Positions 1 through 35,055 of a stretch of 35,055 nucleotides of DNA are shown one piece after another. Source of the DNA: a virus; the IMG/VR virus record IMGVR_UViG_3300000944_000003, positions 1 through 35,055 of that record; one strand, 5' to 3'. Made by a program: the position numbers and the translations under genes. The stretch's first letter is position 1; every line of letters begins with the position of its first letter. The notes beneath the pieces were generated by a model, which was not told where the DNA came from, made no database searches, and saw only the letters and a list, made by a program, of their open reading frames with translations.

Positions 1-49
1 AGTAGTTTGGTCATTAGATCAACATCCATGAATTAACCCTTTATTATTA
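1..49. repeat. Direct terminal repeat, left copy (49 bp, identical to 35007..35055)
   Basis: Bases 1-49 (agtagtttggtcattagatcaacatccatgaattaaccctttattatta) recur exactly as the last 49 bases of the window. Confidence 0.95.
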
Positions 50-194
50 TGTGGTTGAAGCCGAGCCTGGCTTTGGGACCAGCATCTGGAGGATGCGGCT
101 CGGCGTCTGCATCATAGCGATTATCTTTAATAAACAAAAGCTCAAGTTTTTTAAAATTGTGCCGATAAGTAATACATAACTTGGAGGGGATCAT

Positions 195-620
195 ATGAAA
201 TTATTAACTGTATTAATTTTATCTGCAATTTTAGTGGGATGCGGAACCGAGGGTGAATCAAATGAAATTGAAAGCCTTGCTGATAGCAAAATATCGCTTC
301 CATATATTTTAACTGTTGAAGACGTGATAGATGCTGCGCCTGGGAGTTTAACTGCAACCAGTAATTTTAAAGACTTCTTTGATGCCAATATTGAAATTAT
401 TGACAAAGTAGTTTCGATATCAATTGAAGACGGGTTTTCTGTCGAAATTGATTTAGATGATTTTGAAACTTTTAGAGATAACCATAGCAATCCTGTATTG
501 GTTTATAGAGACGGAAATCGTTTTGCTAACATGCAGCTTGGTGAATACAATGAAAACCATTTTCAAATGACCATAACAATAGGTGGATCTAATTATTCGC
601 TTGAAAAGGGCAAGAAATAA
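195..620 (+). CDS. Secreted lipoprotein (possible moron or superinfection-exclusion type), 141 aa
   Basis: N-terminus MKLLTVLILSAILVGCGTEG has a basic start, a hydrophobic core and an L-V-G-C lipobox. A strong SD (GGAGGGG, 183-189) lies 5 nt upstream of the ATG. The gene stands alone on the + strand, convergent with the subtilase. Confidence 0.8.
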   Translation: MKLLTVLILSAILVGCGTEGESNEIESLADSKISLPYILTVEDVIDAAPGSLTATSNFKDFFDANIEIIDKVVSISIEDGFSVEIDLDDFETFRDNHSNPVLVYRDGNRFANMQLGEYNENHFQMTITIGGSNYSLEKGKK

Positions 621-663
621 GAACCCCGCCAGACGGAGAAGCGAAAGACGAGGCCATGAGGAT

Positions 664-695
664 TTACGTTTAGTGCGTGGATGCGTAAAACGTAA
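664..695. terminator. AT-rich stem-loop between convergent genes (possible weak bidirectional terminator)
   Basis: ttacgttt (664-671) pairs perfectly with aaacgtaa (688-695) around a 16-nt loop. A short ttt then an A-run follows. It lies between the lipoprotein stop (620) and the subtilase stop (707). Confidence 0.3.
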
Positions 696-706
696 TTTAA
701 AAAATA

Positions 707-1822
707 CTAAACTTTCACGATGCAGATATCAGTTGCCGGTATGTGAAACAAAAGATCACCGCAAGTTTTGCCGCCGACAGGTGGCTTTGGATCAACTGGT
801 TTCACTGGATCGACAGGCTTATCATCGCTTGGCAATCCATAATGATCGATAACAAGCCACGGGTTCAAATAACCTTGACCAAAGTAAGTATCGTTTCCAG
901 CGATTCCAAGGTCTACATATCCGACTTTAACTTTTTCATCATAGTCAGCTTGATTTAGTTTTCCGAAACCCATTCGGTCAAAGTAGCCTAGAAGCAAAAG
1001 ATCAATACCAGTGGCAAGCGGTGTTGCCATTGAAGTGCCTGATATCGTTGCAGTTTTTCCGTTTAGCCAATACCCAAAAACCGAGGTGCCTACATCTGTC
1101 TTGGTTAGTTTTCTAGATTCAGAGCTAAAAGAAGATGTTTTGAATTGATATGTCATCGAAGCGATCGAACGTGTGGTGTCATAAAGAGCTGGGTAATCTG
1201 ACTTCTCGCCTCCCTTACCGGCATTTCCGGCGGCAGCCTGGAAGTGACGCCCAGCGTCGAAAAATTTTCGATAAAGGTCTGCAGAAACTTGATCGTAACC
1301 TCCGCCGCCTAAAGAAGCTGAGACAATATGAGCGCCTTCGTCGATGCACCATTGCGCTGCGTTTCTAATCCATGAAGATGCGCCGCTGCCTTGTCGGCCA
1401 CCAAGACATTTTCCGTGAACGAGTTTTGCTTTTGGAGCTAGGCCTGTGAAAAACTTAGAGTCGGTTGATCCTGTAATAACAGAACTTACGTGGCTGCCAT
1501 GACCATTTTGATCAAGCGCTGAACGATCTGTCGTAAAGTTTTTGTATTTGGCATCTTTGCCGAAAGCGCCGGCTTCAAGGTGAGTTTTATCAAGACCTGT
1601 ATCAATTACGCCTACGACGATTGGCGTGCCATCTGCCCAAGTTCCTGCGCCGCAAATCTCGCGAAGCTCTTCGATGCCTTTGGTTCCGTCGGCAGATTTT
1701 CTCATTGATGCCCACTCAGGCACAACCTGGCTTAATGGAACCGCGTCTGAGATGGTTTCTATTTGGTAGTCGACGTAATGGTCATGGCCTAGTGCATTGG
1801 CAATGGTTTTATTGCAAGACAT
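707..1822 (-). CDS. Subtilisin-like serine protease (peptidase S8), no signal peptide or propeptide, 371 aa
   Basis: Complete S8 catalytic motifs in canonical order: VGVIDTGLDKTH (Asp), HGSHVSSVITG (His), AAGNAG (oxyanion Asn), GTSMATPLATG (Ser). SD GAGGAAG lies 5 nt upstream of the ATG. The N-terminus MSCNKTIANALGHDHY is not hydrophobic. The C-terminal tail is Pro/Lys-rich (PVDPVKPVDPKPP). Confidence 0.9.
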   Translation of the reverse strand: MSCNKTIANALGHDHYVDYQIETISDAVPLSQVVPEWASMRKSADGTKGIEELREICGAGTWADGTPIVVGVIDTGLDKTHLEAGAFGKDAKYKNFTTDRSALDQNGHGSHVSSVITGSTDSKFFTGLAPKAKLVHGKCLGGRQGSGASSWIRNAAQWCIDEGAHIVSASLGGGGYDQVSADLYRKFFDAGRHFQAAAGNAGKGGEKSDYPALYDTTRSIASMTYQFKTSSFSSESRKLTKTDVGTSVFGYWLNGKTATISGTSMATPLATGIDLLLLGYFDRMGFGKLNQADYDEKVKVGYVDLGIAGNDTYFGQGYLNPWLVIDHYGLPSDDKPVDPVKPVDPKPPVGGKTCGDLLFHIPATDICIVKV

Positions 1823-1933
1823 TATTGCTTCCTCATTTTGTTTTTGATTGTTCGAAAAAGGATATCATCAAGGGTGCGGTTTTTTAAAGATGAAATTCGC
1901 ATCTTATTTTATTTTGGCGATATCGCAGGCTTG

Positions 1934-1949
1934 GAAATTATACGTAAAT
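1934..1949 (-). promoter_or_regulatory. Conserved 16-bp motif, copy C (ATTTACGTATAATTTC on the - strand), about 110 nt upstream of the subtilase start
   Basis: 15/16 identical to copy B (5512-5527) and 13/16 identical to copy A (4720-4735). It contains TATAAT, with TTCAAA 18 nt upstream on the - strand, so it could be a promoter or operator. Confidence 0.5.
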
Positions 1950-1956
1950 CTTCTGT

Positions 1957-2154
1957 TTAATTTGAAAGCTCTTTATCCGCAATCAAATCGATCACTGCAA
2001 ATATCAGAACTAAAGCTGAAATATAGATGACGATGTTTTTAAATGTAAGCTCGACCATGGCGATGAAAAATGCGTGAGATACAAGGGGCGCAGCGGTTCT
2101 AGTGAATATCCAGATTGCCTGTGACGTGCGTATTTGTAATCGATCGTCTTTCAA
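1957..2154 (-). CDS. Small hydrophobic protein (hypothetical; start uncertain)
   Basis: 65-aa ORF with a C-terminal hydrophobic stretch (IVIYISALVLIFAVIDLIA). It overlaps the upstream ORF by 56 nt and has no clear SD. An internal Met at 2058 is an alternative start. Confidence 0.35.
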   Translation of the reverse strand: MKDDRLQIRTSQAIWIFTRTAAPLVSHAFFIAMVELTFKNIVIYISALVLIFAVIDLIADKELSN

Positions 2155-2407
2155 TAAAGTAACCTCTCTCAGATTGAGCTGGTTTAAAAGCCATGATGCA
2201 CGGGGCTTTGACGTGGATATTTTCGAGAAGGCAATACCTGCTGGAAAAATATTTTATATACTCATCGTGCATAAACAACATCCAGATGTATCCGCTTTCG
2301 CAGATAAAGGTCTTACATATTCCCTCGAGGCTTTCAAAGACAACCGGCTGCATCGAATCTGCGTGCTTTCTAAGTAGATCCGCACCATTGTAATACTCGT
2401 CATCCAC
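2099..2407 (-). CDS. Hypothetical protein, 102 aa
   Basis: The GTG start overlaps the last codons of the upstream HNH gene (aGTGGATGA), suggesting translational coupling. No motif recognised. Confidence 0.5.
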   Translation of the reverse strand: MDDEYYNGADLLRKHADSMQPVVFESLEGICKTFICESGYIWMLFMHDEYIKYFSSRYCLLENIHVKAPCIMAFKPAQSERGYFIERRSITNTHVTGNLDIH

Positions 2408-2675
2408 TATTTGATCTCCAGGGGTGCCGCCACTTTGCGGACAGATCGCAGAAATAAAAACCTCGCTGCGAAAGTTCGATTGCGATTTGGGGAAATCTAT
2501 TTGAAAACTGATTCCAACCTATTTGATGCTGGAGGCTATGATGGGTGCGGCAAAGCTCTATGATGTTGAAATCGTCGTCTGGCCCACCTGAGCCTCTTGA
2601 TAAGATGTGAGCCCGGTCGTATATGGGATTTCCACAAACGAAACATGACTTTTTCTCAGATTCTCCAACACTCAT
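2400..2675 (-). CDS. Small HNH endonuclease, 91 aa
   Basis: CFVCGNPIYDRAHILSRGSGGPDDDFNIIELCRTHHSLQH carries Cys pairs, an H...N...HH core typical of the HNH beta-beta-alpha-metal fold. Confidence 0.85.
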   Translation of the reverse strand: MSVGESEKKSCFVCGNPIYDRAHILSRGSGGPDDDFNIIELCRTHHSLQHQIGWNQFSNRFPQIAIELSQRGFYFCDLSAKWRHPWRSNSG

Positions 2676-2879
2676 ATATTTATTTTAACAGGAATTGTGA
2701 TCTAATATTAAGATTTCTGCTCGAATCGAAATAATATTTTTGAAAGTCTTGTTAGCGTTTACCGCGACAAGAATTTTTCGATGGTTTCTCTTTTTACAGA
2801 TGATAATACGTACACCCGCATAGGTTACAAAAGATTATAAAGTTTCAACATACTCAATTTGAGCCTGGACAACCCGTTT

Positions 2880-3410
2880 TTATTTGAATTTGAATCTAAA
2901 ACCTCCACAAGTTTTTCTTTTACCACTTGCGACTTTATATATTGAAGATTCATCAAGACCTAAATCTTTAGCTGCATGGCGGCAGCCAGTATAAACCTTG
3001 CCATTTTCTATACAAATTATTTCATTTCTTCTAGATATTCCAATATCAAATGCGTGCTTTATATTTTGCGAATAAGAACAGTATTCGAGATTCGATATAT
3101 TATTATTAGTTTTTATTCCGTCTTTGTGATTTACAATTAATTTTGATTCGCCAAAAAAAGCCGCGCAAATCAACCGATGAACAGAGAAGTTTCTTTTTTT
3201 GTTATTTTTTGAAAGACAAACTCTTTTGTAACCGGCATTTGAAATTGAAGATCTTAGAATTTTTTGATTTAAGTTTTTTTTATATCCTCGTTTGCAGTAA
3301 ACCCGCCTGAATTTTGACTTGATCCTGCCCAAATTAGATCCTTGATATAATCCTTCGTAGCCAGGAATGTCACACCACAGCTCACCTGGAAGATCATCTA
3401 ATTCGCCCAA
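2880..3410 (-). CDS. Free-standing homing endonuclease (NUMOD4 + HNH_3 type), 176 aa
   Basis: ELWCDIPGYEGLYQGSNLGRIKS matches the NUMOD4 motif. VHRLICAAFFGESKLIVNHKDGIKTNNNISNLEY matches the HNH_3 core. The C-terminal part looks like a DNA-binding module (VYTGCRHAAKDLGLDESSIYKVASGKRKTCGGFRFKF). TTG start. The gene is visibly more AT-rich than its neighbours. Confidence 0.85.
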   Translation of the reverse strand: MGELDDLPGELWCDIPGYEGLYQGSNLGRIKSKFRRVYCKRGYKKNLNQKILRSSISNAGYKRVCLSKNNKKRNFSVHRLICAAFFGESKLIVNHKDGIKTNNNISNLEYCSYSQNIKHAFDIGISRRNEIICIENGKVYTGCRHAAKDLGLDESSIYKVASGKRKTCGGFRFKFK

Positions 3411-3419
3411 AGCCTTGCC

Positions 3420-4676
3420 CTACATATTGTTCGCGATCATAGTTGCCTTCGGCGTTTTACCACGATGAAGGCGAACGTCAAATAATTCGGCGACTTCTTT
3501 TTGCATGGCATGAAGTTCATTTGCTCTTTTTGGGCTCGAGTAAAGATCGATTACGATCATCGGACCGCCATGATTTAGCGCCAGGTTGGAATCCGAGGAG
3601 TCTGAGAGGTATCTACAGCCAATAAAGCACTCGAATACGCCGGGATATACAGCCGCTTCAAGCGCGATAATGAACTTGATTATCTCTTTGAAATCTTTTG
3701 GTTTAACCGCGAAGGCTACATTATGGGACCTAAAAGTAGGCTTCATCGCCCACAGCTTTAGGCTAATCTTAGATCGCATCTCATTTGAACCATCGAAGTC
3801 TAATCCTTTTTCTTCATGATAGAGAAAATCTAGATCGAACTTTGAGGCTATCACCTTCCATGGCTCCAGCCTCGCCATCCCGATTATCTTCTGCAATAGG
3901 CTTCGCAATGCAGGAACCGCTGAGTCCAGGAACCAGTAAGATCTAATTATTTGCCATTTGAAAGGTAATGTAAACTTAAAAAACTTGGCTGGCCGGCCAG
4001 AAAGCACGTTAAAAGGTATGGGCTTTACGAAATTAATTAGAACTGCAGGATCTTTTCCAGAGTATGGAAGTATCTGAAAACTCATAGCCCGATCTTTTCC
4101 CATATCAAGATTTAGATCTGATAGTTTGCAGGCACAGTGTTCAATCATGTGAGCTGTAAGTGGTGCGGTCTTTATAAGAACTTCTGTGACCACGATCATG
4201 TGCTCGATGCCATGAGAGCCTTCGGCTTCAATATATTCTGGCTCTGAATCAGCTCCAATTAAAAATCCTTTGAATCCTAAAACCTGGTCAATCATCGAAG
4301 CAGATTTCCCGTATCCGTGGGTTCCTGTAAGGGCCGCACCAACGAAGGTTTGTTTTCTAAAGTTTCCTGAATTTAAAACCCTTCTGCCACCATCTCTAAG
4401 ATTGAGCATGACAGATTCAATGGTTGCCGCGCCGCCTATTCTGGCCATTCCAGTCTCAGGGCAAAGGTAAACGTAGTCGTAGGTTTTGCCGAGCTTAAAT
4501 GAATATGGAGATAAAGCAGCCTCATTGTAGCTATGCAGCGATCCGATAGTCTTTGGATATATGCCTTGCCTGCTCATAGCACTTAAAAGCTCACCAATCT
4601 GACCAGGAGAGTCTAGGATCTTCATTTGGGTTTCTGCCTTGAATACCCCGAGCCAACTTTGAATATTTGTTTTCAT
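3420..4676 (-). CDS. FAD-linked sugar-lactone/alditol oxidase-like protein (FAD_binding_4 + ALO C-terminal domain; GULO/ALO/DprE1 family)
   Basis: N-terminal PCMH-type FAD motifs: PKTIGSLHSYNE (the GxGHS-type site where FAD is histidyl-linked in this family) and GAALTGTHGYGK. The C-terminus (IGCRYLSDS...VRLHRGK) resembles the ALO-domain ending RPHWGK. ATG at 4676 is preferred. The longest ORF starts at TTG 4712 and ATG 4625 is also possible. Confidence 0.85.
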   Translation of the reverse strand: MKTNIQSWLGVFKAETQMKILDSPGQIGELLSAMSRQGIYPKTIGSLHSYNEAALSPYSFKLGKTYDYVYLCPETGMARIGGAATIESVMLNLRDGGRRVLNSGNFRKQTFVGAALTGTHGYGKSASMIDQVLGFKGFLIGADSEPEYIEAEGSHGIEHMIVVTEVLIKTAPLTAHMIEHCACKLSDLNLDMGKDRAMSFQILPYSGKDPAVLINFVKPIPFNVLSGRPAKFFKFTLPFKWQIIRSYWFLDSAVPALRSLLQKIIGMARLEPWKVIASKFDLDFLYHEEKGLDFDGSNEMRSKISLKLWAMKPTFRSHNVAFAVKPKDFKEIIKFIIALEAAVYPGVFECFIGCRYLSDSSDSNLALNHGGPMIVIDLYSSPKRANELHAMQKEVAELFDVRLHRGKTPKATMIANNM

Positions 4677-4719
4677 ATCAGAAAGCCTAGCACTGACCGG
4701 TCGTCCAGCCAATTTGAAT

Positions 4720-4735
4720 ATTTACGTATGAATTT
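4720..4735 (+). promoter_or_regulatory. Conserved 16-bp motif, copy A (ATTTACGTATGAATTT)
   Basis: 14/16 identical to copy B. It lies 8 nt outside the longest version of the oxidase ORF, at the left edge of the ORF-poor divergent region. Confidence 0.5.
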
Positions 4736-5511
4736 AGATTTACTTGGAATGCTTGGCCTGCTTGATGTAAGCCATGTTTAATTTAGGAACCCGAACTTTT
4801 GAGGCTCGAAAAAGTCATGAAAAGTAAGTGGCGACTAAACAATTCAAAATCAACTTTAAAAGGAATCATCTATGCTGAAAGACAAATCAAAAGTCCGGGA
4901 TATAAATACTAAATCTAAAGCCCGGTCTGGTAAAGCAAAATCTATCTTTATTGATTACTTCTCGTTTGTGCCTTGCCCGCCAGCGCTCGTACCGGATCAT
5001 CAGAGAATCGATCTGATCTCAAAGCTAAGGCCCGTAAAATCGAAATCAAACAGCAAATGTCATCCGAGGTTTTAAGCATTGTCTCACGAGGGCACAGCGT
5101 GCCCAAGAGGACTGTTGGATTTAATATCCGCACCTTGAGCATATTACCTAGGATATAACCTAGTAGCTATCGCGCAACCCTCGCACTTGTTGGCATTCCG
5201 CAGGGGGCCTTGTTCCTGCTTAAGGGGTCGGTATACACATTATGGCTAGGTGCTTTGTGAACCTATATGTTTTCAAGCGTTCGCTATAATGCAGCTTCTC
5301 AATTCTAATTGACGGAAGCTCGCCGAGCTATGCCACCACGATGGTAATCGCAAAGCTCCCCCAAAGGCTGATCGTAGACGTGTCCAAGCATTGTTGTCGA
5401 TCAGATGGCTGGGGTTCCATACTCGAGGACATGGCTATATTGCTTCGAGTCCGCTTATGCTGCCACGTGGATATTTTAATCAGCCCAAACCTTTGAGGGA
5501 CGCGAGGTATA

Positions 5512-5527
5512 ATTTACGTATAAATTC
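5512..5527 (+). promoter_or_regulatory. Conserved 16-bp motif, copy B (ATTTACGTATAAATTC), embedded in a perfect inverted repeat AATTTA-N4-TAAATT (5511-5526)
   Basis: Located about 40 nt upstream of the HTH gene start (5568). The palindromic arms suggest an operator for a dimeric DNA-binding protein. Confidence 0.5.
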
Positions 5528-5567
5528 ATTCAGCTTATTGGGCAGGCAAGCTGATACAATCTTGGAT

Positions 5568-5744
5568 ATGGAAACCCTATATCAATTTGAAACCTCATCT
5601 TCTGAGACCGCGGCAATCCTGCTTAGCCTTGAGCTTCCGATATTTGAAATCGTCCGAGACGGGACAATTAGGACCTACAAAGTAAATGGGTTTCACCCGC
5701 CGTCGTGGCTCACTGATGAGGAGCTTGACGAGTGGTTTGACTAG
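5568..5744 (+). CDS. Small helix-turn-helix DNA-binding protein (excisionase/AlpA-like HTH_17 type), 58 aa
   Basis: ETAAILLSLELPIFEIVRDGTIRTYKVNG resembles the HTH_17 pattern (xAAxxLGVSxxTIYRLVRxGxLPxxKxG). It is the first gene of the rightward operon. TACAAT lies 8 nt upstream of the ATG. The 5-prime extension of the tracked ORF (5391..) has a non-coding-like composition. Confidence 0.6.
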   Translation: METLYQFETSSSETAAILLSLELPIFEIVRDGTIRTYKVNGFHPPSWLTDEELDEWFD

Positions 5745-5792
5745 CGGCGCAGGTAGTGGTTATATTCGCCAACGCATTTGGAGGATGACGCT

Positions 5793-6395
5793 ATGGCCGA
5801 TCAAGGCAAATCAATATTTCAACACCTATCAGATATTCAAGGGCTACTGCCTGCATTCAATAAAGACTCGAAAGCCCACAAGTACAATTATGTGTCTTTA
5901 GACAACATAAACGCCGCTCTCAAGCCTCTTCTAGCTGAAAGAGAGCTAAGCCTTACAAGCAGCGTAAGAGGCGAGGTAGGCCTCGATTCGATGTTTCTAA
6001 CAACATGTTTGAGGACCAAGCAGCTGGACTCGGGCAATGAGATTGCCGTGGAGGTTCCTATGATGCTCGGTAGCCTTCGAAACGGAAACGCCATGCAAGA
6101 TATGGGATCTGCGATAACCTACGCCAGAAGGTATGCGCTTTCGATAATGTTCAACCTTGAGACAGAAACAGACGACGATGGCCAAAAGCTTACTCCTCAA
6201 AAGACGGCCGGACGAAAACCCGCACCCGCCAAAAAGAAGATTGATTCAGGCCTTGCCGTATTCCACGTTCACTTTAAAGATCTTTTGGCAAAGTGTGATC
6301 CTTCGAAAAGATCTGAGGCTCTTGCCCTTGCCAAAGATGGCACATCAAAAGACGATCTTAAAAAGGCAATTGAGTTTCTGGAAGTATTGCAATGA
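5793..6395 (+). CDS. erf: ERF-family single-strand annealing recombinase
   Basis: IFQHLSDIQGLLPAFNKDSKAHKYNYVSLDNINAALKPLLAERELSL and GSAITYARRYALSIMF are hallmark ERF motifs. SD GGAGGA (5780-5785) lies 7 nt upstream of ATG 5793. Confidence 0.9.
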   Translation: MADQGKSIFQHLSDIQGLLPAFNKDSKAHKYNYVSLDNINAALKPLLAERELSLTSSVRGEVGLDSMFLTTCLRTKQLDSGNEIAVEVPMMLGSLRNGNAMQDMGSAITYARRYALSIMFNLETETDDDGQKLTPQKTAGRKPAPAKKKIDSGLAVFHVHFKDLLAKCDPSKRSEALALAKDGTSKDDLKKAIEFLEVLQ

Positions 6396-6703
6396 TGGAT
6401 ATAGATAAATCTGATCTGGCTGAATATGCTGTAATGGAAAAAAGGGCAGTCACATTTATGCTTAGCACGATGCTTGAATTTGACGCAGCTTTTGAAGATA
6501 AGATCTTAGGCGATTCGACCCTGGAAAATATGATGAGATCAAAGTCTGTTTTAAAAGACAACCTTGCACCGTTAGTTCCTATTTTTTCTGCTGCATTAAA
6601 GATGAATAAATCTGATATTGATTTCATGATGGAAAAATACGAACCCATAGTTGATAAGATCCTCCTTGAAAGCGAGGAAAATGCAAACCAAACAGTAAAT
6701 TAA
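6392..6703 (+). CDS. Hypothetical protein, 103 aa
   Basis: ATGA overlap with the erf stop. Coding-like acidic, helical composition. No motif recognised. Confidence 0.7.
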   Translation: MMDIDKSDLAEYAVMEKRAVTFMLSTMLEFDAAFEDKILGDSTLENMMRSKSVLKDNLAPLVPIFSAALKMNKSDIDFMMEKYEPIVDKILLESEENANQTVN

Positions 6704-6719
6704 AATAAGGATATGAATC

Positions 6720-7136
6720 ATGAGCAGTTTAAACATGTGTCAAATCATCGGAAACCTTGGCCAAGATCCAGAGATAAGAGCGACTAAAACAGGCACCACA
6801 GTCTGTACGCTAAGTGTTGCCACAACCGAATTCAAAAAAGCAAAAGACGGTAGCAAAGGTGAGAAGGTCACAAACTGGCATAGGATCGTCTGCTGGGATA
6901 AGACAGCTGACATATGCGCCCAATACCTTAGAAAGGGCAGCAAGGCTTATTTTCAGGGCCCTATTCGCACCAGAGAGTGGCAGGACGAGCACGGGCAAAA
7001 GCGTTATACAACCGAGATAACTGCCAACCGGATGCTTCTTTTAGATAAAAAAGATGATGGGGCCAAAGAGCCTTTTAATTCTGCTTCGTCCAGATCCGGA
7101 GATGAATCATCATTTCTAGATGATATACCGTTTTAA
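6720..7136 (+). CDS. ssb: Single-stranded DNA-binding protein
   Basis: OB-fold signature: NMCQIIGNLGQDPEIRATKTGTTVCTLSVAT...WHRIVCWDKTADICAQYLRKGSKAYFQGPIRTREWQD. The acidic C-terminal tail ends in DDIPF. SD AAGGA is present upstream. Confidence 0.95.
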   Translation: MSSLNMCQIIGNLGQDPEIRATKTGTTVCTLSVATTEFKKAKDGSKGEKVTNWHRIVCWDKTADICAQYLRKGSKAYFQGPIRTREWQDEHGQKRYTTEITANRMLLLDKKDDGAKEPFNSASSRSGDESSFLDDIPF

Positions 7137-7138
7137 TC

Positions 7139-7510
7139 TTGAAAGGATGCATTGAATTGAAAAAAAGAAAAATTAAAGAGATGCTTTTGCGTCTTCAAAA
7201 GAGAATTTGTGAGCTCGAATGCCGAAGCATTAACATGTTTGATGATTTCGAATGCTTGGAGGCGCAGGTTGAAAGTCTTCGCACCAAGCTCAATAGGATG
7301 GAAATTGATTTTGAATTTCAGATAAATGCATGTAATAGGAAATTTTCGAAACTGACTGCGGATCGAGAAATGCTAGATAGAATTGAAGATGCAAAAAAGT
7401 CTATAAGAAATAAGATGACGGATGAGGCTTTTGGTTTGGATGATCAAAGCCAGTCATATGAGTTAGAGCCACCTCCAAAAGGATACTTTCAAAAGGAACT
7501 TTCAAAATGA
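7139..7510 (+). CDS. Hypothetical coiled-coil protein (start uncertain: TTG 7139, TTG 7157 or ATG 7181)
   Basis: Heptad-like charged sequence in the early operon. AAAGGA at 7142-7147 could serve the TTG at 7157. Confidence 0.65.
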   Translation: MKGCIELKKRKIKEMLLRLQKRICELECRSINMFDDFECLEAQVESLRTKLNRMEIDFEFQINACNRKFSKLTADREMLDRIEDAKKSIRNKMTDEAFGLDDQSQSYELEPPPKGYFQKELSK

Positions 7511-7704
7511 ATGACGGTTTAGATATGACTATATATGCTCTGAAAACTTGTTCGATAGCTTTATATATGTTAGGTGCAGCTCTTTGGTTTATGCAGTCGC
7601 GCAAATACTATCAGTCCAGAAAACGCTTAGATGAGATAATTTTCAGCCAAGCAAATGATTTGAAGCGAATCGAATTTAAAATGAAGGAATACGGCGATGG
7701 TTGA
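7507..7704 (+). CDS. Small membrane protein, 65 aa
   Basis: ATGA overlap with the upstream gene. One hydrophobic helix (IYALKTCSIALYMLGAALWFM). Confidence 0.6.
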   Translation: MNDGLDMTIYALKTCSIALYMLGAALWFMQSRKYYQSRKRLDEIIFSQANDLKRIEFKMKEYGDG

Positions 7705-7728
7705 GATGATCGATTCGTTAAAAGGAAC

Positions 7729-7944
7729 TTGGAAGTGAGTGAAGAATCGAAAGCTCTAAGTGAGATTGTATATCAGCTTAAAGAGCATAACAGAAAGTTT
7801 TCCGGCTTTGCCTGGGATTTTAAAATTCTAGTTGAAGATCTTGGTAAAATTAAAAAGACAATGATAGGTTTATCAGTCTCTTGTGATCAGCTTGTAAGCG
7901 GTCTTAAAGACAAGCCTATAGACCCGTGCGAATCCGACACGTGA
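7729..7944 (+). CDS. Hypothetical protein, about 70 aa
   Basis: ORF in the operon with a non-ATG start (TTG 7729 or GTG 7735) after AAGGA. No motif recognised. Confidence 0.55.
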   Translation: MEVSEESKALSEIVYQLKEHNRKFSGFAWDFKILVEDLGKIKKTMIGLSVSCDQLVSGLKDKPIDPCESDT

Positions 7945-8117
7945 TGGGGTATGCCGATAACATGATACAGGTTTGGGAATTTATTTTCATACTGATTGCG
8001 ACTCCCCTAATGTTTTTTGGTTTTCTAGCGCTAGATGAGGAAGCAAGACGTAGAAGGGATCTTAACGAGTCGTGCAGGATGTGTGAATGGGAAGAGGATA
8101 TAGAGCCGCGTGAATGA
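7944..8117 (+). CDS. Small membrane protein, 57 aa
   Basis: ATG 7944 overlaps the upstream stop (TGATG). One TM helix (VWEFIFILIATPLMFFGFLAL) is followed by a charged tail. The tracked GTG 7926 start is less likely. Confidence 0.55.
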   Translation: MGYADNMIQVWEFIFILIATPLMFFGFLALDEEARRRRDLNESCRMCEWEEDIEPRE

Positions 8118-8123
8118 AAATAA

Positions 8124-8375
8124 TTAGTCTATTTTCTTTTCAATATGTTTTAGTAAAGTCTCTTGCCGCACCAAAATCGCGTTCATCTCTTTAAGCTCTT
8201 CTGAGACCCTTAAAAGAATATCGGCCTGAGCATGGTTTATTTCTTTTTGATGCGAGATCTCTGTCTTAATAATGGCAACTTCTGAGGCGGTCTTAGCCGC
8301 AAACCCAGCGACGCTTATGCAGATCGCAGCGACGAAACCTAAAGGTAAGAATGTGTTTTTAGAGATCGTGTTCAT
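8124..8375 (-). CDS. Bitopic membrane protein with coiled-coil ectodomain (i-spanin-like or holin-regulator-like), 83 aa
   Basis: N-terminal TM (FLPLGFVAAICISVAGFAA) followed by a charged helical region. It is the last gene of the late operon, with an ATGA overlap to RusA. Confidence 0.6.
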   Translation of the reverse strand: MNTISKNTFLPLGFVAAICISVAGFAAKTASEVAIIKTEISHQKEINHAQADILLRVSEELKEMNAILVRQETLLKHIEKKID

Positions 8376-8743
8376 AATTCAGTTAGTTCATACCTTGTAA
8401 AATCATTTTCAGAGTGAACCTTTATGCCGGTTATCTCAAATATATTTTTATCGTCAATGCCAAGAGCGTCAAGAAAAGAGTCTTCTGAAAATTTCAGATA
8501 GTTACTAACATCGGATTTTCTCGGCGAGCCGGATTTTGTTATCCAGCTTTTTCCAATCCAAATTTTTAGCCTTAGCTTTTTAAGATACAATTTAGATGTA
8601 TCAAAAGCCTTTTGCTGTACGTATATTCTAACATTATTTTTGAACGTTTTGACCGCTTTTGTGGAAAATCGCCTTCCATTTCTACCCCGAGAATATCCTG
8701 CATTCACGCTTGGGCATACAAATGGAACTTCAAGGGTAATCAA
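8372..8743 (-). CDS. rusA: RusA-family Holliday junction resolvase
   Basis: VPFVCPSVNAGYSRGRNGRRFSTKAVKTFKNNV resembles the RusA PPSxNxxY...R...S.E motif. DVSNYLKFSEDSFLDALGIDDKNI resembles the RusA D.DN..K...D.L catalytic acidic cluster. Confidence 0.8.
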   Translation of the reverse strand: MITLEVPFVCPSVNAGYSRGRNGRRFSTKAVKTFKNNVRIYVQQKAFDTSKLYLKKLRLKIWIGKSWITKSGSPRKSDVSNYLKFSEDSFLDALGIDDKNIFEITGIKVHSENDFTRYELTEL

Positions 8744-9291
8744 TCTTTGCGCCTTTGGCCGCCAAGGATTCTATATGACATATATCTTTTGCGGTTTATC
8801 TGATTTGATTGGTTACATCCTAGGGCCCAGAACTTTTTATATAATCCGTTTTTTTGCCTGCCCGATTTTCTGTCAAAGCCTGCGAAATAGGCCACGTGAC
8901 CCTTCGATGATTTCGGATTTGACCGCCAGAGAATTACGATGTCTCCGACCTTTAGATCTTTGGCTTCGACTCTATCGTATCTGGGGTGCGGCTTCAGCCA
9001 GTGCCTAGCACGCTCGAAAATCTTTGGGAGCTCGCGGCGCTGTAAGTATCCAGATTCAGTCTCACCCACACATATGCATAGCGAACACCAAGGCGTTGAC
9101 TTGTCATATTTAGGCCTTCCAAACTCCGCCCATTTCTCTTTAATCCAGGCCTCGTTTTTAGCCTCAGAGAAGCCCTTGTATTTGGCAAGGGCCCTATGGC
9201 CGAGAATCGGTTTTTCGGGCTCAGCAGGGACAACAGGAGCGGCAGGATCTTTAAACATATCGCAGATGTAATTTATAATCTTTGAAAACAT
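8740..9291 (-). CDS. Cell-wall hydrolase, NlpC/P60/CHAP-like (TIGR02594-type phage lysin)
   Basis: STPWCSLCICVGETESGY supplies the catalytic Cys context (PWC). LKVGDIVILWRSNPKSSKGHVAYFAGF supplies the His context. This is the typical TIGR02594 arrangement. Confidence 0.75.
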   Translation of the reverse strand: MFSKIINYICDMFKDPAAPVVPAEPEKPILGHRALAKYKGFSEAKNEAWIKEKWAEFGRPKYDKSTPWCSLCICVGETESGYLQRRELPKIFERARHWLKPHPRYDRVEAKDLKVGDIVILWRSNPKSSKGHVAYFAGFDRKSGRQKNGLYKKFWALGCNQSNQINRKRYMSYRILGGQRRKD

Positions 9292-9295
9292 ATTT

Positions 9296-10171
9296 TTAAA
9301 ATCCCCACTCTAATATGTAGACCGCACCATCTTGACCATCTTGTCCAGGGTTTGCCTGGAATGTAAAATCAAACTCGTCTTGAGGACCGCCAAGCCTTTG
9401 ATCAATTCTGCTATCTACTGATTCACGGACCCCGCCAGCTCCGCCAGCTCCTATGATCACGGGGTAGCCTCCAGATGGGAGCTCGCCAAAATGAGAAAAG
9501 CCAAGGGTTCCAGGGCATCCGTGCTGGCCTGCATATCCAAAAGCCTGAAAGGTCTCAGAAAATGCTCCGGGATTATTATGATCATTGAAAAATACTCCTG
9601 GGTTTTCACGGCCGCCATCTCCGGCGTTTCCGTAATGTGACCCTTCAAATGTCGGTCCAAGCGTAGATCCTAATGTCACGTAATTGCTAAAGCTTCGGAT
9701 AGGATCTGGAAAGGAAACAAATTCAAAATTCTCTAATCTTCTCTCTCCACCTATGCCTGGCGCTCCGCCTCTTCCCCCGCCGCCAACTATTTGACCGTTA
9801 AACATTGAAGGAGATCCGAAAGCTCCGCTTACGCCATCTTCTGCAGGAACCTCTCTTCCGTCAGCGTCTGCCAAACTAAGGAAAAACGTTCCAGGCCCTA
9901 AAAGAGCAGCATTACTAAATACTGCTCCCCTGCGGCCTGAAGATCCGCCACCGCCTCCACCTCCAACGCCAATAGCCAAAACGTTGCTTCGAGTAGGAGA
10001 GGTTTCATATATTCCGCTTTGCGTAAATAACGTGCATTTAAGATTTGTGACCTCACACAATGCGTTTAAAGCCGACGCCATCGACTGAATAAGGCCCTCG
10101 GTTATTGGGCTCTTGTAATCTGTTTCAGTGTCAAAGAATTTTCTTATTACAGGTGGTAGTTCATTTGCCAT
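9296..10171 (-). CDS. Glycine-rich-domain tail/fibre-associated protein, 291 aa
   Basis: SNVLAIGVGGGGGGGSSGRRGA, GGGGRGGAPGIGG and IIGAGGAGG resemble the glycine-rich domain seen in phage tail-fibre loci. Encoded directly after the tail-tip protein. Confidence 0.75.
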   Translation of the reverse strand: MANELPPVIRKFFDTETDYKSPITEGLIQSMASALNALCEVTNLKCTLFTQSGIYETSPTRSNVLAIGVGGGGGGGSSGRRGAVFSNAALLGPGTFFLSLADADGREVPAEDGVSGAFGSPSMFNGQIVGGGGRGGAPGIGGERRLENFEFVSFPDPIRSFSNYVTLGSTLGPTFEGSHYGNAGDGGRENPGVFFNDHNNPGAFSETFQAFGYAGQHGCPGTLGFSHFGELPSGGYPVIIGAGGAGGVRESVDSRIDQRLGGPQDEFDFTFQANPGQDGQDGAVYILEWGF

Positions 10172-10172
10172 T

Positions 10173-12362
10173 TTAACTCACTCCATAAGGCGGATCGCCG
10201 CATATCTCGCCTTCAAAAGAGATCGATGCAAAACAATCATTGTAGTCATCAGGCATCATATCATAGCTGCAAGGCTGCAAAATTAGCCTGCCCGAAGGTG
10301 CCTGATTAAAAATAACCTGGTCTGTCAAAGTCACAGATCCTTCTGTAAACGATGCGACACTTGATCTTGAGATCAAATTACAGGTTCCTTCTTCGATAAT
10401 CTCAACGCATTCGCCAACGCAAAACCTATCTTCTGCCGTTCCAGAGATAACCGCACCGGACGGATCAAGGCTAATCCCCGTAACAATCATCGATGGCGCG
10501 ATGTTTCCAAGCCTTACGTCATCGTCAAAAGTAGTATCTACGACAGAGATTCTTACCCTTCCTGTCTTGTAGTTTACATCTAGGCGGTAGATTTCAAAAA
10601 GGCGATTGAAGGTGTCTCTTCTTCCAGTCCTGGTATCTGAGACTCCAAGGCTTCGAAGATCAAGCTGAACCACATCGCCAATGTTTACTTGGCATGCGCA
10701 CGAAAAAAGAAGCTCAATGTTTTCAATAAACTCTGCCCCGCGCGAGTACCTATCTAAAAGCCTGCTCGCGGTTGCTCTTGATATAAGACCTGCGCCTTTA
10801 AAATCTCTAAGGCCTTCGGAGCGGATAGTTAGAGTATTCTCTCTTTGAAACCTTTGAGCACTCTCATCTGAAAGGTTAACGTTTCCAGCGAGAAATGTTG
10901 AGTTTGAATCACATGGGTTTGACGTGTGAGCAAAGACTACCTCCGAATAATAAAAGTTTGAAAGTGATCTTTGTATCTTTAGCTGGCTGCAGTTTGTTAC
11001 TTTAGTTGAATCTAAAACCATCTGAGCTTCGCACGCGTTTCCAGGCCTATTGTTATTTACAGATATGCGTCCTTCAGATGTTTGAAGATAAAGACCTATG
11101 GGTCCTAAAAGCTGATCTGCAATAAAGTCTCTCACGCTTTCGATTGTATTAGTGATATAAAAGCACATCTCAACGCCTGCGTTTTCAAGCGATAGCTCCT
11201 CGAAGGTTGCAATATCAACGTCATCCTCGTTTAAACAAAGGCCAGTTGGAAGCACGTTGTAAGGGCTTGCGTTAGGGTTTGGATCCGATGGCGGACAGCT
11301 TAAAAGAAGCTGTAGCGCAAGCTCAAGCGGGTTTCCATCGAGCCTATAGAATACAGATAAAGACTCTTCAGCTTCATAGTCTTCAGAAGCGTTATCGCAG
11401 TATCTGTCAAATTCTGGATCTTCTCTTAAAAGTCCGGAGAAGGTTCCGGTCGCAGGATCGAAATCATCAAACGACATTAGCTCATCTGCAATCCGAACAT
11501 ATCTAGACAAGATTCCAGGAACCGCCGGAAGTATCGAATCATCGTTTACATCGATAAGATCGACGGTCGCTTCAGTATCTGCCACTAAAACGTCTTGTGT
11601 TAATACCATCTCAGAGATTCTAAAAGAAGGCGCTATCGTAAGAGACTCAGTCGAACAAAGCTTTATATCCACAAAGCCGTGGCCTGAGCAGAGCTCGCAG
11701 ACATAGCCTGTGAATATTCTTTTGAACTCGCCGGGAAAATCAGAAAGGCAAACATCGCCCTCTTGATCCATGAAAACCTGAACGCGTTTTCCCATGAGAT
11801 CATCTGTAAAGCCCGTCGGGCTTATAAGCATTGTAGCCTTTAGATCTCTATCTACGACCCTTAGCGTGAAAGTAGATATGCCGGTAGACCTTCCGAAATC
11901 TGGCCGCACCGACTGGGAAATAGATGAGGTTGTCCCGCTTAGATCAAGGCAGGGAAGAATCTGAGGGGTCTCTATTGGAGTATCAAAGCAGAGATCAATG
12001 CCTCCATCAAGGCAAGGCTCGTCTCCGCTGTTAGACGGCTGGGTTCCAATATCAAAGCAAAGGACAGGTGAAGCCTGATCCAAACAGTATAGCGGCGAGG
12101 TTTGATCGAGGCATATGCTCTCGCCTTCAAGGCATAATATATCAAACGTCGGACATGGATCTATTTTCCTGCCTTCGTCAAGACAAAGCACAGGATTTCC
12201 AATATCAAAACAAAACCCCGGGTCTTCAATGCAAACTTCTTTTTGAACCGAATGAGATGAAAGGGGAAATGAAATGCCTTCGATCGACACCATAAAGCAT
12301 GGCTCAAAACATTTGTTTAAAGACGTTGGTACAAGCTGCCTAAGCGCTTCTGATCTGCTCAA
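10173..12362 (-). CDS. Large tail tip / central fibre (host-specificity-like) protein with a Cys-rich N-terminal repeat array, 729 aa
   Basis: Call rests on size and position in the distal tail module. Residues about 18-141 carry about 10 copies of a C-[LF]-[DE] unit. Confidence 0.7.
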   Translation of the reverse strand: MSRSEALRQLVPTSLNKCFEPCFMVSIEGISFPLSSHSVQKEVCIEDPGFCFDIGNPVLCLDEGRKIDPCPTFDILCLEGESICLDQTSPLYCLDQASPVLCFDIGTQPSNSGDEPCLDGGIDLCFDTPIETPQILPCLDLSGTTSSISQSVRPDFGRSTGISTFTLRVVDRDLKATMLISPTGFTDDLMGKRVQVFMDQEGDVCLSDFPGEFKRIFTGYVCELCSGHGFVDIKLCSTESLTIAPSFRISEMVLTQDVLVADTEATVDLIDVNDDSILPAVPGILSRYVRIADELMSFDDFDPATGTFSGLLREDPEFDRYCDNASEDYEAEESLSVFYRLDGNPLELALQLLLSCPPSDPNPNASPYNVLPTGLCLNEDDVDIATFEELSLENAGVEMCFYITNTIESVRDFIADQLLGPIGLYLQTSEGRISVNNNRPGNACEAQMVLDSTKVTNCSQLKIQRSLSNFYYSEVVFAHTSNPCDSNSTFLAGNVNLSDESAQRFQRENTLTIRSEGLRDFKGAGLISRATASRLLDRYSRGAEFIENIELLFSCACQVNIGDVVQLDLRSLGVSDTRTGRRDTFNRLFEIYRLDVNYKTGRVRISVVDTTFDDDVRLGNIAPSMIVTGISLDPSGAVISGTAEDRFCVGECVEIIEEGTCNLISRSSVASFTEGSVTLTDQVIFNQAPSGRLILQPCSYDMMPDDYNDCFASISFEGEICGDPPYGVS

Positions 12363-12640
12363 AACTCGCCCCCTGAAAGCTCTTGAATATAGACCTTAAG
12401 GGCCATCCAATCGTCGACGTGGACAGACACGCGGCCCTCCATTTGGATGCAATCGAATATTTCTGAGCCAGAAGGAGACGTGCATATGACCTCATCTGCC
12501 ATATGTATACACGGCCTTATCTGAGGCGCTATTCTTTTTTTGGAAGTTTCACAAGCGCAGAACACGATCAGCAGAGCGCAGAAGCTGCTTTTCAATATGG
12601 CGCTTTTCACCGCCAGTAGATGCTTTTTTCCAGTCATCAT
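12359..12640 (-). CDS. Small Cys-containing putative lipoprotein (o-spanin candidate), 93 aa
   Basis: N-terminus MMTGKKHLLAVKSAILKSSFCALLIVFCACETSKK has a signal-like core and an atypical lipobox (FCAC). Its start is embedded 92 nt inside the upstream gene in another frame, an overlapped-spanin-like architecture. ATGA overlap with the downstream gene. Confidence 0.45.
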   Translation of the reverse strand: MMTGKKHLLAVKSAILKSSFCALLIVFCACETSKKRIAPQIRPCIHMADEVICTSPSGSEIFDCIQMEGRVSVHVDDWMALKVYIQELSGGEF

Positions 12641-12845
12641 AAAGCCCTTCGAATTCTCGGGCTTCTTTTATATAACCGCGCTCGATGATTTTAAGTTTCG
12701 CCGCGAAGACGCCTTTGGTGAGAATGTCAGTTATAAGTTTATCGAGCAAGGGAAATACTGAAAGCTCGATCTCTTTTGGAACCTTCGCAGATTTCAAAAG
12801 AGACGAGATTGCAGCCTGTAAAGCTATGGAGATTAGCCCATTCAT
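12549..12845 (-). CDS. Hypothetical helical protein (i-spanin candidate), 98 aa
   Basis: Weakly hydrophobic N-terminus (GLISIALQAAISSLL) followed by charged helical sequence. ATGA overlap with the holin-like gene. Confidence 0.5.
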   Translation of the reverse strand: MNGLISIALQAAISSLLKSAKVPKEIELSVFPLLDKLITDILTKGVFAAKLKIIERGYIKEAREFEGLYDDWKKASTGGEKRHIEKQLLRSADRVLRL

Positions 12846-13042
12846 TTTACAGTTAGTTTTGTCTCAGTTTCAAAGTAACGAAGATACAAGTTGATCGCAG
12901 CACATACCACGAGTAAAATTGCAGCTTGGTTCTGAGTCAAAAGATCAGCAAATGATGAGCTGAAAATTGCAACTATTGCAACGATTGCGTTGAACCACAT
13001 TGTTTTAGATTCGTTTAATTTCTTAGTTTTTACTTCTGACAT
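12842..13042 (-). CDS. Holin-like protein with two transmembrane segments, 66 aa
   Basis: MWFNAIVAIVAIFSSSFADLL and AAILLVVCAAINLYLRYF are two TM helices in a charged small protein. SD AAGGGA is present. Confidence 0.6.
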   Translation of the reverse strand: MSEVKTKKLNESKTMWFNAIVAIVAIFSSSFADLLTQNQAAILLVVCAAINLYLRYFETETKLTVK

Positions 13043-13055
13043 AACTTTTCCCTTT

Positions 13056-13364
13056 TTATGTTAAACAAAGCTGAGCTGGAATCCACATGCTTGATGCTGC
13101 GTCCCATTTCAAAAAATCATTTGCAGCCGGTGCAGTCGTTGATGTGTCGACATCGGTCAATCCATCAATGGCTGAAGCTCCGCCTGCTGCAGCAGTTTGG
13201 TTTATCCACATGGTACCATCCCACGTCAGCACTTGGCCACTGGCTGGAGCCGCAACAGTCGCATCTATAAGGTCTGTTACTCCAAGCGCAGCTGCCCCAG
13301 TCTGTCCGTTGACTGAGGTGACCCCACCTGGATTTGGAACATTTATTCCATTAGTTAATGCCAT
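13056..13364 (-). CDS. Small tail-fibre-like protein, 102 aa
   Basis: GVTSVNGQTGAAALGVTDL is a common phage fibre N-terminal motif. An internal duplicated unit is present (QVLTWDGTMWINQ and DFLKWDAASSMWIPAQ). SD TGGAGGA is present. Confidence 0.6.
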   Translation of the reverse strand: MALTNGINVPNPGGVTSVNGQTGAAALGVTDLIDATVAAPASGQVLTWDGTMWINQTAAAGGASAIDGLTDVDTSTTAPAANDFLKWDAASSMWIPAQLCLT

Positions 13365-13387
13365 TTATTATCCTCCAATTTATTTAT

Positions 13388-13705
13388 TTAAGACGGTGTA
13401 ACTTTCTTCTTTGTCTTTTTCTTTGATGCCTTTTTCGAAGAGGATTGGTTTACTGGCTTTTTCTTATAACTCCTCAAAACATTAAGTTCAGCTTCAAGTA
13501 CGGAACTGTCTAACCTTAAAGCTTGCATCTCTTCATGCATTTTTCTAATACGCATTCCATTTGCATGTTCTGCTTCGAAGTCAGGATCTTCTTCAACCTG
13601 ATCTTTTACCTCATTGTATTTAGGTATTTTTTTAAGATCTTCAATAGATTCAACAAACCAAGATCTTTCTAATCCTTCGCTATCAATATAAAAAAACTTT
13701 TTCAT
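13388..13705 (-). CDS. Hypothetical protein with Lys-rich C-terminus, 105 aa
   Basis: Coding-like ORF with SD AAAGGA. Tail is SSSKKASKKKTKKKV. Confidence 0.6.
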   Translation of the reverse strand: MKKFFYIDSEGLERSWFVESIEDLKKIPKYNEVKDQVEEDPDFEAEHANGMRIRKMHEEMQALRLDSSVLEAELNVLRSYKKKPVNQSSSKKASKKKTKKKVTPS

Positions 13706-13722
13706 CGTTAATCCTTTTTAAG

Positions 13723-15036
13723 TTAGAAGTTTCCTGTTGCTTCACGAGTCGCGTTGTTTAACTCAGTAACGGTAACCTGGGTCTGAGAATTCGAACCGTT
13801 TCCAATAAGGAAAATCGAAGCGGCGGTAGCAGCTGAAGAGAAAAGGTAGAACCTAAGCTCAGTATCGACGGCAACAAATTTTCTTGATGCAGAAATTGTT
13901 GCAGCCCAACGTATTGTAGTTCCTGAAGATTGCCTGTCCGTTGAAGTAATAAATCCCGGTGCAGTTGGTGCCGTTCCGTTAACAACATCGACCGCTACAA
14001 AGTTTGCATTGCCGGCTGCAGCAATATTGTCAAGGTTTGCAACAAGATCAACCTGATAACTAGTGCCAACGGTGAGTCCAGTAACTCTCAAATCAATAAC
14101 CTCTGGACGATTACCAATGGTTGGAAACTGCATGTTTGCTGAAAGAGTCCTAAAGACATATCTGTCATCTTCAATAAGGCTGTTGTCAATGAATCCATCA
14201 GCATTCGTTTCGACCGGCTCGTTAGCGTTTCCTGTGAATGTATCAATGAAAACCGGAGCCGTGCCGCCGCCAGCAGTTATAAGAACCGGACGATCACCTG
14301 CTGTCACCTCAAGCTTTGTTGCTGAAAGAACATAAAGAACCGAGTTATCCCACTCACCAACGTTTGTGTTTTGAGTCGCTGTAACGCCGCCTGGCGCTGT
14401 GGGATCATCGAAATAAAACTCGCCTACATTTAGGCCGTGACCGGCAACTTCGATTACCCCAACCGATTGCACGACAAAATTGTTTCCGTCGACCACTTCT
14501 TTAACAACATGAGTCGATGGATTAACCGCAGCATTTGAAGCATCTCCTAAAACCCAGGTTCCTGTTGTATCGACTCGAACTGCTTGAAGTGCTGTGAAGC
14601 CGTGTCCCGCCTGAGTTACCGCACACTCGACAGCGCCCATGGAACCGCCTGCATTTATAGGACGGAAAGCTCCGTTGCAGTAATAGATTGGAAGTGAGCA
14701 TCCTGGCTGAACCTCGATATCCTTTCCAGCAAAAACTGAAAAGCTCATTGGCTGGGTAGTGCCGTTTACGACAACCGCTTGCTGACCATCTTCAAGTCCT
14801 GGAGCCGAGGCAGTAAAGCCTGCGATGTCAGTTGCTGCAGCGCCTGTTACTTCTAGCACGCCTGCGTCTACTGTGAGGTTTAAAGAGGCCGCACCTGCAA
14901 CGCTTGATTTGCCGTGGGTAATCCACTTGTCTGTTTGAAATCTACCCGTTGTAGATGTATCCTCTGTCCGAGATACGAATGCAGCATTAAAGATCGCTGC
15001 TTGTAGTTTATCACCTGCTGATACTGTCAATTTCAT
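13723..15036 (-). CDS. Tail fibre / receptor-binding-like structural protein, 437 aa
   Basis: Gly/Thr/Ala/Val-rich beta-type composition. The N-terminal segment (DGQQAVVVNGTTQPMSFSVFAGKDIEVQPGCSLPIYYCNG) resembles the duplicated module of the 1020-aa protein (LEPGCIYTF and LDAGCVYTF). SD AGGGAGGG is present. Confidence 0.65.
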   Translation of the reverse strand: MKLTVSAGDKLQAAIFNAAFVSRTEDTSTTGRFQTDKWITHGKSSVAGAASLNLTVDAGVLEVTGAAATDIAGFTASAPGLEDGQQAVVVNGTTQPMSFSVFAGKDIEVQPGCSLPIYYCNGAFRPINAGGSMGAVECAVTQAGHGFTALQAVRVDTTGTWVLGDASNAAVNPSTHVVKEVVDGNNFVVQSVGVIEVAGHGLNVGEFYFDDPTAPGGVTATQNTNVGEWDNSVLYVLSATKLEVTAGDRPVLITAGGGTAPVFIDTFTGNANEPVETNADGFIDNSLIEDDRYVFRTLSANMQFPTIGNRPEVIDLRVTGLTVGTSYQVDLVANLDNIAAAGNANFVAVDVVNGTAPTAPGFITSTDRQSSGTTIRWAATISASRKFVAVDTELRFYLFSSAATAASIFLIGNGSNSQTQVTVTELNNATREATGNF

Positions 15037-15055
15037 GCCCTCCCTGGTTGGCTAG

Positions 15056-15847
15056 TTATATGTCTGAAATAGTTCCGCCTAAAATGCGAAACGTCAAAGT
15101 TCCCGTTCTAAAATACCCACATCCAAGCGTGCGGATCATTTCAATTAAATTGTATTCTGTCCCATTTCTCGAGCTTTGAGTCGATTCAAGTATAACCTTA
15201 AAATATTCATCTGGCTTATCGCAGTTTGGTATAAGCTCCATTTCGCGTCCGCACATTGCCCAATCTAAAAGATCTCTTATATCGTCTAGTCCACGCGTTG
15301 GCCGAAAGGCCCTGCAGGTTTGTTCGATATTTGTCTGCGCTTTTACCTCAAAGCTTATCGTCGACTCTTTTCCGCAATGAACAATTTCGGTGCATTTGCC
15401 ATCGGAGCTTTCAGATTTTGTCGCCTGCCTGAGTCTTCTGTTCTGGTTTTGAAAGTTCGTCACTGGAAGTTGCGGGTAAAATATTGAGCCGAACCTTTGG
15501 TTAGATCTGTATTCGGACTGGCCCGAAAGATTTTGACCAAGCGTGAACCCGAACATTTCGTATGCTGGCGCTGGCTCTGCTCCAGATCCTGCAAGGATTT
15601 CAAACGCATCGCCCGAAGGCCTAAGAATAGTAAGTACTCTTTTTTCTGAATCGACTGAAAACGAATAGTAAGAGATGTTGTTTGCAAGCGCTATCTTGTT
15701 CATAAGATCTGCTATCTCTGATATGCATATTGGGCCCAAAGGAAACTGTAATACATGTGTGCCATTTTCATCTCTTAAAGTTATCTCTCTTGATTCGGAT
15801 GTAAACTCAAACCCATATCTTATAGCTATTTGAATATCTAAACTCAT
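15056..15847 (-). CDS. Distal tail protein candidate (by position after the tape measure), 263 aa
   Basis: ATGA-type overlap with the tape-measure stop. Positional call only. Confidence 0.55.
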   Translation of the reverse strand: MSLDIQIAIRYGFEFTSESREITLRDENGTHVLQFPLGPICISEIADLMNKIALANNISYYSFSVDSEKRVLTILRPSGDAFEILAGSGAEPAPAYEMFGFTLGQNLSGQSEYRSNQRFGSIFYPQLPVTNFQNQNRRLRQATKSESSDGKCTEIVHCGKESTISFEVKAQTNIEQTCRAFRPTRGLDDIRDLLDWAMCGREMELIPNCDKPDEYFKVILESTQSSRNGTEYNLIEMIRTLGCGYFRTGTLTFRILGGTISDI

Positions 15848-18666
15848 ACTGCCTCTGCTCCGAGAAATCCTGCATTTTCAATAAGCTCAACTATTCTTAA
15901 AGAAGTCTGGTCGCTATCAAGCACATCGCCTTGAATCGTAACCTGAACGTTCGAGCTCCTGGTTCTCTCGAACTCTTCCTCATCATCTGTAACCCCGATA
16001 TCAGAGCTTGTTGTGGATACAGCAGAAGCAGGTGCCGGAGCTGCTGCGGTGGTAGCAGCAGTTGGAATAGGCGCTGATGTGGATCCGGAACTTGATCCTC
16101 CTGCTCTATTACCCAAAGCCCTAAAAGCTATGCCAGCCGCGACAAGGGCCGCACCAGCAACAATTGCTCTGGTCCCGTCGAGCATAAGTACAGCCTCTCT
16201 AACCCTATCTGCTAGAATACCTATCAAGATCGCCTGGGTTCCGAGCTCGATTGAAAAGTCTCCAAATGAAGTAAGGACCGAACCAAGAAAAGCCCTTAAA
16301 GGATTTTGTCCTGCTTCTAAAGCTTGAACCATTGCATTGATTCCGTTTTGAACCGTGTTTGTTATAAGCTGATTGAAGTCGACCCTGAGCTGACGGCCCG
16401 TACTTCTTACTCTATCTCTTAGGCTTGTAAGAGAATTTGAAACCCTAGCGGCTCCAGCTTCCATCGAGACGACAGCCTCATCGAATATACTAGCAGCATT
16501 TTGAATCTCCGTTGAGGCTTGAAGAATTAAATCTCTATTGGCTTCTGCGAACTCAAGGTTTGAAAGTATAAACTGCTGGAATGCAAGCTGAGATCCCATA
16601 AGCTGCGTGGGCTCGACAAGGCTTTGTAGGTTTTCGGTTAACGTTTGAGTCTGGGCCTGGGTAGATACAAGAGCCTGTGAAATAATAAGCCCAGAGTTTG
16701 TCACTGAAGCTGCAGCTGATTCAACTACTGCTTGATTGGATCTAACAAATTCCTGATTCTGGATAACGAATGATCTTAGAGCTTCCTGCTGCTCAGTGAG
16801 ATCTGTCGTCCCTCCGCCGCCACCATCATCATCATCCATGGCGGGAGGATTTTCTGTATCGCCTCCGCCTCCGCCACCGCCGCGAACAATCTCTGGACGA
16901 AGCCTGAGACGTATTTCTCTTTGAGTTTCGCGCCTCAAATCAATTATATTTTGAGTGGCTATCTGAACATTCTCTTCAAATAAAGTAGTATCTATTTGAA
17001 TAGCTACGCCGCCGTTGAAAAACCTGGCTATTGACGATCCTGTAATGAAGTTAGAGAATTCGGCAACCCGCAATAAGGCTGTGTTTACCCCTAAAATGAA
17101 ACCGTTGAAAAGAGAGTCGCCTATTCTCCGCAGGCTTCCAAATGATGTTAGTAGCATGTCGAACAATTCAACCGCGCCTAGTATTGCAACCGAAAGCCCA
17201 AGAGTTAGCGCAGTCTGAGTGAGCGCAATACCAACTCGAAGAGTGGCCAGCCTTGTAGTTACAAGCCCTATGATTATAGGGAGCCCCGATAAAACTGTTC
17301 CAAGAGTCGCAAATGCCGTTGTAAGACCTGTGGCAACCCCAGTTGCAATCAATTGAATATTAAGCAAAACAAATGATCCAGCCGTGATAGCAGCGAATCT
17401 AGCGACGCTTGATAGGATGCTTGGCAGATCTCTTAAAAAACCCACAAGACTAGAAAGACCAGACACCAAGGAAGCGATTATCGGCTGCAGGACTTCGCCA
17501 ATTTCAATGCCTAAATCTCTAAGGTTATTTCTGAAGATCTGCGCCTGCTCGGCAGAGCCCATAAGTTGCTGGTTTAATGCGCCCGAAAATGTTTGAACCG
17601 AAGCCGCATTGTCTCCAAGGTTCTCAGTCGTCTCAACGAGAGATTCAAATTGCGCGTTGGAAAGCGCTGCTATAGATCCAGATGCTCTTACAGAGCCAAA
17701 TAGCTGTGAAAGTGATTCAGCAGTATTACCGCCAGCTTCTCTGAGCTCGTTAATAAACCTTACAAAACCACCTTCTCTTCTGAAGATCTGAGCGTCGAAT
17801 GCGATCCCAAGTCTTTCGGCTTCTCTTCTCGCATCTTCAGTTGGATTTATTATCGCCGCGATCGCAGCCCTTAGACCTGTTGCCGATTCAGATGTGCTTC
17901 GACCAGAGAGCGTTAATGCTGATAATGCAGATAATGTGTCTTCAAGACTTATGCCGACAAGATTAGCATCGGCAGCCACTGTTCCTAAAGAACCTGAAAG
18001 CTCGGCTATCGTTGTCCGGCCTGCTTGCTGAGCTCTAAAAAAAGATGCCGCCGCATTTTCCGCTTGTTCAGCTTCCAAACCGAAAGCATTTAAAGCTGTC
18101 GTAAGTCCCCTTGTAGCAGTGGAGATATCTGTTTGCCCGGCAACCGCAAGTTCGCCTGCAATGCGTACCGTATCTATAGCTCTTGATGCATCAATCCCTG
18201 CGGATACAGTATCGAAAAGTGCGGTGTTAACAGAAGATATTGCAACAGGCAGATCTGTGAATACTTCTCTCACGCCATCTCTTAAACCATCAAAACCCTC
18301 TTGAAGGTTTTGGCCTGTGCTTGCAAAAGAGTTATCGCTTAATAAGGTGCGAACTCCATTAAGCTCAGACTCGAACTCATTGAAAGCTCTCGTAGCGTTG
18401 CCGACACCTCTTACTAAGGCAACCGCCGAAAACGCTCCTGCGAACGCAAGTCCGATGCGTCCGATTTGACTTGTGATGCCGCCAGTAAATCTCGTAAATA
18501 AAGTTGAAGCCTGCTGCGTGCCTCTTCTGGTAGATCCAGATACGCTATCTTCTAATGACTCACCTACGCTTTCGGCCGCATCCGTAGCCCTATCTCTAAA
18601 CTGATCGAACTCTTGGCGTAGATTTCTAAACTCAAGCTCTAAATCTATTTGCAGTCGTTCAGTCAT
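15844..18666 (-). CDS. Tail tape measure protein, 940 aa
   Basis: Long Ala/Leu/Gly/Ser-rich helical protein with a central hydrophobic block (residues about 440-520) and a poly-Gly/Asp linker. It lies immediately downstream of the G/GT chaperone pair. Confidence 0.9.
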   Translation of the reverse strand: MTERLQIDLELEFRNLRQEFDQFRDRATDAAESVGESLEDSVSGSTRRGTQQASTLFTRFTGGITSQIGRIGLAFAGAFSAVALVRGVGNATRAFNEFESELNGVRTLLSDNSFASTGQNLQEGFDGLRDGVREVFTDLPVAISSVNTALFDTVSAGIDASRAIDTVRIAGELAVAGQTDISTATRGLTTALNAFGLEAEQAENAAASFFRAQQAGRTTIAELSGSLGTVAADANLVGISLEDTLSALSALTLSGRSTSESATGLRAAIAAIINPTEDARREAERLGIAFDAQIFRREGGFVRFINELREAGGNTAESLSQLFGSVRASGSIAALSNAQFESLVETTENLGDNAASVQTFSGALNQQLMGSAEQAQIFRNNLRDLGIEIGEVLQPIIASLVSGLSSLVGFLRDLPSILSSVARFAAITAGSFVLLNIQLIATGVATGLTTAFATLGTVLSGLPIIIGLVTTRLATLRVGIALTQTALTLGLSVAILGAVELFDMLLTSFGSLRRIGDSLFNGFILGVNTALLRVAEFSNFITGSSIARFFNGGVAIQIDTTLFEENVQIATQNIIDLRRETQREIRLRLRPEIVRGGGGGGGDTENPPAMDDDDGGGGGTTDLTEQQEALRSFVIQNQEFVRSNQAVVESAAASVTNSGLIISQALVSTQAQTQTLTENLQSLVEPTQLMGSQLAFQQFILSNLEFAEANRDLILQASTEIQNAASIFDEAVVSMEAGAARVSNSLTSLRDRVRSTGRQLRVDFNQLITNTVQNGINAMVQALEAGQNPLRAFLGSVLTSFGDFSIELGTQAILIGILADRVREAVLMLDGTRAIVAGAALVAAGIAFRALGNRAGGSSSGSTSAPIPTAATTAAAPAPASAVSTTSSDIGVTDDEEEFERTRSSNVQVTIQGDVLDSDQTSLRIVELIENAGFLGAEAV

Positions 18667-19253
18667 CTACCGCCCTTGAATCTTACTATTATTAAGAAGG
18701 GCCTGAATTTTATGGATATCTACAGGCGCTTTCTTATGATTATTTGGATGGGCAATCTTATGGTATCTTTTCATGATCTTTTGCCTGCCCTTCTTATCGG
18801 CATGCCCGAAAGCATGCGCATCTAGTCTGAGCATCTGCTCTTGCGCCTCAATTACATTAGCCGCATCGAGAAGTTCATTTACTTCAGGTATTGTAAGCTC
18901 GCCCGTTTCGCTCCAAGACATTGAAAAGAATCTGGCAAGCCTCGCCCTCTCATTTAAGAAGGGGCTTTGATCTAGCTTTTTTTTTCACCGATGATCTCCG
19001 TGACAAGCTTCATGACCGATCGCGCAGGAAGCTTCGAGATAACTTCTTTTGGCAGACCAGCTTTTTCAATCAAAGAAAGGGATAGCTCCAAATGCTTCTC
19101 GTTTTTCTTTTCAACGTCTTTGATCTCATCTGCTTTTTTCAAAAGGGATAAATACGGCCCTAGCTCTGACATTGATATCCTTGAAAGCGAGTAATTGGAC
19201 TCGCCCCATTTAACATCAAAACTTGCGTCATTACTTAAATCTAAAACGCTCAT
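18667..19253 (-). CDS. Tail assembly chaperone -1 frameshift fusion (GT-like), about 195 aa
   Basis: On the - strand the zero frame reads GGT GAA AAA AAA AGC TAG. A -1 slip on A AAA AAA continues as AAG CTA GAT CAA AGC CCC TTC TTA AAT GAG AGG GCG AGG CTT GCC AGA TTC TTT TCA ATG TCT TGG. No stop intervenes before it joins the 84-aa ORF (18667..18921). Confidence 0.7.
18972..19253 (-). CDS. Tail assembly chaperone (G-like), 93 aa
   Basis: Small acidic protein between the tube protein and the tape measure. It ends at a slippery A-run. Confidence 0.8.
   Translation of the reverse strand: MSVLDLSNDASFDVKWGESNYSLSRISMSELGPYLSLLKKADEIKDVEKKNEKHLELSLSLIEKAGLPKEVISKLPARSVMKLVTEIIGEKKS
18977..18985 (-). 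promoter_or_regulatory. Programmed -1 ribosomal frameshift slippery run (A9 on the coding strand)
   Basis: Nine consecutive T on the + strand (A9 on the - strand) lie 2 nt before the G-like stop codon. The downstream ORF is in the -1 frame. Confidence 0.7.
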
Positions 19254-19282
19254 ACTTATCCCTCCCAGGGTTATAACGTAGA

Positions 19283-20200
19283 TTAAACTTGGCGTGCGTC
19301 GCCTATGAATAGTACGTTAACTTCCTCAAACTTAGCAAGATCATCTCTCAAAGCTCTGAAGGAAACTGTCATCGCGCAGTTTTCATCACTCGGAAAGTTG
19401 ATGTTTGAAACATTTGGAAAGGTCAAAAGGAAAACCCAGTCTTGGCTTCTGTCTGATGCCGGAACACCGACGGGATGCAAAGTAAGCCTGTTCGAGCGAG
19501 TAAGGGTATTTCTACCGATGCTTGCCGTCCCAAGACCGAAATGCTCTTGGCCATTGATTGTTACAGAATCTCCTGCGCCTTGAGCCAGAAGCTTTCTAAG
19601 GTTAGAAGTATTGACCTGCTTGAACTCGATCTCGATCTCAGGAGATATCCCTGTCTGCGTTTCGCTAATAGGAAGGCTTCCAGTTTGATCGCAAACGACC
19701 TCTTGAGTCGAGACGTTTGTATCAATTGAAAAACCGCCGGACTGAGTTGGCCCAAGGTTCATTGAGAAACCCTCGTGCTCGACGAATGGATCTAAAAGAG
19801 CTAAATCGCTTGATACCGGATCTAATGTCGCCAAGTAATCAACAGTCTTGATTGCGAATGCGCGCTTGATGTTCGGAACTACAACAGCGCAAAAATCAGC
19901 TTCTGCATCAACAGCTGCTGCAACAGCTGCCGAAATTGACTCTGGGATGTCAGTCGATAAGATATCAACTTGGATTCCAGTTCCGCCCGGAGCCGGATCA
20001 ACACTCGCGCCGTCTGTAAGGTTAAACCACAGGTAGTACTGAGCTGCATTACCTGCACTATAAAATTGTATATATTGACTGTCTAAAGCCAGTCCCACTT
20101 GCTCTTCAGGAATTTGAACGCAAAAAGTTTTTAGGTTTTCGCAATAGACCTCGAAATTCTTGGTCTCGATACCTGAAGCTCCTCGGCATGATTCTGCCAT
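19283..20200 (-). CDS. Major tail (tube) protein candidate, 305 aa
   Basis: Position immediately upstream of the chaperone pair. Very strong SD (AAGGAGG). Confidence 0.7.
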   Translation of the reverse strand: MAESCRGASGIETKNFEVYCENLKTFCVQIPEEQVGLALDSQYIQFYSAGNAAQYYLWFNLTDGASVDPAPGGTGIQVDILSTDIPESISAAVAAAVDAEADFCAVVVPNIKRAFAIKTVDYLATLDPVSSDLALLDPFVEHEGFSMNLGPTQSGGFSIDTNVSTQEVVCDQTGSLPISETQTGISPEIEIEFKQVNTSNLRKLLAQGAGDSVTINGQEHFGLGTASIGRNTLTRSNRLTLHPVGVPASDRSQDWVFLLTFPNVSNINFPSDENCAMTVSFRALRDDLAKFEEVNVLFIGDARQV

Positions 20201-20231
20201 GTGAAAGCCTCCTTAATCGTTATTTTAATTT

Positions 20232-20696
20232 TTAAGTTCCAGCATTTAAAAGGATCGCCTGAGAAATCGTCATGCCAATGCAAATCTTTACAATGTAATC
20301 ATTTCCGGGGATGGACTCGAGGAACATCCGGTCAAACCTAATATTAGTGAAACATTCTGGCCGAAGCGATTCATCTAGTAAAACCGTCAGAATACCTTCG
20401 CCCTCAATTAGCGCCCGCTCTTGCGTATCTACCTCAAGCTTTCCAGCCATGTGGTAGAGGCAAAGCTCTACATCTGTAGACACCCTTAGACAATTTCCCT
20501 CGCGCCCATTCGAGGAAACAACGCCAAGGCGTATATAGTAACTATCATTCACTTGCGATCTTTTAAGCCTATCGTCGAATGAAAAGTTATATGGAAGCTC
20601 TCTTTTTCTCCCGCAAGGCTCGATAAGAGAGGAGATGCTTTCTCTGATCTGAGAGAATGTACCGCACCCAAATTTTAACACAGGAAGCCTACTCAT
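20232..20696 (-). CDS. Hypothetical structural protein (tail terminator/completion by position), 154 aa
   Basis: ATGA overlap with the upstream gene. Positional call only. Confidence 0.55.
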   Translation of the reverse strand: MSRLPVLKFGCGTFSQIRESISSLIEPCGRKRELPYNFSFDDRLKRSQVNDSYYIRLGVVSSNGREGNCLRVSTDVELCLYHMAGKLEVDTQERALIEGEGILTVLLDESLRPECFTNIRFDRMFLESIPGNDYIVKICIGMTISQAILLNAGT

Positions 20697-21382
20697 TTAC
20701 GCACTAACCTGTTTGTTGAAATCTTGTATTCATGACGCGATATCTTACCGTCGCCATCCTTATCAAAAAAGATTTTATATCCGCCGAAAGCCTTAACCCT
20801 CTTGCTTTTATAAAACTGAGAACGCTGAGCCCAGAAGTCCTCCGGAGATTTAGATGCGTTTCGATAAATGTTTTCAAGCGCCCAAAATGTAGACCATTTT
20901 CGCAGTTGCTCTGATCCTTTCAGCTTTGCAATATCAATTAGCTCACATCCGTGCCAAAGAAGACCTTCGTCCCTTAAGCATTCGTAAATGCACTTGGCTA
21001 TCTGCCTGTGGATATGATTGAAATTACATCGATGACAATCAAGACAATCGCGAATAGATGGCTCAAACCCAAGCAGATCAGAGTCGTCAGAAAATAAACA
21101 ATCGTCTTGCTCATCTTTAACCTCGATGGTTTCGGCGAAAATCTCAGAGGCCGCACCTGCAGTTACGCGAAGCTGGATCGTAAATGTTCCTGATGCAGAG
21201 TATTGCCAATCTAAAAACAAATCAGATGAAACATCGAAGTATGTTCCAGACCCGTCAGGATCGACCTCAACCAAAGATATTGCATCCATGTCGGGTGTTA
21301 CACTGTTTCTAGATGCGTCGATTCGAAGCCTATCTCCGACTCTTACGCATGCATCTGTGAGAATACATCCAAAGATTGCCAT
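20693..21382 (-). CDS. Multi-domain structural-module protein: Ig/PKD-like N-domain, Cys/His cluster, canonical C-terminal EF-hand, 229 aa
   Basis: RIDASRNSV...VEVDPDGSGTYFDV...WQYSASGTFTIQLRVT is PKD-like. CLDCHRCNFNHIHRQIAKCIYEC is a Cys/His cluster. DKDGDGKISRHE (20729-20764) fits the 12-residue EF-hand loop DxDxDGxIxxxE exactly. Confidence 0.7.
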   Translation of the reverse strand: MAIFGCILTDACVRVGDRLRIDASRNSVTPDMDAISLVEVDPDGSGTYFDVSSDLFLDWQYSASGTFTIQLRVTAGAASEIFAETIEVKDEQDDCLFSDDSDLLGFEPSIRDCLDCHRCNFNHIHRQIAKCIYECLRDEGLLWHGCELIDIAKLKGSEQLRKWSTFWALENIYRNASKSPEDFWAQRSQFYKSKRVKAFGGYKIFFDKDGDGKISRHEYKISTNRLVRK

Positions 21383-22383
21383 TACTCAAACACTCCCTTA
21401 GCCCAGTCGGTTTGGTGCGCCTTTATAATCTCATGGACGCCTTCAATGTTTGCGCCCATTTCAGATAAAATTTTTGGTAGTACAATTGAGATGGCTCTTT
21501 CCCCTGCAGCCAAACCAAACAAGTCATCACTTCTATAATGAACACCGCCAAAATCACGACCAACCGCGACATTGTATGCAGCCTTTCGCATTTGGCGAAA
21601 ACCCTCTTCGTCTAGTTCAAACCAAACTGCAAACAAAAGATGCTTTGAAGCAACGCTTGAATGCATCGCTGGAAATGATGGATGAGGCGGAGCCTTGTAA
21701 ACTCCGAAGGCACTTTGATCTTTTGCAACAGCGTCCTTGTCTATTAACTTTGAAAGGGCCAGATCAATTCCATCAGGAGCTTTGATCTCGCCTTTGGCCC
21801 AAAGGTGGGCTGCCTCCTCAGGACGAAGCCTTCCGTGATACCACTTGTGGGCAAACATGGTCGGAGATATTTGATGGATCAGTTGACCGATGACGCTTGC
21901 AAGTCCTACGACGCCATCAGTAAAAGGCGTCCAATCGCCAATTCCAAACAGGTCCCTTTGTTTATAGCCTTTTGATAAAAGCCAGCCTGCCATCTTGTTC
22001 ATGATGTCTGTAGGCCAGTCAGCTTCTACAAGCTTTGCTAGATCGTGGGCTGTCGATACATTGTATGCAGACTTTATAGGTTCCGCAACGAACTCTGTAT
22101 CTCCTTCGAAAATATGCTCGGGCCATAACTTTGAGAGCTGGTCCTTAGGAACTCTTGAAAATGGCGTTTTCTTTTTTGCCATATCAACACGGTAGGCGAC
22201 CTCTAAAAGCTCATCCCAAAAAGGTGCGCCGTCTTCCGGGTGCGCCGGCTTCGGTCCTTTTGAAGGTAAAAACAAAAGCCTTGAGTCATCTTCCATAATG
22301 CAGCTGTGAAGCTTCTGACAGTCGCCTGAAGCGCGCTGCTGCTTTGAAAGAGGATAGTCTATTTTTCCAAGCTTAAAACGCAT
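21382..22383 (-). CDS. PAP2-superfamily enzyme, vanadium-haloperoxidase/acid-phosphatase-like, 333 aa
   Basis: All three PAP2 motifs occur in order. KWYHGRLRP gives K-x6-RP (K180, R187). HPSFPAMHSS is a PSGH-type motif with Ala-Met replacing Ser-Gly (H241). GRDFGGVHYRSDD gives R-x5-H-x3-D (R276, H282, D286). The last resembles the haloperoxidase-branch R...GVHW/Y/F R.D signature. TAATG 1-nt overlaps join it to both flanking genes. Confidence 0.8.
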   Translation of the reverse strand: MRFKLGKIDYPLSKQQRASGDCQKLHSCIMEDDSRLLFLPSKGPKPAHPEDGAPFWDELLEVAYRVDMAKKKTPFSRVPKDQLSKLWPEHIFEGDTEFVAEPIKSAYNVSTAHDLAKLVEADWPTDIMNKMAGWLLSKGYKQRDLFGIGDWTPFTDGVVGLASVIGQLIHQISPTMFAHKWYHGRLRPEEAAHLWAKGEIKAPDGIDLALSKLIDKDAVAKDQSAFGVYKAPPHPSFPAMHSSVASKHLLFAVWFELDEEGFRQMRKAAYNVAVGRDFGGVHYRSDDLFGLAAGERAISIVLPKILSEMGANIEGVHEIIKAHQTDWAKGVFE

Positions 22384-22994
22384 TAAGAAAGCCTTTTCAT
22401 TATTAAACCGCCGGCGTCCCCAGCCAGGTTTACAGTCCCTGCGTTAGCGCCTCGCTGGGAGCTCACGCCAATGACATCGCCTTCTGATACTTTTAAAATC
22501 TCAGTCAAATGCGCCGTCGAATTGTTATGGCCGAAGTTTGAGCTTATATATGAGTTTCTAGATCTTGCCCTTTGCCTTACTCCATTTAAGGTAATGTGCA
22601 CCTGCGGAGAATATGGATCAGGGCCTGGTGTCCAAAACTCCGGCTGTGCGGTGACTTCAACGTGGCCGTTAAAGGCCACCCTTATACCGTCAACTGCAAG
22701 CTCGAAATCAGTTTGGCCATCGAGCTCTGAAAGGAACTGATCGTAGACCAGAAGCTGGGTTGGATTATCCTGGTTTACATTTGACGCTCCATTAAACCCA
22801 GTCGAAACAAAACCCATTGGTGCTGGCGGAGGCGGCGGCATAGCCGAACCATCTTCTTCAACTTCCATTGCAAGACCAGGAACCGGAGGCTGCGATTCCG
22901 CAGATGCCCCAAGTATATTCCCAGCTTCGCTGCCTTCCCGTGCAAAGACGACAGTCCCATCGTCATGTTCATAAGCTATATAATTTATTGGCAT
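22383..22994 (-). CDS. Hypothetical structural protein with Pro-rich linker and beta-rich C-terminal domain (possibly C1q/TNF-like jelly roll), 203 aa
   Basis: PPVPGL...MPPPPPAPMG linker. The C-terminus (LNGVRQRARS...AHLTEILKVSEGDVIGVSS) resembles the C1q-like strand pattern, but this is a weak, by-eye call. Confidence 0.6.
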   Translation of the reverse strand: MPINYIAYEHDDGTVVFAREGSEAGNILGASAESQPPVPGLAMEVEEDGSAMPPPPPAPMGFVSTGFNGASNVNQDNPTQLLVYDQFLSELDGQTDFELAVDGIRVAFNGHVEVTAQPEFWTPGPDPYSPQVHITLNGVRQRARSRNSYISSNFGHNNSTAHLTEILKVSEGDVIGVSSQRGANAGTVNLAGDAGGLIMKRLS

Positions 22995-23003
22995 AGTTCC
23001 CCC

Positions 23004-26000
23004 TTAAAGGACATCGTCTAAAACAACAAACATTGAAACCCTGGCATCTGAATAGGCTCCAACCTCCGTACCTGTTCTCAGTCTTATATCTGCTCCAGCG
23101 CCAACCTCGATTGGAGTGGCGAATTCAAACACGCCTGTTTGGCCAGTAAAACTTCCAGTCCCAATCACATTAGAGTTGTTTTCTAAAATCTCGATCGTGA
23201 CGCTCGTTCCAGCTGTTTCAGACTGGAAAGTCATGTATTTAATTCGTCCGTCTTTTGGAATTACAACGCCGGTATTACCAGTAGACCCGTTACCTATTGA
23301 CCACTGATTAGATCCGTTTGCAAGGCCGCCGTTTTCCTCCCAGTTGAAGCTTACGAGCGAGCTACCTAGAGAGGCTATGGCAGCCGCATTGGCAGCGATA
23401 TTGGATGCGTTCGTCGAAAGCTGAGCGTCGTGGCTGCCGACAATGTTTCCTATCTCAGTGACGTTGCTTGTATTTAGCGCTGTCGCAGAAGCATTCGCTA
23501 CAGTCGCTGCAAGGTTTGCTGCAATCGCAGTGTTTTGAGTGGCTTGCTCAGGGAACAATATTGCTAGGTTATCAGTATTTGCCGTGGTGTCAGTTATGAC
23601 CTGGGCTAAATCCGCACCACCAGATCCTACCGGCTTAGCACCGAGGTAAAGCATCCCATCAGCTGGGTTGACCCAAGTTGTTTTTGCGAAGTCGTTTCCA
23701 TTATCTTCAATATAAGCCTGTGCAGAAGCCACATCAGAAAACCTGCCCTTGTCATCATATACAACAGAATCAGGATCTAAGATCCCATCAATATCTACGT
23801 TTCCTAAAAATGTCGCGACCTTTGATCCTGATCCTCCAAACACGGCTCCAGTCTCGCGGTCATCTTCAAAGTTCCAGCCTATGCAAGCTTCATAAGTATA
23901 TGAGATTGTATGCGAGTCAGTTATCGAGCTTCCACCGGAGAATACACCTATATAGTAAGTGCCAGGCGTTAGCTGCACTGAGTATGTCCTTGAAGGTTCT
24001 GCTGTCGTTATCCTTTGGTCTAGGTTAAATGTATTAAAAATATCTGCATTAGCGACACCTTGGGCATCATTGAGAGCAAGCTGAATAGTAGATATTCCGA
24101 ACCCAGCTGTTCCTATAACGTTTAGACCAGTATGAACAAACGTGTATTCAGAGGGCTCAAGGACCTCAATACTGCCAAGCTGAAAAGCCGATACTCCTGC
24201 CGCACCTGTGTTTATAGTTTGACCGCCGGTTAGCTCTCCGGGAATGCTTGCGGTTGTCTTAAGCAGAGGAAGGCCGTCTGTGCCAATAATTAGTTTTTGG
24301 CATATGTCCGTTGAAACCCTTGCAGGGCTGCTTGGCTCATGATCACAAACCCTTGTAACACCTGAAGGAGTGTAAGGTGTAACGTTATCTGTTTCAAAGT
24401 CTTCGCTTGTAACAACGCCGCCTGATTTTGAATAGTTCGTAACATAAAACACGTTTGTGCTAAGTACGAAAGTGTTTGCAGTTATATCCCTGCTTGAAAT
24501 CCCACCCACGGAAACATCGATAAGACGAATCTCAACGTCACCTTCTGCGAAGAAATCAGATACAAATGTCTGAGTGCCAATGGCAGCGTGAACCGCATTT
24601 CTTTCGTCTACAAGTGTGTTTCCGCTTGTAACATCAGTTATGACAAGTCTTGTCGCACTGCCAATACCTGTGTTTCCAATGATGCTAGATCTATAACTAA
24701 AACTCGATTGCCCTTGAACAGACTCTACAATGGAAACTAAACCACCTGAAAACGCTCCGCCGCCGCCGAAAACAAACCCGCCGCCGCTAAAGCCAACAGA
24801 TCCTTCGGTTGCATCCAATGTAAAATCGCCTGCGGCAATATTTCTAGGCACTAAATCACAACGCTTTTCCTGCCAAGTTTCAGTCTGTGAATCTTCTGCG
24901 CAAGGATAGTTAAGATCAAGCTCAATAACATCTAAAAAGCCCTGATCCGCTGCGCCGCCAGCTGTTGCTGCTGGAAAAATTGACCAGCTTAAAGATCCAG
25001 GAGCCGGGGCAAATTCAGCCACAAAACAAATTGTACTATCTGTAACATAAACCGAGCGAACAGTTACCTGTGTCCCGGTTCCGAAAAATGTGAACGTGCC
25101 ATCGCTTGCGTCCATGCGTAGATCAGAGACGACCCCAGGTGAATTTGCAAGCCGTAGGATCAGACCCTGAGAAACTTGTTTTCTTACAAACTTCATTTTT
25201 ACGCATTGAGGCAAAGTCGTAGGTAGCATTGCGTCTAATACGTAAGAACTAAATCCACCGGTCGCATCTTCAAGCCGAGCAGCTGTATATCCGTCTTGAT
25301 CAATCTGGACAACTGGGGTTGCGCCGCTTGCCAAGGCATATTGATCAAGCTGTTTGAAAATATCATTTGTATCTTCTGCAAGGTCTTGAGGCCCACAATA
25401 CGTTGAAGTTATTGTAAGGTTATCACCTGACTGGCGAGTAAACGTATATACGCATCCAGCGTCAAGCGTGATAGAGCCGAAGACATCAATACCATCAATA
25501 AAATTGGCTGTGGCGTAGTTTAAGGTCAAAGCATGATTGTTGCTTGTTCCAACGTTATCAAAGATTACCCTATCTCCGGGTGTTAAAGATCCAACGGATA
25601 AGTCAAAGGTTGCAGGGCCTGCGGTGTGAGCGTTCCTGTAATAAGTATCTGCAGAAAGCTCAATGGTTGCCGTCGCAGTTGATATATCAAGATGATCCCA
25701 GCTTAGGTCACGGCCATGGTCTCTGGCAGTGATTTTAATGCCAGTTCCAGATTCCCTTGAAAATGTATAAATGCATCCAGGCTCTAAAACTAAAGTTCCT
25801 GGAGTAGCTGTACCGTCTATAAACTCGCCGGTCGCATCAATGTAATTTACCGTAAGATCACCAACGGATGAATGTCCGTTTTCAATGATGAAGCGATCGC
25901 CGGGCAAAAGACTTCCAAGTGTTAAATCATAGGTTGCGCCTGTAGCAGCAGTTATGTTCCGATACATGTGATCGGGTTGGAGTGAAATTGTTTCAGCTGC

Positions 26001-26066
26001 GCTTTGAGTGTTGACATGCGTCCAGCTTGAGCTGACGCCAGGCCTTGTAAATGAATGTTTAGCCAT
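23004..26066 (-). CDS. Large fibre/decoration-like structural protein with a tandemly duplicated N-terminal domain, 1020 aa
   Basis: Residues 14-121 and 122-225 are clear paralogous repeats (SWTHVN...LEPGCIYTFSRESG and SWDHLD...LDAGCVYTFTRQSG). There is an Ala/Asn-rich coiled segment (AANLAATVANASATALNTSNV...) and a beta-rich C-terminal domain. Confidence 0.8.
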   Translation of the reverse strand: MAKHSFTRPGVSSSWTHVNTQSAAETISLQPDHMYRNITAATGATYDLTLGSLLPGDRFIIENGHSSVGDLTVNYIDATGEFIDGTATPGTLVLEPGCIYTFSRESGTGIKITARDHGRDLSWDHLDISTATATIELSADTYYRNAHTAGPATFDLSVGSLTPGDRVIFDNVGTSNNHALTLNYATANFIDGIDVFGSITLDAGCVYTFTRQSGDNLTITSTYCGPQDLAEDTNDIFKQLDQYALASGATPVVQIDQDGYTAARLEDATGGFSSYVLDAMLPTTLPQCVKMKFVRKQVSQGLILRLANSPGVVSDLRMDASDGTFTFFGTGTQVTVRSVYVTDSTICFVAEFAPAPGSLSWSIFPAATAGGAADQGFLDVIELDLNYPCAEDSQTETWQEKRCDLVPRNIAAGDFTLDATEGSVGFSGGGFVFGGGGAFSGGLVSIVESVQGQSSFSYRSSIIGNTGIGSATRLVITDVTSGNTLVDERNAVHAAIGTQTFVSDFFAEGDVEIRLIDVSVGGISSRDITANTFVLSTNVFYVTNYSKSGGVVTSEDFETDNVTPYTPSGVTRVCDHEPSSPARVSTDICQKLIIGTDGLPLLKTTASIPGELTGGQTINTGAAGVSAFQLGSIEVLEPSEYTFVHTGLNVIGTAGFGISTIQLALNDAQGVANADIFNTFNLDQRITTAEPSRTYSVQLTPGTYYIGVFSGGSSITDSHTISYTYEACIGWNFEDDRETGAVFGGSGSKVATFLGNVDIDGILDPDSVVYDDKGRFSDVASAQAYIEDNGNDFAKTTWVNPADGMLYLGAKPVGSGGADLAQVITDTTANTDNLAILFPEQATQNTAIAANLAATVANASATALNTSNVTEIGNIVGSHDAQLSTNASNIAANAAAIASLGSSLVSFNWEENGGLANGSNQWSIGNGSTGNTGVVIPKDGRIKYMTFQSETAGTSVTIEILENNSNVIGTGSFTGQTGVFEFATPIEVGAGADIRLRTGTEVGAYSDARVSMFVVLDDVL

Positions 26067-26075
26067 TAGTTATCC

Positions 26076-26873
26076 TTACTGAACAAATGTTACGAAATAA
26101 TCTGTGCCTGTTATTGCTTGATCAGTCAAATACCTTGCATCTTCATGCTCGTCTAAGATCACAACTTGGCCGGCTTCGATCGCTTGACCATTGATTGTTA
26201 CATCGGCTGAATATGCAGTTACTGCAAACTCTCTAAATGGTGCGGCATAAGTATTGGCCCCTGTTGCTCTTTCATGAACAACAACCTTGTCTGCTTGTTT
26301 CTTTAAACTTTCAACCGGATTAACGGGCTGGTAAAAACTACCGTCAGAATTTAGTGCAGTTCTTTGACCTTCAATACCGTCGAAGTATCTTACTTCCCAA
26401 TAGAATATTTGCTGGGAACCGTCTGGAAGTTGATCGCAAGCAGGGACATGGACCGTTTCATAATCGGTCGCCTGCAATGCTTTGATTGGACCAACCGGCG
26501 TATAAGGATTGCCGGCAGAATCTATTGTAAATAATAGAGCACCCGTCTGATCGTAGCCTCTTACAAAAGCTCCGTTGTCATCGCAAAGTTGAGCGAACTC
26601 AACATCGGTTGCAGAGCACACTTCGATCGGACCTATTGGAGCGTAAGCCGCACCTGCCAGATCAATGGTTGACGCAGCACTAAAAGTGCCATCATTGTTA
26701 TATTGGACAACGCCATAGAATTTCTGGTCTGCATTACCTGCGTCGCAAAACAGCGTAAGTTCGCTGTCTACGCTCGCGCCGGCAGTGGCGTTGGTTACTT
26801 GTATTGAAACGTTTCCGGCAGCGTCGGTGACCAGCGCTGCGCAAAGCTTATCGTCTAAGGTTCTTACTGACAT
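26076..26873 (-). CDS. Structural protein with three internal repeats (decoration or fibre-base candidate), 265 aa
   Basis: Repeats: DGTFSAASTIDLAGAAYAPIGPIEVC, GALLFTIDSAGNPYTPVGPIKAL and TALNSDGSFYQPVNPVESL. It is the first gene after the post-capsid terminator. Confidence 0.7.
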   Translation of the reverse strand: MSVRTLDDKLCAALVTDAAGNVSIQVTNATAGASVDSELTLFCDAGNADQKFYGVVQYNNDGTFSAASTIDLAGAAYAPIGPIEVCSATDVEFAQLCDDNGAFVRGYDQTGALLFTIDSAGNPYTPVGPIKALQATDYETVHVPACDQLPDGSQQIFYWEVRYFDGIEGQRTALNSDGSFYQPVNPVESLKKQADKVVVHERATGANTYAAPFREFAVTAYSADVTINGQAIEAGQVVILDEHEDARYLTDQAITGTDYFVTFVQ

Positions 26874-26897
26874 TGTTCTGCCTCACATGATGGTTTG

Positions 26898-26935
26898 AAA
26901 AAAGCCAGGCAGCGCCAATAAAGGTGCCGCCTAGC
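26898..26935 (-). terminator. Rho-independent terminator just downstream of the major capsid gene
   Basis: - strand RNA: GCUAGGCGGCACC-UUUAUU-GGCGCUGCCUGGC, a 13-bp stem with 1 mismatch and 2 G-U pairs, followed by UUUUUU. It starts 15 nt after the capsid stop (26950). Confidence 0.75.
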
Positions 26936-26949
26936 TAAAATGGAAAATA

Positions 26950-27840
26950 CTATCTTACTAGTTTTGCGGTTCTGATACCTTCACAGATTGTGCGGAATCC
27001 GTAACCCATACAAAGCGAAACTTCTTTGCATGCAAGTTTAGGCATATCGGATTCTAATACCATCACGCCCGTTTGAGTTGCAAACTTCAAAGAAGATTTG
27101 TGAAGCAAAGTAAGTGTTCCTGGTGTTGCGAGAGTCGTCCAAATGACTGGGCTTCCCATAATCATTCCGACTACGCCGGTTCTAAAAGTAGAAGTAGCAT
27201 CGCCGGTGACGTTTGCATCTTTGATGCATTTGAGCGCGTGGATGTCTTTAAGATCGTTCGGGTGAACAACAAGGCATCTTTCAGTTTCAGGAATGTTTCT
27301 CGCGTTAAGAGCCGTATGAAGACAAATAAGATCGCCTTCTGAGATTGTACCCGCGCCGCCGATTGGAGCTAGAATGTTAGCTGGATCAACATCTGCTTCA
27401 AGAGCTGTGATTAGATCGCGCTCAACCTGGCGAGTGATTGCCTCAGAAGCTTTTTGTAGAACAACTGATTCAACTCCCAAAACACTTTGGGTGATATCAC
27501 AAGGATCGTAGCTAAAGCCTGCGACTGCTTTGCAGTTAAGCTCTAGAACGTCTTGAGTGATTGTCAGGTTTTGGCAAACGATAGGTGTTCCGTTTGGATC
27601 AACCGTGCCATCTGCAGTAGCTCCAGGAACAGTGACCGGATAAGTTTGTTTCTGTAAATCGAAGTCCTCGACTTTATTAAACGCAATTGATTTCATTCCG
27701 GGACCGACCAATGCAGATACGTCGTCAACTAATGGAACGATCTTGCCGATTTCAGTGAAGTTATCAAGAATGATTGCACTGACAAGCTCTTGGCGAGTGA
27801 TGTCGATGCTAGTGGTATTTACCTTGCCAACGTTGGCCAT
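26950..27840 (-). CDS. Major capsid protein candidate, 296 aa
   Basis: Follows the scaffold gene, has SD GAGGGAG and is followed by a strong terminator. Positional call only. Confidence 0.7.
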   Translation of the reverse strand: MANVGKVNTTSIDITRQELVSAIILDNFTEIGKIVPLVDDVSALVGPGMKSIAFNKVEDFDLQKQTYPVTVPGATADGTVDPNGTPIVCQNLTITQDVLELNCKAVAGFSYDPCDITQSVLGVESVVLQKASEAITRQVERDLITALEADVDPANILAPIGGAGTISEGDLICLHTALNARNIPETERCLVVHPNDLKDIHALKCIKDANVTGDATSTFRTGVVGMIMGSPVIWTTLATPGTLTLLHKSSLKFATQTGVMVLESDMPKLACKEVSLCMGYGFRTICEGIRTAKLVR

Positions 27841-27871
27841 AATAAATCTCCCTCTCTTTTTTTAGGGTTAA

Positions 27872-28543
27872 TTAAAATAGTTTAGTTTTAGTCCTTAATA
27901 GCTCAAGCTTTTCAGCCTTGCTCATATCCTTTAAAGACTTATTGCCTACTTCGATTTTGCCCCCACCTTTTTCCTTTGTATCGAGCGGGCTCTGCTTGAA
28001 CAAAGTTGAGTGGTCTAGCTTAATCTTTTCGACGATGTCATTTATGCTGCGCTCGTTGACCGTCAAGGTTTTCTCATCATCGAAGTCGATCATGTCCTTG
28101 TATTTGGTCTGGGCTAGAACGAATGCAAGCTCAGAGTCACTGCATCCTTTATCTGCTGCAACCGTTTTGAATTTACCTTTGAGCTCGCGCGCACGGAGCT
28201 GCATATACAGCTCATTCTTTTCGCGCTCTAAACCCTCGAACTTGGATTTGGTGTCTTCATAAAGAGCTTTGTATTGCCCCTGCTCTTCTAGCTTTTTGCT
28301 ATTTGCAGACGCGCTCTTTGATTCAACCTCTTCAAGTCTGGATTTGAGCTCACGGTTTTTCCGCCGGTAGCTAGCATTTTCCTCTCTATTTTTACGCGCA
28401 AATTCATCAAGCTGAGAAATCTTAGCTTCAAGCTCCTCGATACTGGGCTTAACAGGATCTAAAGGGGCCGGAGTTTGCGGCGCGTCCAGCTGGACATCTA
28501 GATTGGGGTTTGTGACGATCTCGTCGGAATGCTGTGTTGACAT
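27872..28543 (-). CDS. Scaffolding protein candidate, 223 aa
   Basis: Highly charged Glu/Lys-rich coiled-coil sequence (EELEAKISQLDEFARKNREENASYRRKNRELKSRLEEVE...) immediately upstream of the capsid gene. Confidence 0.7.
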   Translation of the reverse strand: MSTQHSDEIVTNPNLDVQLDAPQTPAPLDPVKPSIEELEAKISQLDEFARKNREENASYRRKNRELKSRLEEVESKSASANSKKLEEQGQYKALYEDTKSKFEGLEREKNELYMQLRARELKGKFKTVAADKGCSDSELAFVLAQTKYKDMIDFDDEKTLTVNERSINDIVEKIKLDHSTLFKQSPLDTKEKGGGKIEVGNKSLKDMSKAEKLELLRTKTKLF

Positions 28544-28582
28544 AGTGATTTTCCTTTATCTTAAGTTACTTTGCAACCGTTG

Positions 28583-29116
28583 TTATCTATTGAGCCTTCG
28601 AATTGCAGCTCTTAAAAGCTCTCTTATTTCATCTACGAGAATCGCGAGCGCATCAGTCCTGGCTCTTTCAGAAAGACCTAAAACCGAATACCTGGGGTTT
28701 AGATCTAAAAGATGACCGTAAACTTCTGCATTGCTTTGGGTTGAACCGGTCCTGTTTCCATCAAAGAAAATTGCAAGGCTTGCATTACCTGAGGCCGAAG
28801 TCTCGAAATCGAAAGTCAAAGAATCTAGAAGCTGGCCCGTCTCGGTTAAATTAGATCTTGTGGCAGAGGGATCTGTTATGTCTCTTTGCAGTCGAGACGA
28901 CCTTTCGCGAGATCTTATGGTCGATTGCGAAAGGTTTGGAAGCGGCCCAAGATCGACGGCTGACCTGAAACGTGACCTCGCGTTTTGTCGGATATCCAAA
29001 ACGATCGTTTGAGCAATCCTTTCAAGGAGCTGCCTTTGGTCTGGTAAAAGACTTCGTAGGCGTTCAGCTGTCAAACTGAATGTGACGTTTGCTCTAACCA
29101 TCAAAGAACGTCCCAA
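28583..29116 (-). CDS. Head-module protein, paralog pair member B (minor head/connector candidate), 177 aa
   Basis: Shares the pattern NL-T-x-TG/N-x-LL/MM-x-L ... I-x-F ... GH with the upstream 187-aa ORF. Confidence 0.55.
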   Translation of the reverse strand: MGRSLMVRANVTFSLTAERLRSLLPDQRQLLERIAQTIVLDIRQNARSRFRSAVDLGPLPNLSQSTIRSRERSSRLQRDITDPSATRSNLTETGQLLDSLTFDFETSASGNASLAIFFDGNRTGSTQSNAEVYGHLLDLNPRYSVLGLSERARTDALAILVDEIRELLRAAIRRLNR

Positions 29117-29657
29117 GGAAGTTTATGAAATCAAAAGCCTGCTGCAGGGTCTGCCCAGCCTGGCCATCGGCGGCGTTATCAACAGCGCCGGAAAGAGATG
29201 GCCCTACCAAATCTCTAAACTCACCAGTTATCTCCCTAAGCTCGGTATCTGTCAGATACATAAACTCCCTTTGGGGCGGCCCCCCTGAAAAATCGGAGTC
29301 ATGCCCATGAGCTTTGGTGCGGTTGGCCTGCGTGGTGAATCCGATTCGTATGGTCTGGTTTGATGAGTCGATTACAGCTAGCTCTCTCATCATCGAGTTT
29401 GTCAGGCGAAGGTTTACTGGGTTTGATTTCTGGGGGTTTGCAGCAAGGTATTCCGGCGAGTACGTGTTGCTTCCTACATTGAATATTCCTTCTGCGGTGC
29501 GGTCTCTTATGGTCGCGACAATGCTGTCACCAATTGCTTCACGGGCAACCGATGATACAACACTTCGACCAAACATAGTCTCGAGGTTCACATCCATGAA
29601 CACATCGAACTGACTATCGTTATAGGTCTTCTGGATTACTTCCGCTGCTGTCGGCAT
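29094..29657 (-). CDS. Head-module protein, paralog pair member A (minor head/connector candidate), 187 aa
   Basis: SD AGGGGA is present. The start overlaps the portal 3-prime end by 38 nt. VNLRLTNSMMRELAV...IRIGF...AHGH parallels SNLTETGQLLDSLTF...LAIFF...VYGH in the next ORF. Confidence 0.55.
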   Translation of the reverse strand: MPTAAEVIQKTYNDSQFDVFMDVNLETMFGRSVVSSVAREAIGDSIVATIRDRTAEGIFNVGSNTYSPEYLAANPQKSNPVNLRLTNSMMRELAVIDSSNQTIRIGFTTQANRTKAHGHDSDFSGGPPQREFMYLTDTELREITGEFRDLVGPSLSGAVDNAADGQAGQTLQQAFDFINFLGTFFDG

Positions 29658-31056
29658 CCATGTCCCCTAAGTTGCCAAGTATCTCTGCTGCTTGTTCTTC
29701 AGATACGCCCCGATCGAGCATGATGGCCTCAAGCCTACTTATAAGACCAAGGCCGAGCTTTTGGCTTATAAGCGCTATCTTCTCGGCTTCTGTCTGGATC
29801 ATCTCAGGCTTTGAAAACTGGATGCTGAACATCACATCTTCTGATATGGATCCGCCATTTATATCCGGATCTGTTCCGATTCTATTTTGAAGATCATTTG
29901 ACCAGTCGCGAAGAAGCGAGAAGGCTTCTCTTTCAACAGCCCTAAAGGTTGCAATTGAATCTCTTGAAGCTTCAAACCTTTCAACGCCCGCGAGAAGGCG
30001 GTCAAGGCCAGAGGTAAAACGAGATGCCGCACCATTAGTTGAAATGGTTTCAGGAGAGATATTGAGGCTTGAAAGAAACATCGAAAGCATCTTCTCTAAA
30101 AGAGATATCGAGCTTCCAAGATCAGGATTTGCATTAGCGAAGCTAAAGCTAGGCTGCACGGTTGAGTTTGGATCCAAAGGAAGATGGATGTAACTTGTAG
30201 GGCCTATGACAAGATCAGATGGCTTTTCCTCTGAGGCTAGAACGGCCTGAGCATACCCTTGGTTTTTTGAGATATCTGCAACGTCACATAGACAAAGTAG
30301 GAACTCTTTTGAAAACTCGGCCACAACGCTTGGGCAATCAACCCAATATTCGAGATCTTTTTCCTGCGATATTTCAACGAACGGCAAGCGGCGTATTGGG
30401 TTTTCAACGGTATCGCCTATAACCGCACCATTTTCATTGGTGACAAATATCTGATCTTCAGTCCAGAAGTGGTACTCGTAATCGCCTTTGTTTGATATCG
30501 CCGTCTCAAGCTTTATCGTCCCATCGAATACGCCAGATCCTGACTTGCTCTTTTTAAACATCCGAACAAATGCAATGGGAGTTTCCTGGTCCTCTTCGCT
30601 GCAAACCACGTCGTATTGGTGCGGTGCAAGCACTCTGGTCTTTAGCTCACCATTTTTAGGATAAATCTGAAGTGCAGCTTGGCCGAGAAGGTTATAAAGC
30701 CTGTTTGCTTTTTTAAGTGATACGTCAAGCATTGAGCGGTCGTAGACCATATCAAGCTGTTCTAGCTCTCTTTCATCTGCCCCAACAAACTGCCTTTCGG
30801 GCTCGTTCATGTAAACGGTGCTGATCGCAGAGATGATCTTAGGCGTTAGGTTAACCGAGAATATATGGCGCTTTCTTTTTAAAGTCTCAACGTCCCAGCC
30901 GTATTCTTCGCACATTGCGTCCCATACGTGGCCCTTGTGTTTGTTGCGGTAGAAGTCGAATGCATATAATGAGCGGCGCTTGCGGGCCCTGTTTTCTTTT
31001 GAATGGATATGATCTATGAAAGCCCGGCGGCCTTCGGCGGTGCTGATATCTGGCAT
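29620..31056 (-). CDS. Portal protein candidate, 478 aa
   Basis: Size and position immediately downstream of TerL. Acidic C-terminus. No motif independently recognised. Confidence 0.75.
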   Translation of the reverse strand: MPDISTAEGRRAFIDHIHSKENRARKRRSLYAFDFYRNKHKGHVWDAMCEEYGWDVETLKRKRHIFSVNLTPKIISAISTVYMNEPERQFVGADERELEQLDMVYDRSMLDVSLKKANRLYNLLGQAALQIYPKNGELKTRVLAPHQYDVVCSEEDQETPIAFVRMFKKSKSGSGVFDGTIKLETAISNKGDYEYHFWTEDQIFVTNENGAVIGDTVENPIRRLPFVEISQEKDLEYWVDCPSVVAEFSKEFLLCLCDVADISKNQGYAQAVLASEEKPSDLVIGPTSYIHLPLDPNSTVQPSFSFANANPDLGSSISLLEKMLSMFLSSLNISPETISTNGAASRFTSGLDRLLAGVERFEASRDSIATFRAVEREAFSLLRDWSNDLQNRIGTDPDINGGSISEDVMFSIQFSKPEMIQTEAEKIALISQKLGLGLISRLEAIMLDRGVSEEQAAEILGNLGDMDADSSGSNPEDL

Positions 31057-31065
31057 TGGTTTAAC

Positions 31066-32355
31066 TTAACGCCTCCCTTGGCTGATTGATTTTTTCCTTG
31101 TGGATAAGTCCTTTTGAAACAGCGAATACCCAAGGCTGGTCGTAACGTGCTGCGCATGATAACTGTCGTCTTCCACGAAGTTTGCGCCTGCCTTTAGTTT
31201 TGTGTGTCTTAGTCCGTCAATAATTGTACTGCAATTTGATGAAACTTTTAAGCGTACATCGCCGTTGGCGTTCTTAAGGTACGCATTTACGATATTGTGA
31301 CGAAGCCTGATTGCAGGGTTTTTAGGCGGAACCATTATTCTAAATGGTATAGGAATGTCCAAGTTACTTATGCGATATTTGATAATATCTAGATCTGAGC
31401 GAACGCCGCGAGTATCGCGGGAGGATCCAGTAGCATCAGCACAAATATAAACAGGAGACGACGTGGAGAAATAACCACGGTGCTCAATCTCGTCCAAAAC
31501 GTCATTGGTTCTCATCCCCTCTAAAATAATCTCATCGAAGTAATATGCGGTGCCATCGACGAACTGAGATATGCAGCAGCTCATTGGTTTTCCGGTTCCA
31601 ATGTTAAAGTCAAAGCTTATATATATTGGAGCTCTTGGCTTCGGGTCATATGATTCAATAATGTTGTCGTCTGAAAACTGATAATAAATTACATTTTCTG
31701 CAATTGATAACCATTCTCCTTCGAGCATCCTTCGAGCCATCAAAGGATCCATGGTCGCCCTGAGGTTAGACTCATAGCTATCGGGCAGAAGTTTATTGTC
31801 TCTTGTCTTTGAGTAAAATACTTTTGAGCCAGGTGCGGGGTTTCCGATGAATTCTTTATATACCCAATGGTCAGGCGATTCTGGATTCGATGCGCAAAGA
31901 AGCCAAGATTCATCGACATCTGACCTTCTTCCAAGGCGCATAAATATTTCATTGTATGCTTCTGGAGTCTGTGACTCAGTTAATTCGTCGATAGCAAAAG
32001 CAGTAAATTGGTAGGATCGAAATTTCCGTACCGATCCATCGGACCACGAAAAAGCCATTATTTGAGATCCATTTGGAAATGTGATTGTCGACGTGCTCTT
32101 GTTGAACTTGATATCAATAATATCGCCAACCTGCTCAATGATGGCTTTCAAGAGAGTATCTTTAAGATATCGAAGCGATAAACGACCAATGCCAACCAAA
32201 GCATTCGGATACATCAAGCAATGTGTGACTACGGCATGTGCAACTACAATTGTTTTTCCAGATCCAACCGCACCAGACAATAATATCTTCTTGGGACCAG
32301 ATTTATATGATCCTGTCCTTATATGCTTTAATACTTGTAATTGGTATGGAACCAA
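31066..32355 (-). CDS. terL: Terminase large subunit
   Basis: Walker A LLSGAVGSGKT (residues about 25-35). Walker B/coupling FAIDELTE. C-terminal RNaseH-like nuclease acidic motifs (ISFDFN, ICADATGSSRD). The only canonical start upstream of Walker A is TTG at 32355, and it has no SD. Confidence 0.9.
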   Translation of the reverse strand: MVPYQLQVLKHIRTGSYKSGPKKILLSGAVGSGKTIVVAHAVVTHCLMYPNALVGIGRLSLRYLKDTLLKAIIEQVGDIIDIKFNKSTSTITFPNGSQIMAFSWSDGSVRKFRSYQFTAFAIDELTESQTPEAYNEIFMRLGRRSDVDESWLLCASNPESPDHWVYKEFIGNPAPGSKVFYSKTRDNKLLPDSYESNLRATMDPLMARRMLEGEWLSIAENVIYYQFSDDNIIESYDPKPRAPIYISFDFNIGTGKPMSCCISQFVDGTAYYFDEIILEGMRTNDVLDEIEHRGYFSTSSPVYICADATGSSRDTRGVRSDLDIIKYRISNLDIPIPFRIMVPPKNPAIRLRHNIVNAYLKNANGDVRLKVSSNCSTIIDGLRHTKLKAGANFVEDDSYHAQHVTTSLGYSLFQKDLSTRKKSISQGRR

Positions 32356-32396
32356 ACAAGGGTTGTAAATTGTGAAGTTTATATCGAGCCTCTGGT

Positions 32397-32418
32397 ATTG
32401 ATATGCGAGGATATCAAT
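32397..32418. promoter_or_regulatory. Perfect 8-bp inverted repeat ATTGATAT-N6-ATATCAAT upstream of terL, followed by a second small palindrome TACCA-TC-TGGTA (32422-32433)
   Basis: Read directly from the sequence. It lies 42-63 nt upstream of the terL start in the divergent intergenic region, so it could be an operator, a late-activator site or a packaging-related site. Confidence 0.4.
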
Positions 32419-32593
32419 TTATACCATCTGGTACAATTCTCGGGATACCTATATATCTAAATTTTTCGGATTTATAGGGACATAATTAGTATATATCGAT
32501 AGCGATGTTTGACCATAGAAATATTATAGTGTTATTAATATGTTGGCAGGCCATTTCTTTTCAAAAGAAGTAAGTCGCTGTAGGTGTGTCATG

Positions 32594-32633
32594 AGGGGAT
32601 TCCGTGCAAAAATTGGATCCCCTTTTTTATTTT
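32594..32633 (+). terminator. Rho-independent terminator on the + strand at the entry to the small-gene cassette
   Basis: AGGGGAT(T)CC - gtgcaaaaatt - GGATCCCCT is followed by TTTTTTATTTT. The - strand reading has no U-tract, so it acts on the + strand only. Confidence 0.7.
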
Positions 32634-32696
32634 AAAGCTAAAGTTTTTTTAAGTGTTGCCGATAAGATTTATATAACAACGATCGGATGGACGCTT

Positions 32697-32852
32697 ATGA
32701 AATTCTTATCAACCCACTGTAATGCCTGGATAAACTCACTTTGTACGCCTCAAAAAAAAGAAGGTTTGCCACCTTATTATTGGCTAACTGTATTTGTTGG
32801 CACCGCTGCTCTTATGGTAGCAATATCTTTGATGAGCCATTTCATGGTTTGA
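32697..32852 (+). CDS. Small membrane protein, 51 aa (shortened from tracked ORF 32604..32852)
   Basis: The tracked GTG start lies inside the terminator hairpin, so ATG 32697 is preferred. C-terminal TM helix (YYWLTVFVGTAALMVAISLM). Confidence 0.4.
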   Translation: MKFLSTHCNAWINSLCTPQKKEGLPPYYWLTVFVGTAALMVAISLMSHFMV

Positions 32853-32884
32853 TTGTTTTAAAACGTCGGTGAAATATTGGAGGA

Positions 32885-33295
32885 ATGATGATTGGTTGGG
32901 ACGCGTTGGAGCTTGCTAGAAAAACTCCAAATCTTAGATTTGTTTATGAAGATTGGTGCCCGGACTCATATTTGTTTTTTGACGAGTCAGGATTTTGCAA
33001 AGATGATGATGGTACTAAGCATACTTTGCCATGCTATCTTTTATCAAAAGAGGGTTGGAGGCTAGAAAAGCCAGAACCGAAGATCATCAAATGGTACCGG
33101 CCAAAAGTTGTTTGGTATGAAGACGAACCAAGCCCTTGTGTCCTAAGAGATAACGATAGAAAAGACAGATATCATGATAATAAAGACCTAATAAACTGGT
33201 CAGCTTTAGAATACAAAGTCCTAGAGTGGGAAGAAAAAGAATTCCCTGAAACTTGGGACGCATTGGATCACATGGGCGAAAGCTCTTTAGGATGA
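32885..33295 (+). CDS. Hypothetical protein with a GWDAL N-terminal module (DUF2829/Tad2-reminiscent), 136 aa
   Basis: SD GGAGGA is present. IGWDALELARKTPNLRFVYEDW aligns with the N-terminus of the next ORF and resembles the DUF2829 opening pattern F-x-x-AL-x-x-hK-x-G-x-x-h-R-R-x-x-W. Confidence 0.65.
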   Translation: MMIGWDALELARKTPNLRFVYEDWCPDSYLFFDESGFCKDDDGTKHTLPCYLLSKEGWRLEKPEPKIIKWYRPKVVWYEDEPSPCVLRDNDRKDRYHDNKDLINWSALEYKVLEWEEKEFPETWDALDHMGESSLG

Positions 33296-33328
33296 ATACA
33301 TGCTTAAGGCTGCTTGGAAGAAGAATAA

Positions 33329-33562
33329 ATGAAAACTCGAACAGGCTGGGAAGCGCTAAGGATAATCCAAATGCATCCTGGATCTAGAATGATCGAAATC
33401 GGAAAGCCAGGTGTGTGGTTTGAATGTAAAAGTGGGCTTTTAACAAGACACAAAGACTCTTTGCCAAGAGAATATGAAGTAATTACAAAATTGGACATCG
33501 AAAGATTTCATATGCAAATATTTGCAATTACGAAAGAATCGTTTGAGGAAGGGCAGTTTTAA
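33329..33562 (+). CDS. Hypothetical protein with a GWEAL N-terminal module (paralog of 32885..33295), 77 aa
   Basis: TGWEALRIIQMHPGSRMIEIGKPGVWFECKSG shares G-W-[DE]-A-L, Pro at +10, Arg at +13 and F-[DE]-x-x-SG with the upstream ORF. Confidence 0.6.
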   Translation: MKTRTGWEALRIIQMHPGSRMIEIGKPGVWFECKSGLLTRHKDSLPREYEVITKLDIERFHMQIFAITKESFEEGQF

Positions 33563-33601
33563 AATAGAGTTTGAAATAATATAGATTAGAGGTGCGTCAA
33601 A

Positions 33602-33814
33602 ATGAAAGTGACGATGCAATTTGAATTGCCCGAAGATCAACAGCAACTCGAAGCAGCAATGAAAGCCTTCGATTACAAGCATGCACTATTTGATTTCGCA
33701 GAAGAGATACGCCGCCGCACCAAGCACGTTGATGATTGCAAGACCGATTGGGAAAGTGTTAGTTCAGTTTTTTTCGATATAATAAATGAACGAGGCGTTG
33801 AATTATATGATTAA
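33602..33814 (+). CDS. Hypothetical acidic protein, 70 aa
   Basis: ORF with an upstream GAGG. No motif recognised. Confidence 0.6.
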   Translation: MKVTMQFELPEDQQQLEAAMKAFDYKHALFDFAEEIRRRTKHVDDCKTDWESVSSVFFDIINERGVELYD

Positions 33815-33929
33815 GCGTGAAACTTTAATATTGATAATAATGATGGTTATTTCATCAACATGTTTTGCAGTTTCGATCTATTTTTTTGCTTGTTTATTTT
33901 TTAAATTATTTATTGATTTAAATATCTAA
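33807..33929 (+). CDS. Possible 40-aa hydrophobic peptide (below the ORF-track cutoff)
   Basis: Hand translation gives MIKRETLILIIMMVISSTCFAVSIYFFACLFFKLFIDLNI. The ATG overlaps the upstream stop (ATGATTAA). It could be a chance ORF in AT-rich sequence. Confidence 0.25.
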   Translation: MIKRETLILIIMMVISSTCFAVSIYFFACLFFKLFIDLNI

Positions 33930-34273
33930 AGCTTATAGCTGAGCTTGAACTCGGGCTTCATGGATTTATCTGAGCTCGTATGATCTATAGCCTGTTTTGG
34001 CCGGCCTACGATCCTGTCTAGAAATTCTGAGACAACTTTCCAATCGCCTTTTTGCACAGCTTTAATAAACATGTTTACAAGGATGGTTTGCTCGCCAGCA
34101 TTTAGTATTGCTTCGAGCTCGGTCTTTGTCAGATTCAGCATATCCGAGCATTTATTTATTTGATCTTCTGTAGCTTTTCTTACTCGCCTTCGGTCGCTTG
34201 AAAGCCTTGGGCGGCCTTTCGGATTTCCAGATTGGCCTTTTTTAAATGATGTTTTATTTCTTCTTTGCGGCAT
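33926..34273 (-). CDS. DUF5681-like protein, terminase small subunit candidate, 115 aa
   Basis: FKKGQSGNPKGRPR is the DUF5681-type GNPxGRP motif. FLDRIVGRPKQAI is the LDRxxGKPxQ ending seen in small-terminase-like proteins. ATG 34273 with an upstream GGGAGA is preferred over the tracked start 34372, which overlaps the ParB-like gene. Confidence 0.55.
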   Translation of the reverse strand: MPQRRNKTSFKKGQSGNPKGRPRLSSDRRRVRKATEDQINKCSDMLNLTKTELEAILNAGEQTILVNMFIKAVQKGDWKVVSEFLDRIVGRPKQAIDHTSSDKSMKPEFKLSYKL

Positions 34274-34295
34274 CTGCCTGTAATCTCCCTGATTA

Positions 34296-34790
34296 TTACA
34301 CAGGCTCTCCGCAGTTTTTGCACAGTTTTGGACCGTCATTTGGAGAGCTTTCCGTCTCATCTGAAACTTCATTTAATTCTACATCAATATTCGAATCGAG
34401 TTTGAAATCCTTGAAACCAAGGAGATCCAAATCAAAATTGATGCCATCAAGCTCTGATAGGTCCTTATTTATATCTTTAAGGCTTAGCTCGGCCCATTCT
34501 GAAATTGCATTGTCAGATATTAGAAATGCGTATTCCTGGTCGTCATCTTCGAAATCTTGATAGCTTACCGGAACAGTTTTAAGTCCCATTTTCTTCGCGG
34601 CTGCAAGCCTTCCATGGCCTGCGACGATGCATCCAGAGCGCGTTGATACGATTATCGGAAGCCGCCATCCTTGATATTTTATAAGCCGCTCAAGCCGGGC
34701 TATTTGATCATCAGGGTGTTTGTTTCGATTTTTTGGGTGCGGTTTTAGATCCTTGGTTTTTACCCACTCGATATTTATTTCTGCGCTCAT
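34296..34790 (-). CDS. ParB-like nuclease domain protein, 164 aa
   Basis: LKPHPKNRNKHPDDQIARLERLIKYQGWRLPIIVSTRSGCIVAGHGRLAAAKKMGLKTVPV matches the ParB N-terminal (ParBc) domain signature, including the xGHxR box. Acidic C-terminal half with a terminal CxxC (CKNCGEPV). Confidence 0.8.
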   Translation of the reverse strand: MSAEINIEWVKTKDLKPHPKNRNKHPDDQIARLERLIKYQGWRLPIIVSTRSGCIVAGHGRLAAAKKMGLKTVPVSYQDFEDDDQEYAFLISDNAISEWAELSLKDINKDLSELDGINFDLDLLGFKDFKLDSNIDVELNEVSDETESSPNDGPKLCKNCGEPV

Positions 34791-35035
34791 TTAGATTTTA
34801 GATCTGACTGAGGCTTTGGTTTTGGACCGGGCTTTGCTTTGGCCTTGGGTTTGGATTTAAGGCTATCTTGGCACTCTCTGAGCTTTAGGATGAGTTCTGC
34901 GAGCTTAAATACCTTGTCGATGTTTCGGCCATGGATGGCGTCTTTTAGCATCGCCTGGCCATATGTGTATGGCTGAAAGCTATTTAGCTCGGCCATTGGC
35001 ATTACAAGTAGTTTGGTCATTAGATCAACATCCAT
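34787..35035 (-). CDS. Hypothetical protein with Lys/Pro-rich tail, 82 aa; start lies inside the terminal repeat
   Basis: ATGA overlap with the ParB-like gene. ATG at 35033-35035 corresponds to positions 27-29 of the left repeat copy. SD AAGGG is found at 36-40 after circularisation. Confidence 0.6.
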   Translation of the reverse strand: MDVDLMTKLLVMPMAELNSFQPYTYGQAMLKDAIHGRNIDKVFKLAELILKLRECQDSLKSKPKAKAKPGPKPKPQSDLKSK

Positions 35036-35055
35036 GAATTAACCCTTTATTATTA
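35007..35055. repeat. Direct terminal repeat, right copy (49 bp, identical to 1..49)
   Basis: Exact identity to bases 1-49. Confidence 0.95.

Follow-up and report, generated by a model that had tools for sequence, protein, structure and literature searches.

A sequence-conserved non-coding core between divergent operons of an environmental phage, with a replication origin as its best candidate function

The phage genome considered here is complete, a whole virus record from an algae metagenome, and its 35,055 bp form the window, i.e. the entire stretch of DNA that was analysed. DNA of this phage was found solely in runs from one algae-metagenome sample, and the 49-bp terminal repeat of the record looks like an assembly overlap. 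The intergenic share of the genome is about 8%. Two operons diverge from the gap that is the subject of this work: leftward, one that encodes a weakly FAD_binding_4-like protein (hereafter "oxidase"), an HNH endonuclease, two small genes and an S8 protease, and rightward, one that encodes p58 (a protein of 58 aa), ERF, a 103-aa protein, SSB and further small genes. The frame of the oxidase opens at TTG 4712 and its first ATG lies at 4676; the latter is most likely the true start, so that the gap extends from 4677 to 5567 (891 bp). On the other side, the gene caller of the source began p58 at ATG 5457, 111 nt too early (a 95-aa version), and this ATG is destroyed in a variant strain (T5458C). 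The only match to p58 in a protein search was p58 itself, and its AlphaFold model (pLDDT 66.6, mostly strand) bears on an HTH neither way.

Scanning the phage proteins against Pfam and PHROGs recovered ERF, SSB, RusA, HNH nucleases and a ParB-like nuclease, and no initiator, helicase, primase or polymerase; the original prediction that a replication initiator gene is missing thus agrees with what the scan detected. Neither an integrase nor a repressor gene was seen among the proteins scanned, and there is no tRNA in the region. GC skew follows the gene strand and carries no independent signal. The region had also been described as AT-rich flanks around a much more GC-rich core, and both of the values given for this hold upon computation (35% GC at 4721-4780 and 58% at 5161-5220), whereas the core as a whole has 48.8% GC and thus only modestly exceeds the mean of the genome, 43.9%. 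The left part of the AT-rich segment at 4808-4957 cannot be aligned in the variant strain.

That variant strain is our main source of evidence for conservation within the gap. Contigs of three runs were placed on positions 3900-6400, where those of run X3 gave no cover and run X2 yielded short contigs of the variant. Over 4971-5447 only 8 of 477 nt differ (1.7%), compared with 114 of 1358 nt when the flanking genes are pooled (8.4%; Fisher p = 2.4e-8), a contrast that comes from one variant strain, in short contigs, from the same sample. Both edges of the conserved block are abrupt: left of 4930 the variant continues with 58 unlike letters that match nothing in the phage genome, and right of 5447 it shows, in a stretch of 20 nt, eight substitutions together with two deletions and one insertion. 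A 9-bp terminal inverted repeat at these edges (AAGCAAAAT at 4933-4941 and ATATTGCTT at 5437-5445) was considered and rejected, as it matches at 8 of 9 positions, would be found by chance in about 10% of cases, and comes with no target duplication. In two of the ERF pieces, however, divergence (2.5% and 3.4%) is not significantly different from that of the core. Either strong constraint or a recent exchange between strains would thus account for the core: with two ERF pieces as similar as the core, recent exchange is a possible source of its likeness, and yet we infer that the core is constrained in sequence. The features of the gap and its surroundings are collected in Table 1.

Table 1. Features of the gap and its surroundings, with positions in the window
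Feature	Position	Strand	Remarks
Whole non-coding gap	4677..5567		From oxidase ATG 4676 (-) to p58 ATG 5568 (+); six frames non-coding
Extended -10 box TGCTAGGCT	4684..4692	-	7 nt before SD-less oxidase ATG 4676; proposed leftward promoter
Motif copy A, ATTTACGTATGAATT	4720..4734	+	Centre ~51 bp upstream of leftward start
Most AT-rich part of gap	4808..4957		31% GC; tenth lowest 150-nt window in genome
Orphan 67-codon ORF	4872..5075	+	AAGGA ribosome-binding site; 204 bp
Sequence-conserved core	4930..5447		Sharp edges; 8 substitutions and no indels over 4971-5447 relative to the X2 variant
TCGCTATAATGCAG with perfect TATAAT	5281..5294	+	May be an internal rightward promoter; evidence weak
Best local fold, four consecutive hairpins	5291..5455	+	Contains the last three of six predicted stems
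Perfect TATAAT overlapping motif copy B	5508..5513	+	GGTATAATTTA kept in the variant's otherwise diverged sequence
Motif copy B, ATTTACGTATAAATT	5512..5526	+	Centre ~49 bp upstream of ATG 5568
Extended -10 box TGATACAAT	5552..5560	+	7 nt before SD-less ATG 5568; proposed rightward promoter of the p58-ERF-SSB mRNA
Motif copy C	1935..1949	-	Gap upstream of S8 protease gene; same orientation as gene
Oxidase pieces			Variant divergence 10.7% and 14.5%
p58			Variant divergence 8.3%
ERF pieces			Variant divergence 6.1%, 6.7%, 2.5%, 3.4%

The gap had been claimed to be poor in ORFs, and this is borne out by negative coding scores in all six frames, by a lack of periodicity and by the absence of any Pfam or PHROG match. 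Under a three-periodic Markov model trained on the phage's own genes, all six frames are negative and the score becomes positive from 5568 only, while 3-base periodicity is absent (chi2 3.6, p = 0.73), coding pieces of equal length giving values of 5-98 and typically 25-35. Thirteen stop-to-stop translations of the gap matched no family in Pfam, nor did the three of them that were compared with PHROGs match anything there. As for the 67-codon ORF, its coding score is -7.6 bits, a search against 1.84 billion representative proteins returned only the ORF itself and two repeat-protein artefacts, and its first 19 codons fall in the part left of 4930 where the variant contig is unlike the phage. 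It is probably not a gene. A conserved protein in this place in relatives, which would have pointed to a missed gene, was looked for and none was found. We conclude that the gap at 4677-5567 is truly non-coding DNA.

Sites of the GGAGG or AAGGA type stand before most genes of the phage, and there is none at the first gene of either arm. Both of these genes have an extended -10 box directly upstream instead, and so does a third SD-less operon start, ATG 2675, with TGTTAAAAT 6 nt upstream. The pattern TGnTAnnnT followed by 6-8 nt and an ATG occurs five times in the genome, and three of the five occurrences are at SD-less first genes (ATG 4676, 5568 and 2675); given a per-ATG chance of 0.0033 and about 45 starts, the Poisson estimate for at least three such matches is about 5e-4. 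Between 4693 and 5551 there are no further extended -10 boxes. Promoters of the Bacteroidota type were considered and rejected, in view of the strong GGAGG/AAGGA sites at most genes. Since an extended -10 box 7 nt before an SD-less ATG suggests that the mRNA probably begins at the ATG itself, the mRNAs of the oxidase and p58 operons are probably leaderless. With leaderless starts, almost the whole gap would lie upstream of either operon, and the possibility that the region is a long leader, one of three readings in the original prediction, is thereby disfavoured, the TGATACAAT box 7 nt before ATG 5568 pointing to a probable start at that ATG.

A second element upstream of both starts is a 15-nt motif, ATTTACGTATRAATT, of which there are three copies in the genome, all of them intergenic, a number that none of 100 shuffles reached. 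The motif is real, and two of its copies, A and B, do bracket the region as had been proposed (at 4720 and 5512, both on the + strand). Copy B is also a 6-bp inverted repeat (AATTTA-cgta-TAAATT). Judging from its sequence and placement, the most likely role of the motif is that of a site bound by a regulator or associated with promoters. A fourth occurrence, ATTTACGT at 662-669, was not accepted as a copy, since it belongs to a hairpin between convergent genes and is likely a terminator stem. When a 16-mer of motif B was compared with viral contigs, 72 single matches were obtained, in unrelated contigs, none of which is related to the phage. Although the two co-oriented motif copies bracket the region, a credible promoter is seen at the right end only (the TATAAT at 5508 and the box at 5552).

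The region had further been described as hairpin-dense, or packed with stems. Each of the six stems listed in support of this exists where it had been placed, as do the TATAAT at 5285-5290 and GCTATATTGC at 5434-5443, and yet the stems represent no excess over chance. The predicted RNA fold of the whole region is no better than those of shuffled sequences (z +0.17 on the + strand and -0.23 on the - strand), and when the genome was scanned in 120-nt windows the region proved average, with a mean z of -0.05, compared with -0.54 for the core and -0.21 for the genome. The core is absent from the 15 most structured segments of the genome, all of which are coding. Perfect 6-bp stems are more numerous than in shuffles (11 versus 5.2, p ~0.01; the 93rd percentile of the genome), whereas 5-bp and 7-bp stems show no enrichment. 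When the Rfam 15 models were run on the whole genome, a check that the original prediction had itself proposed, none reached its gathering threshold, GOLLD, ROOL, put and the group I/II introns included, and at E-values up to 10 only four chance matches were obtained within 4500-5800, all to eukaryotic miRNA, snoRNA and lncRNA models.

In searches for relatives the phage appears isolated: its nearest ERF homologue is 37% identical, and relatives recognised by their large terminase have 40-59% identity. We compared 85 loci of relatives (about 1.04 Mb) with the gap, the 67-codon ORF, p58 and the oxidase, and found no similarity of DNA or protein and no match to a structure model; nhmmer, blastn and tblastx searches with the region gave nothing, either in the first 5 loci or in all 85. 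One relative (L002) has the same layout of a protease arm and an ERF-SSB arm, separated by an unrelated non-coding junction of 466 bp, and in two more relatives the junction measures 645 bp and 105 bp; a measure of ORF deserts across relatives could not separate clusters of small genes from non-coding DNA. Beyond these loci, the DNA of the region resembles nothing among phage records and plasmids, exact words of the core have no match in viral, metagenome or genome contigs, and locus searches using ERF alone or the oxidase alone came back empty.

How, then, can a conserved block of non-coding DNA at this position be explained? One may consider that it encodes a non-coding RNA, be it a small regulator or an additional transcript from upstream of the ERF operon, which would start after the TATAAT at 5285-5290 and fold at 5291-5455. 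This local fold has a z of -2.91 on the + strand, its MFE and centroid structures coincide and an equally good fold was obtained from just 1 of 200 shuffles, although its boundaries were picked after the stems had been seen, and in a fixed grid over the genome 1% of windows, all of them coding, have z <= -3.2. The fold is better on the + strand than on the - strand (z = -1.61), and the TATAAT lies directly 5' of it. That box lies in a 14-nt element with a twin before another operon (TCGCTATGATGCAG at 107-120 on the - strand), but the likeness is weak, 12 of 100 shuffles giving at least two matches, and the box has no -35 box and no TG extension, nor is there a terminator in the region. The high conservation of the core in the variant agrees with an RNA gene, and so does the change 5300 C>T, which turns a C-G pair into U-G and thereby keeps it; against this, pairs are lost through 5327 G>A and through 5102 C>G, the latter in the hairpin at 5090-5104, and the deletion at 5448 cuts the fourth stem of the fold, while the changes at 5409 and 5435 are at unpaired positions. 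The comparison with relatives gave no compensatory changes, one stem pair being kept and two broken in the sister strain, and a covariance model of the fold, run against the 85 loci (1.07 Mb), matched only itself. With no Rfam family, no thermodynamic excess, no covariance-model match in relatives and no covariation, the structured RNA that had been proposed is not supported, and we consider an RNA gene in the core unlikely. A different proposal is that the core is cryptically coding in frame +0, the frame of p58, as a string of small ORFs beginning with the 67-codon ORF or by read-through of four in-frame stops. Over 4860-5567 this frame has 4 stops in 236 codons, compared with 12-14 in the other five frames and a shuffle mean of 12.4 (the probability that the frame with the fewest stops, out of six, has at most 4 is 0.0225), and 6 of the 9 substitutions relative to the variant are silent in it, including a change from TAA to TGA, where the expected share is 24% (binomial estimate p ~0.008 for that frame, with n = 9 only). 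It is unlikely that the stop depletion and the silent bias together arose by chance, and translation of the core in frame +0 would account for both; the good AAGGA site of the 67-codon ORF and the fact that the variant's indels at 5448-5460 sum to zero also fit. However, the codon usage of the frame (-0.19 bits/codon) equals that of wrong frames (-0.21), unlike that of real genes (+0.12), the 3-base periodicity expected of coding DNA is lacking, no piece has a family or a real homologue, and Cys, His and Arg abound in the translation, as in that of random sequence. All three stop codons (TAA, TGA and TAG) occur among the in-frame stops, so that no single recoding accounts for them, the variant has lost ATG 5457, and there are just nine substitutions to judge by. 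We therefore regard cryptic coding in this frame as very unlikely, and translation of the conserved core as a coupled chain of micro-ORFs, or by read-through into p58, as extremely so.

It is also conceivable that the gap is no more than promoter, operator and spacer DNA, and that the core is alike in the two strains through recent recombination. Divergence over 2.5 kb is indeed patchy, with values between 2.5% and 14.5%, a pattern like that of mosaic phages, with the two ERF pieces matching the core; the conserved block is sharp-edged; relatives with about 50% TerL identity carry unrelated junctions of 105, 466 and 645 bp; and no structural or repeat feature of the region rises above chance. 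On the other hand, a compact phage with so small an intergenic share rarely retains 0.8 kb of inert DNA, the exchanged block would need to coincide with the non-coding core and to end short of both promoter zones, and long non-coding DNA is found at this junction in relatives too. A recently exchanged spacer thus seems to us rather improbable.

What remains of the three original readings is a replication origin, which we consider the best candidate, by analogy and by exclusion. In its favour, the core is kept in the sister strain, and no initiator gene was found in a genome that does have ERF, SSB and RusA. Against it, the AT-rich segment is just the tenth most AT-rich of the genome. Iteron/DnaA-box origins, such as lambda ori, those of theta plasmids or SPP1 oriL/oriR, are similar to the region in having an AT-rich segment that adjoins a GC-richer block near replication or recombination genes. 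They differ from it in that there are no iterons, tandem repeats or DnaA boxes (TTWTNCACA) here, and no initiator gene was detected, nearby or elsewhere in the genome; the only tandem repeat called is a 12-mer in 1.9 copies, and the direct repeats are short families of two or three copies. The early control region of lambda-type phages (OL/PL and OR/PR) also has divergent promoters that carry copies of one short motif, similarly spaced from each, with several hundred bp in between, but in the phage studied here no repressor or other recognisable protein is encoded between the sites, and there is one motif per promoter rather than a triple operator. With large phage RNAs (GOLLD, ROOL, put, c4) the region shares the presence of a large non-coding element with several hairpins in a phage genome, and it differs from them in having no Rfam score near threshold, no folding excess and no conservation in relatives.

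The closest analogy is with the origin of the lactococcal phage c2 and other Ceduovirus phages, which has the promoters EP1 and EP2 and a non-coding transcript, PE1-T. In the c2 record this is a 611-bp intergenic origin between the early and late blocks, with two co-oriented early promoters about 360 bp apart and a divergent late promoter. PMC7150918 reports three types of such origins, with more than 90% identity inside each type and no relationship from one type to another; phage proteins are not needed for them to replicate a plasmid, replication is thought to be started by a non-coding transcript made from the first promoter, and the stretch between the promoters contains neither an ORF of at least 100 bp nor a ribosome-binding site. 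Like the c2 origin, the region is non-coding, separates gene blocks that are transcribed divergently, belongs to a phage in which no initiator is recognised, and is bracketed by repeated co-oriented elements, putatively promoter-like here, that point into early recombination and replication genes. In both, a GC-richer core lies between AT-rich flanks (38-45% and 20-30% GC, respectively, in c2). Conservation within a type and its absence between types also has a parallel here, where relatives carry unrelated junctions of 466 and 645 bp, and the transcript region of c2 folds no better than chance (z = -1.08), as does our region. There are also clear differences. The motif copies are 792 bp apart here, as opposed to about 360 bp between EP1 and EP2 in c2; a promoter equivalent to EP1, present in c2, is not identifiable here, and a search by consensus for a rightward promoter like PE1 of c2 near motif A found none; and the internal ORF with a ribosome-binding site (204 bp, 4872-5075) is found here only, c2-type origins having no such ORF. 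The region has no sequence similarity to the c2 origin, which was the type compared out of c2, bIL67 and 923 (best blastn E-value 0.22). Runs of G5 and C5, considered as a c2-like mark, were rejected: there is one of each here, and shuffles of the region give at least two such runs 15% of the time. Weighing these points, we tentatively suggest that the region most likely works like the c2 origin, and do not assign it to the c2 family.

We picture the gap as non-coding DNA between two proposed divergent promoters, with the 0.86 kb between their boxes lying mostly upstream of both. The central 0.52 kb (4930-5447) would then be a sequence-constrained cis-acting module, and its most likely role, put forward here as a possibility with considerable doubt, would be that of a replication origin operating in the manner of phage c2's. 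Such an origin would be fired by host enzymes, and transcription from one rightward TATAAT box might help its firing.

If the core is just a recently exchanged spacer, the finding is an ordinary one. The proposed extended -10/leaderless design at three operon starts is also useful as a rule for annotating phages of this group. Many small phages have recombination genes such as ERF, SSB and RusA and no recognisable initiator, and the place and manner of their replication start are documented mainly for the lactococcal c2 group. For such phages the region offers a bounded candidate, namely a core of 0.52 kb with sharp conservation edges, lying between two promoters amenable to mapping. Should it prove to be an origin, host-dependent replication of the c2 style would also occur in an unrelated lineage of environmental phages.

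In the source's gene calls, the first gene of the rightward arm, which we call p58 (58 aa, ATG 5568), encodes 95 aa and begins with ATG 5457. This codon is ACG in the variant strain, a sister strain seen as short contigs, and the upstream extension that it would open (5457-5567) is non-coding by score. The original prediction had labelled the p58 product (5568-5744) an HTH protein, a label that we could not confirm, as Pfam, PHROG and homologue searches all returned nothing, and a single-sequence AlphaFold model gave four strands and one helix at low confidence (pLDDT 66.6). Upstream of p58, in the interval 4860-5744, frame +0 has in-frame stops at only 4 of 236 codons (TAA, TGA, TAG, TGA), against 12-14 in the other frames, and six of the nine strain differences are silent in it.

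Among the 85 loci fetched by large-terminase similarity, one relative (L002, terminase 50% identical) resembles this phage in pairing a leftward protease arm with a rightward ERF-SSB arm (2610-6361 of that locus). The non-coding junction between these arms is 466 bp long and unrelated, and with respect to the terminase gene the module is inverted. At 8372-8743, a RusA-type resolvase (Pfam E = 5e-6) extends the recombination gene set of the phage studied here, as does a small HNHc_6-like nuclease at 2400-2675 (E = 2.5e-6). Three "intergenic" gaps with significant 3-base periodicity, 18667-18971 (chi2 p = 0.0002), 12846-13055 (p = 0.004) and 1823-2098 (p = 0.009), may contain small genes absent from our ORF list.

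The "direct terminal repeat", an exact 49-bp match of 1-49 with 35007-35055, looks more like the overlap of a circular assembly than a physical terminal repeat. Counted across this overlap, the first of two 14-nt twins (see table) lies about 75 nt 5' of the leftward ParB-like operon, and the twins may represent a common promoter core, but in the shuffled control at least two matches were found in 12 of 100 shuffles. A 16-mer is also common to two divergent intergenic regions. Elsewhere, between convergent genes, a fourth occurrence of ATTTACGT falls inside an inverted repeat followed by an A/T run, probably a bidirectional terminator. In the gap separating the terminase gene from the rightward small-gene cassette, two extended -10 boxes (TGnTAnnnT) stand back to back.

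Positions of short sequence features and operon starts
Feature	Position	Strand	Sequence
14-nt twin 1	107-120	-	TCGCTATGATGCAG
14-nt twin 2	5281-5294	+	TCGCTATAATGCAG
16-mer	137-152, 32634-32649		AAAGCT[C/A]AAGTTTTTT
Inverted repeat with A/T run	658-700		TTACGTTT ... AAACGTAA
Extended -10 box pair	32408-32437	-; +	TGATATCCT; TGGTACAAT
Operon starts without Shine-Dalgarno site	2675-2690, 4676-4692, 5552-5570		

Three operon-first genes have no Shine-Dalgarno site, and at every one of these starts an extended -10 box ends 6-7 nt 5' of the ATG. Because of this arrangement, leaderless mRNAs look like a rule for this phage.

Follow-up and report, generated by a model that had tools for sequence, protein, structure and literature searches.

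The window analysed here is the complete 35-kb genome (35,055 nucleotides) of an uncultured phage. Its head-tail operon contains a gene with an ATG start on the minus strand, coding for a PAP2-like protein of 333 aa (Table 1); the strand is absent from the sequence-only reading of this DNA. The 1-nt TAATG stop/start overlaps claimed there for both sides of the gene were read directly in the sequence, with a purine-rich AAAAGG about 9 nt 5' of the start codon and AAGGGAG ahead of the following gene. The GC and GC3 of the gene are those of the neighbouring genes, and a scan of its surroundings found no autonomous promoter or terminator signals of the moron type. The TAATG coupling and the tail genes downstream bear out the tight embedding of the gene in the late structural operon.

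Table 1. Features of the PAP2-like gene and of its surroundings in the window.
Feature	Coordinates	Strand	Evidence
Putative lysin, CHAP / TIGR02594-like, 183 aa	8740..9291	-	TIGR02594 E 1.8e-5, below cutoff
Ig-domain protein, 305 aa, major-tail-protein position	19283..20200	-	phrog_2175, E 1e-13
Conserved 154-aa neighbour, connector or tail-completion protein by position	20232..20696	-	syntenic homologues in L001, L003
Protein with PKD/Ig-like domain, helical domain and EF-hand loop, 229 aa, conserved downstream neighbour	20693..21382	-	AF2 pLDDT 85
TAATG stop/start overlap with downstream 229-aa gene	21380..21384	-	direct sequence reading
Soluble PAP2 / vanadium-bromoperoxidase-like enzyme, "PAMH" family, 333 aa	21382..22383	-	ORF, Pfam PAP2, PDB profile search, AF2 and Foldseek
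Motif 3, R276DFGGVH282YRSD286 (R276-x5-H282-x3-D286; His282, predicted phospho- or vanadyl-histidine)	21526..21558	-	
Motif 2, H234PSFPAMH241 (His241, PSGH histidine; Ala-Met for Ser-Gly)	21661..21684	-	H234, H241 invariant
Motif 1, K180WYHGRLRP188 (K180-x6-R187-P188; predicted oxyanion-binding Lys and Arg)	21820..21846	-	K180, R187, P188 invariant, 122 relatives
TAATG stop/start overlap with upstream 203-aa gene	22381..22385	-	direct sequence reading
Fibre-tip-like protein, 203 aa, upstream, variable cargo region	22383..22994	-	phrog_28263 tail fibre C-terminus, E 2e-6
1020-aa protein, fibre-like in the sequence-only reading, variable cargo region between capsid and connector genes	23004..26066	-	ORF

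The genes that take the position of the 203-aa upstream gene in the related phages L001 and L003 are not its homologues, and no similarity was found between the 203-aa protein and the 1020-aa protein, for the latter of which no PHROG match at E ≤ 0.01, no significant Pfam match and no match among GenBank phages were obtained. On the downstream side, the 229-aa protein gave a Foldseek match to a collagenase PKD domain (TMt 0.84), its EF-hand residues D207, G210, D211, G212 and E218 are invariant in 8 homologues, and in L001 and L003 a homologue is encoded after the PAP2-like gene. The 154-aa protein had no family match, and the 305-aa gene is located upstream of chaperone-size ORFs and of the tape measure gene (15844-18666). 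The proposed location of the PAP2-like gene between fibre-like and tail genes is consequently supported by the tail-fibre PHROG match on one side and by the PKD, Ig-domain and tape-measure genes on the other. The putative lysin, which carries a conserved WC...GH motif, is located 12 kb from the PAP2-like gene. A remote VAO/GULO-type FAD-linked oxidoreductase, with scores far under the family cutoffs, is another product of the phage genome, in which no tRNA genes were found. The TerL of the phage is at most 28% identical to that of any GenBank phage, and the sole hint of a host is an SSB 45% identical to an ORF of a Myxococcota MAG.

The three PAP2 motifs announced by the sequence-only reading were all found in the 333-aa ORF, in the order and at the positions given there, and motif 2 indeed reads H234PSFPA239M240H241, with Ala-Met at the Ser-Gly position. 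Among 122 relatives with about 25-40% identity, K180, R187, P188, H234, H241 and R276 never vary and conservation is at least 90% at A239, M240, H282 and D286, so that a lack of conservation of the catalytic His, Arg and Lys residues, which had been named as a possible refutation, was not encountered. Lys180, Arg187 and Arg276 are the predicted oxyanion binders, His241 the predicted acid/base, His282 the predicted nucleophile or ligand and Asp286 the predicted relay. PAP2 phosphatases transfer phosphoryl groups with this K/R/H/R/H/D set, and the protein conserves the full predicted catalytic set for a covalent histidine-oxyanion intermediate. Two features depart from the canonical relatives resembling vanadium bromoperoxidases (VBPOs): motif 1 is K-x6-RP in the phage protein versus K-x7-RP, and motif 2 has PAMH where the canonical relatives carry SGH or AGH. 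Motif 2 aligns with HPSYGAGH of the Acaryochloris marina VBPO, and motif 3 is the best-aligned stretch between the phage protein and the VBPO. The Ala-Met substitution was considered as a sign of a degenerate, inactive copy, a reading that we rejected because it is the conserved state across a whole family, described below. Reuse of a PAP2-fold protein that has lost catalysis, as a structural connector or decoration subunit, would suit the operon stretch, where head-tail connector genes usually lie, and no small connector genes were recognised in the window; with six catalytic residues invariant or nearly so at 25-40% identity, non-phage relatives included, and with the gene absent from a sister phage lineage, we regard such a reuse as extremely improbable.

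The absence of transmembrane segments from the 333-aa protein was confirmed, the maximum 19-residue Kyte-Doolittle mean being 1.37. The Pfam PAP2 model (PF01569) matched it at E 2.3e-5 with 24.6 bits, under the gathering score of 27.2, which is exceeded by the homologues P0003 (28.4), P0004 (28.9) and P0008 (32.4). The profile assignment that the sequence-only reading had suggested as a check was obtained with a family profile, which matched vanadium bromoperoxidases only among PDB sequences (E 1.3e-16 to 8e-14), with no acid phosphatase at E ≤ 0.01; an NCBIfam search of the protein gave no match. The AF2 model (pLDDT 79.6, pTM 0.81) led to the same enzymes as top Foldseek matches (E 7e-5, prob 1.0), with a TMq of 0.54 over 395 columns for the Ascophyllum nodosum VBPO (1QI9), and class A acid phosphatases were matched with prob 0.8-0.99 over the C-terminal bundle alone (TMt 0.62). 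The ORF product is therefore a soluble enzyme with two helical bundles and the PAP2 / vanadium-haloperoxidase fold. Its membership of the PAP2 superfamily is upheld by the sub-threshold Pfam match, the PDB profile and the fold search, and the last two also uphold the claim that it resembles membrane lipid phosphatases and class A acid phosphatases less than it does the soluble vanadium haloperoxidases. Motifs 1 and 3 of PAP2 enzymes are intact and motif 2 keeps its His. The protein shares with vanadium haloperoxidases the architecture of two four-helix bundles and sequence homology, and conserves five of the seven residues of their vanadate-binding set (Lys, Arg, Ser, Gly, His, Arg, His), with Ser replaced by Ala and Gly by Met. 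It differs from class A acid phosphatases in size and architecture (37 kDa, two bundles, no hydrophobic N-terminus) and shows no sequence homology to them in the PDB profile and NCBIfam searches.

Sequence comparison places the phage enzyme in a large family, uncharacterised so far, that is sister to the vanadium bromoperoxidases and has the signature KWxxGRxRP ... FTAYxEGxPxHPSxPAMH ... RxxAGVHYxxD. This PAMH family comprised 1065, 298 and 92 library cluster representatives at E ≤ 1e-3, 1e-10 and 1e-30, respectively, and AMH was present in 134 of the 140 top matches in which motif 2 was read. The Ala-Met pair, which had been presented as a peculiarity of this protein, is instead the signature of a large family including eukaryotic and myxobacterial members. 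The family is found in diatoms, in marine Myxococcota and in a leaderless clade that holds every phage copy found, and its labelled members are largely marine (diatoms, Tara samples, marine Myxococcota MAGs). Diatom members carry signal peptides and Myxococcota copies long N-terminal leaders, and cellular relatives show fusions to RTX, ricin-B (lectin), PAN, hemopexin and DUF5050 domains, those of diatoms being lectin, hemopexin or PAN. The signal peptides and the RTX, lectin, PAN and hemopexin fusions suggest that the cellular relatives are exported. In a neighbour-joining tree, the leaderless proteins of 320-355 aa, including all phage-context copies, group together. The phage protein corresponds to the conserved catalytic core alone, beginning at the family-wide [LFMV]RFxK motif (MRFK...YPL) and stopping at the core end. 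Ten Myxococcota/Bdellovibrionales MAG loci had no conserved neighbours, and hence gave no functional clue; one leaderless bacterial copy adjoins a prolyl-tRNA synthetase gene.

Motif scans of metagenomes and IMG/VR gave few loci, mostly duplicates. The PAP2-like gene occupies the same slot in L001-L004, and the order PAP2-like gene, 229-aa, 154-aa and 305-aa genes recurs in L001 (39% identity) and L003/L004 (52%), where the neighbours have diverged to a similar extent (26-37% and 55-58%, respectively). The sister lineage L027/L028, related by its portal (32%), 229-aa homologue (37%) and tail tube (31%), and with a homologous capsid, has no copy (tblastn E > 3), and in L019, L023 and L024 the gene stands alone at module boundaries, outside the structural modules. 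It is thus a long-retained but dispensable accessory late gene, located here in a variable cargo slot between the capsid and the connector/tail genes, and not a proven virion component, because it is absent from the sister lineage and lies elsewhere in other phages. We found no match to the protein by tblastn in INPHARED (50,697 GenBank phage records) or in PHROGs, only giant-virus PAP2 proteins and no tailed-phage protein in BFVD, and no report of a phage homologue or of such an enzyme in the literature searched, in agreement with the sequence-only reading, which recognised neither of its two proposed activities as a described tail-associated one.

Other copies lie close to lysis-type genes. 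In L005/L031, L019 and L023, about 1.5 kb at most separates the PAP2-like gene from a gene for a homologue of the CHAP/TIGR02594-like lysin. L023 has an SLT endolysin two genes upstream (PDB 6ta9, E 4e-26), and in the 132-kb phage L026 an amidase (E 4e-16) is located three genes downstream, in a long same-strand operon that includes the PAP2-like gene and genes for proteins of 1191, 449 and 982 aa. The CHAP-like call in L005 was not confirmed against PDB sequences and was supported later through homology to the TIGR02594-like ORF of the window; two lysin calls are weak, the CHAP match having E 3e-3 and the TIGR02594 match falling under the cutoff. The 217- and 148-aa neighbours in L005 showed no detectable relation to the 229- and 154-aa genes of the window, and PHROG and Pfam scans of the neighbours in L005 and L026 were mostly empty. 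Unrelated accessory genes are known to gather in lysis cassettes, and the adjacency to lysins may be incidental.

These data weaken the claim of the sequence-only reading that the protein is plausibly virion-borne. In that version, the enzyme would be a component of the neck or fibres, modifying a phosphorylated receptor, capsule or LPS at entry. The TAATG coupling to the fibre-tip-like gene upstream and to the PKD-domain gene downstream, the slot kept in phages diverged to 39% identity, the L026 copy inside an operon with large proteins and an amidase, and the lectin-fused cellular relatives, which suggest surface-targeted action, are all consistent with this. However, the protein is a bare family core with no structural or anchoring domain of the kind expected of virion-associated enzymes, the gene is missing from the sister lineage, which has the same connector and tail genes, and other copies stand alone or beside lysis-type genes, so that a virion entry enzyme appears unlikely. 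A cytoplasmic phosphatase with no envelope link, serving metabolism or counter-defence through nucleotide or alarmone dephosphorylation, phosphate scavenging or the destruction of a phosphorylated immune signal, would agree with a leaderless soluble protein, with the variable positions of an accessory gene and with the bacterial copy next to prolyl-tRNA synthetase. It is nevertheless very unlikely, as late-operon expression fits counter-defence poorly, the remaining family is built for export and surface targeting, and the recurrent neighbours are wall hydrolases and not nucleotide-metabolism genes.

The overall best explanation, to which we give a probability of about 0.5, is that the gene codes for a late accessory PAP2-type enzyme acting on an envelope substrate. 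Since the phage clade has no leader or anchor domain, unlike its exported cellular relatives, the protein would be made late in the cytoplasm, and it would gain access to its substrate once holin and lysin open the envelope, or by leaving with the virions, as an accessory to envelope breakdown. A virion-borne role would agree just as well with the place of the gene in the window, 12 kb away from the putative lysin and between genes for fibre-like and PKD-domain virion proteins. For the chemistry, we tentatively propose that the enzyme hydrolyses, in the PAP2 manner, an envelope-borne phosphomonoester or pyrophosphate, the predicted route being a phospho-His282 intermediate and protonation of the leaving group by His241. 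The substrate may be a phosphate of lipid A, of the LPS core or of the teichoic or capsule type, or else an intermediate linked to undecaprenyl phosphate or pyrophosphate. Haloperoxidases in the apo form are active as phosphatases. Against hydrolysis, every solved relative found by sequence is a haloperoxidase, and the family keeps features of the VBPO type, namely the EGSPxHPSY block and the extra His in HPSxP (H234), which we take to correspond to the second active-site His of algal VBPOs. The mostly marine labelled members suit vanadate and bromide chemistry, and seawater pH is unfavourable for catalysis of the acid-phosphatase type, two points that we also count against a phosphatase.

Phosphoryl-histidine hydrolysis is favoured over vanadate-dependent halide oxidation. 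A working vanadium-dependent haloperoxidase, active after release into water containing vanadate and bromide, either free or on the virion, would bind vanadate through His282, form peroxo-vanadate with H2O2 and convert Br- or I- to hypohalous acid, which would harm the cell surface or competitors or halogenate signalling molecules. The VBPOs are the sole sequence-profile matches and head the fold search, the two-bundle architecture matches that of the A. nodosum VBPO, the family retains HPSxP..H and EGSP blocks like those of VBPOs, Ala occurs naturally in place of the Ser in the A. marina enzyme, and the relatives are exported and, where labelled, largely marine. The FAD-linked oxidoreductase of the phage could in principle supply H2O2, a very weak point, as its scores are far below family cutoffs and it is not linked to the gene in other phages. 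However, the PAMH family has Met for the universally conserved Gly that precedes the catalytic His, motif 1 is one residue shorter than in VBPO-like relatives, and the protein is made in a phosphate-rich, vanadate-poor cytoplasm. A thioether beside a site forming HOBr would be readily oxidised, and ambient H2O2 is far below usual Km values. We hold halide oxidation, the main alternative, to be somewhat unlikely. It is distinctly less probable that the family forms a new catalytic class, a functional haloperoxidase using vanadium or another oxyanion with a Met-modified anion loop, or an enzyme with new chemistry, used by diatoms, predatory Myxococcota and phages as an extracellular surface weapon, and here carried on or with the virion to make hypohalous acid or to remove host-surface phosphates.

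The PAMH proteins constitute a large and apparently unstudied sister family of the VBPOs across diatoms, marine Myxococcota and phages, in which the anion-binding loop is altered in a correlated way (K-x6-RP together with PAMH) and the chemistry is directly testable with one recombinant protein. Soluble tailed-phage enzymes of the PAP2/VHPO fold were not found in the GenBank phages, PHROGs, BFVD or the literature searched, and the recurrence of the leaderless phage clade beside lysins and in late operons suggests a novel type of accessory enzyme, active on the envelope or outside the cell. A phosphatase would add a new enzyme type to the phage lysis/entry toolkit, and a haloperoxidase would bear on marine halogen cycling and on interactions between phages, hosts and signals. 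With a new catalytic class on the virion, an oxidative or phosphatase "chemical warhead" would be described in a tailed phage for the first time, and genes for extracellular haloperoxidase activity in diatoms could be revealed.

Compared with known systems, the VBPOs of A. marina (5LPC/8Q21), A. nodosum (1QI9) and Corallina (1UP8/1QHB), the only solved proteins matched by the family profile, share with the phage protein the two-bundle helical architecture, the Lys, Arg, His...His, Arg, His-x3-Asp set and the EGSPxHPSY and RPE blocks, but they are only about 17-21% identical to it, have 556-666 aa versus 333 aa, and differ in the spacing of motif 1 and in the Ser-Gly before the catalytic His. 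The class A acid phosphatases (Escherichia blattae 1D2T/1IW8, PhoC, PhoN, Pseudomonas aeruginosa 7F18) have the same three-motif histidine-phosphatase machinery with K-x6-RP spacing, and the C-terminal bundle superposes on them with a TMt of about 0.5-0.6. They are, however, single-bundle periplasmic proteins of about 210-230 aa and about 25 kDa with signal peptides and PSGH, whereas the phage protein carries PAMH, lacks a leader and has a further bundle at its N-terminus. The membrane PAP2 lipid phosphatases (PgpB, LpxE/LpxF, LPP family) belong to the same superfamily and have the same catalytic motifs, but are integral proteins with six TM helices, the phage protein having none, and the Foldseek match to them was marginal (human LPP1, E 0.75). 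Their substrates are phospholipids of the envelope, undecaprenyl pyrophosphate and lipid A, which are of the kinds that we propose for the phage enzyme. The giant-virus PAP2 proteins of Yasminevirus (A0A5K0U6L7) and Hokovirus (A0A1V0SGK0), the best structural matches in BFVD (E 8e-6, TMq 0.61), are also soluble and VHPO-like, but come from viruses of eukaryotes, with 15-18% identity and 485-637 aa. Mycobacteriophage LysB is similar by analogy only: it is a late, leaderless and dispensable enzyme whose gene adjoins that of the endolysin, and it attacks an envelope layer other than peptidoglycan. Its fold and chemistry are unrelated (a cutinase-like esterase), and the PAP2-like gene lies outside the lysis cassette in this window.

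The 333-aa product had been read from sequence alone as a PAP2 or haloperoxidase-like enzyme, and this assignment was supported by Pfam, by profile searches of PDB sequences and by structural matches of its AF2 model. The Pfam PAP2 match (E 2.3e-5) was slightly below the gathering score, which two close homologues exceeded. A single-sequence search of PDB sequences retrieved vanadium bromoperoxidases (VBPOs) only, weakly, and a profile of 122 relatives again retrieved only VBPOs (E 1.3e-16 to 8e-14), with no acid phosphatase at E<=0.01. The AF2 model (pLDDT 79.6, pTM 0.81) matched the VBPOs of A. marina, Corallina and A. nodosum with E values of 7e-5 to 1e-3, a probability of 1.0 and a TMq of at most 0.54, whereas the superposition of class A acid phosphatases was confined to its C-terminal bundle. 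The maximum 19-residue hydropathy of 1.37 agrees with the earlier view of a protein devoid of TM segments; within the PAP2 superfamily, the enzyme is a soluble, VBPO-like protein built of two bundles.

The three motifs picked out in the sequence-only reading were found exactly in place: KWYHGRLRP (K180-x6-R187-P188), HPSFPAMH (H234...A239-M240-H241) and RDFGGVHYRSD (R276-x5-H282-x3-D286). A word-indexed search yielded five close homologues only, and an exhaustive profile search 1065 cluster representatives at E<=1e-3, of which 298 passed E<=1e-10 and 92 passed E<=1e-30. Motif 2, readable in 140 of the best 150 matches, ended in A-M-H in 134 of them, and we call these relatives, with Ala-Met-His where PSGH is expected, the PAMH family. 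In the 122-sequence alignment the catalytic residues K180, R187, H241 and R276 are invariant, as are P188, P232 and H234, and H282 is, like A239, M240 and D286, at least 90% conserved. The more distant canonical VBPO-like matches (450-614 aa) display instead K-x7-RP with HPSYP[SA]GH or HPSYGAGH; since they differ in both motifs 1 and 2, the PAMH proteins form a discrete sister family. Two changes at its predicted anion-binding site are correlated, namely the shortening of motif 1 by one residue and the replacement of Gly by Met, whereas the Ser to Ala change at motif 2 is also present in the bona fide A. marina VBPO.

Three groups, all sharing the N-terminal core motif [LFMV]RFxK...[YF]P[LV], were distinguished in the family. 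The first contains diatom and other eukaryotic proteins, which bear signal peptides as well as binding domains such as hemopexin, PAN or ricin-B; the second, proteins of marine Myxococcota/Bdellovibrionales MAGs with long low-complexity N-terminal leaders and, in one relative, RTX repeats; the third is a leaderless clade of 320-355 aa, which in the NJ tree holds every copy found in a phage context. The phage enzyme starts exactly at the core motif, MRFKLGKIDYPLS, and is therefore a bare catalytic core with neither export signal nor extra domain. Fusions were seen in P0151 (956 aa), P0029 (679 aa), P0096 (695 aa), P0066 (699 aa) and P0128 (722 aa), the fused domains among them being a carrier protein (PP-binding) with an Abhydrolase_2 phospholipase/carboxylesterase, RTX repeats, ricin-B lectins, PAN and hemopexin. 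Such architectures suggest that the enzymes are exported and directed at surfaces or glycans, and they possibly also hint at lipid or natural-product chemistry.

With its 49-bp exact terminal overlap, the window represents a phage genome that is complete, circularly assembled and about 35.0 kb long. The TerL shares no more than 28% identity with that of any GenBank phage, Pelagibacter phages ranking top, and the portal had no match among GenBank phages; the phage is thus far from cultured ones. The enzyme gene, whose strand the earlier reading had not given, lies in a single long minus-strand late operon.

Features of the window and of the comparison contigs (phage, viral, bacterial)
Sequence	Feature	Position	Strand	Context
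Window	Terminal overlap	1-49 and 35007-35055
Window	Terminase	31066-32355	-	first in late operon
Window	Portal	29620-31056	-	after terminase
Window	Scaffold-like gene		-	between portal and major capsid protein
Window	Major capsid protein	26950-27840	-
Window	265-aa gene		-	after major capsid protein
Window	1020-aa gene	23004-26066	-	after 265-aa gene
Window	203-aa gene		-	between 1020-aa gene and enzyme ORF
Window	Enzyme ORF, 333 aa	21382-22383	-
Window	229-aa gene	20693-21382	-	after enzyme ORF
Window	154-aa gene		-	after 229-aa gene
Window	305-aa Ig-domain protein		-	tail-tube position
Window	Chaperone-size ORFs		-	after 305-aa gene
Window	Tape measure	15844-18666	-	after chaperone-size ORFs
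Window	CHAP-like ORF, 183 aa	8740-9291	-
Window	ERF recombinase and SSB	5778-7136	+	strand opposite to late operon
Window	FAD-like ORF, 430 aa	3420-4712	-	TTG start
Window	HNH + NUMOD4/NUMOD1 homing endonuclease	2880-3410	-	directly downstream of FAD-like ORF
Window	Peptidase_S8 protease, 371 aa	707-1822	-	distal genome end
L005	183-aa ORF homologue	11451-11897
L019	183-aa ORF homologue	2922-3485
L023	183-aa ORF homologue	10872-11399
L005 (81-kb viral contig)	Leaderless-clade gene			between astacin-like and CHAP-like ORFs
L016	Leaderless-clade gene			adjoins bacterial prolyl-tRNA synthetase gene
L019	Leaderless-clade gene			adjoins DUF669 and small ORFs
L023	Leaderless-clade gene			after SLT endolysin; phage with ERF and SSB genes
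L024	Leaderless-clade gene			adjoins RusA and tail-completion gene on opposite strand
L026 (132-kb phage)	Leaderless-clade gene			in long operon, three genes upstream of amidase

Among the other genes, the 1020-aa protein begins with a tandem pair of repeats, each about 95 aa long (roughly aa 25-115 and 135-225), and has an Ala/Asn-rich stretch near aa 800-900, ahead of the C-terminal region, and no relatives were found in GenBank phages or PHROGs. The subtilisin-family protease (E 1.8e-33) is probably not a prohead protease, because its gene lies at a distance from the head module. Over 110 aa, the SSB shares 45% identity with an ORF of the Myxococcota MAG contig L014, which also bears a PAMH-family gene; this similarity is the sole, weak host hint.

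Both junctions of the enzyme gene are one-base TAATG overlaps preceded by purine-rich Shine-Dalgarno-like stretches, no promoter or terminator signal rises above background around it, and it does not differ from the neighbouring genes in GC or GC3. In contigs L001/L002 and L003/L004, an enzyme homologue (39% and 52% identical, respectively) is followed by homologues of the 229-, 154- and 305-aa genes, which have diverged about as much as the enzyme. The same slot, the matching divergence and the matching GC/GC3 indicate an old gene that this lineage inherits stably. The gene directly upstream is unrelated from phage to phage. The sister lineage L027/L028 (34.6-kb contigs) has homologous portal (32%), capsid, 229-aa (37%), tail-tube (31%) and distal-tail genes and no copy of the enzyme (tblastn E>3); between its capsid and 229-aa homologue it carries wholly different genes of 70, 100, 144, 126, 489, 132, 424, 229 and 72 aa, where the window has the 265-aa, 1020-aa, 203-aa and PAP2-like genes. 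The enzyme therefore occupies a slot for variable cargo, virions of this type can be built without it, and this part of the late operon is a hypervariable cargo region. Motif scans of IMG/VR gave two distinct contigs with the enzyme family, L005 and L026.

Co-expression with virion components, proposed earlier, is in keeping with the TAATG coupling of the gene inside the late operon; the further step, that the enzyme is virion-borne, is weaker and seems to us doubtful. In its favour, the genes to which the enzyme gene is coupled, a fibre-tip-like one and the 229-aa gene, have products that resemble surface-exposed virion proteins. Against it, the enzyme lacks an anchoring domain, the gene is missing from the sister lineage, and its position in other phages is non-structural. 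The AF2 model of the 229-aa protein (pLDDT 85) has an N-terminal PKD/Ig-like sandwich (TMt 0.84 to collagenase PKD) and a helical domain. At aa 206-218 this protein contains an EF-hand Ca2+-binding loop of canonical type, FDKDGDGKISRHE, which is unusual in a head-tail-region protein and whose key residues are invariant in 8 homologues, and its cysteines C6, C12, C95, C116 and C119 are conserved in a three-sequence alignment.

A recurrent neighbour was found in the 183-aa ORF, which encodes a putative TIGR02594/CHAP-like lysin and in which a WC...GH pair is conserved; three other phage contigs (L005/L031, L019 and L023) have a homologue of it no further than about 1.5 kb from the enzyme gene. 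This proximity is suggestive, though statistically unestablished; unrelated accessory genes also often land in lysis regions.

Beyond the established fold, conserved catalytic set, family signature, late-operon coupling and accessory status of the gene, the chemistry is not readable from sequence, because under the established Hemrika/Neuwald relationship the K/R/H/R/H/D set serves phosphoryl-histidine hydrolysis as well as vanadate binding. We tentatively favour phosphatase chemistry on envelope phosphate (probability of about 0.4) over haloperoxidase chemistry, because the gene is linked to wall hydrolases, the enzyme would be made in a phosphate-rich cytoplasm, the conserved Gly is lost and an oxidisable Met lies at the active site. 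A haloperoxidase, to which the resemblance to VBPOs alone, the extra His of VBPO type (H234) and the marine, extracellular character of the family point, appears somewhat unlikely. In the 430-aa ORF, matches to Pfam FAD_binding_4 (E 1.4e-4) and to TIGR01679 'FAD-linked oxidoreductase' (E 4.9e-6), both far under curated cutoffs, point to a remote FAD-binding domain of VAO/GULO type; if an oxidase, its product might in principle be a source of H2O2. The stretches around the enzyme gene in the other phage contigs contained no homologue of this ORF. Such a gene is odd for a small siphovirus-like genome. The substrate would most likely be reached once the envelope opens at lysis, or by exit together with virions, since the other family members are equipped for export and surface targeting and the phage form lacks both leader and anchor.

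No homologue was found in 50,697 GenBank phage records, in PHROGs or among phage proteins in BFVD, and a literature search returned no report of virion enzymes of haloperoxidase-like or PAP2 type encoded by phages. The enzyme represents an undescribed class of phage accessory enzyme and opens a large, experimentally tractable enzyme family. Its fold and catalytic machinery are already known, the subfamily is an uncharacterised one with an altered anion loop, and its deployment in tailed phages is new.
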